This document shows positions 1 to 64,000 of a stretch of 64,000 bases of DNA, piece after piece. Position 1 is the stretch's first letter, and each line of letters starts with the position of its first letter. Made by a program: the position numbers and the translations under genes. The notes beneath the pieces were generated by a model. The model had not been told where the DNA came from and did not search any database. It saw only the letters and a list, made by a program, of their open reading frames with translations. Origin of the DNA: an uncultured bacterium. Lineage in GTDB: Bacteria; SAR324; NAC60-12. Where the stretch lies: positions 15,904 to 79,903 of the forward strand of contig CBFIJD010000007.1 of the NCBI GenBank assembly GCA_965662845.1, read 5' to 3'.

Positions 1-503
1 GGGCCCAAGCGGTTGTTACCCCCATCCTAGATGTGATGCAGACCATCCCGAGCTTTGTGTATCTGATTCCGGTCGTGATGCTGTTGGGCATCGGTAAAGT
101 CCCTGGCATGCTCGCTGTGGTGATCTACGCGCTTCCACCCATGATTCGACTCACCAACCTTGGGATTCGCTTAGTTGACAAGCAAGTTTTGGAAGCTGCC
201 GACGCCTTCGGCTCTAGCGCATGGCAGCGGCTGCGCCATGTTCAGATTCCGCTCGCGCTACCTAACATTTTCGCAGGCGTGAACCAGACCATCATGATGT
301 CTCTCGCGATGGTCGTCATCGCCTCGATGATCGGAGTACGTGGGCTCGGGCAACCCGTATTGAAAGCAATCTCAAACCAATATTTGGCGTTAGGGCTCTT
401 CAACGGCATGGCCATCGTCGCGCTCGCCATCATCTTTGACCGCGTTACTCAGGCTTACGGTCAGCGCCTGCAACGCCACCGCGCAGGAGGTCACAGTGTC
501 TGA
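1..503 (+). CDS. proW: Glycine betaine/proline ABC transporter permease ProW/OpuAB family, 5'-partial. The frame is open to the window start and the track ORF begins at GTG 33.
   Basis: The translation reads PILDVMQTIPSFVYLIPVVMLLGIGKVPG...QPVLKAISNQYLALG, which matches the conserved ProW C-terminal region. No stop occurs upstream in frame. The downstream proV start overlaps this gene's stop. Confidence 0.75.
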   Translation, partial: AQAVVTPILDVMQTIPSFVYLIPVVMLLGIGKVPGMLAVVIYALPPMIRLTNLGIRLVDKQVLEAADAFGSSAWQRLRHVQIPLALPNIFAGVNQTIMMSLAMVVIASMIGVRGLGQPVLKAISNQYLALGLFNGMAIVALAIIFDRVTQAYGQRLQRHRAGGHSV

Positions 504-1533
504 TGAAATTTTGATCAAAATTGAGAATCTCTACAAAGTCTTCGGAAGTCGCCCCGCGTCTGTGATGCCGCTAGTGAAGGGCGGCATCGGCAAGCAAGAG
601 CTGCTAGAGCAGCACAATCACGTCCTCGGACTCAACGACATCAACCTCGACATCCCCACCAAGCACTTGCAAGTGGTCATGGGGCTCTCTGGCTCGGGCA
701 AATCCACCCTGATTCGCCACATCAACCGTTTGATTGAGCCGACGGCTGGGAAAATTCAGGTCGGTGGTGATGACGTTCTGACCATGAACCCCAAAGAGCT
801 GCGCGAGTTCCGACGTCACCGCATCTCGATGGTGTTCCAGCGCTTCGCTCTGCTCCCGCACCGCACCGTGCTAGAGAATGTGATGTATGGGGTGGACATT
901 ATGGGAGTCCCCAAGAAGGAAGCGAAGCAGCGCGCCGAGAGGTGGATCAATCGGGTTGGACTCGCCGGCTTTGAAGATCAATATCCCGCCAAGCTCTCCG
1001 GCGGGATGCAGCAACGAGTCGGGCTCGCCCGCGCGCTCACTACCGACGCAGACATTCTGTTGATGGACGAAGCCTTCAGCGCCTTAGACCCGCTGATCCG
1101 CACCGACATGCAGAACATTCTGTTGGATCTGCAGGCAGAGCTGCATAAGACCATCGTCTTCATTACGCACGACTTAGACGAGGCGCTTAAGCTCGGAGAC
1201 CAGATCGCGATCTTGCGTGACGGCGAGGTCGTGCAACAGGGGACTGCGCAACAGATCGTGATGCGCCCCGCGGACAAGTACATCATGGACTTTGTGCGTG
1301 ACATCAACCGTGCTCGCGTCTTGCGCGTACGCGCGGTGATGGATGCAGAGGTCAAACCGGAAAATCCAAGCGGTGGCATCCCTGCACACATCTCCTTGGA
1401 GAGCGCGCTGCACACAGTCGCAGCCGCAGGCAGCGCAGGAGTCCCGGTGCTAGACAAGAACAATCAAGTCATCGGGAGCCTCAACATCGAGTCTCTCATT
1501 CAAGCGATGGTTCCCCCCGAGCGCCCTAATTAA
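496..1533 (+). CDS. proV: Glycine betaine/proline ABC transporter ATP-binding protein with a C-terminal CBS-like region
   Basis: Walker A GLSGSGKST and the ABC signature LSGGMQQRVGLARAL are present. The N-terminus VSDEILIKIENLYKVFG matches the ProV family if GTG 496 is used, and that start overlaps the proW stop at 501-503. ATG 436 is the alternative start. Confidence 0.8.
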   Translation: MSDEILIKIENLYKVFGSRPASVMPLVKGGIGKQELLEQHNHVLGLNDINLDIPTKHLQVVMGLSGSGKSTLIRHINRLIEPTAGKIQVGGDDVLTMNPKELREFRRHRISMVFQRFALLPHRTVLENVMYGVDIMGVPKKEAKQRAERWINRVGLAGFEDQYPAKLSGGMQQRVGLARALTTDADILLMDEAFSALDPLIRTDMQNILLDLQAELHKTIVFITHDLDEALKLGDQIAILRDGEVVQQGTAQQIVMRPADKYIMDFVRDINRARVLRVRAVMDAEVKPENPSGGIPAHISLESALHTVAAAGSAGVPVLDKNNQVIGSLNIESLIQAMVPPERPN

Positions 1534-1536
1534 CCC

Positions 1537-1574
1537 GGCGAGGCACGCCCGTCCTCGCTTCGTCGGTTTCTTCT
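1537..1574 (+). terminator. Weak hairpin after proV: stem GGCGAGG/CCTCGCT with a 9-nt loop, and a T-rich tract that begins 6 nt after the stem
   Basis: The inverted repeat was read directly from the sequence. The U-tract is displaced from the stem, so this is only a possible intrinsic terminator. Confidence 0.25.
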
Positions 1575-1743
1575 AGGCTACTTCCTAACAGCCTCTCGCT
1601 GTTGTTCTCCCAAGGGAGCAGCCTATTTTCTTCCCTCCTCCCAGTGGCCCACGACGGATTTGTCTGGATTCTTCGCTAGAATCCGCGTTGCCTAGCGGCC
1701 TTTGTTTTGCGGAATCTTCCATCTATCTCACTGCTACCAACGC

Positions 1744-2562
1744 ATGCCAGAACTCCCTGAAGTGGAAACGGTCGCCCGTGGGCTCCACGAGCGCATTGCC
1801 GGACACACCATCGAACGCGTCGAAGTCTTCCGCGAGAAAGTGGTGCCCTTGGGCGACACAGACGCTTTTGCGGCCAGCGTCGAAAAGCATCGTGTTCTCA
1901 GCGTCGCGCGCCGGGCGAAGTATTTGATCTTCCAGCTGGAACCCGAGCTTGTCATGCTGGGGCACCTACGCATGACGGGGAAGTTTGTCGTCACCGCTCC
2001 AGTCCCAGAGCCCGCAAAGCATGATCGTGCATGGTTCTGGCTTTCCAACGGGCAGCTGTTGATTTTTACGGATCTGCGCTGTTTCGGCACGCTGGAGCTG
2101 TTTCCTTCAGTGGCTGACATCCCCAAATTGCGACAGCTCGGCCCCGAACCCCTCTCAGAGCATTTCAACGCCGCTTATCTACAGCCGCTGCTGCAGAAGA
2201 CGCCGCGCGCGATCAAACCGCTGTTGCTAGACCAGAGGCTGGTCGCGGGGCTTGGGAACATCTACGCTTCAGAAATTTTGTTTGCCGCTGGCATACATCC
2301 CGAACGTCGCGCCAACACGCTGCAAAAACAGGAGACCGAGCAAATGATCGCCCAGACGAAGCGCATCCTCGGCCTTGCGATTGACAAGAATGGGACATCG
2401 GTCTCTGATTTCCGCCAAGTAGATGAAAAGACAGGAGAATTTCAAAATTTTCTGCAAGTGTACGACAAAGCTGAGCAGCCCTGTGTCCGCTGTCAAACGC
2501 CGCTTCAACGTATTGTCCAAGCTCAACGCAGCACCTACTTTTGTATGAGTTGTCAGTCATGA
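1744..2562 (+). CDS. mutM: Formamidopyrimidine-DNA glycosylase (Fpg/MutM)
   Basis: The N-terminus MPELPEVETVARGL is the Fpg catalytic Pro2/Glu3 motif. The C-terminal zinc finger CVRCQTPLQRIVQAQRSTYFCMSCQ is present. ATG 1744 is in frame within track ORF 1702-2562. Confidence 0.9.
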   Translation: MPELPEVETVARGLHERIAGHTIERVEVFREKVVPLGDTDAFAASVEKHRVLSVARRAKYLIFQLEPELVMLGHLRMTGKFVVTAPVPEPAKHDRAWFWLSNGQLLIFTDLRCFGTLELFPSVADIPKLRQLGPEPLSEHFNAAYLQPLLQKTPRAIKPLLLDQRLVAGLGNIYASEILFAAGIHPERRANTLQKQETEQMIAQTKRILGLAIDKNGTSVSDFRQVDEKTGEFQNFLQVYDKAEQPCVRCQTPLQRIVQAQRSTYFCMSCQS

Positions 2563-3479
2563 ACCTGCCCCTGAAACTCGGCCTGCTCTCTTGCGCTCTC
2601 CTCTTGAGTTGGGGATCTCTCAGCAGCTTCGCCACCCCTTTACCCAGAGAGCAACAATACCTTGCGCTTGTTGGCGCGCAGCCCAGCGCCTCTAGTCAGT
2701 TCCTGCAAGATTTGTCAGAAATTTGGCGCATGCCTGGCGTGAGTGACGGCTCAACCTTGCAACCTGTGACGGTGCCGACCGGCAAAGAGCGGCTGGAGCG
2801 TATGCGCAACCGGCGGGGGCATTTGGCCATTCTCAGCGGGGAAGATGCTCATCTCTTGTTGCCGAAAGCGCCTCAACTACGCGTTGTGACAGTGCTCTGG
2901 CCGAACGTTTTGCATTTGATTGGCCGCAGCCAGAAGGTCGCGGCGCTGCCGGCGGCTTCTTCTCAAACGCTCCGTGCGCCTCTGGGGGCTTTCGAGGTGG
3001 TGAGGGCCTGGGATGCTCAATCGCCTCGACCGATGTTGCAAGAGACCACTTGGTTTCAACCTAACCAGACCCTCACCGCCCTAGAAGACTTTCGAGAAGA
3101 CGTGTTCTTGTTTTGGGGGGGATATCCCCTACGCGAGTTGCGCAAGTTATTGCAATTTCCTGAATTTCAACTCTTGAGCGCGGAGCCGAACCTCCAGCGG
3201 GCGTGGCGTGAGCAGCTACCTTGGACGCGCACCCTCACGCTGCCGCCCAACACCTATCCCCAGACTCCAGAGCTGGAACTCCTCGCAGCCTTTCCCGTGT
3301 TGGTCGCTCACGAAACAGTCCCCGATGCTTTGGTGCGGTCACTGATCCGAGAAATCTTCGACCACGCCCAGTCTTCCAATCCACGCGCGATGTTCCGCAA
3401 CATGTCGCCCCAGCACAACGCGCTCTTCCGGCGCGACCTCCCCTATCACCCTGCAGCGCGCCGTGCCTTCCGCTTCTGA
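2559..3479 (+). CDS. Secreted TAXI-family (TRAP-associated) periplasmic solute-binding protein. It is an orphan: no TRAP permease is adjacent.
   Basis: The signal peptide is MNLPLKLGLLSCALLLSWGSLSSFA. The C-terminal motif is ...TYPQTPELELLAAFPVLVAHETVPDALVRSLIREIFDH...LPYHPAARRAF, ending with HPAA; I read this as matching the TAXI family's HPGA terminal motif, which is my recollection of the consensus rather than a database check. ATG 2559 overlaps the mutM stop as ATGA. Confidence 0.5.
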   Translation: MNLPLKLGLLSCALLLSWGSLSSFATPLPREQQYLALVGAQPSASSQFLQDLSEIWRMPGVSDGSTLQPVTVPTGKERLERMRNRRGHLAILSGEDAHLLLPKAPQLRVVTVLWPNVLHLIGRSQKVAALPAASSQTLRAPLGAFEVVRAWDAQSPRPMLQETTWFQPNQTLTALEDFREDVFLFWGGYPLRELRKLLQFPEFQLLSAEPNLQRAWREQLPWTRTLTLPPNTYPQTPELELLAAFPVLVAHETVPDALVRSLIREIFDHAQSSNPRAMFRNMSPQHNALFRRDLPYHPAARRAFRF

Positions 3480-3480
3480 A

Positions 3481-4461
3481 ATGAACGAACCTGTCTTCCG
3501 GCACACGTCGGTGCTTCTCCGTGAAGTGCTGGAGGCCGCCCCAACTCAGCCGCGACGCCTGTTAGATTGCACGTTAGGGGGAGCCGGACACGCACGCGCG
3601 TTGCTGGAGCACTTTCCCAACGCTCACCTGCACGGCATTGACCGTGACGCGGTGGCCGTTACCGCCGCAACCCACCGCTTGGCGAGCTTCCAAGAGCGCT
3701 GCACCTTAGAACAGGCTTCTTTTGCAGACTTGCGTGGTTTGCTCTCGGATTGGAACCTCTCATTTGACTTTGTGCTCGCCGATATCGGCATGTCGTCAGA
3801 GCAGTTAGCTGACGCCGAGCGCGGCTTCTCGTTTTTGCTGGATGGCCCGTTAGACATGCGCATGGATCCTTCCTCCCCGCTGCCCAACGCCGCGCACATC
3901 GTGAATCAATGGAGTGAGTTCGACCTGCGTCGGCTGCTCCAAGTCTATGGCGAAGAGCGCTTTGCTCCCCAAATTGCGCGGGCGATAGGGCAACGTCGAG
4001 AAAAACAAGCCTTCTCACGGACGCTGGAGTTGGCAGAGTTCGTGGAACAAATCATTCCACGACGCTTTCACAAACCCCATTTTCATCCTGCGACCTTAAC
4101 ATTTCAGGCACTCCGCATTGAGGTCAACCAAGAGCTGGCACAGTTGGAAGCGCTGCTGCGGGAAGTCCCCGCGTATCTCAACCCTGCGGGACACCTCGCC
4201 ATCATCTCGTTTCATTCGCTAGAAGATCGTCTCGTCAAGCAGACGTTCCGGCGGTGGGAGTCTCCTTGCACTTGTCCTCCTGATATGCCGCATTGTGTCT
4301 GTGGAAACCAGCCGCTCGGACGCTCGCTACAGCGCAAACCGATCACCGCCACAGAAGCAGAAATTCGTGAGAACCCTCGCAGTCGCAGCGCCCGATTGCG
4401 TGTGTTTGTGCGTAACGATCAACCTTGGAACGCGAACATCGGAGTGGGGAAGCATGGCTAA
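3481..4461 (+). CDS. rsmH: 16S rRNA (cytosine1402-N4)-methyltransferase RsmH/MraW
   Basis: Contains FRHTSVLLREVLEA, DCTLGGAGHARALLE, GIDRD and ...LAIISFHSLEDRLVK, the typical RsmH SAM-methyltransferase motifs. ATG 3481 lies 2 nt after the upstream stop. Confidence 0.85.
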   Translation: MNEPVFRHTSVLLREVLEAAPTQPRRLLDCTLGGAGHARALLEHFPNAHLHGIDRDAVAVTAATHRLASFQERCTLEQASFADLRGLLSDWNLSFDFVLADIGMSSEQLADAERGFSFLLDGPLDMRMDPSSPLPNAAHIVNQWSEFDLRRLLQVYGEERFAPQIARAIGQRREKQAFSRTLELAEFVEQIIPRRFHKPHFHPATLTFQALRIEVNQELAQLEALLREVPAYLNPAGHLAIISFHSLEDRLVKQTFRRWESPCTCPPDMPHCVCGNQPLGRSLQRKPITATEAEIRENPRSRSARLRVFVRNDQPWNANIGVGKHG

Positions 4462-4753
4462 GGCACGCAAGGAAGAGCGCATTGACGTACTCGTGCAAGA
4501 CATGGCGAGGAATCCGCACCAGTGGAGGATGGATAGCTTTCGTCTTATGCACCGCAACGGCGTCAAAATCTGGATTGGCAACGGGCTCTTCGGCTATCAC
4601 GTAGAAAAACCACATTACTACGAACCCAACTTGCGCGAGAAATGGCGACTGCACAAAGCGATCAAGGCTTTACAAGAGCACATTGATCTCTACAAAACAG
4701 GAAAGCAGTCCAAACGCAAAAAGAAGAGCAAGAGAGGCGACGCAGAAGCCTGA
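4454..4753 (+). CDS. Hypothetical small basic protein (about 99 aa, Lys-rich C-terminal tail KQSKRKKKSKRGD)
   Basis: ATG 4454 overlaps the rsmH stop as ATGGCTAA, which suggests translational coupling. I recognise no domain. Confidence 0.45.
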   Translation: MAKARKEERIDVLVQDMARNPHQWRMDSFRLMHRNGVKIWIGNGLFGYHVEKPHYYEPNLREKWRLHKAIKALQEHIDLYKTGKQSKRKKKSKRGDAEA

Positions 4754-4782
4754 CTCGGAGGCCCTAAACCTTGCAGAAAGCC

Positions 4783-5127
4783 TCACGCAAACTGCACCCA
4801 CTCTTCAAACAGCTCTACATCTTCATAAGAACAAGCGCCGGGCTCGTCGGATTCCGACTGAAACCGAAAAATCACCATCGGTCCCCAAAAGCTTCGACCT
4901 GCGAGCTGCCATTCCGTTTGCCGCTCTTGCCATTCCCCTTCTCCGTCCACATAGCCCATAAACGGCTCTGCTAACTCCACGACCTCTGTCGCATCGCATC
5001 GCAGCAGCTCACAGAGGGTGTCAAGGTCTAACTCAGCTTCGATCAATTCGACGAGATCCTCATCAGGATCCACGTAAATCCAGTCGCCGCGATAGCTGGG
5101 CGAGCGAGGCACATCTTCGGGTTCCAT
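4783..5127 (-). CDS. Hypothetical acidic protein (114 aa, D/E-rich)
   Basis: A clean ORF immediately downstream of sbcC on the minus strand. It has no recognisable motif. Confidence 0.4.
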   Translation of the reverse strand: MEPEDVPRSPSYRGDWIYVDPDEDLVELIEAELDLDTLCELLRCDATEVVELAEPFMGYVDGEGEWQERQTEWQLAGRSFWGPMVIFRFQSESDEPGACSYEDVELFEEWVQFA

Positions 5128-5163
5128 GAGGACTCCAACGAGAGGAAAAAAACGGGGAGAGGG

Positions 5164-8100
5164 TTATGGAGTGGGGACAATGCGCAAGCGGCTGTTGCCG
5201 CTGTCGTGCTTTTGCACTTGAATTTGGGTTGTCAAGCGCTCTTTTAGCGCCTCGACATGCGAGATAATTCCGATGGTCTTGCCGTCTGCTTGTAAGGTTT
5301 CCAGCGCGGAGAGCGCCGTATCCAGCGTTTCTGTGTCCAAAGTGCCAAAGCCCTCATCAATGAACAGCGTCTCAATCGGGTGGTTTCTGCGCGCTAAGTC
5401 AGAGAGACCTAAGGCCAGAGCGAGGCTCACCAAAAACGTTTCTCCTCCAGACAAGCTCTCCAACGAACGGATCGTGTCTGCTTGGTAGCGATCGAGAATC
5501 TCCATCTCCACCACCGCGTCTTCTTTTTTGCGCAGACGATAGCGGTCGGTCAGCCGACGCAGATGCTGATTCGCCAGCTGAATCAGGTGCCGCAAGGTCA
5601 GGCTCTGCGCAAAGCGTGAAAACTTCGTTCCATCGGCCGAGCCGATCAAATCTGCGACGCTGCTCCAGCGCCGGACTTCCTGTTGTTGCTGTTGCACTTC
5701 TTCTGTGAGCGCCTGCTGGCTCTGCCGCATCGCCTCGTCTTGCGTGAGCTGCTGTCGGAGGCTGCCCACGCGCTCGTCCAGCTCACTTTGACGCCCGCGC
5801 ACTTCCGCTACTTTGGCTTGCAGCCCTTCTTCGGGCTCTGTGGTGAGTTGTTGTTCCCGCAGCGCCATTTGCTGCATTTGGATGTTTCCTAAAGCATGCC
5901 GTGTGTTCGAGAGCGCTCTCTGCAACGCTTCGGATTGCTGCCGCAATGTCTGCGCCTCGTGCTCGTTCAGATAGTGTGACTCAGCCTCTTCGTAGGAGGC
6001 GTACCCCAATGCCCGCAAAGAGAGAGACACGTTCATCCGTAGATCGGCATATTCTTGTTGCCAGCGACGATGCTCGTCTTGGAGCCACCGCAGCCGTTGC
6101 TGGACTTGTCCATGTTCGGCCAGCACGTTCTCACGACGCTGACGGGCCGTTTCATAGTGCGCTTGCAGGCGTTGTTTTTGTTGCCGCAGCTCGGCTTCTA
6201 GTTGCACCGGGTCGTCATGCTCTAAGATCTGTCGACGTTCGGTTTGCAAGGCGACAACGGCAGCTTGCTGCTGGGCGAGCTCTGCTTGCAGTTGCTGCAG
6301 CGCTTCTTGGGACTGCTTGGCTTGGGACTCATGATATTGGAGCAGCGCGCGGTGCTGCGATTGGCGCTGCCACGCTTGGTCACGTTGTTGAGCCCGTTCG
6401 CGAAACTCGTGGTGCAAGGACTGTAAGGTCTCTAAGGCAGACGACAAGTCGAGGAGTTCTTCCCCGACGTGATAGTGCTGTAATTTTTCGCGCAGCTCAT
6501 CGTGGAGCGCCGCTGCTTGATCACGATGTTCATCGCGTTGTCGCTGGCATTTGGACTGTTCTTGGGACTGTTGGCGCAAGCGTTCTTGTAGCGTGGCAGA
6601 CTGGGTTTGCAATTCTTGCAGCTGTTTGCGGATGTTGTCGAGCTCCTGTTGTGCCTGCTCACGTGTTTGAAAAAGTTCATTTGCTTGCTGGAGTAAGGTC
6701 TCCAACTCTGCGTACTCGGCAAGACGCTTCTTGTGGAAAGCCTCTAGAACTTCAGCCTGATCAATTCGACACGAAAACCCTTCGGCCAATTCGGCAAACT
6801 CGGTTTGGTACTGTTGTTCTTGCTCGCTGAGCTCTGCTTCTCGCTGTTGAAGTTGCTCGCGTTGAGACTGTAGGCGGGTTTCTGCGTGGGCGTGTTGGTT
6901 TTGCTCTGCTTCCATGGCCGCGCAACGCGCTTGTAGCTGATCTACCAGGGTTGAGTCAGCTTGTTGTGGCTGCGCAATTTTCAGCACATAAGGGTGCTCT
7001 AACGAGCCACAGAGTGGGCACGGGGCTCCTGGGTGCAGCTCTCTGCGTGCCTCTTCATAGTTCTGAATCAAACGGGCTTGGTCTAGGATCCGTTGTTTGT
7101 CGTGCAGGCGTTCTCGCGTTTGCTCCAGCTGCGACTGCAAAGACTCGATCTGCTGCTTGTGACGCTCCAGTGCGACCTCGTTCTGTTTGCGATCACGCTG
7201 ATTCTCTAGCAGTTTTTGGCGAGTGGCCTGGTGCTGCGTGGTGAGCTGCTGCAAACGCTCAATGCGATGCAGCATACGCATCAGCTCTGTTTGGCGCTGT
7301 TGGCAGTCTCCCAAAGAGCGCTCTCCTAACAAATCTTTTTCGCGTTGCTGCTGTTGGGAGTTCTGCTGCTGTCGTTGGAACAGCTCCTCTGCCTGATCGG
7401 CGTGTTGACGCTGTGCCTCGTGCAGCTGTCTGTCGGTGCGCTGTAGCTCCTGTGCTAGGTCGGCCAAGCGGGCGTCAAGTTCACGAATCTGCTGTTGATG
7501 GGATCGCCACACCTGACAGCGTTCTTGCAATTGGGGCAACTTCTCATCGAGTTGCTGGTGGGCTTCTCGGTTTTGCAGCCATTGTTCGTGCTGTTGGTGC
7601 TGGGCTTCGGCGTGTTGCAGGTTGGCTTGTTCTTGCGCGATCAACTCTTGTTGCGAGGCTAGCTCTTGTTGCCGCCGCTGGACATCCTGCTGACGCTGCG
7701 CGACTTGTTCGCGTTTGGGTTGCAGCCGCACGTCTAATTCTTGGGCTTTGCGAATCTGAGGTTCGAGCCGTTGCATTTGTTCAGAGTTGGCTGTCAGCGC
7801 GGCTTCGGCTTCTCGAAATGCTTTTCCAGAAGCGGTCAAGAGAGCTTGTTGCAGCGCGAGTTGGTTCTGCAACGTGCGTCGCTCGTGCTCGCGTTGTTCG
7901 GCAGTGGACTCCAGTTTTTGCAGTTTTTTCCACTCGGGGCGCAACGGCACTAGGAGGTTGTGCCGGTCCAAGCGCTGCTGTTGCTCGTGAAAGTTCTGCA
8001 CGGCACCTTCGGCCGCTTCATAGGCGTTTTTGTGCTCCACACACTCTTGGGCGACTTTTGCGCACTGTTTCAGCCAATCCAGTTGTGCTTGCAGCGTTTC

Positions 8101-8811
8101 GGCTTGCTTTAGCAAAAGAGGACGTTGCTGTTGCTGCTCTGCCAGTTGCCGCTCCAGCTCTTTGCGTTGCTCTGGTGGTAAGAGTGGGATGGCTCCGAGC
8201 TTGTCTTGTAGCTGCTGGAGTTTGTGTTCTTCGGCTTGTCGACACTGATAGGCGAACTGCCCCAACTCCGAGTAAATGTGTAGCCCAGTGAGTTCTTCAA
8301 GCAGCTCCCCACGCTCTCGTTCTGAAGCTCGCAAGAACGCGGCGAACTCGCCTTGCGGCAAAATCACAGAGCGCTGAAATTGCTCTAAATTGAGCCCAGT
8401 GAGCTCCTCGACTTTTCTTGGGACTTCGCTATTTCTCAGGTCTAGCGTGGTTCCCTGATCCAAGTTTTGCAGCTCGTGCCGCGGGGGCTGTAGGCGCCCT
8501 TCTGCTTTTCCACGGGCTCGTCGCAAGTTCCAGCGCGCGCGATAGCGGCCTTGCTCGACGGCGAAGTCGAGTTCAACCAAAGTCTCCCCCGTGTGACGAG
8601 TCATGAGGTCATTCGGTGTGCTGCTGCCATAGCGGGGCACACGACCGTAAAGGGCCACAATCATCGCGTCTAACAGCGAGCTTTTTCCTCCGCCGGTGGG
8701 GCCTGTGATCGCGAACAGCCCTGCGCTCTGTAGAGGCTCGGCATCAAATTGCAGCGTCCATTGATTGCGGAGGGCGTGCACATTTTGTAAGTGCAACCGG
8801 AGGATTCTCAT
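5164..8811 (-). CDS. sbcC: DNA double-strand break repair ATPase SbcC (Rad50-like)
   Basis: The N-terminus MRILRLHLQNV...ITGPTGGGKSSLLDAM carries Walker A. A long Q/E-rich coiled coil contains the zinc hook CPLCGS. The C-terminus has LSGGETFLVSLALALGL and LFIDEGFGTLD (ABC signature plus Walker B/D-loop). The start ATG 8811 overlaps the sbcD stop as ATGA, and the track ORF extends further upstream to 8970. Confidence 0.9.
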   Translation of the reverse strand: MRILRLHLQNVHALRNQWTLQFDAEPLQSAGLFAITGPTGGGKSSLLDAMIVALYGRVPRYGSSTPNDLMTRHTGETLVELDFAVEQGRYRARWNLRRARGKAEGRLQPPRHELQNLDQGTTLDLRNSEVPRKVEELTGLNLEQFQRSVILPQGEFAAFLRASERERGELLEELTGLHIYSELGQFAYQCRQAEEHKLQQLQDKLGAIPLLPPEQRKELERQLAEQQQQRPLLLKQAETLQAQLDWLKQCAKVAQECVEHKNAYEAAEGAVQNFHEQQQRLDRHNLLVPLRPEWKKLQKLESTAEQREHERRTLQNQLALQQALLTASGKAFREAEAALTANSEQMQRLEPQIRKAQELDVRLQPKREQVAQRQQDVQRRQQELASQQELIAQEQANLQHAEAQHQQHEQWLQNREAHQQLDEKLPQLQERCQVWRSHQQQIRELDARLADLAQELQRTDRQLHEAQRQHADQAEELFQRQQQNSQQQQREKDLLGERSLGDCQQRQTELMRMLHRIERLQQLTTQHQATRQKLLENQRDRKQNEVALERHKQQIESLQSQLEQTRERLHDKQRILDQARLIQNYEEARRELHPGAPCPLCGSLEHPYVLKIAQPQQADSTLVDQLQARCAAMEAEQNQHAHAETRLQSQREQLQQREAELSEQEQQYQTEFAELAEGFSCRIDQAEVLEAFHKKRLAEYAELETLLQQANELFQTREQAQQELDNIRKQLQELQTQSATLQERLRQQSQEQSKCQRQRDEHRDQAAALHDELREKLQHYHVGEELLDLSSALETLQSLHHEFRERAQQRDQAWQRQSQHRALLQYHESQAKQSQEALQQLQAELAQQQAAVVALQTERRQILEHDDPVQLEAELRQQKQRLQAHYETARQRRENVLAEHGQVQQRLRWLQDEHRRWQQEYADLRMNVSLSLRALGYASYEEAESHYLNEHEAQTLRQQSEALQRALSNTRHALGNIQMQQMALREQQLTTEPEEGLQAKVAEVRGRQSELDERVGSLRQQLTQDEAMRQSQQALTEEVQQQQQEVRRWSSVADLIGSADGTKFSRFAQSLTLRHLIQLANQHLRRLTDRYRLRKKEDAVVEMEILDRYQADTIRSLESLSGGETFLVSLALALGLSDLARRNHPIETLFIDEGFGTLDTETLDTALSALETLQADGKTIGIISHVEALKERLTTQIQVQKHDSGNSRLRIVPTP

Positions 8812-10031
8812 CGGGTGCTCTCCTCTTGAAAGCGATCTAGCATCTCGCGAAAGATCGCTTCGCGAGTGAGGATTTCGGCGTCGGGGAGATGCTCGGCGGC
8901 GCAGACTTCTCGAAAGACGTCCGTCGGCTGCAACTCGTCCAGATTTTGCGTAGGCGCTTGTTCTTCCCAATGCTTGGTGGCTTGGGTGTATTCCACGCGC
9001 ACTTGCAACAGACGCAGGTCGTCGCGCTGGTTCGCGGCTTCTTGCACTTGCTGGTCGACGTGCGGCTGCGGGTAGTCGAGTTCTACGCGCACCTCCACCC
9101 AGTCCTCAAATCCGGAGTCGGTTCCTTGATGCAAGTGTAACTTCGCGCAGACTTCTTCGAGGGTGCCGCGCAGCCGCGTCAATCTTCGGGGGGCTTGCAG
9201 TGGGACTTCTTCCACGCGTTGCAGTTGGCCTTGCTCGACATGCAGCAACAGCGCGACTTTTTGGTCGTCGCGCTCACTAAAACTCAACGGCAGCGGCGAC
9301 CCGGAATAGCGGATGTGTTCGGTTCCTCCGACGCGTTGGGGACGATGCAAGTGGCCTAACGCGACATAGTCAAACAATGCTGGGAAGTCAGAGGCTGGGA
9401 AGCGCTCTTGGAGCCCGAGGTGGATTTCTTTCTCGGAATCGGTCGACTCGGTGTTAGCTGCGAAGAGGTGACCTGTGGCGCCGACAAACTGTCCTCGTGC
9501 TTTCCACGGTTTGGCAAGCTCGGCCAACCTGGCGTAGTGCGCGCGGATGCCTTCTCGCAAGCGGTGCTGGCGATCGGTATGGCCTTCGCCGGCAACGGCA
9601 GAGCGCAAATCGGAGTCTCGCAGAAACGGAACTGCACAGATCAAGGCTTCTTCGCCGTGACGATCTTTCAGTTGGATAAGTTGTTGTTGAGGATCGGCAG
9701 GCGCGCCGCCAATGACGTGAATCTGTAGGGCTTCCAACAGGAGCTGGGGCGCTTGCAAGGTGGAGATGGAGTCATGATTGCCACCCACGAGGATCGCCTG
9801 CTGACAATTCGTCTCGGTGGTCAAGCGATATAGAAAGCGATAGTACTGACTCAGGGCAGAGTTGGGCGGGTTCGCGGAGTCGAAAATGTCACCGGCGTGC
9901 AGCAGGCAGTCCACTTCGTTCTCAGAGATCAAACGGAGCAAGTGCTCCAAAAAGAATTCGTGCTCTGCATGGCGGTCTAAATTGCAGAGTTTCTGGCCTA
10001 GGTGCCAGTCGGAGGTGTGGAGGATGCGCAT
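8808..10031 (-). CDS. sbcD: DNA repair exonuclease SbcD (Mre11-like metallophosphoesterase)
   Basis: The N-terminus MRILHTSDWHLG is present, along with calcineurin-like phosphoesterase motifs (GDIFD, GNHD, GHLH). Confidence 0.9.
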   Translation of the reverse strand: MRILHTSDWHLGQKLCNLDRHAEHEFFLEHLLRLISENEVDCLLHAGDIFDSANPPNSALSQYYRFLYRLTTETNCQQAILVGGNHDSISTLQAPQLLLEALQIHVIGGAPADPQQQLIQLKDRHGEEALICAVPFLRDSDLRSAVAGEGHTDRQHRLREGIRAHYARLAELAKPWKARGQFVGATGHLFAANTESTDSEKEIHLGLQERFPASDFPALFDYVALGHLHRPQRVGGTEHIRYSGSPLPLSFSERDDQKVALLLHVEQGQLQRVEEVPLQAPRRLTRLRGTLEEVCAKLHLHQGTDSGFEDWVEVRVELDYPQPHVDQQVQEAANQRDDLRLLQVRVEYTQATKHWEEQAPTQNLDELQPTDVFREVCAAEHLPDAEILTREAIFREMLDRFQEESTR

Positions 10032-10136
10032 GAGGCCTCGCCAAAGAGTACGACCGCGCTCAGGAGCCGCGAAGAGAAAACAAAGCTCAACACGTTCTTA
10101 CGGGCGCCCCAAACAATCAAGTAACAGGAGACAATT

Positions 10137-10592
10137 TTGTCAGATTCTTTGACTCACGTAGAAATTCACACGGATGGGGCTTGTTCTCCGAACCCTGGCA
10201 ACGGGGGCTGGGCTGCGGTTCTGCTAATGGGGGAACACCGCCGCGAAATCTCAGGAGCCGAGGCCAACACCACCAACAACCGCATGGAGTTGATCGCGGC
10301 CATCCGTGCGCTCCAAGCGCTGAAGCGCCCTTGCCAAGTCACCCTGTACACTGACTCCCAGTATCTCAAAAACGCGTTCACACAAAAGTGGCTGGAGAAC
10401 TGGCAACGCAATGGATGGCGCACAAAAGGCGGTAAGGGGAAGGTGCTCAACCAAGATTTGTGGCAGGAGCTGCTGCTGCTCACGGCAACGCACCACGTCG
10501 AGTGGAAGTGGGTAAAAGGGCACGCAGGGCACCCTGAAAACGAACGCTGCGACGAACTTGCCGTCGCCGCTCGGAAAACGTTGGTCGAGTGA
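10137..10592 (+). CDS. rnhA: Ribonuclease HI
   Basis: Contains [38 protein letters not shown] and TDSQYL...[15 protein letters not shown], consistent with the RNase H catalytic residues. The start codon is TTG 10137, with an AGGAGA Shine-Dalgarno sequence 5 nt upstream. Confidence 0.88.
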
Positions 10593-10594
10593 TG

Positions 10595-13357
10595 TCAGGA
10601 GGGGAGCACGTGCGAGGCCATCTCCTCGTGGCTCGTCACGACGCTGGCGATGGGCAAGCGAATCTCGAAGGTAGTGCCTTTGCCCACTTCGCTTTCACAA
10701 CGGATGGTGCCTTTGTGCTGCTTGAGAATGTTCAGGCTAATCGACATGCCTAAGCCGGTGCCTTTGCCCGGCGGCTTCGTTGTGAAGAACGACTCAAAAA
10801 TCTTCTCTCGCACTTCTGGAGGAATCCCGCTGCCCGTATCGGCAAACTGGACGACGACCCCGTCTGCTTCCACAAAAGTCCGCACGGTCAATTTTCGCAC
10901 AGAGCGCTCTTCCATTGCGTCGCGCGCGTTATTGCACAGGTTGGTGAAGACCTGTTCGAGCTGAATGTCGTTCCCCATCACCATGGGGAGTTCAGGGGTC
11001 AACTCACGCTGTAGCGCTGCGCTGATTTTTGTGAGTTGCGGCTCAATCAAGAGGAACGTGTTTTCCAGCAGCTGGTTGATGTTTTGCGGCTGGAGGTCGT
11101 TATTGTCACTGCGGCGACTGTAGTTACGCATGTGGTCGATAATTGCTGTGCAGCGCTGCACCATCAATTTGATGCGCTCGTAGGATTCCTCTGTGTTGAC
11201 TTCCCGCCCCAGTTTGCTGGCCATCTCTAGATTGCTGAGCGTCATGTTGATCCCACCCAACGGCGATTTGAGTTCGTGCGCAATCCCAGAGGTCATCTCG
11301 CCGACCACCGCAAGTTTTGCCGACTGCACCAACATGTTCTGGGTGTCTTGCAGCTCTTGGAGCACGTTGCGGAGATCTAAGGTCACGCGGGCCAGCTGCA
11401 GGTGAGACTGAATCCGCGCGAGCAGCTCTTGACGCGAAAACGGCTTTGTTAAGTAGTCATTGGCGCCGCAGCGGAAGCCTTCCACGATGTCTTCAGGGCG
11501 GTCTTTGGCGGTCAGCAAAATCACGGGTAAGTCGGTGGCGTTGTGCGTTTTGCGAATGTGGCTACAGACTTCATAGCCCGACAGGTGGGGCATCATCACG
11601 TCCAACAAAATCAGTTGCGGCTTTTGTCGCTCCAGCATCTCCAGCGCTTGCCTGCCGTCAATCGCTACCTGTATTCGATAGCCCTGCATGCTCAGCTGAT
11701 TCTTCAGAACTTGGCGATTGACGGGCTCATCGTCGACCACGAGGATCGTGACATCCCCGACGTCACTGAGTTCCACAGCGATCGCCTCCTCTGCGTTGTC
11801 TGCGGCAGTGCTCTTTGTGGGGAGAGAGACCGGCGTAGAGGGCTGGGCCCAGCCCTCTTCTGACATCGCTGGGGGCCCCATCGCCTCCTCGACGAGCCCC
11901 ACCCTGAGGTCGCTCTCTGTGGCCTCATGGGAAAAGGAGCGTGGCAACGTGAAGTAGAAGGAGGAGCCTTTGCCGACTTCTGACTCTACGCGCATGCTTC
12001 CCCCGTGAATTTCCACGAACTGCCGCGTTACGCTGAGCCCTAAGCCGGTGCCGCCGTACTGCCTCGACGTGGAGGCGTCTGCTTGCTGAAACTCTTCAAA
12101 AATCGACTCGAGCTTGTCGGCTGGGATGCCAATGCCGCTGTCATGCACGCCAAACTCAATCTCCTGCTCGTAAACGGTTGCGCTGAGCCGAACTTCGCCT
12201 TCTGCGGTGAACTTGACCGCGTTGCCCAACAAATTCAGTAAAATCTGCTGGATGCGGTTGTCGTCACCATCTACCAGCGGGAGCTCCTCGGGCAAGTCGT
12301 GACGCAGTGTCAGCTCTTTGCCTTCCAGCAGAGGGCGCAGCAGCGGCAGCACGGTGTTGGACAACTTACGCACATCGACGGGGCGGTGCGCGATCTCTAG
12401 GTTGCGATTCTGCAATTTGGAGAAGTCTAAGATGTCATTCACCAAGCTGGAGAGGCGCCGCCCGCTCGCGATGATCATCTGGAGGTTTTCTTTTGCTTCT
12501 GGTGTGACGGGGCCAGCCACGCCTGCGGTTAAGGATTCGGCGAGACCAATGATTCCATGCAGCGGTGTGCGCAATTCGTGAGAGGTGTTCGCCAAAAACT
12601 GACTTTTGGCGGCGCTAGCGGCTTCCGCTTGTTCCTTCGCTTCTCGCAGCGCTTCTTGGGTTGCCCGCTCTTGGGCCTGCATCGCTTGAATGTTCTCGGC
12701 CATCTGGTTGAAAGCGCGCGCCGTGTCTTGAAGCTCGTCTTTCTTTTCAGAGACGGGAATGCGGTGCGACCAGTCGCCTTCGGCAATTTTACCGGAGGCG
12801 TCCTGCAATTTGGTGAGGTGACGGGTGAGATATATGCCGAACAGCAAGGAGATGGTCGCCGACAACAGCAGCTCGACGAAAGCGATCACTAAGGTTCGGT
12901 CTCGAGCTTGAAGAATGGCAGCTTCAATTTTGGTGGTTGAGAAGCCCATCTCTACCCGCACGAGGGGAACCGCGCTCTCGTAGACGGTAGACTCGGTGTC
13001 AAAGACGCTGTCGGTCAACTCATTGAAACTCAGGCCGATGTCGCTGGAGAACGGCTTTTCGAGGCGCTGCACGTCTCCGCCCTCGGCGAGGGTTTCTCCG
13101 TGCGCAATCACGCGCGCATACACGACGCCTTCGTTGCGCAACACATCTTGCACCGCGCTCTCGAGGGTTGCGAGGTCAAATGAGAGCGCGGCGTCTTTCG
13201 TCATATTGGCGAACAGCTGGGCTGCGGTCTGGCTGCTACGCACGAGCTCCTGCTCGTGGGATGTCCGCAGCGAGTATAGGCTGTTCCAAATCAGCACAGA
13301 CAGCGTCAGCGTCTCAATCAGCGCAATACCAAGGATCGTCTTCAGTCGAAAGGACAT
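10595..13357 (-). CDS. Hybrid sensor histidine kinase (920 aa). Its architecture is TM-periplasmic-TM-HAMP-HisKA-HATPase-REC followed by a second HisKA-HATPase.
   Basis: First kinase core: H-box SHELRTPLHGI and a G-box GGTGLGLSVTRQF. Receiver domain: ILVVDDEPVNRQVL...LLDVMMP...ILLTAKD. Second kinase core: H-box AHELKSPLGGI, N-box NARDAMEE, and DTGSGIP...GKGTGLGMSIS. The whole stretch is a single ORF. Confidence 0.85.
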   Translation of the reverse strand: MSFRLKTILGIALIETLTLSVLIWNSLYSLRTSHEQELVRSSQTAAQLFANMTKDAALSFDLATLESAVQDVLRNEGVVYARVIAHGETLAEGGDVQRLEKPFSSDIGLSFNELTDSVFDTESTVYESAVPLVRVEMGFSTTKIEAAILQARDRTLVIAFVELLLSATISLLFGIYLTRHLTKLQDASGKIAEGDWSHRIPVSEKKDELQDTARAFNQMAENIQAMQAQERATQEALREAKEQAEAASAAKSQFLANTSHELRTPLHGIIGLAESLTAGVAGPVTPEAKENLQMIIASGRRLSSLVNDILDFSKLQNRNLEIAHRPVDVRKLSNTVLPLLRPLLEGKELTLRHDLPEELPLVDGDDNRIQQILLNLLGNAVKFTAEGEVRLSATVYEQEIEFGVHDSGIGIPADKLESIFEEFQQADASTSRQYGGTGLGLSVTRQFVEIHGGSMRVESEVGKGSSFYFTLPRSFSHEATESDLRVGLVEEAMGPPAMSEEGWAQPSTPVSLPTKSTAADNAEEAIAVELSDVGDVTILVVDDEPVNRQVLKNQLSMQGYRIQVAIDGRQALEMLERQKPQLILLDVMMPHLSGYEVCSHIRKTHNATDLPVILLTAKDRPEDIVEGFRCGANDYLTKPFSRQELLARIQSHLQLARVTLDLRNVLQELQDTQNMLVQSAKLAVVGEMTSGIAHELKSPLGGINMTLSNLEMASKLGREVNTEESYERIKLMVQRCTAIIDHMRNYSRRSDNNDLQPQNINQLLENTFLLIEPQLTKISAALQRELTPELPMVMGNDIQLEQVFTNLCNNARDAMEERSVRKLTVRTFVEADGVVVQFADTGSGIPPEVREKIFESFFTTKPPGKGTGLGMSISLNILKQHKGTIRCESEVGKGTTFEIRLPIASVVTSHEEMASHVLPS

Positions 13358-13366
13358 GCGAGCAAT

Positions 13367-14197
13367 CTATTTGAGGTATTTATCAAGCAAAGTGATGTTT
13401 AGTGCACGGACATCGTCCCAGTCGCGATCTTCCGCAAAGCGCAGGCCCTTCCCAAAATTGACTGCCTGCAAGACTTCTTTGCCCTCCGTGCTTTGCAGCA
13501 AGTTCCGCATCGCTTGCTGCAGTTGAGCAACATGCGCAGCAGGGATCCCTGGGCGAGCTGCGAACGCGTGGGGGGTGAACTCGGCCGTTGTCCAGAAGAC
13601 GCGCAAGTCTGCCTTCACATCCTCAGGCAGGTTGTTGAACGTGCGCAGAATGCCTCCTCCGGCAGGGAAGATCCCTTTGGCCACAGCGCGATAGACGGAG
13701 TCATGTGACGAGACATACTGGGGTGTGAAGTCAATCCCAGACTTGGTCAAGCTGGCCCGGGGCAACACACTCGCAGCGAAAGCCGCCGGCGACGGGAAGG
13801 CCAGTTTTTGGCCTTGCAGTTGCTCGATCGCCTCGACGCCCGCGTCTTTGCGCGTGACTAGAATCCCCTTGATCGTTTTGCCTTCTTCTCGGGCAAAGGC
13901 TCGATAGCCCGGCTTTTGGGAGAACACCACATAGTGATAGGGGTTCATATATGCAAAATCATATTGCTGATTGAACACACGGTCTTCAAACGTTGGAATG
14001 TTTTTCGCGGTGCTAAACTGCAGTTTGAAATCGGTCTGCTTTTCTAGCGCTTGCAGAATTGGAATCCAGAGCTTGGCGAGTCGGCTCGCCGACTGTTGTG
14101 GCACAATACCAACCGTGTAAGTCGGCTGTTGCGCCCAAAGCGTCCCCGTGCTCCAGATGAGCAGAGATATTGCTAAATAAACCCATAGTTTTCGCAT
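13367..14197 (-). CDS. Periplasmic phosphonate/sulfonate-type ABC substrate-binding protein (PhnD/SsuA-like). It is an orphan placed 9 nt upstream of the hybrid kinase.
   Basis: The signal peptide is MRKLWVYLAISLLIWSTGTLWA. YTVGIVPQQSASRL...FAYMNPYHYV...GILVTRKD is the type 2 PBP pattern of PhnD-like proteins. A GGGAGA Shine-Dalgarno sequence lies 6 nt upstream. Confidence 0.6.
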   Translation of the reverse strand: MRKLWVYLAISLLIWSTGTLWAQQPTYTVGIVPQQSASRLAKLWIPILQALEKQTDFKLQFSTAKNIPTFEDRVFNQQYDFAYMNPYHYVVFSQKPGYRAFAREEGKTIKGILVTRKDAGVEAIEQLQGQKLAFPSPAAFAASVLPRASLTKSGIDFTPQYVSSHDSVYRAVAKGIFPAGGGILRTFNNLPEDVKADLRVFWTTAEFTPHAFAARPGIPAAHVAQLQQAMRNLLQSTEGKEVLQAVNFGKGLRFAEDRDWDDVRALNITLLDKYLK

Positions 14198-14283
14198 GTT
14201 GTTCTCCCGAAGAATGCAAAGTCAAAAAGGATTGAAACGCTAACGAAGAGATGCGGAAACCTCCAGTCTTCTTTTCGCGCTTT

Positions 14284-15306
14284 TCAAGGTGTGGGCGATG
14301 GGAGTTCTTGCAGAAGTTGAGTGACTTCTGTGGGAGAGATCTCCTTCAAACAGCGATAGTGTCCAAAGCGGCAAGTCCGCGCAAAGCAAGGGGAGCAAGG
14401 CTCCTCTCGAGTGATCCAACGCGCGAGGGGATTGAGCGGCCGAGTCCATGTGGTCGAGGTCGAACCAAAAATGGCGACTTGGGGACGCTGCAAGGCGGCC
14501 ATGATGTGCATGCTGCCAGAATCGTTACTGAGGAGCCACTGAGCCCGTGAAAGAATCGCGACCAGCTGCGGTAAGTTAGAGCGACCACACCAGTTGTGGG
14601 CTCCCTCCAAATTGGCCGCAATCGACTCCCCAAGCGCTTGGTCGGTTGGGGTGCCTAAAATGAGCAATTCTAATTGAGGGTTGGCCTCTCGCAGCAGCCT
14701 CACCGTCTCATGGAAAGCCTCCGCAGGCCACTGTTTCGCGGGGCCATAGATCGCTCCTGGAGCGAGCGCGGCAAAGGGCTCTGGCAACTCTGGGAGCGCC
14801 TGTAGGTGCTGCGCGCACCACTCTTCGGTCAGAAGAAGACGCGGGAAAATGGGAGAGGGCGGCGTTTGCTCTCCCAACAAATCCAGATATTCCTCCACCA
14901 AATGACGCGAGCGCGGTTGCCAATCGCTCTGAAGAGCAGGGCGTAAGAGCGCTGAGCGCAGCTCGCCAGCATAGCCGATGCGCTCAGGGATTTGACTGCG
15001 CCATGCCATCCACGCCGACGAAAAGCTGGGAGGGAGCACATACATGCGGTCATAACCGCGCTCCCGCAGCTCAACTCCAAACCGCCCAGATTTCTGGCGA
15101 GCGCGGTTAAACGGTAAGATCTCTCCCCGATGTGGCAGAGGCAGGTTCTCAAATCCTTTTTTGACGATCAGATCCACCTGCGCCTTAGGGAACTGTTCGA
15201 TGACCGCCTGACAGAACGCGGTCGCCATCATCAAATCTCCTAGCCAATTCGGGGTTCGGATGAGGATTTTTTCGGGTGGTTGCTTCATGGGGAGAGGGGG
15301 CAACAA
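14284..15306 (-). CDS. ADP-heptose:LPS heptosyltransferase (glycosyltransferase family 9, WaaF/RfaF-like)
   Basis: Contains ILIRTPNWLGDLMMATAF...NDSGSMHIMAALQRPQVAIFGSTS, the GT9 motifs. Alternative starts are M 15306 and M 15288. Confidence 0.8.
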   Translation of the reverse strand: MLPPLPMKQPPEKILIRTPNWLGDLMMATAFCQAVIEQFPKAQVDLIVKKGFENLPLPHRGEILPFNRARQKSGRFGVELRERGYDRMYVLPPSFSSAWMAWRSQIPERIGYAGELRSALLRPALQSDWQPRSRHLVEEYLDLLGEQTPPSPIFPRLLLTEEWCAQHLQALPELPEPFAALAPGAIYGPAKQWPAEAFHETVRLLREANPQLELLILGTPTDQALGESIAANLEGAHNWCGRSNLPQLVAILSRAQWLLSNDSGSMHIMAALQRPQVAIFGSTSTTWTRPLNPLARWITREEPCSPCFARTCRFGHYRCLKEISPTEVTQLLQELPSPTP

Positions 15307-15322
15307 AAAAAAGTGGGAATGC

Positions 15323-15350
15323 TCGACAAATTTAAATTTTCATATATTCT
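15323..15350 (+). promoter_or_regulatory. Putative sigma70-like promoter: TCGACA, a 16-nt spacer, then TATTCT, in an AT-rich intergenic region
   Basis: Read from the sequence only. It sits upstream of a small ORF that has a strong Shine-Dalgarno sequence. Confidence 0.2.
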
Positions 15351-15383
15351 CATGTTCTTTTTTACTCATCACAGGAGGGCACA

Positions 15384-15470
15384 ATGGGGGAATGGGGAAT
15401 TGTTGGTTTTCTCGTAGTTTGGTTTGTTTTGCAGCGCTGGATCCTTCCCAAAATGGGAGTTCCCACCTGA
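15384..15470 (+). CDS. Possible 28-aa hydrophobic peptide MGEWGIVGFLVVWFVLQRWILPKMGVPT
   Basis: An AGGAGG Shine-Dalgarno sequence lies 5 nt upstream of the ATG. The peptide is a single predicted TM helix, in the AT-rich gap between purB and the heptosyltransferase gene. Confidence 0.25.
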   Translation: MGEWGIVGFLVVWFVLQRWILPKMGVPT

Positions 15471-15604
15471 ATGAGCCCAGATGCGTGTCGCGTGCCGACA
15501 CCAAAATCGGATGAAAAATCAGACCAGAAAGTCACAGAGGAAGGCGTCGAGGAGAAGAGAGAAGTGTGAGTGTTGATAAGCTCACTTTGCCTAAAGGGAG
15601 CGTC

Positions 15605-17035
15605 TTACATCAGCGGTTCTGGAGCCAGCGTTCGCGCTCTGGGGTACTGCACGACCCATTGCGCAACCTGCTTCAGAAACGTGTCTACTTGCTGAGGAGC
15701 AGAGCCCAAGAAGCGGGACGAGTTGTTGAGCAGCGCTTGGAGCTCTTCTTCATTGAGAGGAATTTGTGGATCGGCGGCTAGTCGCTCAACCAGGTTGTTG
15801 TCGGTTCGTTGCCCAGCGCGCAGTTCATGGGAGACCTCAACGGCGTGATGTTTGATGCGCTCGTGCGCCGCTTCGCGTCCCGCCCCACGTTTGACGGCTT
15901 CCATCAAGATTGTCGTTGTCGCTAAAAACGGGAGCTGCTGCTGCACTTCTTGCCGAATCATCGACTCATAAAAGCCCATCTCGTCCAAGATCGTGAGCAT
16001 GGTCTCAAGTTGCCCATCCATTGCCAAGAACGCTCCAGGAAGCGCGACTCTGCGCACTACAGAACAAGAGACATCTCCTTCGTTCCATTGGTCTCCGCTC
16101 AATCCCATCAGCATGTTGGCGAAGCCGTTCAGGATCTGATGCAGGCCATTGATCCGTTCTGCGTTGCGCGCGTTCATTTTGTGAGGCATCGCTGAAGACC
16201 CCACCTGTCCTTGCTGAAATCCTTCGGTAAACAATCCTTGGCCCGCCATCAAACGGAGCGTTTTTGCCAAGCTGCTGACGCCAGAGCTTGCTCCAAATAG
16301 AGCTTGCACGACTTCGGCGTCGAGGCTGCGTGGATAGATCTGACCCACTGCGTTCAGCTGAGCGGGGCAGTTCAAGAATTGCAGCACGCGACTGCTCAGT
16401 TGACGCACCTTCTCCGCGTCTTGTAGCAGCACGTGTTGGTCGAGCTGAGTGCCCACAGCTCCCTGCAGTCCCCGTACAGGATAGGAGTGACAGAGCGTGT
16501 CGAGACGACAGACCGCCTGTAGCATCTCCTCGCCGAACATGGCCAAGCGCTTGCCGACTGTCGTTGGCTGAGCTGGGACGTTGTGTGTCCGCCCGACGAG
16601 CATCAAATCGCGAGTTTTCTCTGCCCATTGAGCCAAGCGATACAAGACGGCAATCAACTTCTCTTGCACCAACGCCAACGCCCGCAGCACTTGCATCTGC
16701 TCCACATTGTCCGTCAAATCACGGCTCGTCATTCCTTTGTGAATCTGTTCGAAGCCGGCGAGTTCACAAAACTCTTCAATGCGCGCTTTCACGTCGTGAC
16801 GCAGCGTCCGCTCTCGTTCTGCGATGCGCTCTAAGTGAATTTGCCCGCGCACCTTCTCATACGCCTCAATCGCCTCATCAGGGATGTCAATGCCGACCTC
16901 TTGCTGCGCTTTCATCACAGCAATCCAAAATTCGCGCTCCAGGCTAACCTTGCCGGCTGTTGACCACAAATCGCACATGGTGGAGCTGGCGTAACGCTGG
17001 GCTAAAACGTCTGGAAGAACGGCTTTGTTGGACAT
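15605..17035 (-). CDS. purB: Adenylosuccinate lyase
   Basis: The fumarate-lyase signature GSSAMPHKMNARN is present, the N-terminus is MSNKAVLPDVLAQRYAS, and the length is about 476 aa. Confidence 0.88.
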   Translation of the reverse strand: MSNKAVLPDVLAQRYASSTMCDLWSTAGKVSLEREFWIAVMKAQQEVGIDIPDEAIEAYEKVRGQIHLERIAERERTLRHDVKARIEEFCELAGFEQIHKGMTSRDLTDNVEQMQVLRALALVQEKLIAVLYRLAQWAEKTRDLMLVGRTHNVPAQPTTVGKRLAMFGEEMLQAVCRLDTLCHSYPVRGLQGAVGTQLDQHVLLQDAEKVRQLSSRVLQFLNCPAQLNAVGQIYPRSLDAEVVQALFGASSGVSSLAKTLRLMAGQGLFTEGFQQGQVGSSAMPHKMNARNAERINGLHQILNGFANMLMGLSGDQWNEGDVSCSVVRRVALPGAFLAMDGQLETMLTILDEMGFYESMIRQEVQQQLPFLATTTILMEAVKRGAGREAAHERIKHHAVEVSHELRAGQRTDNNLVERLAADPQIPLNEEELQALLNNSSRFLGSAPQQVDTFLKQVAQWVVQYPRARTLAPEPLM

Positions 17036-17044
17036 AATTCCCTT

Positions 17045-18013
17045 TCAGAGTCCGACTTTTTGACGAACACGCGCGCGCACGGCGCTGGAGACGTGACGGG
17101 CTTTGTCGCGGCCCGCTTCTAAGATTCCATCCAACTGGTCTGTCTGTGAGCGCAGGGCAAAGAACTGATCTCGCGCGGCACCTAATTGCTCTTCTAACAC
17201 TTCGAACAGTGCTTGCTTCGCTTCTCCATATCCCATTCCGCCTGCTTGGTAGCGCTCTGCCAGCTCTTGCTGTCGTTCTGCGGTCGCGAAGAGTTTGTAA
17301 AGCGAGAACACGTTGCAGGTGTCAGGATCTTTGACATCTTCGACGGTCTTAGAGTCCGTTTGCATCTTCATCACGGCTTTGCGCAGCTGCTTCGAGGAGG
17401 CGAACAGCGGGATCACGTTGTTGTAGGACTTGCTCATCTTTTGGCCGTCGAGTCCCGGAATCGTCGCGACCTCGTCTCCGATCAGCGCTTCTGGAACAGT
17501 CAGAGTTTCGCCATAGATATGGTTGAAGCGCAGGGCGATGTCTCGGGTGATCTCAAGGTGCTGTTTTTGGTCTTTGCCCACCGGCACGAACTGCGCGTCA
17601 TACATCAAGATGTCCGCGGCTTGGAGCACCGGGTAGCAAAACAGGCCAAGGCTGACATCCTGCTGTTTGGCTTGCGCATCTTTGTAGGCGTGAGCGCGCT
17701 CCAACAGGCCTTTCGACGCGACACAAGAGAGAATCCAGCACAGCTCGGTGACTTCGGGGACGTCGGACTGGCGAAAAAATGTATGCTGCTCGAAATCCAT
17801 TCCCAACGCGGCAAAGATCGCGACTAGGTCGTGCGTGTGCTCGCGCAAGGACTCTGCGTCTCGGACGGTCGTTAAGGCGTGATAATCAGCAATGAAATAG
17901 AAGGTGTCGTGCGTGCGTTGGAGTTCAAGGGCGGGACGAAGCGCCCCCAGATAGTTCCCGAGGTGAGGAGTTCCGGAGGGCTTAATGCCAGTTAAGGCGC
18001 GGGGGCGGGTCAT
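17045..18013 (-). CDS. trpS: Tryptophan--tRNA ligase
   Basis: The HIGH-type motif is [16 protein letters not shown] and the KMSKS motif is present. Class I aaRS, 322 aa. Confidence 0.9.
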
Positions 18014-18306
18014 GCTTCAGTGGCAGCAGAGACTTCGTTGGTTGCCGTTTGGACGAGGGGCACAATGTTGATGAATTTGCGATTGTTGCGCTTTTTCGTG
18101 AATTGGACTGTGCCGTCGGTGAGCGCAAAGAGGGTGTAGTCTTTGCCTGTGCCCACGTTCTCACCTGCGTGGAAAGTGGATCCGACTTGTCGAACCAAGA
18201 TGTTTCCGGCCTTTACTTCTTGACCCCCAAAGCGCTTGACGCCTCGGCGCTTGCCAATTGAATCTCGTCCGTTACGGCTGCTGCCGCCTGCTTTTTTGTG
18301 TGCCAT
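18010..18306 (-). CDS. rpmA: 50S ribosomal protein L27
   Basis: [28 protein letters not shown]... is the canonical L27 N-terminus. A short C-terminal extension is present. Confidence 0.92.
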
Positions 18307-18351
18307 TGCGGTTCCTGCGGATAGCGAATGATAGAAGTGGAGTGAACAGTC

Positions 18352-18666
18352 TCAGGCGTTGATCGCTGAGATTTTGACTAACGTATATGGCTGACGGTGC
18401 CCGTTCTTGCGGCGGTATCCTTTGCGGCGTTTGCGCTTGAAGACGATGACTTTTCGATCTTTCATGTGCTCCACAACTTCGCCCTGTACTTTCGCGCCTT
18501 CTACCACGGGAGTCCCGATGCGGGCTTCGCCCTGCTCATTCTCAAAAAATAGTACCTGATCCGTCTCAAACGCATCTCCTGGCTCCGCCTGCATGAGGTC
18601 TAGGCGGACGACTTCTCCTGGTACGACCCGGTGCTGCTTTCCGCCGGATTTGATAATTGCGTACAT
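18352..18666 (-). CDS. rplU: 50S ribosomal protein L21
   Basis: MYAIIKSGGKQHRVVPGEVVRLD... is canonical L21. The track ORF begins 4 codons earlier at 18678. Confidence 0.9.
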   Translation of the reverse strand: MYAIIKSGGKQHRVVPGEVVRLDLMQAEPGDAFETDQVLFFENEQGEARIGTPVVEGAKVQGEVVEHMKDRKVIVFKRKRRKGYRRKNGHRQPYTLVKISAINA

Positions 18667-18745
18667 TCTGTTCCTCAAAGAGAAAGTTCAAAAACTTTGC
18701 AAGATAAGACAGTTCCTTAGGGATGACAAGCCTTTTTCTCTTTGG

Positions 18746-20035
18746 TTACTCGCTTGAAGCCCGCACATAGACAACTTGTCCGTCTCGCACATAGCTGATG
18801 ATCTGCGCAGACGCTTTTTTGAACAGCTCACCGGCCTCGAAGAAAACAACCTGAAACGGCAGCTCTTCTCCTTCGCGCAGGTCGCGGTTGATCTCGTTGC
18901 GGCCGTAGCGAGCTTTGTATTCCTCTTGAATGCTGCTCACGCTCCGCTCTGTCAGCTCTTGACGCGAGAGCACAACCCCCGCGTACACAATTTCGCTCTC
19001 CAGCATTTTTTGATTCTCATCAAACGCCAATCCTTTGAGCCGGATCGAGGAGAGATTGGCCGAGTCGGCAAAGTTGGAGCGTACGGTTCCCGTCATCACA
19101 TAAATCGCTTGCCTGCTGAAGCGGTTGCGGAGCTTTTCCACTTTGAGGGGCCCAACAAACTCGAACTGGTGCGACTGCACTCCAATCAGACGCGAGAGCA
19201 GGGGCGAGTCCACCATGTGCAGGTATCCTCCGGTCCATAAGATGAGCAGCACGCCCAAACTCGCGACGGTGCTCATCAGAGTCAGGCGCCCCCAAGGCAC
19301 TCGCTCCTCTTCAAGCGGGCTTTCGACGGCAGGAGTAGAGGTCTTGTTCCTTGACCCCGCCGCTTCTGCTGCTCTGACCGCGGCGCTCTTTTGAGGAGGT
19401 GGGGGGGCTGCCACAGCTTCGGTCATTGGGTTGAGGGCTGGGGGTTCTGTTGGCAGCGTTTCATCTTCTTTGAGCAACCCCGACAAGTCGGCTTTCGTGC
19501 CAGTTTCAAGGGGCTCTGGTGGCGAGTCGTTCAATACCCTCTCGAAGAAGCCGAGGCTCTCCGGTTCGTTCGGCAGAGAGGTTGAGGCAGGCAGAGCCGG
19601 CTCTTCGATTGGAGCGTCTGCGGCGGCATCAAGGGGCTGATCTTCGAGAGAAGGCGGCTGCGGTGGCATCACAAATTCACCGTTTGTCGTGTCTTTTCCG
19701 GGGGGCAAGGGAACTCCCAGCAGGGAGCGGAGCTCGGCGAGTTCTTCAGCAGAGGCTGGTTCTTCTGAGACGTCTTCGGCTTCTGCTGTGGGCTCGTGCG
19801 CCCGAGTGGAGCGTTGCGCCTTCGGCAGCTCGGTTGATTGCTGATATGCGGCTTCGCCTTCGGGGGATGTCAAGGTCTCCAGTGATTCGGTGCGGACACT
19901 CGCCGCGCGGTACGAGACTCCCCCTGGCAGGGGAATCGCCTGTTGACAGTGCAGACACGCGATCGACGTTTGATCTGGCGATGGGTCAGGCTGCAATTGA
20001 TAGCGACGATGACAGTCTGGACACTGAATCAGCAT
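18746..20035 (-). CDS. Zinc-ribbon membrane protein (N-terminal CPxCx(n)CxxC zinc ribbon, Pro/Glu-rich linker, one TM helix, C-terminal DUF3426-like domain)
   Basis: The N-terminus is MLIQCPDCHRRYQLQ...CLHCQQAIPLP. There is a long P/E/A-rich low-complexity stretch. The TM helix is LTLMSTVASLGVLLILWTGGY, followed by a C-terminal globular region. Confidence 0.5.
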   Translation of the reverse strand: MLIQCPDCHRRYQLQPDPSPDQTSIACLHCQQAIPLPGGVSYRAASVRTESLETLTSPEGEAAYQQSTELPKAQRSTRAHEPTAEAEDVSEEPASAEELAELRSLLGVPLPPGKDTTNGEFVMPPQPPSLEDQPLDAAADAPIEEPALPASTSLPNEPESLGFFERVLNDSPPEPLETGTKADLSGLLKEDETLPTEPPALNPMTEAVAAPPPPQKSAAVRAAEAAGSRNKTSTPAVESPLEEERVPWGRLTLMSTVASLGVLLILWTGGYLHMVDSPLLSRLIGVQSHQFEFVGPLKVEKLRNRFSRQAIYVMTGTVRSNFADSANLSSIRLKGLAFDENQKMLESEIVYAGVVLSRQELTERSVSSIQEEYKARYGRNEINRDLREGEELPFQVVFFEAGELFKKASAQIISYVRDGQVVYVRASSE

Positions 20036-20121
20036 GGCAGGATTTCACAGAAGGGCTGAGGGCAACGCAAAGGTAGATGACGCTAACGAAGGTCAACCAG
20101 AGATGCCAGTCTTTTCTTTGA

Positions 20122-20790
20122 CTACAAATGATTGCGATGTGACCACCACGTCACCAGCTCCGAGGGGTGGTCTATCAAATGCTGAGCGCCGTGTTCTCGT
20201 AGCTCAGCGGCGTCTCTGAATCCCCATGTTGCGCCCATCGGGAGACAGCCGGCGTTGCAGGCCGTCTGCATGTCGATCGAGGTGTCGCCCACAAAGCACA
20301 TTTCTGAAGGTTCCACGCCGAGCTGCTTCGCGATTTCATACACGCCGACGGGGTCTGGCTTGCGGGCAATCCCCTCACGCTGTCCGAACACGACCGCCCA
20401 AGGCCACTTCCCTAAGAACTCCGAGACACACTCTTGTGTGAAGGCGTCGGGCTTGTTGGAGAGCACGGTGATGGGGACTTGCCACTCCGCAAGTTGATCT
20501 AGCAGTTCTGCCACTCCGTCATACAGCGTTGTGCGCTGATTCCAACACTTGCTGTATTCAGCGTGAAACGCGTCTAACAAGGCCACTTGCCGCTCAGGAG
20601 TGCGCAGCTCGGCGGGCAAGACTTTTTCAATCAAGCGCGCAGCGCCTTCCCCCACAAATTGATTGTATGCTTCCACCGGATGGGTCGGGAGACGCTGCGC
20701 CTGCAACACCGTGTTAGTGGCGTGTGCCAAATCCTCCAGCGTATTGAGAAGCGTGCCGTCCAAATCAAAACAAATCGCCTGTAACTTCAT
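20122..20790 (-). CDS. HAD-superfamily phosphatase (phosphoglycolate phosphatase-like)
   Basis: MKLQAICFDLDGTLLNT is HAD motif I, and ...FVGDTSIDMQTACNAG is motif IV. The track ORF starts 6 codons earlier. Confidence 0.75.
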   Translation of the reverse strand: MKLQAICFDLDGTLLNTLEDLAHATNTVLQAQRLPTHPVEAYNQFVGEGAARLIEKVLPAELRTPERQVALLDAFHAEYSKCWNQRTTLYDGVAELLDQLAEWQVPITVLSNKPDAFTQECVSEFLGKWPWAVVFGQREGIARKPDPVGVYEIAKQLGVEPSEMCFVGDTSIDMQTACNAGCLPMGATWGFRDAAELREHGAQHLIDHPSELVTWWSHRNHL

Positions 20791-20914
20791 GCAACCTCTA
20801 AGAAACAATTTTGGGAAAAGTGGGCCCTCGCTGGGTCATGTGAGGGAGGTTTTCAGCTCAGAAGTACCTGAAAATAGAGACGATTGCACGGAATTGCACA
20901 TCGATCAACACCAC

Positions 20915-20930
20915 TTTTGTTCGAACAAAA
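20915..20930. promoter_or_regulatory. Perfect 16-bp palindrome TTTTGTTCGAACAAAA in the divergent promoter region between the HAD phosphatase gene and the atp operon. A direct repeat ATTGCAC(N3)ATTGCAC lies at 20883-20899.
   Basis: Read directly from the sequence. I consider it a candidate operator site. Confidence 0.3.
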
Positions 20931-21053
20931 AGGCGCTTGACCACCGTTAAGAAACTGTGATACCTAACCACCCGTTCGCTCACGAATATTTTCTCCAAAC
21001 GAGAAGTTTGTCACAAACCAAGATTTTTCTCACAGACCATTGACAGGGCAACG

Positions 21054-21533
21054 ATGGATTACAAAGAGGCGATACTAGAGAATGCGTGGGGCGGCGTTGC
21101 CATGGATTACGGCCTGCTCCACATCCAACTCGCAACCCCAATCATCACCTTAGTGATCATCTTCGTTGTTTACCGCGCGCTCAACGCCCTCTTGTTTCAG
21201 CCAGTGCTCCGCACGCTTGAGAATCGCGAACAGATTACGGCTAACAGCCGCAACAAAGTCGCTACACTGACGCAAGAGATGGCGCAGTTGTCAGCCGAAC
21301 TAGAAGCTAAAATCCACGACGCACGAGCCGAAGTCTCTCACGCAATGAACGAAGCGTACGAAGAAGGGCACCAAAAGCGTGAAGAGCGCATCATGATAGA
21401 ACGTCAGAAACTTACGGATGAACTGGCGAAAGCTCAGCAACAGCTGCAGAAAGAGACTGCGCAAGCACGTGTGACCCTGCAAAAGATGACGGAAGATCTC
21501 GCAGAGCAAACTACAGCCCGCCTACTCAGTTAA
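21054..21533 (+). CDS. atpF2: F0F1 ATP synthase subunit b' (b-like)
   Basis: A TM helix is followed by LNALLFQPVLRTLENRE, the b-subunit motif, and then a long charged helix. It is the first of two b-type genes. Confidence 0.7.
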   Translation: MDYKEAILENAWGGVAMDYGLLHIQLATPIITLVIIFVVYRALNALLFQPVLRTLENREQITANSRNKVATLTQEMAQLSAELEAKIHDARAEVSHAMNEAYEEGHQKREERIMIERQKLTDELAKAQQQLQKETAQARVTLQKMTEDLAEQTTARLLS

Positions 21534-21587
21534 CCCACCTACCATTCACCATCCGCCTATAACCCCTCAACCGAGAAAGGATTCATA

Positions 21588-22166
21588 ATGCGAAAGAGAG
21601 CCAAAATGTGTGGTTTTCTGACCGCCGCTCTCTGGTGGGCTCTCCCACTATGGGCAGCCGATGGCGGAGAAGCGCATGGCGGTTCCTCGATGGATTTCCT
21701 CTGGAAAATCGTCAACACCGCCATCCTCGTTGGGATTCTCTACTACTTCGCTCGCAAACCTGTCGCGCAAGCCATGGGCAAGTCCGCTGCCGACGCGAAG
21801 AAAACCATCGAAGAAGCTCAGGCCGCCGAGAAGCAGATTGAAGCAGAGCTCACCAACGCCAAAGAGCGCCTCGCCAACATGGAGAAAGAGGCTGAGGAGA
21901 TGGTCTCAAAAGCAAAGGAACGCGCTGAGCTTGAGAAGCAACGTCTGATCGAAGAAGGGGAAGAAGAAGTTCGGCGCATGACGGAGCACGCCCGCTTCAC
22001 CATTGACCAAGAATATCGTAAGGCAGAATACGAGCTGCGCCAGTGGGTCGCTGGGGCCACCGTTGAGCTGGCTGAGCAGAAGCTCAAGAGCAGCATCAAC
22101 GCAGAGCAGCAGAAGAAACTTGCCCAGAATTTCCTCCAAAACTTTCAAAATGGAGAAGTTTCATGA
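21588..22166 (+). CDS. atpF: F0F1 ATP synthase subunit b
   Basis: The TM segment FLWKIVNTAILVGILYYFARKPV is followed by a long E/K-rich helix. Confidence 0.8.
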   Translation: MRKRAKMCGFLTAALWWALPLWAADGGEAHGGSSMDFLWKIVNTAILVGILYYFARKPVAQAMGKSAADAKKTIEEAQAAEKQIEAELTNAKERLANMEKEAEEMVSKAKERAELEKQRLIEEGEEEVRRMTEHARFTIDQEYRKAEYELRQWVAGATVELAEQKLKSSINAEQQKKLAQNFLQNFQNGEVS

Positions 22167-22717
22167 GCCAGATGGTCATCGCCAAGCGCTATGCCAAGGC
22201 TCTCGCTGGGCTAGCCCAACAACAAAATCAACTTGAGCAAGTTGATACAGAACTGCAGGACTTTGCCGAAAGTTTTGCGCAAGCGCCAACCCTGCGCGAA
22301 AGCCTAACGGACAACCGTCTCCCCCTCCAAACTCGCACCCAACTCTTGGGAGAGGTCCTCACGCAAATGAAGGTCACTCCGCTGGTCTCTACCTTTCTGC
22401 GCTTCCTCCTCAACAAGCGCCGCATGGAGCTGGTACCAGACATCGCTAAGGCCTTCGCTGATTTCCGTCAGGAGCTGATGGGCATTGTGCAGGCCGAGGT
22501 GATCGTCGCCAAAGAACCGCGCAGCAAAGAGAGCAAAGACATCCTGCAGCAAATTCAGGATCAACTCTCAGCCTTCACGGGCAAAACTGTGAAAATCAAC
22601 GTCACTGTGGATCCTTCCATCATCGGCGGCATCGTGGCCCGCATCGGTTCGGTGATGATCGACGGAAGCATCCGCAACCAACTTGTTCAAGTCCGTCAAT
22701 CGATCATCAGAGGTTGA
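22163..22717 (+). CDS. atpH: F0F1 ATP synthase subunit delta (OSCP)
   Basis: MSQMVIAKRYAKALAGLAQQ is an OSCP-family N-terminus. The start overlaps the atpF stop by 4 nt. Confidence 0.85.
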   Translation: MSQMVIAKRYAKALAGLAQQQNQLEQVDTELQDFAESFAQAPTLRESLTDNRLPLQTRTQLLGEVLTQMKVTPLVSTFLRFLLNKRRMELVPDIAKAFADFRQELMGIVQAEVIVAKEPRSKESKDILQQIQDQLSAFTGKTVKINVTVDPSIIGGIVARIGSVMIDGSIRNQLVQVRQSIIRG

Positions 22718-24232
<1,515 letters not shown>

Positions 24233-24294
24233 ACTGATTCCAGCCATCTACTGCCCGGCTACTGTGGTTGGGCAGGTCTCCGAGTTAAAATCGA

Positions 24295-26596
<2,302 letters not shown>

Positions 26597-26625
26597 TGTT
26601 CACCATCTAACGAGAAAGCAACGTC

Positions 26626-27063
26626 ATGGCGACACCGCTCCAATTGGAGGTCCTCACTCCACGACGCCGTCTCATTCAAACGGAAGCCGAACAGGTGACG
26701 TTACCCGGCCAAGTTGGGGAACTCGGCGTGCTGCCACAGCACATCCCACTCGTCACTATGCTGAACAGTGGTGTCTTGAGCTACTCCACCAACCAGCAGC
26801 GCCACCACCTCGCGGTTCAAGGTGGATATGCCCAAGTCGAAGCCGACCAAGTCATCGTCTTGGTTGAACAAGCTGAGGCTGCAGAAGATATTGACCTGAG
26901 CGCAGCTCAAGAGTCGGAAAGAGACGCTCAGGAACACCTGAAACAGCTGATCAGCGCGCCTCCCGAAGACGGAGACTACGACGCGCAGCAGCGCCGTGTC
27001 AGCCAATACGAAACGCAGCTGATGTGGGCTCTGGCTCGTCAACAAGTCGGCAACCTCAAGTAA
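26626..27063 (+). CDS. atpC: F0F1 ATP synthase subunit epsilon
   Basis: MATPLQLEVLTPRRRL...VTLPGQVGELGVLPQHIPLVT is canonical epsilon. Confidence 0.9.
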   Translation: MATPLQLEVLTPRRRLIQTEAEQVTLPGQVGELGVLPQHIPLVTMLNSGVLSYSTNQQRHHLAVQGGYAQVEADQVIVLVEQAEAAEDIDLSAAQESERDAQEHLKQLISAPPEDGDYDAQQRRVSQYETQLMWALARQQVGNLK

Positions 27064-27072
27064 GTCTCCACG

Positions 27073-27091
27073 GCCCTGCTCTCTGCAGGGC
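27073..27091. terminator. GC-rich hairpin GCCCTGC-TCTCT-GCAGGGC between convergent atpC and rlmE. It could act as a bidirectional intrinsic terminator.
   Basis: A 7-bp perfect stem was read from the sequence. The T/C-rich tract follows on the plus strand. Confidence 0.4.
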
Positions 27092-27105
27092 TCTCCTCTC
27101 ATCGC

Positions 27106-27714
27106 TCAGTCAGCTTCCTCATCGACGGCCCTCATCTTCTCGCCAAGCAAAAAAATCTCTACGCTTTCATTCCGCGAACTCTTAGGTTTGCAGGTCTTCA
27201 CGTTCATGAACATGCGCCGAAAATCCGCTCTTAGCTTCTCGAAGGGAGCCCCTTGGAACGCCTTCACCAGCAACGATCCTCCTTGCTTGAGATGCTGTTG
27301 GGCCAGCCAGAGCACTTGCTGATTTAGAGCGTAAGAGCGATCGGCATCCGCAGCGCGTACACCACTCGTTTTCGGAGCCATATCGCTCAAAATTACATCA
27401 AATGGCTCCTGCCACCAGTGCTCGTCGCTGGTGTCGAGCGCAAAGACATCCGCTTGAACGACCTCCGCGTTTTGCGGCAGCGCCAATGTCACAGGTTGCA
27501 AATCCACTCCTAACAGGCGCCCGCGCTCTCCGATTTGCTTCAACGTGTATTGCATCCATGAGCCAGGACAGCACCCCACATCGAGCACCTTCTGACCGCT
27601 CCGCAACAGACCATGCTTGCGGTTGATCTCTTCGAGTTTGTAGGCAGAACGCGCAACATATCCGTCGCGCTTGGCTTGTTTGAAATAGTGATCCTGCACT
27701 TTTTTCATGGGCAT
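27106..27714 (-). CDS. rlmE: 23S rRNA (uridine2552-2'-O)-methyltransferase RlmE (FtsJ)
   Basis: Contains MPMKKVQDHYFKQAKRDGYVARSAYKLEEI...VLDVGCCPGSWMQY, the FtsJ-family SAM-binding motif. Confidence 0.88.
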   Translation of the reverse strand: MPMKKVQDHYFKQAKRDGYVARSAYKLEEINRKHGLLRSGQKVLDVGCCPGSWMQYTLKQIGERGRLLGVDLQPVTLALPQNAEVVQADVFALDTSDEHWWQEPFDVILSDMAPKTSGVRAADADRSYALNQQVLWLAQQHLKQGGSLLVKAFQGAPFEKLRADFRRMFMNVKTCKPKSSRNESVEIFLLGEKMRAVDEEAD

Positions 27715-27804
27715 GGCTGGGACAGAGGGTTGTTGATTTGCCTTTTCAAACGGATTTCCGTAGAAATTTGGTCTTTATTTGTTCCGCTCAACGAAAGGAG
27801 AGTT

Positions 27805-28176
27805 ATGGACTTCAAAGTTGCAGGTCTCACTCCGGCGAGTTTCTCTGATTATCTGGACACCAGCCGCTCCAACGGGATTTCTCCGATTTCCATGCAGGAG
27901 ATCCGAACCCTGCGCCAGAATTTTGAACGCGAGTGTGAGCCTCTACGAGCTGCGCTGGGGCCTGTAGAACACCAAACGATGCTGGTGACGATGTATGAAG
28001 GGACAGAAAAGCTCTTGAACCAACGACTGCCGACATTTGCCGTCCACGCTTTTTTGGAGGACTTGAAACTCAGCGCCCAAGAATTGCGACAACAAGGGAT
28101 CTCCGATCGCGAGTTTCGTCAACAGCTCATGCAAGACACCCAATCTAAGCTCCAAAGCCTCCTGAACAACGGCTAA
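27805..28176 (+). CDS. Hypothetical protein (123 aa)
   Basis: An AAAGGAGAG Shine-Dalgarno sequence lies 5 nt upstream of ATG 27805, within the longer track ORF 27613-28176. I recognise no domain. Confidence 0.5.
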   Translation: MDFKVAGLTPASFSDYLDTSRSNGISPISMQEIRTLRQNFERECEPLRAALGPVEHQTMLVTMYEGTEKLLNQRLPTFAVHAFLEDLKLSAQELRQQGISDREFRQQLMQDTQSKLQSLLNNG

Positions 28177-28256
28177 CTCTCTCCCGCTTCTGCTTGCATT
28201 CCCCTCCTGCCTCGCTATTCTTATTGGCTTTTTTGCCACACCTTCTCTAGCTAGCA

Positions 28257-28697
28257 ATGCACCTGCGCTTTTCTACGCCTGTTACGGCGCCTGTCTCGGC
28301 AGTCTGGGACGGCTTCACCAGAGAGCTTTTCCTCGCCTTATCTCCTCCCTTTCCTCCCGTTCGACTCTTGCGCTTTGACGGATGCAAGCAGGGAGACGAG
28401 GTTCATTTGGAGCTGCGCTTTGGCCTGCGCAACGAGCGCTGGGAGAGTCGCATCGTCGAAGAGTCCCACTCGCCAGAAGCCTCGCTCTTTGTGGACGAAG
28501 GAACCCGTCTGCCTTTCTTTCTCAAGACGTGGCGTCACGAACACCGGATCGAAGCGACGGAGACGGGGGCGTTGATCGTGGATCAGATTGAATATAGCGC
28601 CCCGTTTCATATGCTCGACTACCTGCTGTGGCCCACGCTTTGGCTGCAATTTCGCTATCGCCGTCCCATCTATCAACGCCACTTCGGCAAACCTTGA
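28257..28697 (+). CDS. Hypothetical protein, possibly with an SRPBCC (START/Bet v1-like) fold
   Basis: 146 aa. It has weak resemblance to polyketide-cyclase/SRPBCC proteins (...W...F....R...), and the fold assignment is speculative. Confidence 0.35.
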   Translation: MHLRFSTPVTAPVSAVWDGFTRELFLALSPPFPPVRLLRFDGCKQGDEVHLELRFGLRNERWESRIVEESHSPEASLFVDEGTRLPFFLKTWRHEHRIEATETGALIVDQIEYSAPFHMLDYLLWPTLWLQFRYRRPIYQRHFGKP

Positions 28698-28711
28698 CAG
28701 ATTGTTTGTTC

Positions 28712-29875
28712 ATGCTGCTGATTCGTTCTCTCACGGCGCTTTGCGGCGTGTTCTCAATTTTTGGATCTTTTGCTTGGGCGACTCAAGGAGTCACCGACCA
28801 AGAAATCCGCGTCGGTACACACACCGCGTTGAGCGGGCCAGCGGCGGCGTGGGGGCTTGGATCTGTCCGCGCGATCCGCTTTCACTTTGACGAAATCAAC
28901 GCCCAAGGAGGCGTGCACGGCAGAAAGCTGCGCCTCATCGCAGAAGATCATCAATACCAAGTCGTCCGCGCTCGTCAGGCCGCTAACAAACTCATCCGCA
29001 ACGACCAAGTCTTTGTGATGCTCTCCGCGCTGGGCACGAGCATGAACAACGTCGCGTGGCCGCTACAAGCGCAATACGAAGTGCCGAATTTGTTTCCATA
29101 TACGTCTGCGCGCTCGATGTCTGAACCGTTGCATCGACTGAAATTCACGGCAAGCGTTTCGTATTTTGCACAAGCGAGCGCGACCGTACGTTATTTTCAA
29201 CGGCAAGGCTATGAGCGCTTCTGTCTGATGCACCAAAACACCGACTATGGACGCGAGGCACTGGAGGGAGTGGAAGCAGAATTGCAGTCACAGGGGCTCT
29301 CGCTCACAGCAGTGGCCGCCCACAGCCCAACCGAGACCAACTTTCTCAACACGTTGCTTCGCCTCCGCGCACAACAATGTGAAGTCCTCTTGTTAGGAAC
29401 CATCCTCGGCGATACGATCCGGATTCTGAAAACGCGTCACCAGCTCCAGTGGGAACTCCCCACCGTTGGGAACGTCTCTGCCTACGATCAACTCATTGTG
29501 GAACAGGCGGGTGAGGCTGCCGAAGACTTTTATGCGACCGCTTCCATCGAGATGCTCTACGCAGATGCGCTGCCCACTCCAGAGAGCAAGCGCTTCTTTG
29601 CGAGCTATCGGCAGCAACATGGGGAGTCTCCAAACAACGCGGTGCAAATGGCCTATTTCTACGCTCGTATTTTCACTCACGCGCTGCGGCAGGTTGGCCC
29701 CACATTGACGACGGCAGCGCTCGTGCAAACCCTGGAATCCATGAACGACTATCGTGATCCGCTGGGAGGGCCAACGCTGCAATTTGGACCAAATGATCAC
29801 GCTGGCATCGAAGCGCCGCTGCTCGCCCAAATTCGCAACGGGCGCTGGATCACGGTCACGTCCACTCTGCCCTGA
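28712..29875 (+). CDS. Periplasmic binding protein, branched-chain amino acid/LivK family (type I PBP). It is an orphan.
   Basis: The signal peptide is MLLIRSLTALCGVFSIFGSFAWA. IRVGTHTALSGPAAAWG...INAQGGVHGRKLRLIAEDHQYQ is the hallmark LivJ/K-type N-terminal lobe. Confidence 0.7.
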   Translation: MLLIRSLTALCGVFSIFGSFAWATQGVTDQEIRVGTHTALSGPAAAWGLGSVRAIRFHFDEINAQGGVHGRKLRLIAEDHQYQVVRARQAANKLIRNDQVFVMLSALGTSMNNVAWPLQAQYEVPNLFPYTSARSMSEPLHRLKFTASVSYFAQASATVRYFQRQGYERFCLMHQNTDYGREALEGVEAELQSQGLSLTAVAAHSPTETNFLNTLLRLRAQQCEVLLLGTILGDTIRILKTRHQLQWELPTVGNVSAYDQLIVEQAGEAAEDFYATASIEMLYADALPTPESKRFFASYRQQHGESPNNAVQMAYFYARIFTHALRQVGPTLTTAALVQTLESMNDYRDPLGGPTLQFGPNDHAGIEAPLLAQIRNGRWITVTSTLP

Positions 29876-29881
29876 GCACTT

Positions 29882-30949
29882 ATGCAAACCTTACGCGTTC
29901 TCTTGACTGGCGGCGGGTCTGGCGGCCCAACCACTCCACTGATTGCTGTCGCTGAAGTCTTTCGACAAGACGACTCTGCGGAAGTCCGCTTTGTCGGTAC
30001 AAAAAATGGCCCTGAACGACAAATGGCAGAAGCCGCAGGGATTCCGTTTTGTGCCATTCCCTCTGGAAAACTCCGCCGCTATTTCAGCTGGCAGAACTTC
30101 ACCGACCCCTTTCGGATTCTGATGGGCGCAGGCTATGCGCTGGGACATCTGCGCGATTTTCAGCCGCATGTGATCGTCTCTGCGGGGAGCTTTGTGAGCG
30201 TCCCGGTGGCTGCGGTGGCCAAGCTGCTCAGAGTGCCGCACGTCTGTCTACAAATGGACGCGCTGCCGGGCTTGGCCAACCGCCTGATGGTGCCCTTCAC
30301 GACGGCGATGGCTTATTACTTCCCCACGTCTGAAGCTGCGTTTCAAAAAGTACCGCGCCGAGAGCACGTCGGGCCTGTGGTACGCAGCGCGATCATCCAG
30401 TCCAAAGCGGAACGCGCGAACGCGCGCTTCGGGCTCGATCCCCAGCGTCCTCTGCTCCTGGTTACTGGCGGCGGGCAGGGCTCTGCCGGCCTCAACCAAG
30501 CCGTCACATCGGTGCTCCCGTTGTTGCTGGAGCGCTTTCAGGTTGTGCACCTCACGGGCAAAGGGGGGGAAGCCGCGCCACCTCAGGCGGGCTATCAGGC
30601 TCTGGAGTTTGTGCACGAAGGCATGGGGGACTTACTGGCTCGTAGCCAACTGGTCGTCACCCGCGCGGGGCTCGGTATTTTGGGAGAGCTCGCGGCGTTG
30701 GGGAGAGATGTTGTGCTGGTTCCGCTGCCGAACAGCCATCAAGAGCAGAACGCCCGCGCGATTGTGGAGCAAAACGCGGCGACGCTGCTGCCGCAAGCGG
30801 AGTTTCAGGGCAATGGAAGCGCTTGGTGGCGTGCGTTTCTTGAGACCTACACTCCCCACGACACCGGACAACGCTTGCTCTCTTTCTGGCCTCCACAGGG
30901 TACGGAGGCTTTCGTCACTTTGATTCGCGATGTCGCGAAGACTCATTAA
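29882..30949 (+). CDS. MurG-like GT28 glycosyltransferase (UDP-GlcNAc transferase family)
   Basis: The N-terminal G-loop is LLTGGGSGGPTTPLIAVAE; the canonical MurG loop is GGTGGH, so the His is missing here. The C-terminal LVVTRAGLGILGELAALGRDVVLVPLPNSHQEQNARAI matches the MurG UDP-GlcNAc-binding region. The gene is not in a dcw cluster. Confidence 0.6.
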   Translation: MQTLRVLLTGGGSGGPTTPLIAVAEVFRQDDSAEVRFVGTKNGPERQMAEAAGIPFCAIPSGKLRRYFSWQNFTDPFRILMGAGYALGHLRDFQPHVIVSAGSFVSVPVAAVAKLLRVPHVCLQMDALPGLANRLMVPFTTAMAYYFPTSEAAFQKVPRREHVGPVVRSAIIQSKAERANARFGLDPQRPLLLVTGGGQGSAGLNQAVTSVLPLLLERFQVVHLTGKGGEAAPPQAGYQALEFVHEGMGDLLARSQLVVTRAGLGILGELAALGRDVVLVPLPNSHQEQNARAIVEQNAATLLPQAEFQGNGSAWWRAFLETYTPHDTGQRLLSFWPPQGTEAFVTLIRDVAKTH

Positions 30950-30966
30950 CTTTACAGGGGATCAAC

Positions 30967-32739
30967 ATGGAACTGCGCTATCAGAATCTGGTGGAAATGA
31001 TGGAGCGCTGCTGCGCGGAGTACGCCGACCGACCCATGTTCGGCACCAAAGAGAACGAGACGTATCAGTGGGTGTCGTTCAAGGAGTTTGGGGAAACCGT
31101 GACCGACTTACGAGGCGCGCTCACCAGTCTGGGGGTCGGGGAAGGCGACAGCGTGGGCGTGATCGCCGACAACATGATCCCTTGGGTGACGATGGCATAT
31201 GCGACCTACAGCGTCGGCGGGATCTATGTGCCCATGTACACAAAGCAACAAGTGGATGAGTGGAAGTACATTTTGCGGGACGCGAACTGCAAGATCCTGC
31301 TCGTTGCTACCGAGTCGCTCTACCGAGCCGCGGAGTCATGGAAAAGCGATCTGCCAGACTTAGAGCAGGTCATTTTGTTGACAGAACCCAAGTCCGATGA
31401 GCCCCTGCTGACTTACGCGCAGCTTCTCAAAAACGGAAAAGAGCACCCGTGGGTCGCGCCCGTGTACCCCGAACCAGACAAGCTGATGGGGATGATCTAC
31501 ACCTCGGGGACCACGGGGATGCCCAAAGGCGTGCAGATGAGCCACCGCACCGTCCTGCTTACGCTACAGGCGGGCCTAGAAGCGATCCCCGCAAACGCCG
31601 ATGACCGCACGCTCGCCTTCCTGCCGTGGGCGCACATCTTCGGGCAAATCTGCGAAGTGCATGGGCTCATCTGGGAAGGGTTCTCAGCCGCGATGCTGCA
31701 AAACCTCGGAAAACTGGTCGATGAGCTTGGCGAGGTTCGACCGACGATGCTGTTCGCGGTGCCGCGTGTTTACAACCGCATCCACGAGAAGTTGCACCTG
31801 CAGATCTACAGCAAGTCTCCGACGCTCTACGCCTTGTTTGAGAAGGGGCTGGTCTGTTCTTCAAAGCGCCGTCGTGGTGAGCGCTTGCTGCCGCATGAGT
31901 GGTTGATCTTCAAAATTTGCGACAAGCTGTTCTTCTCAAAAGTGCGCGCGAAGTTTGGCGGGCGGTTACGCTTTGCCTATAGCGGGGGGAGCGCCCTCAA
32001 TGCGGAAGTGATTGAGTTCATGCAGAACATGGGCATCAACCTGATGGAAGGCTACGGACTCAGCGAGGTCATCGCGGCAGTGAATCGTCCCGAACGCCAA
32101 AAGATTGGCGCCGTCGGGCAAGTGCTGTCAGACGTTCGCATCGAGATTGACCAGTCCGTCAGCTCGGGTGATAGCCGTGATGGGGAGATCGTCATTTACG
32201 GTCCGCTGGTCACCCCGGGCTATCACAACTTGCCGGAAGAAAACGCCAAGTCCTTCACGTCCGATGGCGGCTTCCGCACCGGTGATGTCGGACACTTTGA
32301 TGAAGAGGGCTACCTGCACATCACGGGGCGCGTGAAAGAGATCTACAAACTTGAGAATGGTAAATACATCGCGCCAGCGCTCTTAGAAGAAGCGATCAAG
32401 CTCAGCCCGTTTGTGAATCAGGTCATGATCTATGGCTTCCAGAAGGTCTACAACGTGGCGCTAGTGGTGGTGGAATTGGAGGCGATCCAGTCTTACGCAG
32501 AGCGCAACGACATGCAGGGAGAGGTCAGCGATTGGCTACGGTCGGAAGAAATTCAGGATTTGATGAAGAAAGAAATCCGCAAGCACACCAAAGATTTTCA
32601 AGATTATGAGCGCCCTAAGCGGTTTCACTTGCTCACAGAGGAGTGGACGGTCGAGAACAATCTGATCACTCCAACATTGAAGTTGAAGCGTAATTTGGTC
32701 GAGCAGCGCTTCCAGAAAGAGTTGGAAGCCATGTATTGA
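30967..32739 (+). CDS. Long-chain fatty acid--CoA ligase (AMP-dependent synthetase, FadD-like)
   Basis: The AMP-binding motif is IYTSGTTGMPKGVQMSHR, and the C-terminus carries GWFRTGD/GDVG plus a Lys motif. The protein is 590 aa. Confidence 0.85.
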   Translation: MELRYQNLVEMMERCCAEYADRPMFGTKENETYQWVSFKEFGETVTDLRGALTSLGVGEGDSVGVIADNMIPWVTMAYATYSVGGIYVPMYTKQQVDEWKYILRDANCKILLVATESLYRAAESWKSDLPDLEQVILLTEPKSDEPLLTYAQLLKNGKEHPWVAPVYPEPDKLMGMIYTSGTTGMPKGVQMSHRTVLLTLQAGLEAIPANADDRTLAFLPWAHIFGQICEVHGLIWEGFSAAMLQNLGKLVDELGEVRPTMLFAVPRVYNRIHEKLHLQIYSKSPTLYALFEKGLVCSSKRRRGERLLPHEWLIFKICDKLFFSKVRAKFGGRLRFAYSGGSALNAEVIEFMQNMGINLMEGYGLSEVIAAVNRPERQKIGAVGQVLSDVRIEIDQSVSSGDSRDGEIVIYGPLVTPGYHNLPEENAKSFTSDGGFRTGDVGHFDEEGYLHITGRVKEIYKLENGKYIAPALLEEAIKLSPFVNQVMIYGFQKVYNVALVVVELEAIQSYAERNDMQGEVSDWLRSEEIQDLMKKEIRKHTKDFQDYERPKRFHLLTEEWTVENNLITPTLKLKRNLVEQRFQKELEAMY

Positions 32740-33315
32740 TCAAAACCACTGCTGGAGGGCTCCCCAAATGGCGTCTTTTCCCATCTTTGCCAGCGAAGAG
32801 TGCGGCAAGGGATCAGACGCGAGCCCCAGCTCGTCACGCACGAGCTTCAGCTGCTTCTGATATTGCCCACGCTTCAGCTTATCCATCTTGTTCGCGATCA
32901 CCAGCACAGGCTTTTCATAATAATCTAGCCACTCTTTCATCTGCTTATCATTGTTGTTGGGCCCATGTCGCACATCAATGATCAACACGACCCCCTTCAG
33001 CACCGCTCGATCCGATAAATATCCTTCAATCATGGGTTGCCATTGGCGCTGCACCGCCGTGGGCACCTTGGCGTAGCCATATCCGGGCAAGTCGACTAAC
33101 TGAAAATCATCGTTGATGCGGAAGAAATTGATGAGTTGGGTTTTGCCCGGCGTGGAGCTGGTTTTGACGAGCCCCTTGCGGTTGAGCAGCGAGTTGATGA
33201 GGGTGGACTTGCCGACATTGGATTTGCCGGCGAAGGCGATCTCTGAGAGTTCTGGGGGAGGGTACTGATCGGAGTTCGCCGCGCTTTTCACAAACTCGGC
33301 GGTGTGAATTTTCAT
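32740..33315 (-). CDS. engB: Ribosome biogenesis GTPase YsxC/EngB
   Basis: Carries AFAGKSNVGKSTLINSL (G1), DLPGYGYA (G3) and NKMDK (G4). Confidence 0.9.
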   Translation of the reverse strand: MKIHTAEFVKSAANSDQYPPPELSEIAFAGKSNVGKSTLINSLLNRKGLVKTSSTPGKTQLINFFRINDDFQLVDLPGYGYAKVPTAVQRQWQPMIEGYLSDRAVLKGVVLIIDVRHGPNNNDKQMKEWLDYYEKPVLVIANKMDKLKRGQYQKQLKLVRDELGLASDPLPHSSLAKMGKDAIWGALQQWF

Positions 33316-34211
33316 GACTCATCTTCCGCGCGCTTGTTTTCCTGCAACGTGACACGATCGACATTTTCCTGTGCATCGGGATCGTCCACCATCTCGGCAG
33401 GGATTGCCAAGTAGCGCTGCGCTTGCTGTCGCAAGTGCTCTTCGCGACAAGCCGGTTCGTTGCGGGAGAGGTCCAAGTAGAGCAAAACTGTTACAATCGA
33501 GGCATAAGGATAGAACAAGAGCGCAGTCAGGTATTGCGCTTGCCGCAAGGCGGTCATGAACTCATCGCTGCCCAAAGTATCGCTGATTGCTTGATCAATT
33601 TCGCCCTCTGCAGAGAGCAAGGCACCAAAGTTGATTTCCGGCATAAAGAACTGCAACAGCAACACAAAGAGCGCGAATTGCAGAAGCGTTGTGAACACGA
33701 TCGTCCCAAACGTCCTGCCAAGACGACTCTTCGTCAGCTGAAAGCTCCGCACCAGCGCTTGCAATCCCCGCAAGTCTTCCAGAATGCAGACGGGCTGCGC
33801 GATCGCGAACACGAAAATACTGCCCAGCCACATCGCAACCAAGATCACGTTCATCGGCGGAGGGAACACCAGCCCAGTCATGCCAAAGATGAACAGCAAA
33901 TACTGCAAGATGCCCACGTGCAGGGGACGGAGGGCCGTGCGAGACAAAAACTGCTGCAAGATCGTGCCTGTCGGGAAAATGCCCGCAAATAAGATCGACA
34001 AGATGCCGAGCATCACGCCAGCTTCGAGCAGTCGCATCATCAAAAAGAGCACAACGCTCTCGGTTTCCATCAAGTCTGCGAGGCTCAAGCCCATCGCTGG
34101 CAACAACAAAACGAGCGTCAGGCTCAAGATCGGTACCAGATGTGCTCGATAAATCTGCCAACTCTGAACAAAAATAGAAAAGATCGAAGGAGACGGAGGA
34201 ATAACGCTCAT
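33312..34211 (-). CDS. Hypothetical polytopic membrane protein
   Basis: It has about six predicted TM helices. Its stop overlaps the engB start as ATGA. The start is ambiguous, either M 34211 or the upstream M 34334. Confidence 0.5.
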   Translation of the reverse strand: MSVIPPSPSIFSIFVQSWQIYRAHLVPILSLTLVLLLPAMGLSLADLMETESVVLFLMMRLLEAGVMLGILSILFAGIFPTGTILQQFLSRTALRPLHVGILQYLLFIFGMTGLVFPPPMNVILVAMWLGSIFVFAIAQPVCILEDLRGLQALVRSFQLTKSRLGRTFGTIVFTTLLQFALFVLLLQFFMPEINFGALLSAEGEIDQAISDTLGSDEFMTALRQAQYLTALLFYPYASIVTVLLYLDLSRNEPACREEHLRQQAQRYLAIPAEMVDDPDAQENVDRVTLQENKRAEDES

Positions 34212-34301
34212 GCAGTGCTTTGGTAAGACAAGTTGGAATGTTTGGGAAGTGGACGCAGAAGACGGTCGCCCAAAGTGGGGATTTTGTGGTGCAATGAGAA
34301 A

Positions 34302-35324
34302 ATGATGAAAGAAAAAAATATAACCCGAACACAAACGGCTTTACAAGTCGAAGCCTCGCAACAAACCTTGCCGGATGAGTCGGATCTCATCATCCACGAG
34401 TTGAATCAAAAACTCGCGGTGCTGCGGCAGCAACTGCTAAATTATGAGCACAAACGCTCCCGCAAGGCGGCTGCGGATCCGGAACATCAGCAAACCACGC
34501 AGCGCCTCCGCGAGCGCATCGCGCGGCAGGAAGAGCAAGTCCAACGCCTCCGCGAAGAAAAAGCCGCCGCGCAGTTCCAAGCGGAGATGCTGCCCCGTAC
34601 GGTCGACACCCTGCGCGAGCCTGTTACGCAGGTTCATGAACAGCTAGACCTGCTGCTTCAGAAAATTGAAGACCCAGAGGTGCGGCGAGCACTCCAGCAG
34701 TGTCAACAATTGGCGACACAAATGCTCGTCGACGCTGAGGCCCAATGTGCCTCCGCAGAAGAGATCAACAAGCACTACGAACCCCAAAAACGCGCCGTCG
34801 AATTGCTGCGATTTTTTCGCAATGTCGCGAGGAATTACACACAGAAAGAGGAATGTCCCCTGCGCCTTTTCGCTTCCCCCCGACTGCCCCAGCAAATGCT
34901 GGTTGACCCTGCCGGTCTCCGTAGAGCCTTGGGCGCTTTGATGCAAGAGGCGCATCGCCGCAATCCTGACAAGCAGCTCCAGCTGCTGCTGCAACCCAAA
35001 GAGGGGCAGGCCTCTTCCGAATTGCAGATCACCATCAAAGGCGGCTCTCCGTGGCAGATCCCCCCCGTGGAGAGCTGGGGGCGCTACCTTGAGCACGCCA
35101 TGACTGATGATCACAGCAACGATGAAGAAAAAGCTGAGTTGTTGGTGGGACGAAAGATTGTGCAGGCGCATCAGGGGAAAATCTCGTTGCGCCGCGAGGG
35201 GGGAGATGTCGTTGGGCTAGAGGTCAACTTGCCGCTAGCGGCTCCAAGCGCTCTGAACGGTCAGGCCTATCCAGCCAGCGCCCAGAGCAACCGCGATGCT
35301 TCTACCACCGCGACGAATCCTTAG
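34302..35324 (+). CDS. Coiled-coil protein with a degenerate histidine-kinase-like ATPase (HATPase_c-like) C-terminal domain
   Basis: The N-terminal 200 aa are Q/E/R-rich coiled coil. The C-terminus reads LGALMQEAHRRNP...ELLVGRKIVQAHQGKISLRREGGDVVGLEVNLPL, which follows the HATPase_c fold pattern, but the G1/G2 glycine boxes and the N-box Asn are absent. Confidence 0.45.
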   Translation: MMKEKNITRTQTALQVEASQQTLPDESDLIIHELNQKLAVLRQQLLNYEHKRSRKAAADPEHQQTTQRLRERIARQEEQVQRLREEKAAAQFQAEMLPRTVDTLREPVTQVHEQLDLLLQKIEDPEVRRALQQCQQLATQMLVDAEAQCASAEEINKHYEPQKRAVELLRFFRNVARNYTQKEECPLRLFASPRLPQQMLVDPAGLRRALGALMQEAHRRNPDKQLQLLLQPKEGQASSELQITIKGGSPWQIPPVESWGRYLEHAMTDDHSNDEEKAELLVGRKIVQAHQGKISLRREGGDVVGLEVNLPLAAPSALNGQAYPASAQSNRDASTTATNP

Positions 35325-35329
35325 TTTTG

Positions 35330-35734
35330 TTAGGCCGTGCCCGACTGGGAAGACGAAGCCTGAGCCTCTGCTTTTGTCGCCGCCTGATTCTGCTCTACGC
35401 GCTCTTGCATCTTATCTTGCCCTTTCTCAAAAGCGCTCGCTAGCGATTCCAGCTTTTCACCTGTGCTCATCTTCGATAAGTTCAGCGTTCCCATTTTGTT
35501 GGCCACCCCACCAAAGTCATTCTCGAACGATTGCTTGATCTCCTTGACCTCCAAATCCCGTTCGAGATTGTCCATTTCGGTCTGCACGGTGTTGCGCACC
35601 TCGTTGGTCGCCCGCTTGAACTCCACAAGTCCTTTGCCAACCGAACGCAACACTCCTGGCAGTTGCTTGGGGCCAATAAAAATCAGAGCCACGACAGTGA
35701 TCAGGATAAGCTCTGGAAGACCGATTCCGAACAT
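35330..35734 (-). CDS. tatA: Twin-arginine translocase subunit of the TatA/TatB family (134 aa, TatB-like length)
   Basis: MFGIGLPELILITVVALIFIGPKQLPGVLRSVGKGLVEFKRA is the canonical TatA/B N-terminus. An amphipathic helix and an acidic tail follow. Confidence 0.8.
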   Translation of the reverse strand: MFGIGLPELILITVVALIFIGPKQLPGVLRSVGKGLVEFKRATNEVRNTVQTEMDNLERDLEVKEIKQSFENDFGGVANKMGTLNLSKMSTGEKLESLASAFEKGQDKMQERVEQNQAATKAEAQASSSQSGTA

Positions 35735-35802
35735 GATTGCTCCTTTTTGACGAACACGTTGCAAAAGCCTGCACTTATATCCTTCCCGCCGAGGAAACGC
35801 AA

Positions 35803-37614
35803 ATGCCCGCTGACTTTATCGCTGTCTTAGATTTTGGTAGCCAATATGCCCACCTGATCGCCAAACGCATCCGCCACTTGGGGTTTTTCACAGAAATCTT
35901 TGCGCCATCTGTGGAGACCCAGCGCCTGCGCGACGCCAAAGGCATTATCTTGTCGGGTGGTCCAGCGTCTGTTTTTGACAACGCGGCGCCAGCGCTCAAC
36001 CCAGAGATCCTCACCCTGTCGCAGCCGATGCTAGGGCTTTGCTACGGTCATCAGCTGATTGCCCAGCACTTTGGTGGAACCGTCGCGAATACAGGACAAG
36101 GCGAGTTTGGGAAGGCGCAGCTGCGTCTGATAAAGACCTCTCCACTTTGGGAACAAGTGCCCGAAACCTCACAAGTCTGGATGAGCCATCAAGACAGCGT
36201 GACGCAGCCTCCGCCAGGCTTTGACGTGATCGCCGAGACTCTCCCCGGCTCCATCGCGGCGATGCAGCACCAGACGCGCCCGCTCTTCACATTGCAGTTT
36301 CACCCAGAAGTCACAGACTCCCAATGCGGCACCCAAATCCTGCACAACTTTGTGAAGCAGTGTAGCGCGAACAAGAGCTGGAGTATGGAGCGCTTCATCG
36401 AAGCGACGACGCAGCAGCTGCAAGCGGAGGTTGGCGAGCGCAATGTGTTGATGTTTCTCAGCGGCGGTGTGGACTCTTCCGTCGCATTTGCGCTGCTCAC
36501 CAAAGCGCTGGGCACGGAGCGGGTGCTCGGGCTGTTCATCGACAACGGCTTCTTGCGGAAAAACGAAGCCGCGCAGATCATGGAGCGCTACACAGCGCTA
36601 GGGCTCACGAACGTTCGCGCCCGCGACTGCGCTGAGCAATTTCTGCAGGCTATCGCTGGCGAGGTCGACCCACAGCGCAAACGTCAGTCTGTCGGCGCGA
36701 CGTTTATTCATCGGCTCAACGCGTTCTTGCAAGAACTCAATCTTGACCCAGAACGCTGGATGCTCGGGCAAGGTACGCTCTATCCTGATATCATCGAGTC
36801 AGGGGGAACCGAGCACGCCAACGTAATCAAATCGCATCACAACCGCGTGCAAGAAGTCCAAGACTTGATGGAGGCCGGACAGGTCGTGGAGCCGCTCAAA
36901 GAACTCTACAAAGACGAAGTGCGACAAGTTGGAGAGCTGCTCGGTCTACCGCGCGAGATCGTCTGGCGACAGCCGTTCCCCGGCCCTGGGCTCTCCATCA
37001 ACGTACTCTGCGATGATGGGAACACGCCGCTGCGACACGCTTCTCCCGAGACGCTACAAGCTCTGCAAACCTTCGCTTCTGCCACGACGGACCTCTCGTT
37101 GCTGCCTGTACGCTCGGTCGGCGTGCAAGGAGACCAGCGCACCTACACCCAGCCCGCTGTGATCCTCGGAGCGAACGACTGGGACTGGCTCGAAGAGACC
37201 TCGATTGCGATTACAAATCAAATCCGCGCTGTGAACCGCGTGGTGGCGTATTTGCCGCCAGAACCCGCGACACGGCTGCCTCATTGGAAGTCTCGCCGCG
37301 CTTTCTGCGACCAACCTCGCCTTGACCTACTGCGCGACGCGGAGGAGATCGTCAGCGCCACCTTTGCGCGTCATGGTTGGATGGAGCGCATCTTCCAGCT
37401 ACTTGTGATCCTCCTGCCAATCTCGCAAACTGGGACGCAAGACAGCGTCGTGCTCCGACCTGTGATCTCCGAAGATGTGATGACGGCCCGCTTTGCGCCG
37501 ATCGGCTGGGACGTCGTGCAAGAGACGCTCACCCAACTCTACGCCTTGAGCGGTATTGACTCGGTCTTTTTTGATGTGACGCACAAGCCACCAGCTACGT
37601 TTGGTTGGGAATAG
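35803..37614 (+). CDS. guaA: GMP synthase (glutamine-hydrolysing)
   Basis: The GATase domain has IAVLDFGSQYAHLIAKRIR and the Cys-containing GLCYGHQL. The ATP-PPase loop is SGGVDSSV, and the C-terminus is KPPATFGWE. ATG 35803 lies within the track ORF that starts at 35737. Confidence 0.9.
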   Translation: MPADFIAVLDFGSQYAHLIAKRIRHLGFFTEIFAPSVETQRLRDAKGIILSGGPASVFDNAAPALNPEILTLSQPMLGLCYGHQLIAQHFGGTVANTGQGEFGKAQLRLIKTSPLWEQVPETSQVWMSHQDSVTQPPPGFDVIAETLPGSIAAMQHQTRPLFTLQFHPEVTDSQCGTQILHNFVKQCSANKSWSMERFIEATTQQLQAEVGERNVLMFLSGGVDSSVAFALLTKALGTERVLGLFIDNGFLRKNEAAQIMERYTALGLTNVRARDCAEQFLQAIAGEVDPQRKRQSVGATFIHRLNAFLQELNLDPERWMLGQGTLYPDIIESGGTEHANVIKSHHNRVQEVQDLMEAGQVVEPLKELYKDEVRQVGELLGLPREIVWRQPFPGPGLSINVLCDDGNTPLRHASPETLQALQTFASATTDLSLLPVRSVGVQGDQRTYTQPAVILGANDWDWLEETSIAITNQIRAVNRVVAYLPPEPATRLPHWKSRRAFCDQPRLDLLRDAEEIVSATFARHGWMERIFQLLVILLPISQTGTQDSVVLRPVISEDVMTARFAPIGWDVVQETLTQLYALSGIDSVFFDVTHKPPATFGWE

Positions 37615-37654
37615 CAATCATCTGTGAATCATTCATGAAGAGAAGGTAGGCCTT

Positions 37655-38191
37655 ATGGTCATTTCCCGTCCACTCCAGCTTCCTCGCACCGAAGACATCC
37701 ACGAAGAGAACCTTGTGCCGGTGGTTCGCCAACTTGCCAGTGCGGTGAGTGAACTGACGGACGTACAGAACAGCCGCGACATGCAGCTCGTCAACGCGAT
37801 TGGCGACGTCAAAACAGAGGTGAAAGGCTTGCGCAAAGAGTTTGAAACTTCCCGCAAGGACTCGAACGCTCGCCTGGATCAAACGAACAGCCGCTTAGAT
37901 CAAACGAACAGCCGTCTGGAAGAGACGAACAGCCGCCTAGATCAAACCAACAGTCGTCTGGATCAAACGAACCAGCGCCTTGACAACCTGCATGACGACT
38001 TTGGTCAACTCCGCGCAGAGTTCGAAGGCTTTCGCTCCGACGCGAACCAGCGTCTGGATCAAACGAACCAGCGTCTGGACCAAACGAACAGCCGTCTGGA
38101 CCAAACGAACCAGCGTCTGGAGAACCTAGAGCACTCACAGTCCGAGATGGTCGAGTTGCTCAAAATGATCGCTCACAACACCTCGAAGTGA
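37655..38191 (+). CDS. Heptad-repeat (Lpp-like) coiled-coil protein with about 10 tandem xRLDQTN heptads. No signal peptide is evident.
   Basis: The protein contains ARLDQTN SRLDQTN SRLEETN SRLDQTN SRLDQTN QRLDNLH ... QRLDQTN QRLDQTN SRLDQTN QRLENLE. The QRLDN motif resembles the Braun lipoprotein heptads. Confidence 0.6.
   Translation: MVISRPLQLPRTEDIHEENLVPVVRQLASAVSELTDVQNSRDMQLVNAIGDVKTEVKGLRKEFETSRKDSNARLDQTNSRLDQTNSRLEETNSRLDQTNSRLDQTNQRLDNLHDDFGQLRAEFEGFRSDANQRLDQTNQRLDQTNSRLDQTNQRLENLEHSQSEMVELLKMIAHNTSK
37867..38130 (+). repeat. Imperfect in-frame 21-bp tandem repeats (consensus AGCCGTCTGGATCAAACGAAC) in two blocks, 5+1 and 3+1 units
   Basis: Read directly from the sequence. The units differ mainly at synonymous positions (ctg/tta/cta, acg/acc). 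Confidence 0.85.
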
Positions 38192-38206
38192 CCGCAATAG
38201 CCACAA

Positions 38207-38710
38207 ATGAATCCCCAAGATCCCCTCGCTGAGTTGCGTGAGATTGTCATCCCGCCTCCACCGTCGTTCTGGCCGCTGGCGCCGGGGTGGTGGCTCGCGC
38301 TCGCGTTGCTGCTCACCGTTCTGTTAGTCCTCAGTTGGCTGACGTGGCGCTGGTGGCGCCGTACGGCGCCGCGGCGGATGGCTCTGCGCCAGTTGCAAGC
38401 GCTGCGAACAGAGCTTCACGCTGCAGAGGACACGCTGCTGATAGTGCGGCGTTTGTCACAGCTGTTGCGTGAGACGGCGTTGCGCTGTCACCCGTGGGAA
38501 CGAGTTGCCGGATTGCACGGACAAGCGTGGTTGGAATTTCTCGACAGCACTGGTGGTGCGCAACAATTCACCCAAGGTGAGGGCAAAATCCTCGCAGAAG
38601 CTCCTTATCGCGCCGAAGTGCAAGATGTCGAGCCTGCGAGGCTGTTCCCCATTTGCCAAGCTTGGATTCGCCAACAACGGCTCCCTTCTTCCCGCAGTGC
38701 TCATGCTTGA
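38207..38710 (+). CDS. DUF4381-like membrane protein (Pro-rich N-terminus, single TM helix, Trp/Arg-rich juxtamembrane region)
   Basis: Contains IPPPPSFWPLAPGWWLALALLLTVLLVLSWLTWRWWRR. This family typically sits directly upstream of BatA-type VWA genes. Its stop overlaps the batA-like start as ATGCTTGA. Confidence 0.5.
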   Translation: MNPQDPLAELREIVIPPPPSFWPLAPGWWLALALLLTVLLVLSWLTWRWWRRTAPRRMALRQLQALRTELHAAEDTLLIVRRLSQLLRETALRCHPWERVAGLHGQAWLEFLDSTGGAQQFTQGEGKILAEAPYRAEVQDVEPARLFPICQAWIRQQRLPSSRSAHA

Positions 38711-39725
38711 ATTTCTCTGGCCTTGGCTCGCGCTCGCGTGGCCGCTTCCCTTGCTGATTCGGTGGTTTTGGTCGGCAGAGGCTACTCCTCCAGCGGCGCT
38801 GCGTGTTCCGTTCCTGCATCGCTTGCAGCAGCTCTCTGCGGCGCAAGAGTCGCCGTTGCCACGTCGTTCGTGGGCACCATTGGCGTTCGCGTTGTTGTTG
38901 TGGACGCTCCTCGTTATCGCGGCGCTGCGTCCGCAGTGGGTAGGTGATCCCATTGAGCTGCCGGTCTCTGGGCGCAGCTTGATGTTAGCGGTCGATTTGT
39001 CAGGTAGCATGAAAGAAGAAGATTTGCAGCTTCGCGGAGACTACGTCACGCGCTTGACGGTCGTGCAGTCGGTTTTGGAGGAGTTCATTGCGCGGCGGGA
39101 AGGCGATCGCCTCGGGCTGATTTTGTTCGGTGAGCAGGCGTACTTGCAGACGCCGCTGACTTTTGATCGCAACACGATTCAGCAAATGCTGCGCGAAGCC
39201 GTGATTGGACTGGCGGGGGAACGTACGGCCATCGGGAACGCGATTGGGCTCGGGGTGAAGCGCTTGCAAGAGCTGGAAGAGTCGGAGCGCGTGCTGATCT
39301 TGTTGACGGACGGGGCAAACACGGCGGGTGACATCTCCCCAGGACAAGCAGCGCGGCTCGCGGCGCAGGCAGGCATTCGCATCTATACGATTGGTGTCGG
39401 TGCTGATGAAATGCTGGTGCGCACCTTCTTCGGGACGCAACGGGTCAATCCTTCTCGTGACCTTGATGAGCAGCTGCTACAGAGCATCGCTGTTCAAACG
39501 GGAGGCCGCTACTTCCGCGCTCGCAGCACGCAAGAGCTGGCGCAAATTTATCAACTCCTCGATGAGTTGGAACCCGTCGAACGCGACGCCGAAGTCTTTC
39601 GCCCACTGCAACCGCTCTACCTCTATCCGCTGGGGCTCGCCTTGTTGTTGAGCGCGCTGTGGGTGCTTCGCGACCTCTGGCGACAAAACATCGCTCCTCG
39701 CCTCCGCAAGCCAGCGCATGGCTGA
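38703..39725 (+). CDS. VWA-domain membrane protein, BatA-like
   Basis: There are two N-terminal TM helices, then a VWA domain with MIDAS LMLAVDLSGSMKEED...ILLTDGANTAGD...YTIGVGAD, and a C-terminal TM helix. Confidence 0.75.
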   Translation: MLEFLWPWLALAWPLPLLIRWFWSAEATPPAALRVPFLHRLQQLSAAQESPLPRRSWAPLAFALLLWTLLVIAALRPQWVGDPIELPVSGRSLMLAVDLSGSMKEEDLQLRGDYVTRLTVVQSVLEEFIARREGDRLGLILFGEQAYLQTPLTFDRNTIQQMLREAVIGLAGERTAIGNAIGLGVKRLQELEESERVLILLTDGANTAGDISPGQAARLAAQAGIRIYTIGVGADEMLVRTFFGTQRVNPSRDLDEQLLQSIAVQTGGRYFRARSTQELAQIYQLLDELEPVERDAEVFRPLQPLYLYPLGLALLLSALWVLRDLWRQNIAPRLRKPAHG

Positions 39726-40674
39726 GTTCCCGCTCCCGGCCTCGCTGCTGCCTCTGCTGTTTGCGCAGAGTCCACACGGGCTGCTGCTGGTGCAACATGA
39801 CCAAATCCTCCGCGCTAACCCGGCGGCGCAGCGCTGGCTGTCCCTCTCGGTTTCTCTGCCGTGCGCGCTCCGCGACGTGTTGCCAGAGGTCGCCGGATCG
39901 TTCCAGACACAGCACCTGCGGTTGAGAGATCAACGGTCTGGGACGCTGCGTTGGTTCCCGTTAGAGCAAGATCATTGGCTCGCGCAACTGGAAGCCTCCG
40001 AGAGCTTGGAACCTCGCCACGCTCGCAAAGAAGGCATCGGAGATGCGACCTCGGCGCTGGCTCACGAGCTGCGCACACCACTCGCCACGATTCGGATGAT
40101 CACAGAGAATTTCCAGCTTCGCCAACAGCTTGGCAAAGAGCTAACGCTGGAGAACTTCGCCAAGTTGCCAGACATCGTCGAGCAGTGTGACCAGATTCTG
40201 GAGACGATGCTCGCGCTCGGGCGTAGCCCTGAGTTTGACCAGCCGGCAGTCCTGCCGCTCAACAAGCTGGTGAAGAGCGCTCTACTGCTGCAAAAGCGTT
40301 GGCTCTCTCGTCAGCAGGTGCAACTTCAGCGAGAGTTCTGTGACAGAGAGCCTGTTGTGCGCTGCAAACCATCGCAGTTTGAGCAAACTCTGGGAGCGCT
40401 CTGTCAATTTTTGATTTTACATACACCCTTTCATCAGAGAGAGCGGACGCTACAAACGAAGACGCTAGTAGCGGGAGAACAGGCGGAATTGGAGCTGCGC
40501 ACAGCGAGAGAGGGAGGCGAGGTGAGCTTGGCGGAAAAGTGGGCTCATTTGCGGGCAGCGCTCGCAGAACACGGAGGCGAGCTGCGTGATGAGAGCACCT
40601 CCGAGCAATTTTGTGTGCGGTGGCAGCTACCCTTGCTGGGGTTCGCCGACGAACTGCTGCACGACGGGACGTAA
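39718..40674 (+). CDS. Histidine-kinase-like protein with an intact HisKA H-box but a degenerate ATPase domain (a possible pseudokinase or phosphatase)
   Basis: The H-box is SALAHELRTPLATIRMITENF. The downstream region follows the HATPase_c topology (...LAEHGGELRDESTSEQFCVRWQLPL) but lacks the N, G1 and G2 boxes. Its start overlaps the batA-like stop as ATGGCTGA. Confidence 0.5.
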   Translation: MAEFPLPASLLPLLFAQSPHGLLLVQHDQILRANPAAQRWLSLSVSLPCALRDVLPEVAGSFQTQHLRLRDQRSGTLRWFPLEQDHWLAQLEASESLEPRHARKEGIGDATSALAHELRTPLATIRMITENFQLRQQLGKELTLENFAKLPDIVEQCDQILETMLALGRSPEFDQPAVLPLNKLVKSALLLQKRWLSRQQVQLQREFCDREPVVRCKPSQFEQTLGALCQFLILHTPFHQRERTLQTKTLVAGEQAELELRTAREGGEVSLAEKWAHLRAALAEHGGELRDESTSEQFCVRWQLPLLGFADELLHDGT

Positions 40675-41271
40675 GGTCTCTAGCACCGTGTCCGCCATGA
40701 TTTTGTGCCCTGCGGGGTTTGGGTGAATGCCATCTGGCAGGTTCAGCGAGCGCACGCCGCCGACATCTTGTAAGAGGAAGGGCACCATGGGGAGCTGGTA
40801 AGCTTCGGCGACTTCAAAGAAAGCTTGGCGGTAGGCGGTCGTGTATTCCTCGCCGTAGTTCATCGGCATCTGCATGCCTGTCATCACCACGCGGACATTC
40901 TCGGCTTGTGCCATCTCAATCGCTTTGGAGAGGTTCTCCTTCATGCTCCCCACGTCGAGCCCTCGGAGTCCGTCATTGGCGCCTAACGCCAACAACATGA
41001 TGTGCGGCTTCTGGCGCAGGTACCACTTCAGCCGACTGGGAGCGCTGGCGCTTGTGGCCCCACTGAAGCCACCGTTGATCATCTTTACGTCAAAGCCTTC
41101 GGTGCGTAACTGCTGTTCCACGATGTACGGAAACGCCTCATCTTCAGCGACGCCAAAGCCCTCGGTGAGGGAGTCACCCAACGCCAAAATTCTCACTTCC
41201 GCCATTGCTCCCAAGGGAAAAAAGCCGCACACTGTCAGCACCAAAATCACGAAGTAGCTGATTTTCTTCAT
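40627..41271 (-). CDS. SGNH/GDSL hydrolase (TesA-like arylesterase/lysophospholipase), secreted
   Basis: The signal peptide is followed by ILALGDSLTEGFG (the catalytic Ser block), GANDGL, and DGIHPN (the catalytic His block). Confidence 0.8.
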   Translation of the reverse strand: MKKISYFVILVLTVCGFFPLGAMAEVRILALGDSLTEGFGVAEDEAFPYIVEQQLRTEGFDVKMINGGFSGATSASAPSRLKWYLRQKPHIMLLALGANDGLRGLDVGSMKENLSKAIEMAQAENVRVVMTGMQMPMNYGEEYTTAYRQAFFEVAEAYQLPMVPFLLQDVGGVRSLNLPDGIHPNPAGHKIMADTVLETLRPVVQQFVGEPQQG

Positions 41272-41342
41272 CGTTCTCCTTTGCTCAAGAGTTCTTGAAA
41301 GACCTCTCTGAGTCTAACGACGCTTTGCCACGCTGACAACTC

Positions 41343-42428
41343 ATGACTGCATACATCCTCCGCCGCTTGCTGCTGATGGTCCCCACACTGATTGGAATCA
41401 TGACCATCAACTTTGTGATTGTGCAGATCGCGCCGGGCGGTCCCGTAGATCAGTTCATCGCGCGGATGCAAGGACACGGCGGCATGGACGCGACGGCACG
41501 CCTCACCAACACCGCGAACGAGAACGCTGGGAGCTCAAGCGCAGAATCCAAGACGCGCGGGGCACAAGGCATTGACCCCGACTTGTTACGTGAGATTGAG
41601 AAGTTGTATGGCTTCGACAAGCCGGCACATGAGCGATACGTCGACATGCTCGTCAACTATGCGGTGTTTGACTTTGGCGAGAGCTTTTATCGCGACCGCA
41701 CGGTGACGGAATTGATTCTGGAGAAGCTGCCGGTCTCGGCCTCGTTGGGCATCTGGAGCACGCTGCTGGTCTATCTGGTGTGCATCCCGCTGGGCATCCG
41801 AAAAGCGGTGCGTCACGGCTCGCGCTTTGACGTCTGGACCTCGACCACGATCATTATCGGCAACGCGATCCCCGTGTTTTTGTTTGCGATTCTGCTGATC
41901 ATTTTGTTTGCGGGAGGCAATTACCTCAACTGGTTCCCGCTGCGAGGACTGACGTCGGATCACTTCGCCGAGCTCAGCCTCTTCGGACAAATCCTCGACT
42001 ATTTCTGGCACCTCGCCTTGCCATTGACCGCGATTGTGATTGGCAGCTTCGCCACGTTGACCATGCTCACCAAGAACTCCTTCCTCGATGAAATCGGCAA
42101 GCAATACGTCGTGACCGCCCGCGCCAAAGGCTTGCCCGAACGCCGCGTGCTCTACGGACACGTCTTCCGCAACGCGATGCTGATCATCATCGCAGGGTTC
42201 CCAGCGGCGTTCATCAGCATGTTCTTCACGGGCTCGCTGTTGATTGAGGTGATCTTCTCCCTTGATGGGCTCGGTTTGCTCGGCTTTGAAGCGACGATCC
42301 AGCGTGACTATCCCGTTATGTTCGGTACGCTGTATATCTTCACGCTGCTCGGTCTCATCGTGAACCTCATCAGCGACGTGCTCTACACCGTGATTGATCC
42401 CCGCATCGACTTTGAAGCGCGGGGGTAG
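41343..42428 (+). CDS. ABC transporter permease, OppB/YejB family. It is solitary: no ATPase, second permease or binding-protein gene is adjacent.
   Basis: [34 protein letters not shown] is the OppB-type N-terminus. It has a large periplasmic loop, and the C-terminal EAA-like region is [21 protein letters not shown]. Confidence 0.75.
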
Positions 42429-42486
42429 CGTCCGCAAATGTCGTCGGACGCACGAGCGCACGTCGAAACACCCCACACAGGAACGC

Positions 42487-43314
42487 ATGTCCCGCTCTCG
42501 CTGGCTCGGATTTCTCATCTTTTGCGGATTTCTTGGATTATCCACCCAACTTCTGGCGGCTCCCTCTGCCGAGCTGTGGCCCCGCTGGGAGGCGCACAAT
42601 TCGAGCGCCTCAGCACAGATCGACCATACGCCTTGGGACGAGTTTCTGTCCCGCTTTCTGGACGCCAACACGGCCTCTGGCATTCACCTGATGCGCTACG
42701 CGCAAGTGGACGCAGCCTCGCGTCAGCGACTGCAACGCTACCTGCAACAGTTACAAAACACGCCGATTTCGCAGTTCAACCGCGACGAACAGATGGCGTT
42801 CTGGATCAATCTCTACAACGCCCGCACCGTCGAGTTGATTCTGCAGGAAGCTCCGGTTTCTTCGATTACCGACATTTCGTTTAGCCTCTTCAGCTTTGGG
42901 CCGTGGGGCGAAGAGCTGCTGACCGTCGAGAACGAAAGGCTCTCGCTAGACGACATCGAGCACCGCATCTTGCGCCCCATCTGGAGAGACCCACGCATTC
43001 ACTACGCGGTGAACTGCGCCAGCCTCGGGTGCCCCAACTTGCAACCCAAAGCCTTCACCGCGGCGACCTTAGAAGCGCAGCTCGAACAAGCCGCCCGCGA
43101 GTTTGTGAACCACCCCCGCGGGGTCCGCTTTGAAGGCGAAGCCTTAATCCTCTCCAAAATTTACGATTGGTTTCAGGAAGATTTTGGGGCTCACGAAGCG
43201 GACGTCCTCCGCCACCTGGTGCTCTATGCCGAACCAGAGTTGGCCGAACGCTTGCGGTCTTTCGAGGGAGAGATCGACTACGAATATGACTGGAATCTCA
43301 ACGAGGAGCGCTGA
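42487..43314 (+). CDS. DUF547 domain-containing secreted protein
   Basis: A signal peptide is followed by AFWINLYNARTVELIL...HYAVNCASLGCPNL, which I recognise as the DUF547 signature. Its TGA stop sits 1 nt before the next gene's ATG. Confidence 0.6.
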   Translation: MSRSRWLGFLIFCGFLGLSTQLLAAPSAELWPRWEAHNSSASAQIDHTPWDEFLSRFLDANTASGIHLMRYAQVDAASRQRLQRYLQQLQNTPISQFNRDEQMAFWINLYNARTVELILQEAPVSSITDISFSLFSFGPWGEELLTVENERLSLDDIEHRILRPIWRDPRIHYAVNCASLGCPNLQPKAFTAATLEAQLEQAAREFVNHPRGVRFEGEALILSKIYDWFQEDFGAHEADVLRHLVLYAEPELAERLRSFEGEIDYEYDWNLNEER

Positions 43315-43315
43315 C

Positions 43316-45508
43316 ATGAACCCCTTTCTGCAAGACCGCCAACGCTGGGTGCTGGGCCTCGTAGTGTTGCTCGTCGGGCTGTTTTTTGTGCTGGATCTGC
43401 CAAATGTGCTGACGTTGGAAAACCTCAAAGCCTCGCGGGAAGGCTTCCGAGAGTCTTATGCTGCGAATCCCTTTTGGTTTGGGATGCTCTACTTCGTGGG
43501 ATACGTGATCGTGACGGCGTCTTCGGTGCCGGGGGCTGCCGTGCTGACGCTCGCGGGAGGCGCGGTGTTTGGGCTGGTCGGCGGCACGCTGCTGGTCTCG
43601 TTCGCCAGCACGATCGGCGCAACGTTGGCGATGCTCGCGGCGCGATTTCTGTTATATCCCAGCGTAGAAAAACGCTTTGGGGACTCCTTGCGGCGCCTCA
43701 ACCGTGGCGTTGAGCGGGAGGGAGCCTTCTACTTGTTCACGTTGCGGTTGGTTCCGATTGTGCCGTTTTTCGTCATCAATTTGGGCATGGGGCTCACCAA
43801 AATGCCGGCTCGCACCTTTTATTGGGTCAGCCAGCTGGGCATGTTGCCCGGAACCATCGTCTATGTGAACGCTGGCGCTGAGCTTGGACAAATCGAATCG
43901 ATGGGCGACATCTTGTCTGGCAGCCTGCTGTTTTCCTTCGCCTTGTTGGGGATCTTCCCTCTTGTCGCTAAGAAAGGAGTGGAAGCCTATCGCAAGCGTC
44001 GCGCCCCGCAGCCTACGTCTACGACCTCAAGCAGCTCCGCCCAAGTGAACGCTGCGCCTGCCGTACACACACCGCGACCTTACGATTACAACCTCGTCGC
44101 GATTGGCGCGGGCGCGGCGGGTCTCGTCACGACGTACATGGGCGCCGCGTTGCAAGCTCGCGTGGCGTTGATCGAGAAGCACAAAATGGGCGGTGACTGC
44201 TTGAACACCGGCTGCGTGCCCAGCAAAGCGCTATTGAGCAGCGCCAAAGCCGCACAACAGATGCGAAACGCCGCGAAATACGGGCTCGAACCCGTCGAGG
44301 TGCAGGTGAACTTTGCGCAGGTGATGACGCAGGTGCAGCAAATCATTCAGCGCATCGAGCCGCACGACAGCGTCGAGCGTTACACGGCGCTTGGCGTGGA
44401 GTGTCTGCAAGGCGAGGCGTTCGTGCATTCGCCCAACGAGGTCGAAGTCTTTGGACAAAAGCTCACCACGAGTCGTCTCGTGATCGCGACCGGAGCACGT
44501 CCGTTTGTCCCGCCGATTGTCGGTCTGGAACGAGTCCCGTTCTCGCATTCGGACAACATCTGGGAGCTGCGTCAGCTGCCTCGGCGTTTGGTCGTGATCG
44601 GTGGTGGTCCGATCGGTTGCGAGCTAGCGCAGGCGTTTCAACGTCTTGGGTCACAGGTCACGTTGCTCGAGCGAGGCCCTGACATCCTGCCCAAAGAAGA
44701 CCGAGACATGGCGACCTTTGTTCAGCGCCGCATGGAAGCCGACGGCGTGCGCATTTTGACCGGTGTGACTCTGGAGAACGTCGCGCGCGTTGGCGACGTG
44801 ACGCACGTACACCTGCAGGGGCACGACGGGCAAGTGGTCGCCTGTGAGCACATCCTCGTGGCGGCGGGGCGCAAAGCCAACACAGACGGTTTTGGGCTGG
44901 AAGCGCTAGGCGTGGAGAAAAACCCAGACGGGACGCTGTGGGTGGACGCTCACTTACAGACAAGCGCGGCGGGGATCTATGCGTGTGGCGACGTGGCGGG
45001 ACCGTATCAGTTCACGCACATGGCCGGGCACCAAGGGTGGTATGCGTCGGTCAACGCTCTGTTCTCGCCGCTGAAGCAGTTCGCGGTGGACTACTCGGTC
45101 GTGCCTTGGTGCACCTACACCGATCCAGAGTTGGCGCATGTCGGCCTGAGCGAGACGATGGCGCAAGCGCAGAACATCCCCTACGAGGTCACGGTCTTCC
45201 CGCTGAACGACCTTGACCGCGCCATCACCGACCGCACAGATGAGGGCCAAATCAAAGTGTTGACGAAGCCCAACTCTGACAAAATCCTCGGCGCGACCAT
45301 CTGTGGGCATCACGCGGGAGACTTGCTGACGGAGTATATTCTGGCGATGAAGCACGGTCTCGGGCTCAACAAAATTCTCGGGACGATTCATCCGTACCCA
45401 ACGCTCGCGGAAGGCAACAAGTTGCTCGCTGGGGCGTGGCGTCGAAACCACAGCCCAGCGTGGCTGATGCCGTATCTCAAAGCCTTTCACACGTGGAAGC
45501 GGAGCTGA
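43316..45508 (+). CDS. Fusion of an N-terminal DedA/TVP38 (SNARE-associated) membrane domain with a C-terminal FAD-dependent pyridine nucleotide-disulfide oxidoreductase (mercuric reductase/dihydrolipoamide dehydrogenase-like)
   Basis: The DedA region is VPGAAVLTLAGGAVFGLVGGTLLVSFASTIGATLAML...RLVPIVPF. The FAD region is LVAIGAGAAGLVTTYMGA...GGDCLNTGCVPSKALL (a redox CxxxxC), the NAD-binding motif is VVIGGGPIGCELAQAF, and the C-terminus is ...HPYPTLAEG. Confidence 0.8.
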   Translation: MNPFLQDRQRWVLGLVVLLVGLFFVLDLPNVLTLENLKASREGFRESYAANPFWFGMLYFVGYVIVTASSVPGAAVLTLAGGAVFGLVGGTLLVSFASTIGATLAMLAARFLLYPSVEKRFGDSLRRLNRGVEREGAFYLFTLRLVPIVPFFVINLGMGLTKMPARTFYWVSQLGMLPGTIVYVNAGAELGQIESMGDILSGSLLFSFALLGIFPLVAKKGVEAYRKRRAPQPTSTTSSSSAQVNAAPAVHTPRPYDYNLVAIGAGAAGLVTTYMGAALQARVALIEKHKMGGDCLNTGCVPSKALLSSAKAAQQMRNAAKYGLEPVEVQVNFAQVMTQVQQIIQRIEPHDSVERYTALGVECLQGEAFVHSPNEVEVFGQKLTTSRLVIATGARPFVPPIVGLERVPFSHSDNIWELRQLPRRLVVIGGGPIGCELAQAFQRLGSQVTLLERGPDILPKEDRDMATFVQRRMEADGVRILTGVTLENVARVGDVTHVHLQGHDGQVVACEHILVAAGRKANTDGFGLEALGVEKNPDGTLWVDAHLQTSAAGIYACGDVAGPYQFTHMAGHQGWYASVNALFSPLKQFAVDYSVVPWCTYTDPELAHVGLSETMAQAQNIPYEVTVFPLNDLDRAITDRTDEGQIKVLTKPNSDKILGATICGHHAGDLLTEYILAMKHGLGLNKILGTIHPYPTLAEGNKLLAGAWRRNHSPAWLMPYLKAFHTWKRS

Positions 45509-45509
45509 C

Positions 45510-47129
45510 TCAACGCTGCGGAGCGGCGTATTTCGCAGCAAAGGGGGTCGCGCCGGCTTGCTTCTGCACGCGCTCGTTGGCAGCGAGATGCTCCAGCAGC
45601 TTGAAGAGCGTCTCGGTTTGTGAGGAGACGTCTAAGGCCGCAGCGAGTTCTTCTAACGAGCAGTAGCGCTGCGGCTCGGAGCGCAGCTGTGCCAGCAGCT
45701 TGGTTTGTAAGGCAAGCACGTCACCCGCCGCTTTTTTTCCCGCCTCAACTCCCGGCTGATGATAGGCGTTGATGCCAATGAGATGAGCGTAGATGCCCAC
45801 GGCCCGCTCAAAGAGCGCGACCAACGCGCCCACCGTCTGTGGCGAGACCTCGTCCAGGGTCAAGGTGATCGACTCCCGCTGCTGTTCGTGCAGCGCTTGG
45901 CGGGTTCCCAGCAAGAAGCCGAGCAAATAGTCACCCGAAGTGACGTCCTCTTCCACCTCTAGCGCCTCCCCTCGTCGATCTTTGAGCACTTCCAAAAACA
46001 CAACGAAGAAGTCATTTCGTCCATCGCGGAGCTGTTGCACGTAGGCGTGCTGGTCGGTGGAGCCTTTGTTGCCATACACCGACAGCCCTTGCTCGACGAG
46101 GTCACCGCTCAGGTTGTGGGCTTTGCCGATGGACTCCATCACGAGCTGTTGCAGGTAGCGGCTGAAGAGCAGCAAGCGGTCTTTGTACGGCAGTACGACC
46201 ATCGCCTTGTCGCCCCGACCGTTGCCCGCGTACCACCACATCAGAGCTAGCTGTGCGGCGGGGTTTTGCTTGGGGTTGGGGTTGCGCCCGTGCTCATCCA
46301 TTGCCTTGGCGCCGGCGAGCATCGCGTCGAGGTTCACGCCTTGGAGCGCGGCGGGGAGCAGCCCGACGGCTGAGAACTCGGACGTGCGCCCCCCGACCCA
46401 GTCCCACATTGGAAACGTCGCTAACCAAGCTTGCTCGGTCGCGAGCTGCTCCAGCTGGCTCCCTCCGCTCGTCACGGCGATGGCGTGGGACGCGAAGTTC
46501 AGCCCTGCCGCTTGGTAGATGTGCTGAGTTTCAAGCATCGCGTTGCGCGTTTCTGCGGTGCTCCCTGACTTGGAGATGACGATGCAAAGCGTGCGTGCCA
46601 GCTCATTGTGCAGCGCCGCGAAGACGCTCTCAAAGCCGTCGGGGTCGGTGTTGTCCAGAAAGTGTAGCTGAATTTTCGACAGCGGAGCGCGCATCGCCAA
46701 GTCCACGAATTGAGGCCCGAGCGCCGAACCCCCGATCCCGATCACGAGCACATGTCGGAAGGGTTCCCCCTGTTCGTTGGCGAGGTCACCTTTGCGAACC
46801 TTGGCCGCGAAGGTGTTCACCTGCTGTCGTGTCTGGTGGATCGCGTCTCGGAGCTCTGCGTTGGGCGCTCGCTCGGGGTCTCGCAGCCAATAGTGCCCGA
46901 CTCTACGCTGTTCGTCGGGGTTGGCGATCGCGCCGCCTTCGAGGTCTCGCATGTGCTGCAGAGCGTTCTCCAGCGCGGCAGCGTGGGTCTGCCAAAAGGA
47001 AGCTGGGAAGTTCATGCGGGAGATGTCCAGCGCGATGCCGGTGCCCGAGAGTGGCAAGTAATATTCCTGAAAGCGATCCCATCCGGTTGGTGATGTCATC
47101 GAGACCTCCATGAGAGTTAGAAAAAGCAA
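45510..47129 (-). CDS. pgi: Glucose-6-phosphate isomerase
   Basis: 539 aa. Contains GHYWLRDPERAP, the SIS-domain motif ...IGIGGSALGPQF, and the C-terminal PGI signature region. An alternative start is M 47099. Confidence 0.85.
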   Translation of the reverse strand: MLFLTLMEVSMTSPTGWDRFQEYYLPLSGTGIALDISRMNFPASFWQTHAAALENALQHMRDLEGGAIANPDEQRRVGHYWLRDPERAPNAELRDAIHQTRQQVNTFAAKVRKGDLANEQGEPFRHVLVIGIGGSALGPQFVDLAMRAPLSKIQLHFLDNTDPDGFESVFAALHNELARTLCIVISKSGSTAETRNAMLETQHIYQAAGLNFASHAIAVTSGGSQLEQLATEQAWLATFPMWDWVGGRTSEFSAVGLLPAALQGVNLDAMLAGAKAMDEHGRNPNPKQNPAAQLALMWWYAGNGRGDKAMVVLPYKDRLLLFSRYLQQLVMESIGKAHNLSGDLVEQGLSVYGNKGSTDQHAYVQQLRDGRNDFFVVFLEVLKDRRGEALEVEEDVTSGDYLLGFLLGTRQALHEQQRESITLTLDEVSPQTVGALVALFERAVGIYAHLIGINAYHQPGVEAGKKAAGDVLALQTKLLAQLRSEPQRYCSLEELAAALDVSSQTETLFKLLEHLAANERVQKQAGATPFAAKYAAPQR

Positions 47130-47159
47130 GACACAGAATTTGAGACGTAATTTGCGATT

Positions 47160-47194
47160 GACGCTGGTTTTTGTTAGCGTTCCTTTCTTTTTTC
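47160..47194 (+). promoter_or_regulatory. Hairpin (GACGCT / AGCGTT, 10-nt loop) followed by the run CCTTTCTTTTTTC in the hsp20 upstream region
   Basis: Read from the sequence. It has terminator-like geometry on the plus strand inside a divergent promoter region. It could be a 5' leader or attenuator element for hsp20. Confidence 0.25.
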
Positions 47195-47232
47195 ACCCCT
47201 GCAAAATCACACCCTTGCCCGCCTGATCTCGC

Positions 47233-47634
47233 ATGTCTGAAGAATTGGAAGCCCTACTCGAACGCCAGCAACGCCAACATGAACGTCTTGAAGAACTAAA
47301 GCAACGCACCCCACTGTCCACTTCTGGAGACGACGCTTTCCGCTATCAGGACGCCAGCTATGATCTTCACCAGCGAGACGACGAAGTGTTTCTCAGCATC
47401 GACGTTCCTGGGGTGTTGGAAGAATCGGTCGCTTTTGACTTTCAGGACGCCGCCTTCTTCGTGACGGGTGAGTTCCCCGCCTCTGAACCAGACCACGCGG
47501 TCTGTGTGCAACAAAACCGCCTACGGGGGCCGTTTCGGTATCAATTTTTGTTGCCTCGCCCGGCCCAGCGGTTTGAATCGTATCAAGAGAATGGTGTTTT
47601 GTATTTACGCATTCAGTTGCAGCCTGAGGAATGA
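47233..47634 (+). CDS. Hsp20/alpha-crystallin family small heat-shock protein
   Basis: The alpha-crystallin domain pattern is ...DEVFLSIDVPGVLEESVAFDFQDAAFFVTGE...RLRGPFRYQFLLPRPA...ENGVLYLRIQL. Confidence 0.7.
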   Translation: MSEELEALLERQQRQHERLEELKQRTPLSTSGDDAFRYQDASYDLHQRDDEVFLSIDVPGVLEESVAFDFQDAAFFVTGEFPASEPDHAVCVQQNRLRGPFRYQFLLPRPAQRFESYQENGVLYLRIQLQPEE

Positions 47635-47637
47635 CTT

Positions 47638-47784
47638 ATGCCCAGAATCTTACGTAACTACTTGATTAGTTTTTTGATTATCGGCACTTTGCTGGGCATC
47701 ATTCACGCGTTGGACTTGTATTTCAACCCTCGTGAAGCCACATCCCCAACTCCGGAACCAACGGCAACCGTCCCGCAAAATTAG
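47638..47784 (+). CDS. Possible 48-aa small membrane protein MPRILRNYLISFLIIGTLLGIIHALDLYFNPREATSPTPEPTATVPQN
   Basis: The ORF sits between hsp20 and fxsA, and its TAG stop directly abuts the fxsA ATG. It has a single predicted TM helix. It is below the 60-aa cutoff of the ORF track. Confidence 0.3.
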   Translation: MPRILRNYLISFLIIGTLLGIIHALDLYFNPREATSPTPEPTATVPQN

Positions 47785-48159
47785 ATGACAGCTATCGTTT
47801 GGATCGCGCTCAGTCTGCTCTTGCTGATCGAGACGCTGCTGCTGAGCGTCCTTGCGCGCTCTTTGGGCAACCTCAGCTTGTTTCTGTTGAGCGGAGTGAC
47901 GGCTGGAGCGGGCTTGTGGTTGATGAGAGGCGAGGATTTTTCGCTCTGGACTCTGGTCGAGACTGAACTTCAGCAGCGGCGGCTGCCGACTACAGAGCTC
48001 TGGGACGCTCTGGTGCTCTGGCTGGCTGGAGGTCTTCTGGTGGTGCCCGGCTTGCTCTCGGATGCCATCGGCATCGTGCTCACGCTTCCCGACATTCGCT
48101 CCACGTTGGTTGAGCGCTTGGAGCACTATTTTCGCCAACGCTGGCGGGCACCACTCTAA
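47785..48159 (+). CDS. fxsA: FxsA family cytoplasmic membrane protein
   Basis: MTAIVWIALSLLLLIETLLLSVLARSLG...LVVPGLLSDAIGIVLTLP is the characteristic FxsA sequence. Confidence 0.8.
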   Translation: MTAIVWIALSLLLLIETLLLSVLARSLGNLSLFLLSGVTAGAGLWLMRGEDFSLWTLVETELQQRRLPTTELWDALVLWLAGGLLVVPGLLSDAIGIVLTLPDIRSTLVERLEHYFRQRWRAPL

Positions 48160-48185
48160 CAAAACTCCCACCACAGGAACCTGAT

Positions 48186-49961
48186 TTGCGCAATCTATGG
48201 CTCTCTATAGCGTTCTGGGCAATCTGTGCGCTCTACAGCCCTGCCCTCGCTGCGACACCAGCTGCGGGAGAGGGACCCGACGGCGCCGAGGTCTTGCAGC
48301 AACTGGAAGAAGAGTTTTTGCGACAACAAGCGGCCGAAGCTGCCGCCGCGTTAGCACAAGCTCGTGCAGCAGCATCCGATGCAGAGGCAGTGCGTTTTTA
48401 CAAAGAGGCTGCTGAGAGAGGAAACGCTGAGGCTCAACTAGAGCTTGGTTTGCTCTATCGGCAACGTCGAGGCATTCAAGAAGAATTTCGTGGCAAAACC
48501 CGCTTTTCGATTGATCCCAAAGCGTTCGACTTTTTGTTCGCAAGCAAGATGGATCAACAAGCCTTTCGCTGGATCAAGGCCGCCGCCGACCAGGACATCG
48601 CCGCCGCTCAATATTATCTCGCACAGTTCTATCAACGCGGCATCGGCGCTCCCCGCGACAGCGAACGCGCCGAAGAGCTGTTTGCGCAGGCTGCAGCAAA
48701 GGGCTTTACCCCAGAAGACGCCGTTGATTTACTGAAAGTTGAGTATGATGGGGTGGTGCAAGTTATCTCCGAACCAGAATTGGAAGTCGCCGAACTCTCC
48801 GAAGTGGAGGCTGCCGAAGTGCAAATCATTAGCACCACTCCCGACAAAACAGAGATCGTCAGCGGCAACTTTACGGTCACCATTAGCGCGTTCAGCCCCC
48901 TCCGCTCCATCGTCATCAACGAACAAACGCAACCACTCGATAATGGCAGCTTCGATGTCACCTATTCTCTGCCCTACGAACTCGAGATTGGAGAAAACTA
49001 TTTTGACCTAGAAGTCGAGACCGAAGCCACCCGCATTGAGCGCGAAATTATTATCTTTCGCGAGACCGAAGCCATCAAAAAACCCACCCCCAAGCCCCCC
49101 TTTCAACTCATCACCATTGTGGGACACACCGAAGACACAAACAGCGGCAGCGCGCCCGACGGCGCAGAAAAAATTCGAGCGCTCAAAAGCAACATGGTGC
49201 TCGTGCCGAGCTACTCCCATTACATCAACTATCGCAACACGTTTGACATCAAAGGGCTCATCACCACAGATCGCCAGTGGATGGAGTCCCAGCGCAGCAA
49301 AGAGATCCTCTTGCGTCAGGTCTCTTTCGAGTGGGTGCGCAAGTATACCGCGCTGGGCGACCTCACGACTGGAGTGGGAACCAACCAACTGGGGCTCCGC
49401 GATGTGCCTGAGACCAGCCCCCTCCGTGACGGCTGGAGCTCAGACTTCCGCAAAGTCTCCGCAGACTCCTTTCTGTTCGGAAAATTCAAGCTCGAGACAG
49501 ACAACGAGGTGACTTGGCAAGGAAAACTAGAGCACAAGTGGAAAAACGCGGAAGGCTCCACAACGGACGATGGCGTGGCAGACAAACTCGAACTCGGGAG
49601 TGATTTCTCCATCAACGATTGGAAATACGGCGGGAAACTCAGCTATACGCTCACAGACATCCAAGATGACAGCAAAGACAAAACCGATCTCAAAGCCTCT
49701 TTCGAGGTGGGCGTCCCCACAAAACCCGTCGCCCTCAAAATCGGGCACGACTGGTCTCAATCTGAAAAACGTCTCGAAAATTCGGACGGTGTACGGCAGA
49801 AAGATCGCAAAAATGTCACGAGCTTAGGGTTCACTTATCCCTATGCCCCGTGGCTCATCATCAATTTTTCCCGCAAGTTAGAACAAGCAACTTCGAACCT
49901 AGCGAACAAAGATTACTGGAAATACCAAACTGCGCTACAGCTCACCGTCATCTACAAATAA
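48186..49961 (+). CDS. Secreted Sel1-repeat (TPR-like) protein with a large C-terminal domain
   Basis: A signal peptide is followed by the Sel1 repeats AAERGNAEAQLELGLLYRQRRG and AADQDIAAAQYYLAQFYQRGIGAPRD...AQAAAKG. The C-terminal roughly 380 aa are beta-rich (alternating hydrophobic positions, ends ...LQLTVIYK). Confidence 0.6.
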   Translation: MRNLWLSIAFWAICALYSPALAATPAAGEGPDGAEVLQQLEEEFLRQQAAEAAAALAQARAAASDAEAVRFYKEAAERGNAEAQLELGLLYRQRRGIQEEFRGKTRFSIDPKAFDFLFASKMDQQAFRWIKAAADQDIAAAQYYLAQFYQRGIGAPRDSERAEELFAQAAAKGFTPEDAVDLLKVEYDGVVQVISEPELEVAELSEVEAAEVQIISTTPDKTEIVSGNFTVTISAFSPLRSIVINEQTQPLDNGSFDVTYSLPYELEIGENYFDLEVETEATRIEREIIIFRETEAIKKPTPKPPFQLITIVGHTEDTNSGSAPDGAEKIRALKSNMVLVPSYSHYINYRNTFDIKGLITTDRQWMESQRSKEILLRQVSFEWVRKYTALGDLTTGVGTNQLGLRDVPETSPLRDGWSSDFRKVSADSFLFGKFKLETDNEVTWQGKLEHKWKNAEGSTTDDGVADKLELGSDFSINDWKYGGKLSYTLTDIQDDSKDKTDLKASFEVGVPTKPVALKIGHDWSQSEKRLENSDGVRQKDRKNVTSLGFTYPYAPWLIINFSRKLEQATSNLANKDYWKYQTALQLTVIYK

Positions 49962-49980
49962 AGTTTCCACAGGACTCCCT

Positions 49981-51012
49981 ATGCCGTTTTTTCAAAACAC
50001 ACAGACTTGGTTCTTCACGCTGCTCTTCAGTCTGGTGTTCTGCTCCATGCTCGCCCCCGCGCAAGCGCAGCAGCGCGGACAACTCGTCCTCGACCAAGGG
50101 CTCGTGAAAGTCAGCAACGGCAGCCGCGTTCGCATCTACAACGAACCAGGCACCACCGTGCTCATCGAAGTGGGAGATCAAATTCACACGGCTCGCGACT
50201 CGCAAGTGCGACTGGTCCTTAGCAGCGGAGATGAAATTGTGAGCTTGGGAGCCAACACGGTCTTTCAAGTGGACGCAGCAACCGCAGAGGATAGCAGCAC
50301 CCGCCTGCTAACAGGCGATCTTAAATTTGAAATCAACCCCAATCGCCCACTCGTGAATGGCAAAAAGCGCCAGTTTAAGATCCGCACCGTCACCGCCGTT
50401 GTAGGGGTCCGAGGCTCCGAAGGCGATGTCGGGTTCGATCCCTCCACAGGAGAGACCTCCGTCGTAGCGGCCGCTGGAGACATTTATGTGGTTCCCCCCG
50501 AACTGGAAGGAGACACGCTCGCCGAAATTTCGATTCCACCTGGGCAAGACGTGAGCTTGACCCAAGAATCGATCAAGCTACCCGGCGCTGACAAACCCGT
50601 CTCTAAAGAGGAAGCCGTCGCTCAGACACGCGAATCGAACAAACAAAAACAAGAAGAACCGCAACCGCAAAGCGAACCACAAGCCGGCGATGGCGCGCAA
50701 GCTCAACCGCAGCAAGAGAGCGGTGGAGAATCATCAGCGCCTCCCGCTGAAGGGAGTGGAGAGGCCGCCCCAGCATCAGATGAAGCCCCAGCTGCAGATG
50801 CTCCGGCCCCGATCGAAGAACCAGAAGCGGTCGAGGTCGAAGCCGTCGAAATCGAAGAAGTCGAACTCCCCGACCTCACCGAGATTGAAGAACTGGCTGC
50901 AGAAGCTGAAGAGGCCGCCGACGAAGCTCTCGACGCCGTAGAAGAGGCCATCGACGAAGACCTCATCGAGAGTATCCGCGAGATCAACATCGAGCTGAAC
51001 TATACGGAGTAG
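49981..51012 (+). CDS. Secreted FecR-domain protein with an acidic low-complexity C-terminal tail
   Basis: A signal peptide is followed by the FecR-like beta-sandwich pattern GQLVLDQGLVKVSNGSRVRIYNEPGTTVLIEVGD...VFQV...LTGDLKFEINP...KIRTVTAVVGVRGSEGDV. The last roughly 130 aa are E/A/P-rich (EEPEAVEVEAVEIEEVELP...). Confidence 0.55.
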   Translation: MPFFQNTQTWFFTLLFSLVFCSMLAPAQAQQRGQLVLDQGLVKVSNGSRVRIYNEPGTTVLIEVGDQIHTARDSQVRLVLSSGDEIVSLGANTVFQVDAATAEDSSTRLLTGDLKFEINPNRPLVNGKKRQFKIRTVTAVVGVRGSEGDVGFDPSTGETSVVAAAGDIYVVPPELEGDTLAEISIPPGQDVSLTQESIKLPGADKPVSKEEAVAQTRESNKQKQEEPQPQSEPQAGDGAQAQPQQESGGESSAPPAEGSGEAAPASDEAPAADAPAPIEEPEAVEVEAVEIEEVELPDLTEIEELAAEAEEAADEALDAVEEAIDEDLIESIREINIELNYTE

Positions 51013-51013
51013 C

Positions 51014-52213
51014 TTGGACCCTGCCTCTATTCCGCTCTCCAGCGAGAGTGTCGAGAGACTGCTGGAGAGCAAATTGCGCTCAGAGCTCGCCTCCTTACGG
51101 CGGTCTTCTCCTCTCGACCTCCCTGATTTGCACATGGAAGAATCCTTCCACGACTCCTCTTGGCAAGTCACGATCACCGAAATGGCGGAGTTGCTGCGGC
51201 GGCTGCATCTGATGTTTTCTCTCTCCTCAGAAGTGATCGCCCAGATGGCCGCTTATCCCTTTTTGCGTTTTTGGACGCAATCGGTTCGAGAACAGCTTCA
51301 CGCGACGCGAGACTTACAGTTCCAAACCTCTGGCAGCACCGGACACCCTAAGTTTCAGCAGCACACGTGGGCTGCGCTAGGGCAAGAAGTTGACTTTCTC
51401 ACCACGTTGTTTCCTGCCACCAAACGCATTGTGCGAGCGGTGCCTTGTCACCACATCTATGGGTTCCTCTTCACCCTGTTGCTGCCACAACGGCTGGCGG
51501 TGCCGACCGTCGAAGCGCGAACATGGAGCCCCAGCAAGCTGCAGCAAGCCCTTCAGCCAGGCGATCTGCTCGTTTCACATCCTCTGCACTGGCAGAGTTT
51601 CCAGCGCTCGGTGATGACCGTACCCGCTGGGGTCACCGGAGTGACCTCGACCGCGCCCTTTTCCTCTGCAACTTGGCAGCAACTTCAGCAACAAGGTCTG
51701 CAGCAAATCGTGGAAGTGTATGGCTCCACGGAGACCGCCGGCGTCGCGTGGCGGGAACAACCTGAGGACTGGTTCACGCTCTTTCCCTACTGGAATTGGG
51801 ATCCTTCTGCTAACGTGCCGACGTTGCGTCGCGCGGAGGAAGCCGCTGCGTTTCCGTTGATGGACCAAATCGAGCTGCACCCGCAGGACCACCGCCGCTT
51901 TCGTCCGCTCCGGCGCAGAGATGAAGCTGTGCAGGTCGCTGGACACAACGTCTTTCCGAGTCACATCGCGGATCGTCTCAGAGAGCATTCACTGGTGGAA
52001 GACTGCGCCGTCCGCTTGATGCGCCCAGACGAAGGCAGCCGCCTCAAAGCGTTTGTCGTCGGCACCGGCAATCGCGTCTTGGAACCTGCCGAGCAGCAGT
52101 CTCTGCGCGCGTGGATCGCGTCTCAACTCCCAGCCCCGCAACAACCCAAATCCCTGCGTTTTGGCTCGGAACTTCCCCGCAACGACGCCGGCAAACTCAC
52201 CGACTGGACATGA
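51014..52213 (+). CDS. Compact adenylate-forming enzyme (AMP-dependent CoA ligase, about 399 aa, p-coumaroyl-CoA ligase-like)
   Basis: The AMP-binding core is FQTSGSTGHPKFQQHTW, followed by YGSTETAG and a C-terminal ...ELPRNDAGKLTDW Lys motif. It lacks the roughly 150-aa N-terminal extension of FadD-type ligases. It begins 2 nt after the FecR-like gene's stop. Confidence 0.65.
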   Translation: MDPASIPLSSESVERLLESKLRSELASLRRSSPLDLPDLHMEESFHDSSWQVTITEMAELLRRLHLMFSLSSEVIAQMAAYPFLRFWTQSVREQLHATRDLQFQTSGSTGHPKFQQHTWAALGQEVDFLTTLFPATKRIVRAVPCHHIYGFLFTLLLPQRLAVPTVEARTWSPSKLQQALQPGDLLVSHPLHWQSFQRSVMTVPAGVTGVTSTAPFSSATWQQLQQQGLQQIVEVYGSTETAGVAWREQPEDWFTLFPYWNWDPSANVPTLRRAEEAAAFPLMDQIELHPQDHRRFRPLRRRDEAVQVAGHNVFPSHIADRLREHSLVEDCAVRLMRPDEGSRLKAFVVGTGNRVLEPAEQQSLRAWIASQLPAPQQPKSLRFGSELPRNDAGKLTDWT

Positions 52214-53790
52214 CCCCCATCTCTCTTCAAATCGCCGACCAGCTGCCCATCGCGCAAGTGCGGAATTGGCTCTGGAACCCGCCACAACTGCAACTCTCTG
52301 CTGAAGCGGCCGACCAACTCCGTCAGGCTGAAGCCTTTCTGAACCGACAAATTCAGGCCCGCAAGCTGATTTATGGGGTGACGACCGGCTACGGCCCGCT
52401 GGCCTCCGAATATCTGGAGCCCGCGCTCAGCACCGAGTTGCAACGACGCCTGATCTACCACCTCGCGAGTGGCGTCGGAGAGCCCTTCTCACCAGAAGAA
52501 TCCCGCGCCATTTTGTTGGCCCGCTTGCAAAACTTGTTGCAAGGGCACTCCGCCGTGCGTGTGGAGGTCGTGGAGCAAATGATCGCCTGCTGGAACCAAG
52601 GCCTGCTGCCGGTCATGCCAGAGCTAGGAACCGTCGGGGCGAGCGGAGACCTCACCCCGCTGGCCCACTTGGCGCTGGCGTTGATGGGCGAAGGCGAGTT
52701 TTGGGAGAACGCCCACCGCATCTCTGCGCGGGAAGCGCTCGCCGACTACGGTCGCACCCCGCTGGAACTCCACGCTAAAGACGGACTGGCGCTGGTGAAT
52801 GGTACTTCCGCGATGACGGGTCTCTCCCTATGGAACTCGGCTTGGTTCCATCGGGCGCTGGATTGGGCGCTACGGCTCTCGTTTGCCTATGCAGAGATCT
52901 ATCGCGCTCGCCGCGAAGCCTTCTCGCCGCGTGTCGGGGAAGCCCGCCGGCACCCAGGACAAGTGGCGATCCATCAGCAGCTATGGAGCTGGGCCCAGCA
53001 GAGCCAGCGACTGCAACCATACGCCGGAAAGGTCGCCAACCTGCCGCGCGCAGACACTCCGACAGATGGCATCTGGCACGCACAAGCGCTCCTGCAAGAT
53101 CCCTATTCGATTCGCTGCTTGCCGCAAATTTTTGGCGCCATCACAGATGTGCTGGCGTTTCACGACACGACAGTAGAGCGCGAGTTCAACGCGACGACAG
53201 ACAACCCGCTGGTTTTTGCGGAAGGCGAAGAGATCTTGCACGCGGGCAACTTTTACGGACAACACGTCGCGTTTGCCGCAGATGCGCTCTGCAACGCGGT
53301 GCTGAAGTTGGCAATTCTGGCCGAACGACAAGTCGCTCGCATCACAGATGTCCAGCTCAGCCCGCCCGAGCTACCAGCTTTCTTGCAACCACATCGGCTG
53401 GGATTGAACAGCGGCTTTATGGGCGCGCAAGTCACGGCGACGGCGTTGGTCGCGGAGCTGCGCACGCACGCGATCCCAGCGTCCGTCCAAAGTGTCGCGA
53501 CCAACGCGAACAATCAGGACGTCGTGAGTATGGGGACGATCGCCGCGCGCAAGGTCGCGCGGTTGCGTCCACGGGTCTTTGAGCTGCTGGCGGTGGAAGC
53601 GCTCGTGCTGGCGCAAGCCTTAGAGTTGTGCGGGGTTGAGAAAACGTCGGCGGGCTTCAGCCCTGTGAGTCAGCAGATTTGGGAGGTGGTGCGTCAAGAG
53701 TCGGAGTTTCTGAGGGAAGATCGCCCGCTAGCGCCGGATCTCCAACGCGTTGCGGGGCGATTACAAAACACTGCTGCGAGTGAGGCGTAG
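52210..53790 (+). CDS. Aromatic amino-acid ammonia-lyase (MIO-dependent, HAL/PAL/TAL family), with the tyrosine ammonia-lyase-type His-Leu selectivity switch
   Basis: The MIO-forming triad sits in GTVGASGDLTPLAHLA (Ala-Ser-Gly). The selectivity position reads RLIYHLASGVGEP, i.e. H-L before the xSGVG block; my recollection is that HAL has S-H and PAL has F-L there. The start overlaps the ligase stop as ATGA. 526 aa. Confidence 0.7.
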   Translation: MTPISLQIADQLPIAQVRNWLWNPPQLQLSAEAADQLRQAEAFLNRQIQARKLIYGVTTGYGPLASEYLEPALSTELQRRLIYHLASGVGEPFSPEESRAILLARLQNLLQGHSAVRVEVVEQMIACWNQGLLPVMPELGTVGASGDLTPLAHLALALMGEGEFWENAHRISAREALADYGRTPLELHAKDGLALVNGTSAMTGLSLWNSAWFHRALDWALRLSFAYAEIYRARREAFSPRVGEARRHPGQVAIHQQLWSWAQQSQRLQPYAGKVANLPRADTPTDGIWHAQALLQDPYSIRCLPQIFGAITDVLAFHDTTVEREFNATTDNPLVFAEGEEILHAGNFYGQHVAFAADALCNAVLKLAILAERQVARITDVQLSPPELPAFLQPHRLGLNSGFMGAQVTATALVAELRTHAIPASVQSVATNANNQDVVSMGTIAARKVARLRPRVFELLAVEALVLAQALELCGVEKTSAGFSPVSQQIWEVVRQESEFLREDRPLAPDLQRVAGRLQNTAASEA

Positions 53791-53800
53791 CGGGGAGACG

Positions 53801-54436
53801 TTAGCGATTCGGCTGCGGAGTAAAACGTAAGTACGGTTTGATCTCCGTGAAACCTTTGGGGAATTTGTCAGCGGCTTCGCTGTTGCTCAAGGACGGAACA
53901 ACGATGCAGTCATCGCCATTTTGCCAGTCTGCTGGAGTCGCGACCGCGTGTTGATCTGTGAGCTGTAGCGAGTCGATTACGCGTAAGATCTCGGCGAAGT
54001 TGCGCCCTGTAGAAGCCGGGTATGTCATCGTCAGACGCACTTTCTTCGCTGGGTCAATGATGAAAACGGAGCGAACGGTCAGTGTGCTGTTGGCGTTCGG
54101 ATGAATCATGCTATACAAATTCGCGATGTGCCGGTCAGGGTCGGCGATGATGGGATAGTTCATCTCTGTCGCCTGCGTTTCGTTGATGTCTTTGACCCAG
54201 CCTTCGTGTTCATCTAAAGAATCCACGCTAATCGCAAGCATCTTCACATTCCGCTGTTCAAACTCTCTCCGCAGCTTTGCGGCTGTACCCAATTCGGTGG
54301 TGCAAACCGGTGTGTAGTCTTTGGGGTGCGAAAATAAAATTCCCCAGCTGTTCCCCAGCCACTCGTGAAATCTCAATTCTCCGAAGGTTGTCTGCGCGCT
54401 AAAGTCGGGGGCTGTGTCGCCAAGTTGCATCGTCAT
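53801..54436 (-). CDS. 1-Cys peroxiredoxin (Prx6-like)
   Basis: Contains LGDTAPDFSAQTTFGELRFHEWLGNSWGILFSHPKDYTPVCTTELG, the PVCTTE peroxidatic Cys motif. The track ORF starts at 54472. Confidence 0.85.
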   Translation of the reverse strand: MTMQLGDTAPDFSAQTTFGELRFHEWLGNSWGILFSHPKDYTPVCTTELGTAAKLRREFEQRNVKMLAISVDSLDEHEGWVKDINETQATEMNYPIIADPDRHIANLYSMIHPNANSTLTVRSVFIIDPAKKVRLTMTYPASTGRNFAEILRVIDSLQLTDQHAVATPADWQNGDDCIVVPSLSNSEAADKFPKGFTEIKPYLRFTPQPNR

Positions 54437-54535
54437 TCCTGCTCCTGAGTGGTTGGGGTTGGTGTGGCTCATGCTCTGCTGAGCCGAGGGATAGTCTGCA
54501 TGATCAAGGGAACGCGAGCCGGCGATGGCAGGCTG

Positions 54536-55300
54536 TCATGTCGCCTGAATTTTGATCAACGCGTGGCTTCGAGGCTCTCTGCCCAAGTGATAACGCAGAT
54601 AGATTAACATGGCTTTGTGCAGCTCGCGCAAGTTCAAAAGCGTCGGCGTGAGTGAGAGTTCGGGGCGCTCTGCGAGTTGGCGCAACAATGCGACAGAGCC
54701 GGCCGAGAGCCAAGAGGCATCGTTGTGCGGCTCCGTGTGTTGGGGGCTGCGCACTCCGCCCAAGCGGGCATCCAGTTGATAAAATGTCTTTTCGGGGACG
54801 TTCACTTCTGGTGGCAGCGCTTGACCGCTGATGAGGCACTGCCTCACGTCAGGCTGCACTCCCAAGATCTCTAAGAATTCCCACTCGTAGCGCAGCTTCT
54901 GCGCTGGGTCGGCGGGGTGTTTTTGCAACGCGCGCAAGATGTTGAGTAACCAGTCAAAACACCGCTGCGCGTCGTCGGGTGGGATCTCTGCCAGCAGGAG
55001 CAGCTCGGCGAAGTAGCTAGCGTGTAGAAACCGCGGATACTCGCGCCGAATCGCAGGGAAGGCTTCTAGGCTCTCGCAGTGTTGCACGCGCACCATCTCA
55101 CTCTGGCGGCGTTCTGTGAACTCGACTCGCGCGAGAATCAGAGGTTCAGAGCCGGCGCGGCTGGCGGATTTCAAGCTCTTCGCGCCGTGGACAATGCCGG
55201 AGCGTTTGCCGTAAGTCTGCGTTAGAAACGTGAGGATGCGGTCGCGCTCGCGATAGTCGACGGGGCGTAAAATGAGGGCTTCTTCGCTGAAGGATGACAC
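54536..55300 (-). CDS. recO: DNA repair protein RecO
   Basis: The N-terminal OB-fold pattern is EALILRPVDYRERDRILTFLTQTYGKRSGIVHGAKS. The protein is 254 aa. Confidence 0.75.
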   Translation of the reverse strand: MSSFSEEALILRPVDYRERDRILTFLTQTYGKRSGIVHGAKSLKSASRAGSEPLILARVEFTERRQSEMVRVQHCESLEAFPAIRREYPRFLHASYFAELLLLAEIPPDDAQRCFDWLLNILRALQKHPADPAQKLRYEWEFLEILGVQPDVRQCLISGQALPPEVNVPEKTFYQLDARLGGVRSPQHTEPHNDASWLSAGSVALLRQLAERPELSLTPTLLNLRELHKAMLIYLRYHLGREPRSHALIKIQAT

Positions 55301-55302
55301 GC

Positions 55303-56319
55303 TCAGTTGCGGCTGATCGCGACTGGCTCTGTTCGCACTTTCAGACCATTCGCAGCGCCTTTGAGGGGAGATACAATCAGGCGCTCTCCCTCTTCTAAGC
55401 CTGCGGCCAGAAAGACTTCGTCATCTTCCACTCGCAACACATCCACTGGGCGAATCTCCAAAAGGTCTTGTTGTGCGACCCAAACAGTGTTGGCGTCGCG
55501 CAAAGCCGTCGCTGGAATCACAATCACATTTTCCAGTCGTCGCGCTGGAATCAAGACATCGACAAAGGTCCCCATAAAGAGCGGCAGAGCGCCGTTGTCT
55601 CCAAAACGGTTCAAATGAAAGGGATCGTTCACGGTCAACACAAGCTGCGTCATCAGCCCCTGCGGGGTCACTTCAGGCAGAAAGCGCTGCACAGAGGCAT
55701 CCCAAATGCCGATCCGCTCGCCATACCGGAGCCGAACGGTCGCGGACATGCGCAGGCTGTCTGCGTTCGGATCAAACCCCAACCACTCCAAATCCTGCAT
55801 AGGCAAATCGACCACCACCTCGGCTTGGTCGCTGCCAACCAGCACTCCTAATTGGGCGCCTGGCGACACAAATTGCCCCAGGTCCACGGCTCGCTCTTGC
55901 AAGACGGCATGGAAGGGGGCTCGCAGCGCGGTGTAGTCCAGATTGCCGCCATTCATTGGTTGCAGCGTCACGAGCAAATCGCCTTCTTTGACAAAAGCGC
56001 CTTCGCGGAGTTGGGGGCTAATCCAGTTCACAATTCCGGAGATTTGCGGTGTGAGCAGCACTCGCTGCGCCGGTTGCACCCGGCCGTTTAGCTCCAGTTG
56101 AACTTGTCGCGTCGTGCGCATCACCGTGACGGTCTCGACAAGTTTGCCTTCGTAGGGCTGGGCTTTCTTCTCAGCTTCAGGGCTTGTGAAGACCAGCCCC
56201 GCCGTCGCCGCGCTGCCGAGCAATAAAATGAAAATGGGGAGCCAGAGTTTCAGGTTCGTCAGCCACGACCAGCGAGTCGGACGACGAAGGAGGTTTTGAG
56301 GGCGCATCAGTCGGGACAA
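55303..56319 (-). CDS. Efflux transporter periplasmic adaptor (membrane-fusion protein, HlyD/RND-MFP family). It is solitary: no pump gene is adjacent.
   Basis: An N-terminal TM anchor is followed by the biotinyl/lipoyl-like hairpin region ...LTPQISGIVNWISPQLREGAFVKEGDLLVTLQP and beta-barrel domain patterns. Confidence 0.6.
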   Translation of the reverse strand: MSRLMRPQNLLRRPTRWSWLTNLKLWLPIFILLLGSAATAGLVFTSPEAEKKAQPYEGKLVETVTVMRTTRQVQLELNGRVQPAQRVLLTPQISGIVNWISPQLREGAFVKEGDLLVTLQPMNGGNLDYTALRAPFHAVLQERAVDLGQFVSPGAQLGVLVGSDQAEVVVDLPMQDLEWLGFDPNADSLRMSATVRLRYGERIGIWDASVQRFLPEVTPQGLMTQLVLTVNDPFHLNRFGDNGALPLFMGTFVDVLIPARRLENVIVIPATALRDANTVWVAQQDLLEIRPVDVLRVEDDEVFLAAGLEEGERLIVSPLKGAANGLKVRTEPVAISRN

Positions 56320-56825
56320 TAATACTGGTGGATCGGTTGGTCGTCAGGCAGGGCTTGCAACGGAATCCATTCGCGGCGCGTGTCCCGCAGAAACTCGACG
56401 AGGGTTTCGGGCATTTTTTCATTGCGTCCAATCAGCGTCAATGTCTGATCTGAACAATTATACAGTCGCAGTTGATGGTTCCATCCATCGTCGATTTGAA
56501 TGGTGCTCAGCCCCGCGAGGACAATCTTGGGGGCATTCGCTGGGGTGGGAAACGTTCGCGTGAGGGCCGACTGATCATACACCAGCAGGGTCGTCGGAGG
56601 TGCAAGCCAGTGAGCAGGGTTGTAAAAGTCTCCATCTCGGACAGAGTAGATCTCGACCAAAGTCGCGGGGCCGTTCTGCCCCTGTCGCACCTGCTCCCGA
56701 ATGCGGTCAGCCCACTGGTATCCTGTGGCGATAGTGTACGTCCATCCAAGGATAATCAGAAGCAGTATGACCCACGCGGTCGTGCGGGTGTTGAGACGGT
56801 GTAACCAGTGGATGAAAGAAGACAT
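56307..56825 (-). CDS. Hypothetical membrane-anchored protein (172 aa)
   Basis: It has an N-terminal TM helix (AWVILLLIILGWTYTIA). It overlaps the MFP gene start by 13 nt. I recognise no domain. Confidence 0.4.
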   Translation of the reverse strand: MSSFIHWLHRLNTRTTAWVILLLIILGWTYTIATGYQWADRIREQVRQGQNGPATLVEIYSVRDGDFYNPAHWLAPPTTLLVYDQSALTRTFPTPANAPKIVLAGLSTIQIDDGWNHQLRLYNCSDQTLTLIGRNEKMPETLVEFLRDTRREWIPLQALPDDQPIHQYYCPD

Positions 56826-56900
56826 CGTTCGCGCGCTAAAAAATCACTTGGGAAACGCGCGAGGATAGCGGCGCTGGCTGGGAAGGCAAGGGGAATTTGT

Positions 56901-57680
56901 TCAGAAGCGGTAAGTCACGAAGAGATTGAGGGTTTGGCTCAGGCGTGCTTTGCCTGTTGTGCTTGGATAGCGGATGTCAATCCCGCTCTCCGGAAAGCCG
57001 AATAAGGAGAGGTCATACCAGCCGAGCTCGCCGCCCACAAAAAGCTCTTCGCTGATCAAGAACGAGACGGGGATTTCTAGGCCGTTCAGCGATGGCTGCG
57101 CGCTCACGCTGTCAACTTGATCGGACAGGTGGCCGGTTCCCCAAATGCCCAGCACCAGCTCGGGAGTCAATTGTAACGTCGGTGAGTCAATGAGCAGCCA
57201 CCCCGCCGTGATCGCGAGAGACTGCTGGGTGTAGCGAATTTCGTCTGCGGCATTGTAAGAGCCAGCCATGTCGGCGAACAGCCATTCGGCTCCCAAGGTA
57301 TAGCCTGCGTATTCGACCCAATGGTAGTGCACAACAAGCGACGATCCGCTCAAATCAAACGTGTTCCCGTGCTTCTCATAGCTCCCGGCAGCCGCGCCGA
57401 CGCCAACACTCACCTGCTGTCGGAAGCCGAGTTCTGCTGTTGGCGCGCTTGCGATGACCTCCGCTTCGTCAGCGCCGACTTCCTCTGCGAACGTCTCCGG
57501 TTCTGGGGCAGGGGGGGCTTCTGGCAACAGCTCGCTCTCTTCGCACGTGTAAGCAATGACATCGTCCGCCAGACCCAGCCGTTCCATCTCGGCGATCTCT
57601 TCTGACGTACAGGCGCCCCATGTGCTCCCAGCCCACAACATTGCGGTCAACACCGCGCTCCATCGCTTCCAGTGCTTCAT
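56901..57680 (-). CDS. Outer-membrane beta-barrel protein
   Basis: The signal peptide MKHWKRWSAVLTAMLWAGSTWGA is followed by alternating amphipathic beta-strands. The C-terminus is ...LNLFVTYRF, ending in the aromatic residue typical of outer-membrane beta-barrels. Confidence 0.6.
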   Translation of the reverse strand: MKHWKRWSAVLTAMLWAGSTWGACTSEEIAEMERLGLADDVIAYTCEESELLPEAPPAPEPETFAEEVGADEAEVIASAPTAELGFRQQVSVGVGAAAGSYEKHGNTFDLSGSSLVVHYHWVEYAGYTLGAEWLFADMAGSYNAADEIRYTQQSLAITAGWLLIDSPTLQLTPELVLGIWGTGHLSDQVDSVSAQPSLNGLEIPVSFLISEELFVGGELGWYDLSLFGFPESGIDIRYPSTTGKARLSQTLNLFVTYRF

Positions 57681-57835
57681 ACCCTGATCTGTTCGAGGTT
57701 GACGAAAAACCACCTGCCCGATGCAACAATCATGACACTCCTTCAGGCCTGTGTGACGATTTGCTACGCTCTTTGCATCCCTCCGACAACCTCAATTTCC
57801 CAACCTTTGCCGAAGTTTTTCAGAGACGAGCGAAC

Positions 57836-59311
57836 ATGCCAAAATGGATGATGTGGATGGGGATGGCCCTGCTCAGCAGCGCGACGTTCTACGCTTGCGC
57901 CGAACCAGAAGAAGCGACCGAGTCGGGCAGCGCTCCCGTCGAAAGTGTGAGTCTGCAGCTAGTTAGGTCGACTCCGAGTTTTGTAGAGAAAGACACGAGC
58001 TTCCCTTACACCCGTGACTTAGAGGTCACCTTCAACAGCGCGTTGGCCGAGAGCTCGATCCTAATGTCGCCGAATGCGACTTGTGAGGCTAGCAGTGTGC
58101 GGCTCTATCGCAGCGACGATTCCGAAAATTGCCTCTCCCTCACTTATCAACTCGCGGCAGAAGTCCTGACGATTCGACCGCTCGCGCCTCTCCGGGCGGA
58201 CAGCGACTACGAGCTGCTGCTGACGACGGCGTTGCGAAGTGGCACGAGCCGGCTCAATGACAATGTCAGCGTCTCTTTCACGACCTTGTTTCCTTACGAC
58301 GGCTCTTTCCAGAACCCTCTCAACCTCAACGTGAACGCTCTGGAAGTTGAGATGACTGGGGAAACGACAGCAGGCCTGAACAACGATGACGGCCTCGAAC
58401 AGTTTCATCGTCCACGAGACCTCGCCACGAACGGCACCGACTTGTTCATTGCAGACACGCGCAACGGCGTGATTCGACAACAAAACCTCGCCACGGGGCG
58501 CGTCAGCACGCTCGACCTCTCCGGCTATTCCCGCGTCAATCTCTCCGCCAACGAAGAACTCTTCTCGGCTCCTGTCGACCTCACTCTGAATGAAGATACC
58601 CTCTTCGTGCTAGATCAAGATTTTCACCGCGTGCTGAGCATCAGCTTGGGAGGAAGCCAGCAAGTCCGCTTGATCGCAGGTGGAAGCCGGGGTTTCAGCG
58701 ACGGGAACGGAATTGCAGCGCAGTTCAACCAGCCTCAAGGGATCACAAACACCCCAGACGCGCTATATGTAGCCGACACCTGCAATCACAACATCCGACG
58801 GATTGACCTCGCCACTTATGCCGTCACGTCCCTCTTAGACAACGTCACGCCTGGTTGTGGGAATGGAGTCGACAACACGCTAGAGAGTCCGGTGGCCTTA
58901 ACCGTGGTTGCGAACGAAGACAGCAGCGAGACGCTCTATGTTGCAGATAGCGCAGATCAACAAATTTACTCGCTGAACACAGACTGTGATCAGAGTGAAA
59001 CTTACGACCCTGACCAGTTGGATTCTCAAAGTGGCCGTTGCGCCGTCAGCGCTCCATTTGGGAATTTGGTGTTCACGCCTGCGACAGGTTCGTCTGCAGA
59101 GAACGCGTCTCTGATTCCAAGCAGCGTCGCCACCGACGGCGCCTATCTCTACGTCGGGGGGCAGCAAGGGTTGATCAGAATAGATCGGCGCACCGGAGAA
59201 GGGAGGGAGACACTGCCAGTTCGTGTCTATGATGTAACGGGACTCACAACGGACGGGGAGGCATTGTATTTCACGGACGAGGTGCGGAACCAAATCGGGA
59301 AGATCCGTTGA
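57836..59311 (+). CDS. Secreted/lipoprotein NHL-repeat beta-propeller protein
   Basis: An N-terminal hydrophobic leader carries Cys (LLSSATFYAC). The NHL-like repeats are LFIADTRNGVIRQ, LFVLDQDFHRVLSI, LYVADTCNHNIRRID and LYVADSADQQIYSL. Confidence 0.6.
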   Translation: MPKWMMWMGMALLSSATFYACAEPEEATESGSAPVESVSLQLVRSTPSFVEKDTSFPYTRDLEVTFNSALAESSILMSPNATCEASSVRLYRSDDSENCLSLTYQLAAEVLTIRPLAPLRADSDYELLLTTALRSGTSRLNDNVSVSFTTLFPYDGSFQNPLNLNVNALEVEMTGETTAGLNNDDGLEQFHRPRDLATNGTDLFIADTRNGVIRQQNLATGRVSTLDLSGYSRVNLSANEELFSAPVDLTLNEDTLFVLDQDFHRVLSISLGGSQQVRLIAGGSRGFSDGNGIAAQFNQPQGITNTPDALYVADTCNHNIRRIDLATYAVTSLLDNVTPGCGNGVDNTLESPVALTVVANEDSSETLYVADSADQQIYSLNTDCDQSETYDPDQLDSQSGRCAVSAPFGNLVFTPATGSSAENASLIPSSVATDGAYLYVGGQQGLIRIDRRTGEGRETLPVRVYDVTGLTTDGEALYFTDEVRNQIGKIR

Positions 59312-59340
59312 TGTCGCCCGCAAGGCAGGAGAGGACGCTG

Positions 59341-60702
59341 TCAGCGCGGCTGTAGTCGATCGCCGAAGATTTGCTGCAAGCGCTGGACGGAGTCTTGGAG
59401 GTTGGTGTTTTCGCTCATCCCTTGCCGGGCAAACTCCATCATCAGAGGATACTTCTGGACAGCATAGTCAATGTCAGGGTTGCTGCCGCGCACATACGCG
59501 CCAATGTTGATGAGATCTTCGGCTTCCCGATACGTTGCCAAAGTGCTGCGATAAATTTGTGCAAGCTGCTGGTGTACGTCAGACGTCACATCCGGCATCA
59601 CGCGGCTCGCCGAGACAAGCAGATCGACCGCAGGGTAGGTGCCTTTGGCAGCGATGTCGCGGTTTAACACAATGTGACCGTCCACAATCGCCCGAGCAGC
59701 GTCGCCAATCGGGTCGTTCGTATCATCCCCTTCAATCAAGACCGTGTAAAAGCCGGTGATGGATCCCTTCTCTCCGCTGGTTCCGGCGCGCTCTAACAAG
59801 CCTGGCATCGTGGCAAACACAGAGGGCGGATAGCCCTTGGTCGTTGGCGGTTCTCCTGCGGCCAAGCCAATCTCCCGTTGCGCCATCGCGAAACGAGTCA
59901 GCGAGTCCATCGTCAGCAACACGTCCATGCCTTGAGCACGAAAAAATTCTGCAATCGAGGTAGCGACATAGGCTCCGCGCATTCTCAACAGCGCTGGTTG
60001 GTCGGAGGTCGCGACCACCACCACAGAGCGCGCCATACCTCCTGGCCCTAAGATTCCTTCAATAAAGTCTTTCACCTCGCGACCGCGCTCACCAATCAAA
60101 GCAATCACGTTGACATCGGCGTTGGTAAAGCGCGCCATCATGCCTAGCAACACGGACTTCCCGACGCCGGAGCCGGCCAAGATCCCAATGCGCTGACCGC
60201 GTCCACAAGTCAGCACACCATTGAGCACGCGGACTCCTACATCCAGCGGTTCAAACACGCGCGGGCGATTGAGCGGATTGATTGAAGGTGGATAAAGCGG
60301 CGTTTCGGTGTGTGTAAAAAGTTCCCCTTGGCCATCAATCGGGCGCATCAAAGGGTCAAGCACGCGGCCCAGAAGCCCCTCGCCCACGCGCACCATTGGG
60401 TCGCGATGATTGTAGAGAATCCGACACTGCGGGCCGACGTTGTTCATTTGCTCCAGCAGCATCACCAAGATTTTATCCTCACGGAAGCCAACCACTTCGG
60501 CAGGGACGGAGACTTGGGTCTGTGGATCGAAGACGTAGCACATGCTGCCTTTCGAGCAGCCTGGGTTGGTCGCTTCTAGCAAGTGACCGATCATGTGCGT
60601 GACACGACCTTCGGGGCGCAACGCGCGGTAGCGCTGCATGTGCTTGAGATAGGGATCAAGGTGAGAATAGGGCGGTAAGTGGGTCGGGCTCTCCAGAGAC
60701 AT
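59341..60702 (-). CDS. fliI: Flagellum-specific ATPase FliI (T3SS ATPase family)
   Basis: Walker A is GSGVGKSVLLGMMAR and Walker B is ...VLLTMDSLTRFA. The protein is 453 aa. Its start shares 1 nt with the fliH stop. Confidence 0.88.
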   Translation of the reverse strand: MSLESPTHLPPYSHLDPYLKHMQRYRALRPEGRVTHMIGHLLEATNPGCSKGSMCYVFDPQTQVSVPAEVVGFREDKILVMLLEQMNNVGPQCRILYNHRDPMVRVGEGLLGRVLDPLMRPIDGQGELFTHTETPLYPPSINPLNRPRVFEPLDVGVRVLNGVLTCGRGQRIGILAGSGVGKSVLLGMMARFTNADVNVIALIGERGREVKDFIEGILGPGGMARSVVVVATSDQPALLRMRGAYVATSIAEFFRAQGMDVLLTMDSLTRFAMAQREIGLAAGEPPTTKGYPPSVFATMPGLLERAGTSGEKGSITGFYTVLIEGDDTNDPIGDAARAIVDGHIVLNRDIAAKGTYPAVDLLVSASRVMPDVTSDVHQQLAQIYRSTLATYREAEDLINIGAYVRGSNPDIDYAVQKYPLMMEFARQGMSENTNLQDSVQRLQQIFGDRLQPR

Positions 60703-61886
60703 CAGTGGTCTCCATTGAGCAAGTCGAGCGGATCGATCATCTCATCTACAGCAGGCTCCTTGTCCTGAGGCGAGGGATCGCTCTCGGGAGCGGAGTCCAT
60801 TTCTACCGGCTCCGGGCGAGGTGCGCCGGGGCTGAAATCATGCGCGTCCATGTCTACGGTGTGCAGCTGGACTTGGCGTTGGGCGAGCTTTTGGCTGAGT
60901 TCTTCTTCGACCTGCTCAAACTGTTGCTGCAACGTGAAGTTCAACGCGTTGTCGTCGGTTTCAATATAAATCGAGCCGGGCTCGGCGTCAGGATTGACCT
61001 TAATGCTCAGGGTCTGGTCTTCATCCATATATTGCTCCAGATCAACGCCCGTGTTCTGAATGAACTCGAAGTCTTCAGGATGCAGGAAGACTTGGATGCG
61101 CCCCATGGTCTCAATTTCTTTGAGCGCCTTACGCAGAATGTTCTGCAGCATCTCTGGGTTGAGCTCGAGTTCCTGAATGATCACGCGTTTTGCGATCAGC
61201 ACTGAGAGTTGCACCAGCTCTTGTTCTGCCTGAAAGCGGACGACTTGGCGCAAGCTGGCCAGCTGCTCAATTACGGCAGACATTTGATGCGCTAGATATT
61301 CAGACTCCTGAAATCGCTGCTGCATCCCCTCTTGGCGCCCCGCTTCAAACCCCTCTTGATAGCCCTGCTCTTTGATCTGCTCGGCTTCTGTGTAAGCGTT
61401 CTGGAGGACGTCTTGGCGCTCATCTTCCATCGCCTGCTTCAGCGCTTGGGTCTCGCGCTTGAGCTGTTCTGCCTCTGCGTGAGCGTCTTCCGTTTTGCTC
61501 AACAGCTGACGTTTGTAGAGCTCGGCGCCTTCCCGAATGGAGCGCGCGTAGGCCTCGGCGTCCGTCAACAAAGAGTTTTCGCGATTAAACTTATCACTCT
61601 CAAACTCACTGGCCAGCGCGAGCTTTTCTTCTTCGCTTTTTGAATATTCGCCTGTGTCGAGCTGTCCATAGTCGGCGTCACTGGCAAAGGCCTCGGCCCC
61701 AGCATCGTAGCCCTCATGGAAATGAATCGTTTCGAACGCCTCCGACTTTTCCAGATGCTCTGGAAGGGCTTGTTCGGTCTTGGCCACAGGGGTAGCTTCT
61801 GCGCGCAAACGAGGGGAGCCTTCCGCTTCAGAATCTACAGAGTCGTCAAAGCTCGGTAAGACAAATTCTTGAAATTCGTCGCTCAT
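60702..61886 (-). CDS. fliH: Flagellar assembly protein FliH (long form with an acidic N-terminal extension)
   Basis: The FliH motifs are AYTEAEQIKEQGYQEGFEAGRQEG and LVQLSVLIAKRVIIQELELNPEMLQNILRKAL. I do not see a FliG torque-helix signature in it. Confidence 0.7.
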   Translation of the reverse strand: MSDEFQEFVLPSFDDSVDSEAEGSPRLRAEATPVAKTEQALPEHLEKSEAFETIHFHEGYDAGAEAFASDADYGQLDTGEYSKSEEEKLALASEFESDKFNRENSLLTDAEAYARSIREGAELYKRQLLSKTEDAHAEAEQLKRETQALKQAMEDERQDVLQNAYTEAEQIKEQGYQEGFEAGRQEGMQQRFQESEYLAHQMSAVIEQLASLRQVVRFQAEQELVQLSVLIAKRVIIQELELNPEMLQNILRKALKEIETMGRIQVFLHPEDFEFIQNTGVDLEQYMDEDQTLSIKVNPDAEPGSIYIETDDNALNFTLQQQFEQVEEELSQKLAQRQVQLHTVDMDAHDFSPGAPRPEPVEMDSAPESDPSPQDKEPAVDEMIDPLDLLNGDH

Positions 61887-61964
61887 AAGAAAATTGCGGT
61901 GTGAGGAGAGGAGGACGGAAACAGGCAGGGAAGCGGTGGGAGCCGACGAGGCGACTCCTGCACA

Positions 61965-63578
61965 TTACTTCTTGTCGCGCAACCAGGTCCGTACCAAGTT
62001 GGCGGTCTTGAGCGGATCTGCCTTGGCCATTTCCAGAATCTTGTCGCGCGGCGGCAGGCCAGATTCGCGTTCGGTCGGAATTTCGAGTTCTTCGCCTTCG
62101 AGCTCGCCAATCGTCGCTGGTAGCCCCATGAGGAGGTCGAGATCTGCCGGCTTCGTGCTGAGTCGCTGCACCATCGGGCGAATCACCAACATGATCAAAG
62201 CGAGCACCGCGGCGCCCAGCGCTACGTAGCGAATGACGTCCAGAATGAACTGGTTGCGGACGCGCGTCGCCTCTAGCTCGGCGGCTTTGTCTTCTTCCAA
62301 GGCCTTCCCAAACGGCATGTTGACGACGGTCACACTGTCGCCTCTCTCCGCGCTGAAGCCAATCGCGCTCTGCACCAGAGAGACGATCTCTTCCTTCTCA
62401 TTCTCTGACCAAGGGATGTTGTCGCGGCCTAGATAGTTGCCGCTTTCGTCAAGAATTTGTGGGCGCTTGTTGTCTAAGAGCACGGAGACGGTGAGGCGAG
62501 TGACTTGGCCTGTCGCGGTCTCTTTGACGACCTCGCGGCGTGAGGTTTCAAAGTTGCGGGTTGAGTTCTTCTTAGAGAATTCGGAGACCGTCGCGGCTTC
62601 TCTGCCGGTCGCTTCTGGGAGGTTGGTGGTCACGCCAGCCGGGCCAACGGGGATCGAGCGTGTTCCTGTTGAGGCTTCATCAACCAGTTGCTCGCTCACA
62701 ATGCTGGTCTGGTCGGGGTCGATCAACTCTTCGCGGATGGTCTCGCGATCAAATCGTAGGAGCGCGTTCACGTTCACACGCACGCGATCTTGTCCCACGA
62801 CCTCTTCCAGTTGCGTGACAATCTTTTGCTCCAATTCCATCTCGAAGCGGCGCTTGTAAGCATAGTGTTCGTCGAGGCGACCGCTCACGGTGGTGTCATC
62901 CATTCCCTCAGTCAGGAGGCGACCTCGCTGGTCGGTCACTCGGACTCTCCCCGGTTGGAGTCCTTCGACGGCGCCAGCGACCAAGTGGACGACTGTCTCA
63001 ACTTGCGGCTTGCTGATGCCATTTCCGTTGACTGTCAGGGCTACGGAAGCGGACGCTTCTTCTGCTGCATCGGCGAAGAGCGTCTTCTGCGGCACAGCTA
63101 AGGAGACACGAGCGCTCGTGATGTTTTGAATCGTGCTGATCAACCGAGCGAGCTCTCCTTCTTGCGCCACGCGATACTTCACTTGCTGCTGAAATTCGGT
63201 TTCTCCGAGCGCGGGCTGCGCGAACAAGTCTAGGAAGCCAACCCCGCTGTTGGGGAGCACTTTTTCGCTGGCGAGGGTTAGCCTTGCTTGGTCTACCAGC
63301 TCAGGTGGGACCATGACGCCGCTGCCTCCAGGGGCGAGCATGTAAGGCACCTGATTTTCTTGTAATTTTTGAACGATCTTGGCGGCGTCTTCGGGAGCGA
63401 GGTTAGAGTAGAGGGGGGCCCAACTATCTTGGTTCGAGATCACGATGATAGACACCATCCCTACCAGTACAATCAGGAGAGAGACCAGTACGGTGATGCG
63501 TTTTCCGAGGCTTAGAGAGCCAAAGAAATCTTGGAACTGAAGTCGTACGTCAGAGAGAGCGTTGGCTTGTTCTGCCAT
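61965..63578 (-). CDS. fliF: Flagellar M-ring protein FliF
   Basis: 537 aa. The N-terminal TM region is followed by the conserved ...LYSNLAPEDAAKIVQKLQENQVPY...ARVSLAVP...; a second TM helix lies near the C-terminus. Confidence 0.85.
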   Translation of the reverse strand: MAEQANALSDVRLQFQDFFGSLSLGKRITVLVSLLIVLVGMVSIIVISNQDSWAPLYSNLAPEDAAKIVQKLQENQVPYMLAPGGSGVMVPPELVDQARLTLASEKVLPNSGVGFLDLFAQPALGETEFQQQVKYRVAQEGELARLISTIQNITSARVSLAVPQKTLFADAAEEASASVALTVNGNGISKPQVETVVHLVAGAVEGLQPGRVRVTDQRGRLLTEGMDDTTVSGRLDEHYAYKRRFEMELEQKIVTQLEEVVGQDRVRVNVNALLRFDRETIREELIDPDQTSIVSEQLVDEASTGTRSIPVGPAGVTTNLPEATGREAATVSEFSKKNSTRNFETSRREVVKETATGQVTRLTVSVLLDNKRPQILDESGNYLGRDNIPWSENEKEEIVSLVQSAIGFSAERGDSVTVVNMPFGKALEEDKAAELEATRVRNQFILDVIRYVALGAAVLALIMLVIRPMVQRLSTKPADLDLLMGLPATIGELEGEELEIPTERESGLPPRDKILEMAKADPLKTANLVRTWLRDKK

Positions 63579-63679
63579 CTACGAACCTTAGAATCAGCGA
63601 CTGGAGGTGACTCGCGCCGCTATTACGGAGTATAGAGCGATATGTGTATCTTTGGTTGGTGCTGCGACACGGTGTAGGG

Positions 63680-63695
63680 CGCGCTTTGCGTTCCA
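63680..63695 (-). promoter_or_regulatory. Sigma54-like promoter candidate TGGAAC-N5-AGCGC (-24 GG / -12 GC spacing) about 100 nt upstream of fliF
   Basis: The minus strand reads TGGAACGCAAAGCGCG. The GG and GC are separated by 10 nt, as in the TGGCAC-N5-TTGCA consensus. Confidence 0.3.
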
Positions 63696-63756
63696 GCGCA
63701 TCGCAGTCAGCAAGATTGATTCCATGCAGCGAAAGTGAATGCAGACTATCACCGAA

Positions 63757-64000
63757 CTAGACTTGCATGCGCATCACTTCTTCGTAAGCCGTGGTGATTT
63801 TGTTACGAACCTGGAGCAACAAGCGAAGAGAGACCTCCGCCTTCTCCATCGCGATCATCGTGCCGTGAATGTCCTTTTCTTTAGAGGTCAACAGCTCCAC
63901 TTTCTTCTGATCTGCGTGCTCTTGGAGTTGGTTTGCTTCCATCAGCATGTTCTCAAACGTCTGGCCGATGCTCGCGCCGCTCTCTGCGACACTGGGACGA
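63757..64000 (-). CDS. fliE: Flagellar hook-basal body protein FliE, 5'-partial (the N-terminus lies beyond the window end)
   Basis: The C-terminus ...MLMEANQLQEHADQ...IAMEKAEVSLRLLLQVRNKITTAYEEVMRMQV matches the conserved FliE C-terminal helix. The frame stays open to position 64000. Confidence 0.75.
   Translation of the reverse strand, partial: RPSVAESGASIGQTFENMLMEANQLQEHADQKKVELLTSKEKDIHGTMIAMEKAEVSLRLLLQVRNKITTAYEEVMRMQV

Follow-up and report, generated by a model that had tools for sequence, protein, structure and literature searches.

Two adjacent genes, pcl and tal, in a 64-kb stretch of DNA from an uncultured bacterium (hereafter the window) encode a predicted short 4-coumarate-CoA ligase (pCL) and a predicted tyrosine ammonia-lyase (TAL). 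Their sequences support the assignment of tal as an ordinary but very divergent TAL (EC 4.3.1.23), and of the pair as the known two-enzyme route to the chromophore of the light sensor photoactive yellow protein (PYP), with p-coumaroyl-CoA as the predicted product. This product would probably serve an apo-PYP whose gene lies in another part of the genome. The enzyme activities, the co-transcription of pcl and tal, and the presence of a pyp gene elsewhere are the parts of this pathway that we infer. All features are listed in Table 1.

Table 1 Features of the pcl-tal locus, with positions in the window.
Feature	Position	Strand	Basis
Five co-directional genes leading into pcl-tal (context only)	47233..51012	+	gene calls, Pfam
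Secreted Sel1-repeat protein	48186-49961	+	gene calls, Pfam
Secreted FecR-domain protein	49981-51012	+	gene calls, Pfam
pcl, 399-aa short 4-coumarate-CoA ligase, PYP-activation type (predicted)	51014..52213	+	TIGR02372, adenylation motifs
SGSTGHPK adenylation motif of pcl	51329-51352	+	
YGSTE adenylation motif of pcl	51719-51733	+	
AGK C-terminal lysine motif of pcl	52187-52198	+	
tal, 526-aa MIO-dependent tyrosine ammonia-lyase (predicted)	52210..53790	+	Pfam, PDB match, IMG name
Tyr55 codon, lid-loop catalytic tyrosine (RsTAL Tyr60, HAL Tyr53)	52372..52374	+	alignments, codon check
YHLASGVG string in tal	52456-52479	+	
His84-Leu85 codons, substrate-selectivity switch (RsTAL His89-Leu90)	52459..52464	+	alignments, codon check
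GASGDLTPL string in tal	52636-52662	+	
Ala144-Ser145-Gly146 codons, MIO electrophile precursor	52639..52647	+	aligned with 2o6y, 2ohy, HAL, PAL
Gln436 codon, at the histidase-specific Glu414 position (Gln436 in RsTAL likewise Gln)	53515..53517	+	full-length MAFFT

The reading frame of tal was intact, from an ATG at 52210 to a stop codon at 53788-53790. The Pfam profile Lyase_aromatic (PF00221) matched its product with E = 3.8e-149 and 497.8 bits (gathering cut-off 27.3), with profile positions 2-465 of 466 covered. Because this match spans residues 13-495, the motifs of tal are those of a complete member of the family rather than strings that arose by chance. Both the profile and the catalytic residues place tal in the MIO-dependent aromatic amino-acid lyase/aminomutase superfamily. 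In IMG, tal is named 'tyrosine ammonia-lyase' and pcl '4-coumarate--CoA ligase'. The GC content of tal was the highest among the genes tested (z = 2.1), and its GC3 was normal (z = 0.9). On the GC3 value, the high GC was rejected as a sign of recent transfer.

The selectivity switch of tal was aligned with that of RsTAL, the TAL of Rhodobacter sphaeroides, without gaps by phmmer (PDB entry 2o6y). In a MAFFT alignment, the same two columns read H-L in tal and RsTAL, S-H in SgTAM and P. putida HAL, and F-L in parsley PAL. The sequences used as references for HAL and PAL proved identical to the PDB chains 1eb4/1gkm and 1w27. The original prediction had read the switch region of tal as Y-H-L-A-S-G-V-G and had given S-H for histidases, F-L for PALs and H-L for the Rhodobacter TAL. 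Its reading and all three pairs agree with the alignment, in which tal has H-L at the switch and not S-H or another pair. The MIO triad that it reported was found as well, in register with the residue X that stands for MIO in chains 2o6y and 2ohy and with the ASG of HAL and PAL.

His83 and Glu414 of P. putida HAL, which from the HAL/PAL mutagenesis literature we take to be the residues separating histidase from PAL/TAL sites, correspond to Leu85 and Gln436 in tal, the same as in RsTAL. For the active site of RsTAL we assumed the residues Y60, G67, H89, L90, A149-S150-G151, L153, N203, Y300, R303, N432, N435 and Q436. All of their counterparts in tal (Y55, G62, H84, L85, A144-S145-G146, L148, N197, Y299, R302, N432, N435 and Q436) were identical. 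Between 2o6y and the H89F mutant 2o78, the sole difference lies at the very switch column discussed above. This mutation turns RsTAL into a PAL, and His89 sets its tyrosine specificity (PMC4542537, PMC9002059).

Solved structures matched tal in the order TAL > TAM > HAL > PAL, with 350.7 bits for RsTAL, 306.6 for TAM, 256.9 for HAL and at most 172.6 for PAL. The best match was RsTAL 2o6y (E = 1.2e-103), with an identity of 45% over 483 aligned residues, compared with 36% to P. putida HAL. The identity to solved TAL structures is enough to fix the fold and active site of tal. None of the NCBIfam models was matched at its cut-off, and none of those matched is specific to the PYP type of TAL; the only TAL-specific models among them, those of flexirubin FlxA (384 vs 700) and bagremycin BagA (251 vs 1000), were below theirs.

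The two top NCBIfam models for tal are both histidine ammonia-lyase models (PRK09367, 459.2 bits, and the hutH equivalog TIGR01225, 446.8 bits), in line with the catabolic HutH that a generic family-level annotation would suggest. However, both scores lie below the respective cut-offs (524 and 539.15), tal has His-Leu in place of Ser-His and Gln in place of Glu414, and the HAL structures score ~95 bits under RsTAL. The hutU, hutI and hutG families were absent from the window ORFs, from the IMG Pfam calls around tal and from ~16 kb of added flank (~8 kb per side, giving a total of ~80 kb, on this contig only), as the original prediction had stated for the neighbourhood of tal. A HutH function is thus extremely improbable. 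The enzyme could also have another MIO reaction or substrate, as a tyrosine 2,3-aminomutase, a PAL, a mixed PAL/TAL or a lyase for a substituted tyrosine, e.g., L-DOPA. The same active site serves both lyases and mutases, and we know of no sequence rule that reliably tells them apart; the aminomutase model TIGR03832 gave 395.6 bits, and SgTAM ranks second among the structural relatives of tal. We consider this decidedly unlikely, as the TIGR03832 score is under its cut-off of 501, the switch is Ser-His in SgTAM and Phe-Leu in PALs, the relatives of tal are PYP-linked, and the coupled coumarate-CoA ligase requires the product of a lyase, not beta-tyrosine. The switch, Gln436, the PDB ranking, the failure to pass the hutH model, the lack of hut genes in the window and its flanks, pcl, the PYP-linked relatives and the IMG name all support a tyrosine lyase rather than a hut histidase, as originally predicted.

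The original prediction overlooked pcl, the gene that gives the TAL call its strongest context. Its start is a TTG at 51014, and NCBI carries the same 399-aa form. The ATG of tal overlaps the TGA of pcl (ATGA at 52210). The TIGR02372 profile matched the pcl product with E = 3.4e-82 and 276.2 bits over profile positions 4-385 of 386, and the next family reached 67 bits. The TIGR02372 cut-off is 334.7 bits; of six pCLs that relatives have in PYP-linked clusters, five were also under it (153-353 bits). Because the ligase consumes the product that a TAL would make, pcl supports the TAL reading of tal.

In the proposed pathway, the Ala144-Ser145-Gly146 triad of tal would cyclise autocatalytically to the MIO electrophile, His84 would form a hydrogen bond to the 4-hydroxyl of the substrate L-tyrosine, and the base would be Tyr55 of the lid loop. 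The reaction would yield trans-p-coumarate and ammonia. From p-coumarate, the pcl product, an adenylate-forming enzyme, would then make p-coumaroyl-CoA. Such a pair supplies, in nearly all relatives, the chromophore that is thioester-linked to Cys69 of PYP, and because of this common role the likeliest destination here would be an apo-PYP with its gene at another place in the genome. The substrate specificity of both enzymes is extrapolated over a long distance, as among 5.8 billion proteins none was more than 55% identical to the tal product or more than 49% identical to the pcl product.

The relatives of tal link this enzyme type to PYP. All 69 relatives whose N-terminus could be read had the His-Leu switch. 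A PYP gene was located within 10 kb in 34 of the 50 relatives with 5 kb or more on each flank, and 25 had both PYP and pCL. The PYP matches had the APC(T/A) motif of Cys69 and matched TIGR02373. Where pcl was directly upstream of tal and the upstream flank was sufficient, pyp was always found 1.2-4.1 kb upstream (10 of 10 relatives). Among the best 80 of more than 546 metagenomic PYP loci, 67 had a homologue of this pCL, and almost all of these had it directly downstream of pyp. In Cereibacter johrii (L055), presumably a close relative of the RsTAL source organism, the 10 kb around TAL had no PYP and no pCL gene. Among 113 predicted pyp operons, just 5% include TAL and 32% pCL (PMC12826048), so there is precedent for a pyp gene elsewhere in the genome.

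No pyp gene was detected by tblastn with the H. halophila PYP in the window plus ~16 kb of flank (best E = 0.96 and 0.69), or by a 43-PYP profile HMM in six frames of the window and of the two flanking loci L079 and L082, with filters off (best E = 5). This contrasts with the 10 relatives above, which have the same pcl-then-tal order. The tblastn match at 57588-57656 (E = 0.96) was rejected as pyp, being outside any plausible gene and having no APC motif. A hidden PAS/PYP domain in the Sel1 or FecR-domain proteins was also rejected (the HMM gave E = 18 for the FecR frame, and a signal peptide is present in each protein). The best 80 of the more than 546 loci in the metagenome PYP scan included none from samples 3300038702 or 3300038982, which hold this organism.

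The pcl-tal pair ends a seven-gene co-directional array (47233-53790) with gaps of at most 26 nt. Upstream of pcl, the order is an HSP20-like protein, a 48-aa membrane peptide, FxsA, the secreted Sel1-repeat protein and the secreted FecR-domain protein; the end of the last gene's stop codon is 1 nt from the start of pcl. In the 77 loci of relatives, no homologue of FecR or Sel1 was found near tal. Scans for promoters and terminators around the array found sites no more frequently than in shuffled sequence, and Rfam and tRNA scans of the window gave nothing. The locus was 99.7-99.99% identical in contigs of the same organism from four samples, a divergence too small for dN/dS.

The lack of a pyp gene nearby could mean that the p-coumaroyl-CoA made by TAL and pCL goes to a different acceptor than PYP. 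This might be a small-molecule pathway, a signalling molecule or a protein not yet recognised, and it may be connected with the secreted Sel1 and FecR-domain proteins of the array. Besides the absence of pyp in ~80 kb, the position of pcl-tal at the end of a tight array would fit such a role, as would the host, whose apparent affiliation, SAR324, is outside the phyla on record with PYP (a 2025 survey does not have it among the PYP-bearing phyla). A weaker version would have this as the first PYP system in SAR324, with an unusually dispersed gene layout. However, no enzyme that might plausibly use p-coumaroyl-CoA, such as a polyketide synthase, an acyltransferase or a LuxI-type synthase, is found among the window ORFs. 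A CoA thioester is cytoplasmic, whereas the Sel1 and FecR-domain proteins carry signal peptides, and neither protein is found beside tal in any relative. The short pCL family itself occurs almost exclusively beside pyp, and we regard a non-PYP acceptor as rather unlikely. The same gap, at a place where all 10 relatives of this arrangement with enough upstream flank have pyp, could be explained by a functionless relic, left after pyp was lost or relocated. This is highly improbable: both genes read through their full length without interruption, no catalytic residue or adenylation motif is lacking, the GC3 is typical of the host, and the locus is kept nearly identical in the contigs of the four samples, though with too little divergence to measure selection. 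Synthesis of p-coumaroyl-CoA for a PYP encoded elsewhere is the reading that we prefer.

Compared with known systems, tal is most similar to RsTAL (2o6y, 2o7b, 2o7d; H89F mutant 2o78), with which it has in common the fold family, the MIO triad, the His-Leu switch, all examined active-site residues and a similar length (a 521-residue PDB chain vs 526 aa). The two are just 45% identical. In the RsTAL relative Cereibacter johrii, too, the TAL gene has no pyp gene near it. None of the Rhodobacteraceae TAL loci examined had a pCL within 8 kb of tal, whereas here pcl is translationally coupled to it. The RsTAL host is alphaproteobacterial, and the host here is not, being probably SAR324-affiliated. 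The Halorhodospira halophila pyp-pcl-tal operon (PMC12826048) has the same two enzymes, with pcl then tal on one strand, and this arrangement was also found in three relatives with Hh-like PYPs (L024, L038 and L061). Unlike the H. halophila operon, which has pyp, the locus described here has the secreted FecR-domain gene in the position upstream of pcl.

P. putida HutH (1b8f, 1gkm) also has the fold family and MIO triad of tal, and its catalytic Tyr, Asn, Gln, Tyr, Arg and Phe (Y53, N195, Q277, Y280, R283 and F329) are found in tal too. It differs by its low identity (36%), by Ser82-His83 in place of His84-Leu85 and Glu414 in place of Gln436, and by the hut operon, which is lacking here. SgTAM of Streptomyces globisporus (2ohy) is likewise a tyrosine-acting MIO enzyme, but it has Ser-His at the two switch columns, and tal does not reach the cut-off of the aminomutase model. 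SgTAM belongs to an enediyne pathway, which to our knowledge has no CoA ligase partner. Apart from its divergence, the lack of pyp in ~80 kb and the probable SAR324 affiliation of the host, the system described here is textbook.

A likely generic label for tal, histidine or aromatic ammonia-lyase, can now be replaced by that of a predicted tyrosine ammonia-lyase coupled to a coumarate-CoA ligase. As outliers, tal and pcl would be useful in tests of how reliably substrate choice follows from the His-Leu rule, and they may be new parts for microbial p-coumarate production. Their uncultured, probably SAR324-affiliated host becomes a candidate for responding to blue light through PYP.

The start codon of tal, a predicted tyrosine ammonia-lyase (TAL) gene, overlaps the TGA of pcl, a predicted 4-coumarate-CoA ligase (pCL) gene absent from the original prediction (overlap ATGA). 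The tal product matched the Pfam family Lyase_aromatic nearly end to end (E = 3.8e-149). Both motifs predicted for it were found: the Ala-Ser-Gly triad from which the MIO prosthetic group derives and, at the selectivity position, Y-H-L-A-S-G-V-G, with His84-Leu85 in register with Rhodobacter sphaeroides TAL (RsTAL).

Coordinates of the pcl-tal array, the tal motifs and other features of the window
Feature	Position	Strand	Details
HSP20-like gene		+	133 aa; first in the array 47233-53790
Membrane peptide gene		+	48 aa; between the HSP20-like and FxsA genes
FxsA gene		+	precedes the Sel1-repeat gene
Sel1-repeat protein	48186-49961	+	secreted, 591 aa
FecR-domain protein	49981-51012	+	secreted, 343 aa, long acidic tail
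pcl	51014-52213	+	short adenylate-forming ligase, 399 aa
tal	52210-53790	+	ATG 52210, stop 53788-53790; 526 residues
YHLASGVG (tal)	52456-52479	+	His84-Leu85, 52459-52464
GASGDLTPL (tal)	52636-52662	+	Ala144-Ser145-Gly146, 52639-52647
Hybrid histidine kinase	10595-14197	-	920 aa
ATP synthase operon	21054-27063	+	atpF'-atpF-atpH-atpA-atpG-atpD-atpC
VWA-domain protein	38469-39725		
HisKA protein	39718-40674	+	318 aa
DUF547 protein, then fusion protein	42394-45508	+	fusion, 774 aa
Flagellar genes	59341-63578	-	order fliF, fliH, fliI
ORFs of 429, 189, 363, 338, 172 and 270 aa	18746-20035 (-), 33423-33992 (+), 34233-35324 (+), 55303-57713 (-)		no Pfam family at E <= 1e-5; none in IMG calls

The register of the switch was anchored on sequences of solved structures. 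A phmmer alignment of the tal product to RsTAL (2o6y) was ungapped around the switch, with His84-Leu85 over the H-L of LVHHLASGVG. The H89F mutant entry 2o78 differed from 2o6y precisely at the histidine aligned with His84, so this column is His89, whose role in RsTAL selectivity is confirmed (PMC4542537, PMC9002059). Reference strings were verified as identical to PDB chains for Pseudomonas putida histidase (HAL; 1eb4/1gkm) and parsley phenylalanine ammonia-lyase (PAL; 1w27 residues 109-229). In a MAFFT alignment that ran from the lid-loop tyrosine as far as the MIO triad, the same two columns held H-L in the window protein and RsTAL, S-H in P. putida HAL and in Streptomyces globisporus tyrosine 2,3-aminomutase (SgTAM), and F-L in parsley PAL. 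The signatures on which the original prediction relied, S-H for histidases, F-L for PALs and H-L for the Rhodobacter TAL, match these references, and the window protein carries the pair it had named. In a full-length alignment, RsTAL residues Y60, G67, H89, L90, A149-S150-G151, L153, N203, Y300, R303, N432, N435 and Q436 were 100% kept; HAL His83 and Glu414 corresponded to Leu85 and Gln436, in agreement with RsTAL. We take these residues to be diagnostic from the structural and mutagenesis literature on HAL, PAL and TAL.

Among solved structures, RsTAL scored 350.7 bits (E = 1.2e-103), a tyrosine aminomutase 306.6, a histidase 256.9 and PALs at most 172.6; identity was 45% to RsTAL versus 36% to P. 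putida HAL. By sequence, the tal product looks most like RsTAL. No NCBIfam equivalog model reached its cut-off: hutH (TIGR01225) scored 446.8 bits (cut-off 539.15), Tyr 2,3-aminomutase (TIGR03832) 395.6 (501), FlxA 384 (700) and BagA 251 (1000), and no model specific for the TAL type associated with photoactive yellow protein (PYP) was among the matches. Since the TIGR01225 cut-off was missed, the product is not HutH by this curated test; hutU, hutI and hutG were absent among the window's genes, as originally noted, and a histidase is extremely unlikely. An aminomutase would fit the second-best structure; with S-H in SgTAM and the TIGR03832 score below cut-off, we regard it, or a lyase with another substrate, as quite unlikely. 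The predicted TAL, rather than histidase, assignment is supported by the H-L switch, Gln436, the best structure match and the hutH result, and is strengthened by the adjoining ligase and by PYP linkage across the whole His-Leu clade. IMG names the exact sequences 'tyrosine ammonia-lyase' and '4-coumarate--CoA ligase', so at least one public pipeline had already labelled tal correctly. Both proteins are deep singletons among 5.8 billion (nearest TAL <=55%, nearest pCL <=49% identity), and tal is a very divergent addition to an already known enzyme type.

The pCL contained the motifs SGSTGHPK and YGSTE and a C-terminal lysine motif, and NCBI carries its 399-aa form. Its best NCBIfam family was TIGR02372 (4-coumarate-CoA ligase, PYP-activation), which scored 276.2 bits (aligned to positions 4-385 of a 386-position profile), below the 334.7 cut-off; the runner-up scored 67 bits. 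Six pCLs from PYP-linked clusters of relatives (pyp-pcl-tal runs in loci L024, L038 and L061, pyp ~4 kb upstream in L057, other arrangements in L003 and L014) scored 153-353 bits, five of them below the same cut-off. In PYP activation, TAL yields p-coumarate and pCL yields p-coumaroyl-CoA, whose thioester acylates Cys69 of apo-PYP (PMC12826048).

When GTDB was scanned at one genome per species, 77 relatives were found (identity at most ~55% over the best-matching segment) in Gemmatimonadota, Sphingomonas, Acetobacteraceae, Rhodobacteraceae, Bacteroidota, Acidobacteriota and unclassified Pseudomonadota. His-Leu and GxVGASGDL occurred in all 69 with the N-terminus present. Where at least 5 kb was available on each flank (50 relatives), 34 had a PYP gene, 27 a pCL and 25 both. 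The PYP matches bore the Cys69 'APC' motif, and all four scanned matched TIGR02373. As in the window, pcl lay directly upstream of tal in 11 relatives; pyp was 1.2-4.1 kb upstream in 10/10 of these with sufficient flank. At the locus of one close homologue (GCA_028281495.1, JANQJU010000001.1; 677-1066, 7601-9584), tal was preceded at a distance of 20 nt by the gene for a 126-aa PAS protein with 71% identity to H. halophila PYP (tblastn). Another PAS protein (129 aa) was encoded ~7 kb upstream; directly after tal, where pcl would be, came a metallo-beta-lactamase-fold protein. Searching in reverse, among the best 80 of >546 metagenomic PYP loci, 67 had a homologue of the window pCL, nearly always immediately downstream of pyp, and 16 had a TAL; none of these 80 came from the samples that contain the window's organism. 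Linkage from both directions thus ties the tal and pcl families genetically to PYP.

The seven same-strand genes at 47233-53790 are separated by gaps of at most 26 nt, the FecR-domain gene ending 1 nt ahead of pcl, and look like one transcription unit. FecR or Sel1 adjoined tal in no relative, and no evident link of these envelope proteins to p-coumaroyl-CoA was found. In its C-terminal half, the Sel1 protein resembles an outer-membrane beta-barrel. GC3 of tal and pcl was host-typical and therefore gave no sign of recent transfer. Window GC is ~57%, which is high for marine SAR324. The nearest named relatives of AtpD were 'SAR324 cluster bacterium' and 'Deltaproteobacteria bacterium' MAGs (81-85% identity).

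The remainder of the window holds chromosomal housekeeping genes: a glycine-betaine-type ABC transporter, fpg, rsmH, sbcCD, RNase H, a hybrid histidine kinase, purB, trpS, atpF'FHAGDC, rlmE, murG, guaA, yejB, pgi, 1-Cys peroxiredoxin, recO and fliE/F/H/I. Neither tRNA genes nor Rfam families at gathering score were found in 1-64000. The ATP synthase operon is without a and c subunit genes, a layout of deltaproteobacteria-like lineages. In the fusion protein, an N-terminal VTT/DedA-type membrane domain is joined to a pyridine-nucleotide disulphide oxidoreductase that resembles MerA and dihydrolipoyl dehydrogenase; such a membrane-anchored flavoprotein architecture is unusual. The gene fliG is absent between fliF and fliH; the FliH protein, at 394 aa, is long and bears an acidic extension at its N-terminus. 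The hybrid kinase (HAMP, two HisKA/HATPase_c sets, one receiver domain) adjoins a phosphonate-type periplasmic binding protein. The HisKA protein, whose gene overlaps the end of the VWA-domain gene, has HisKA as sole domain (E = 2e-8), with no ATPase domain detected.

No pyp gene was found in the window and ~16 kb of flank added from other contigs of the organism, either by tblastn (best E 0.96 and 0.69) or by an unfiltered search with a profile HMM built from 43 PYPs (best E = 5). The p-coumaroyl-CoA might then serve something other than PYP, which we consider unlikely; the window encodes no polyketide synthase or other evident consumer, and both families are tied to PYP. That pcl-tal is a relic pair is very unlikely, given the conserved active site. 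A layout without nearby pyp has precedent: no PYP lay within 10 kb in the TAL loci of Rhodobacteraceae, Cereibacter johrii among them, and in 113 predicted pyp operons TAL was present in only 5% and pCL in 32% (PMC12826048). The evidence favours none of the four alternatives (histidase, aminomutase or other substrate, relic pair, non-PYP use), and the simplest reading is that a pyp, whose product pcl-tal would serve, lies elsewhere in this SAR324-affiliated genome. SAR324 is absent from the PYP-bearing phyla listed in a 2025 survey of 984 PYPs, and no paper naming SAR324 and PYP together was found in the literature collection searched.
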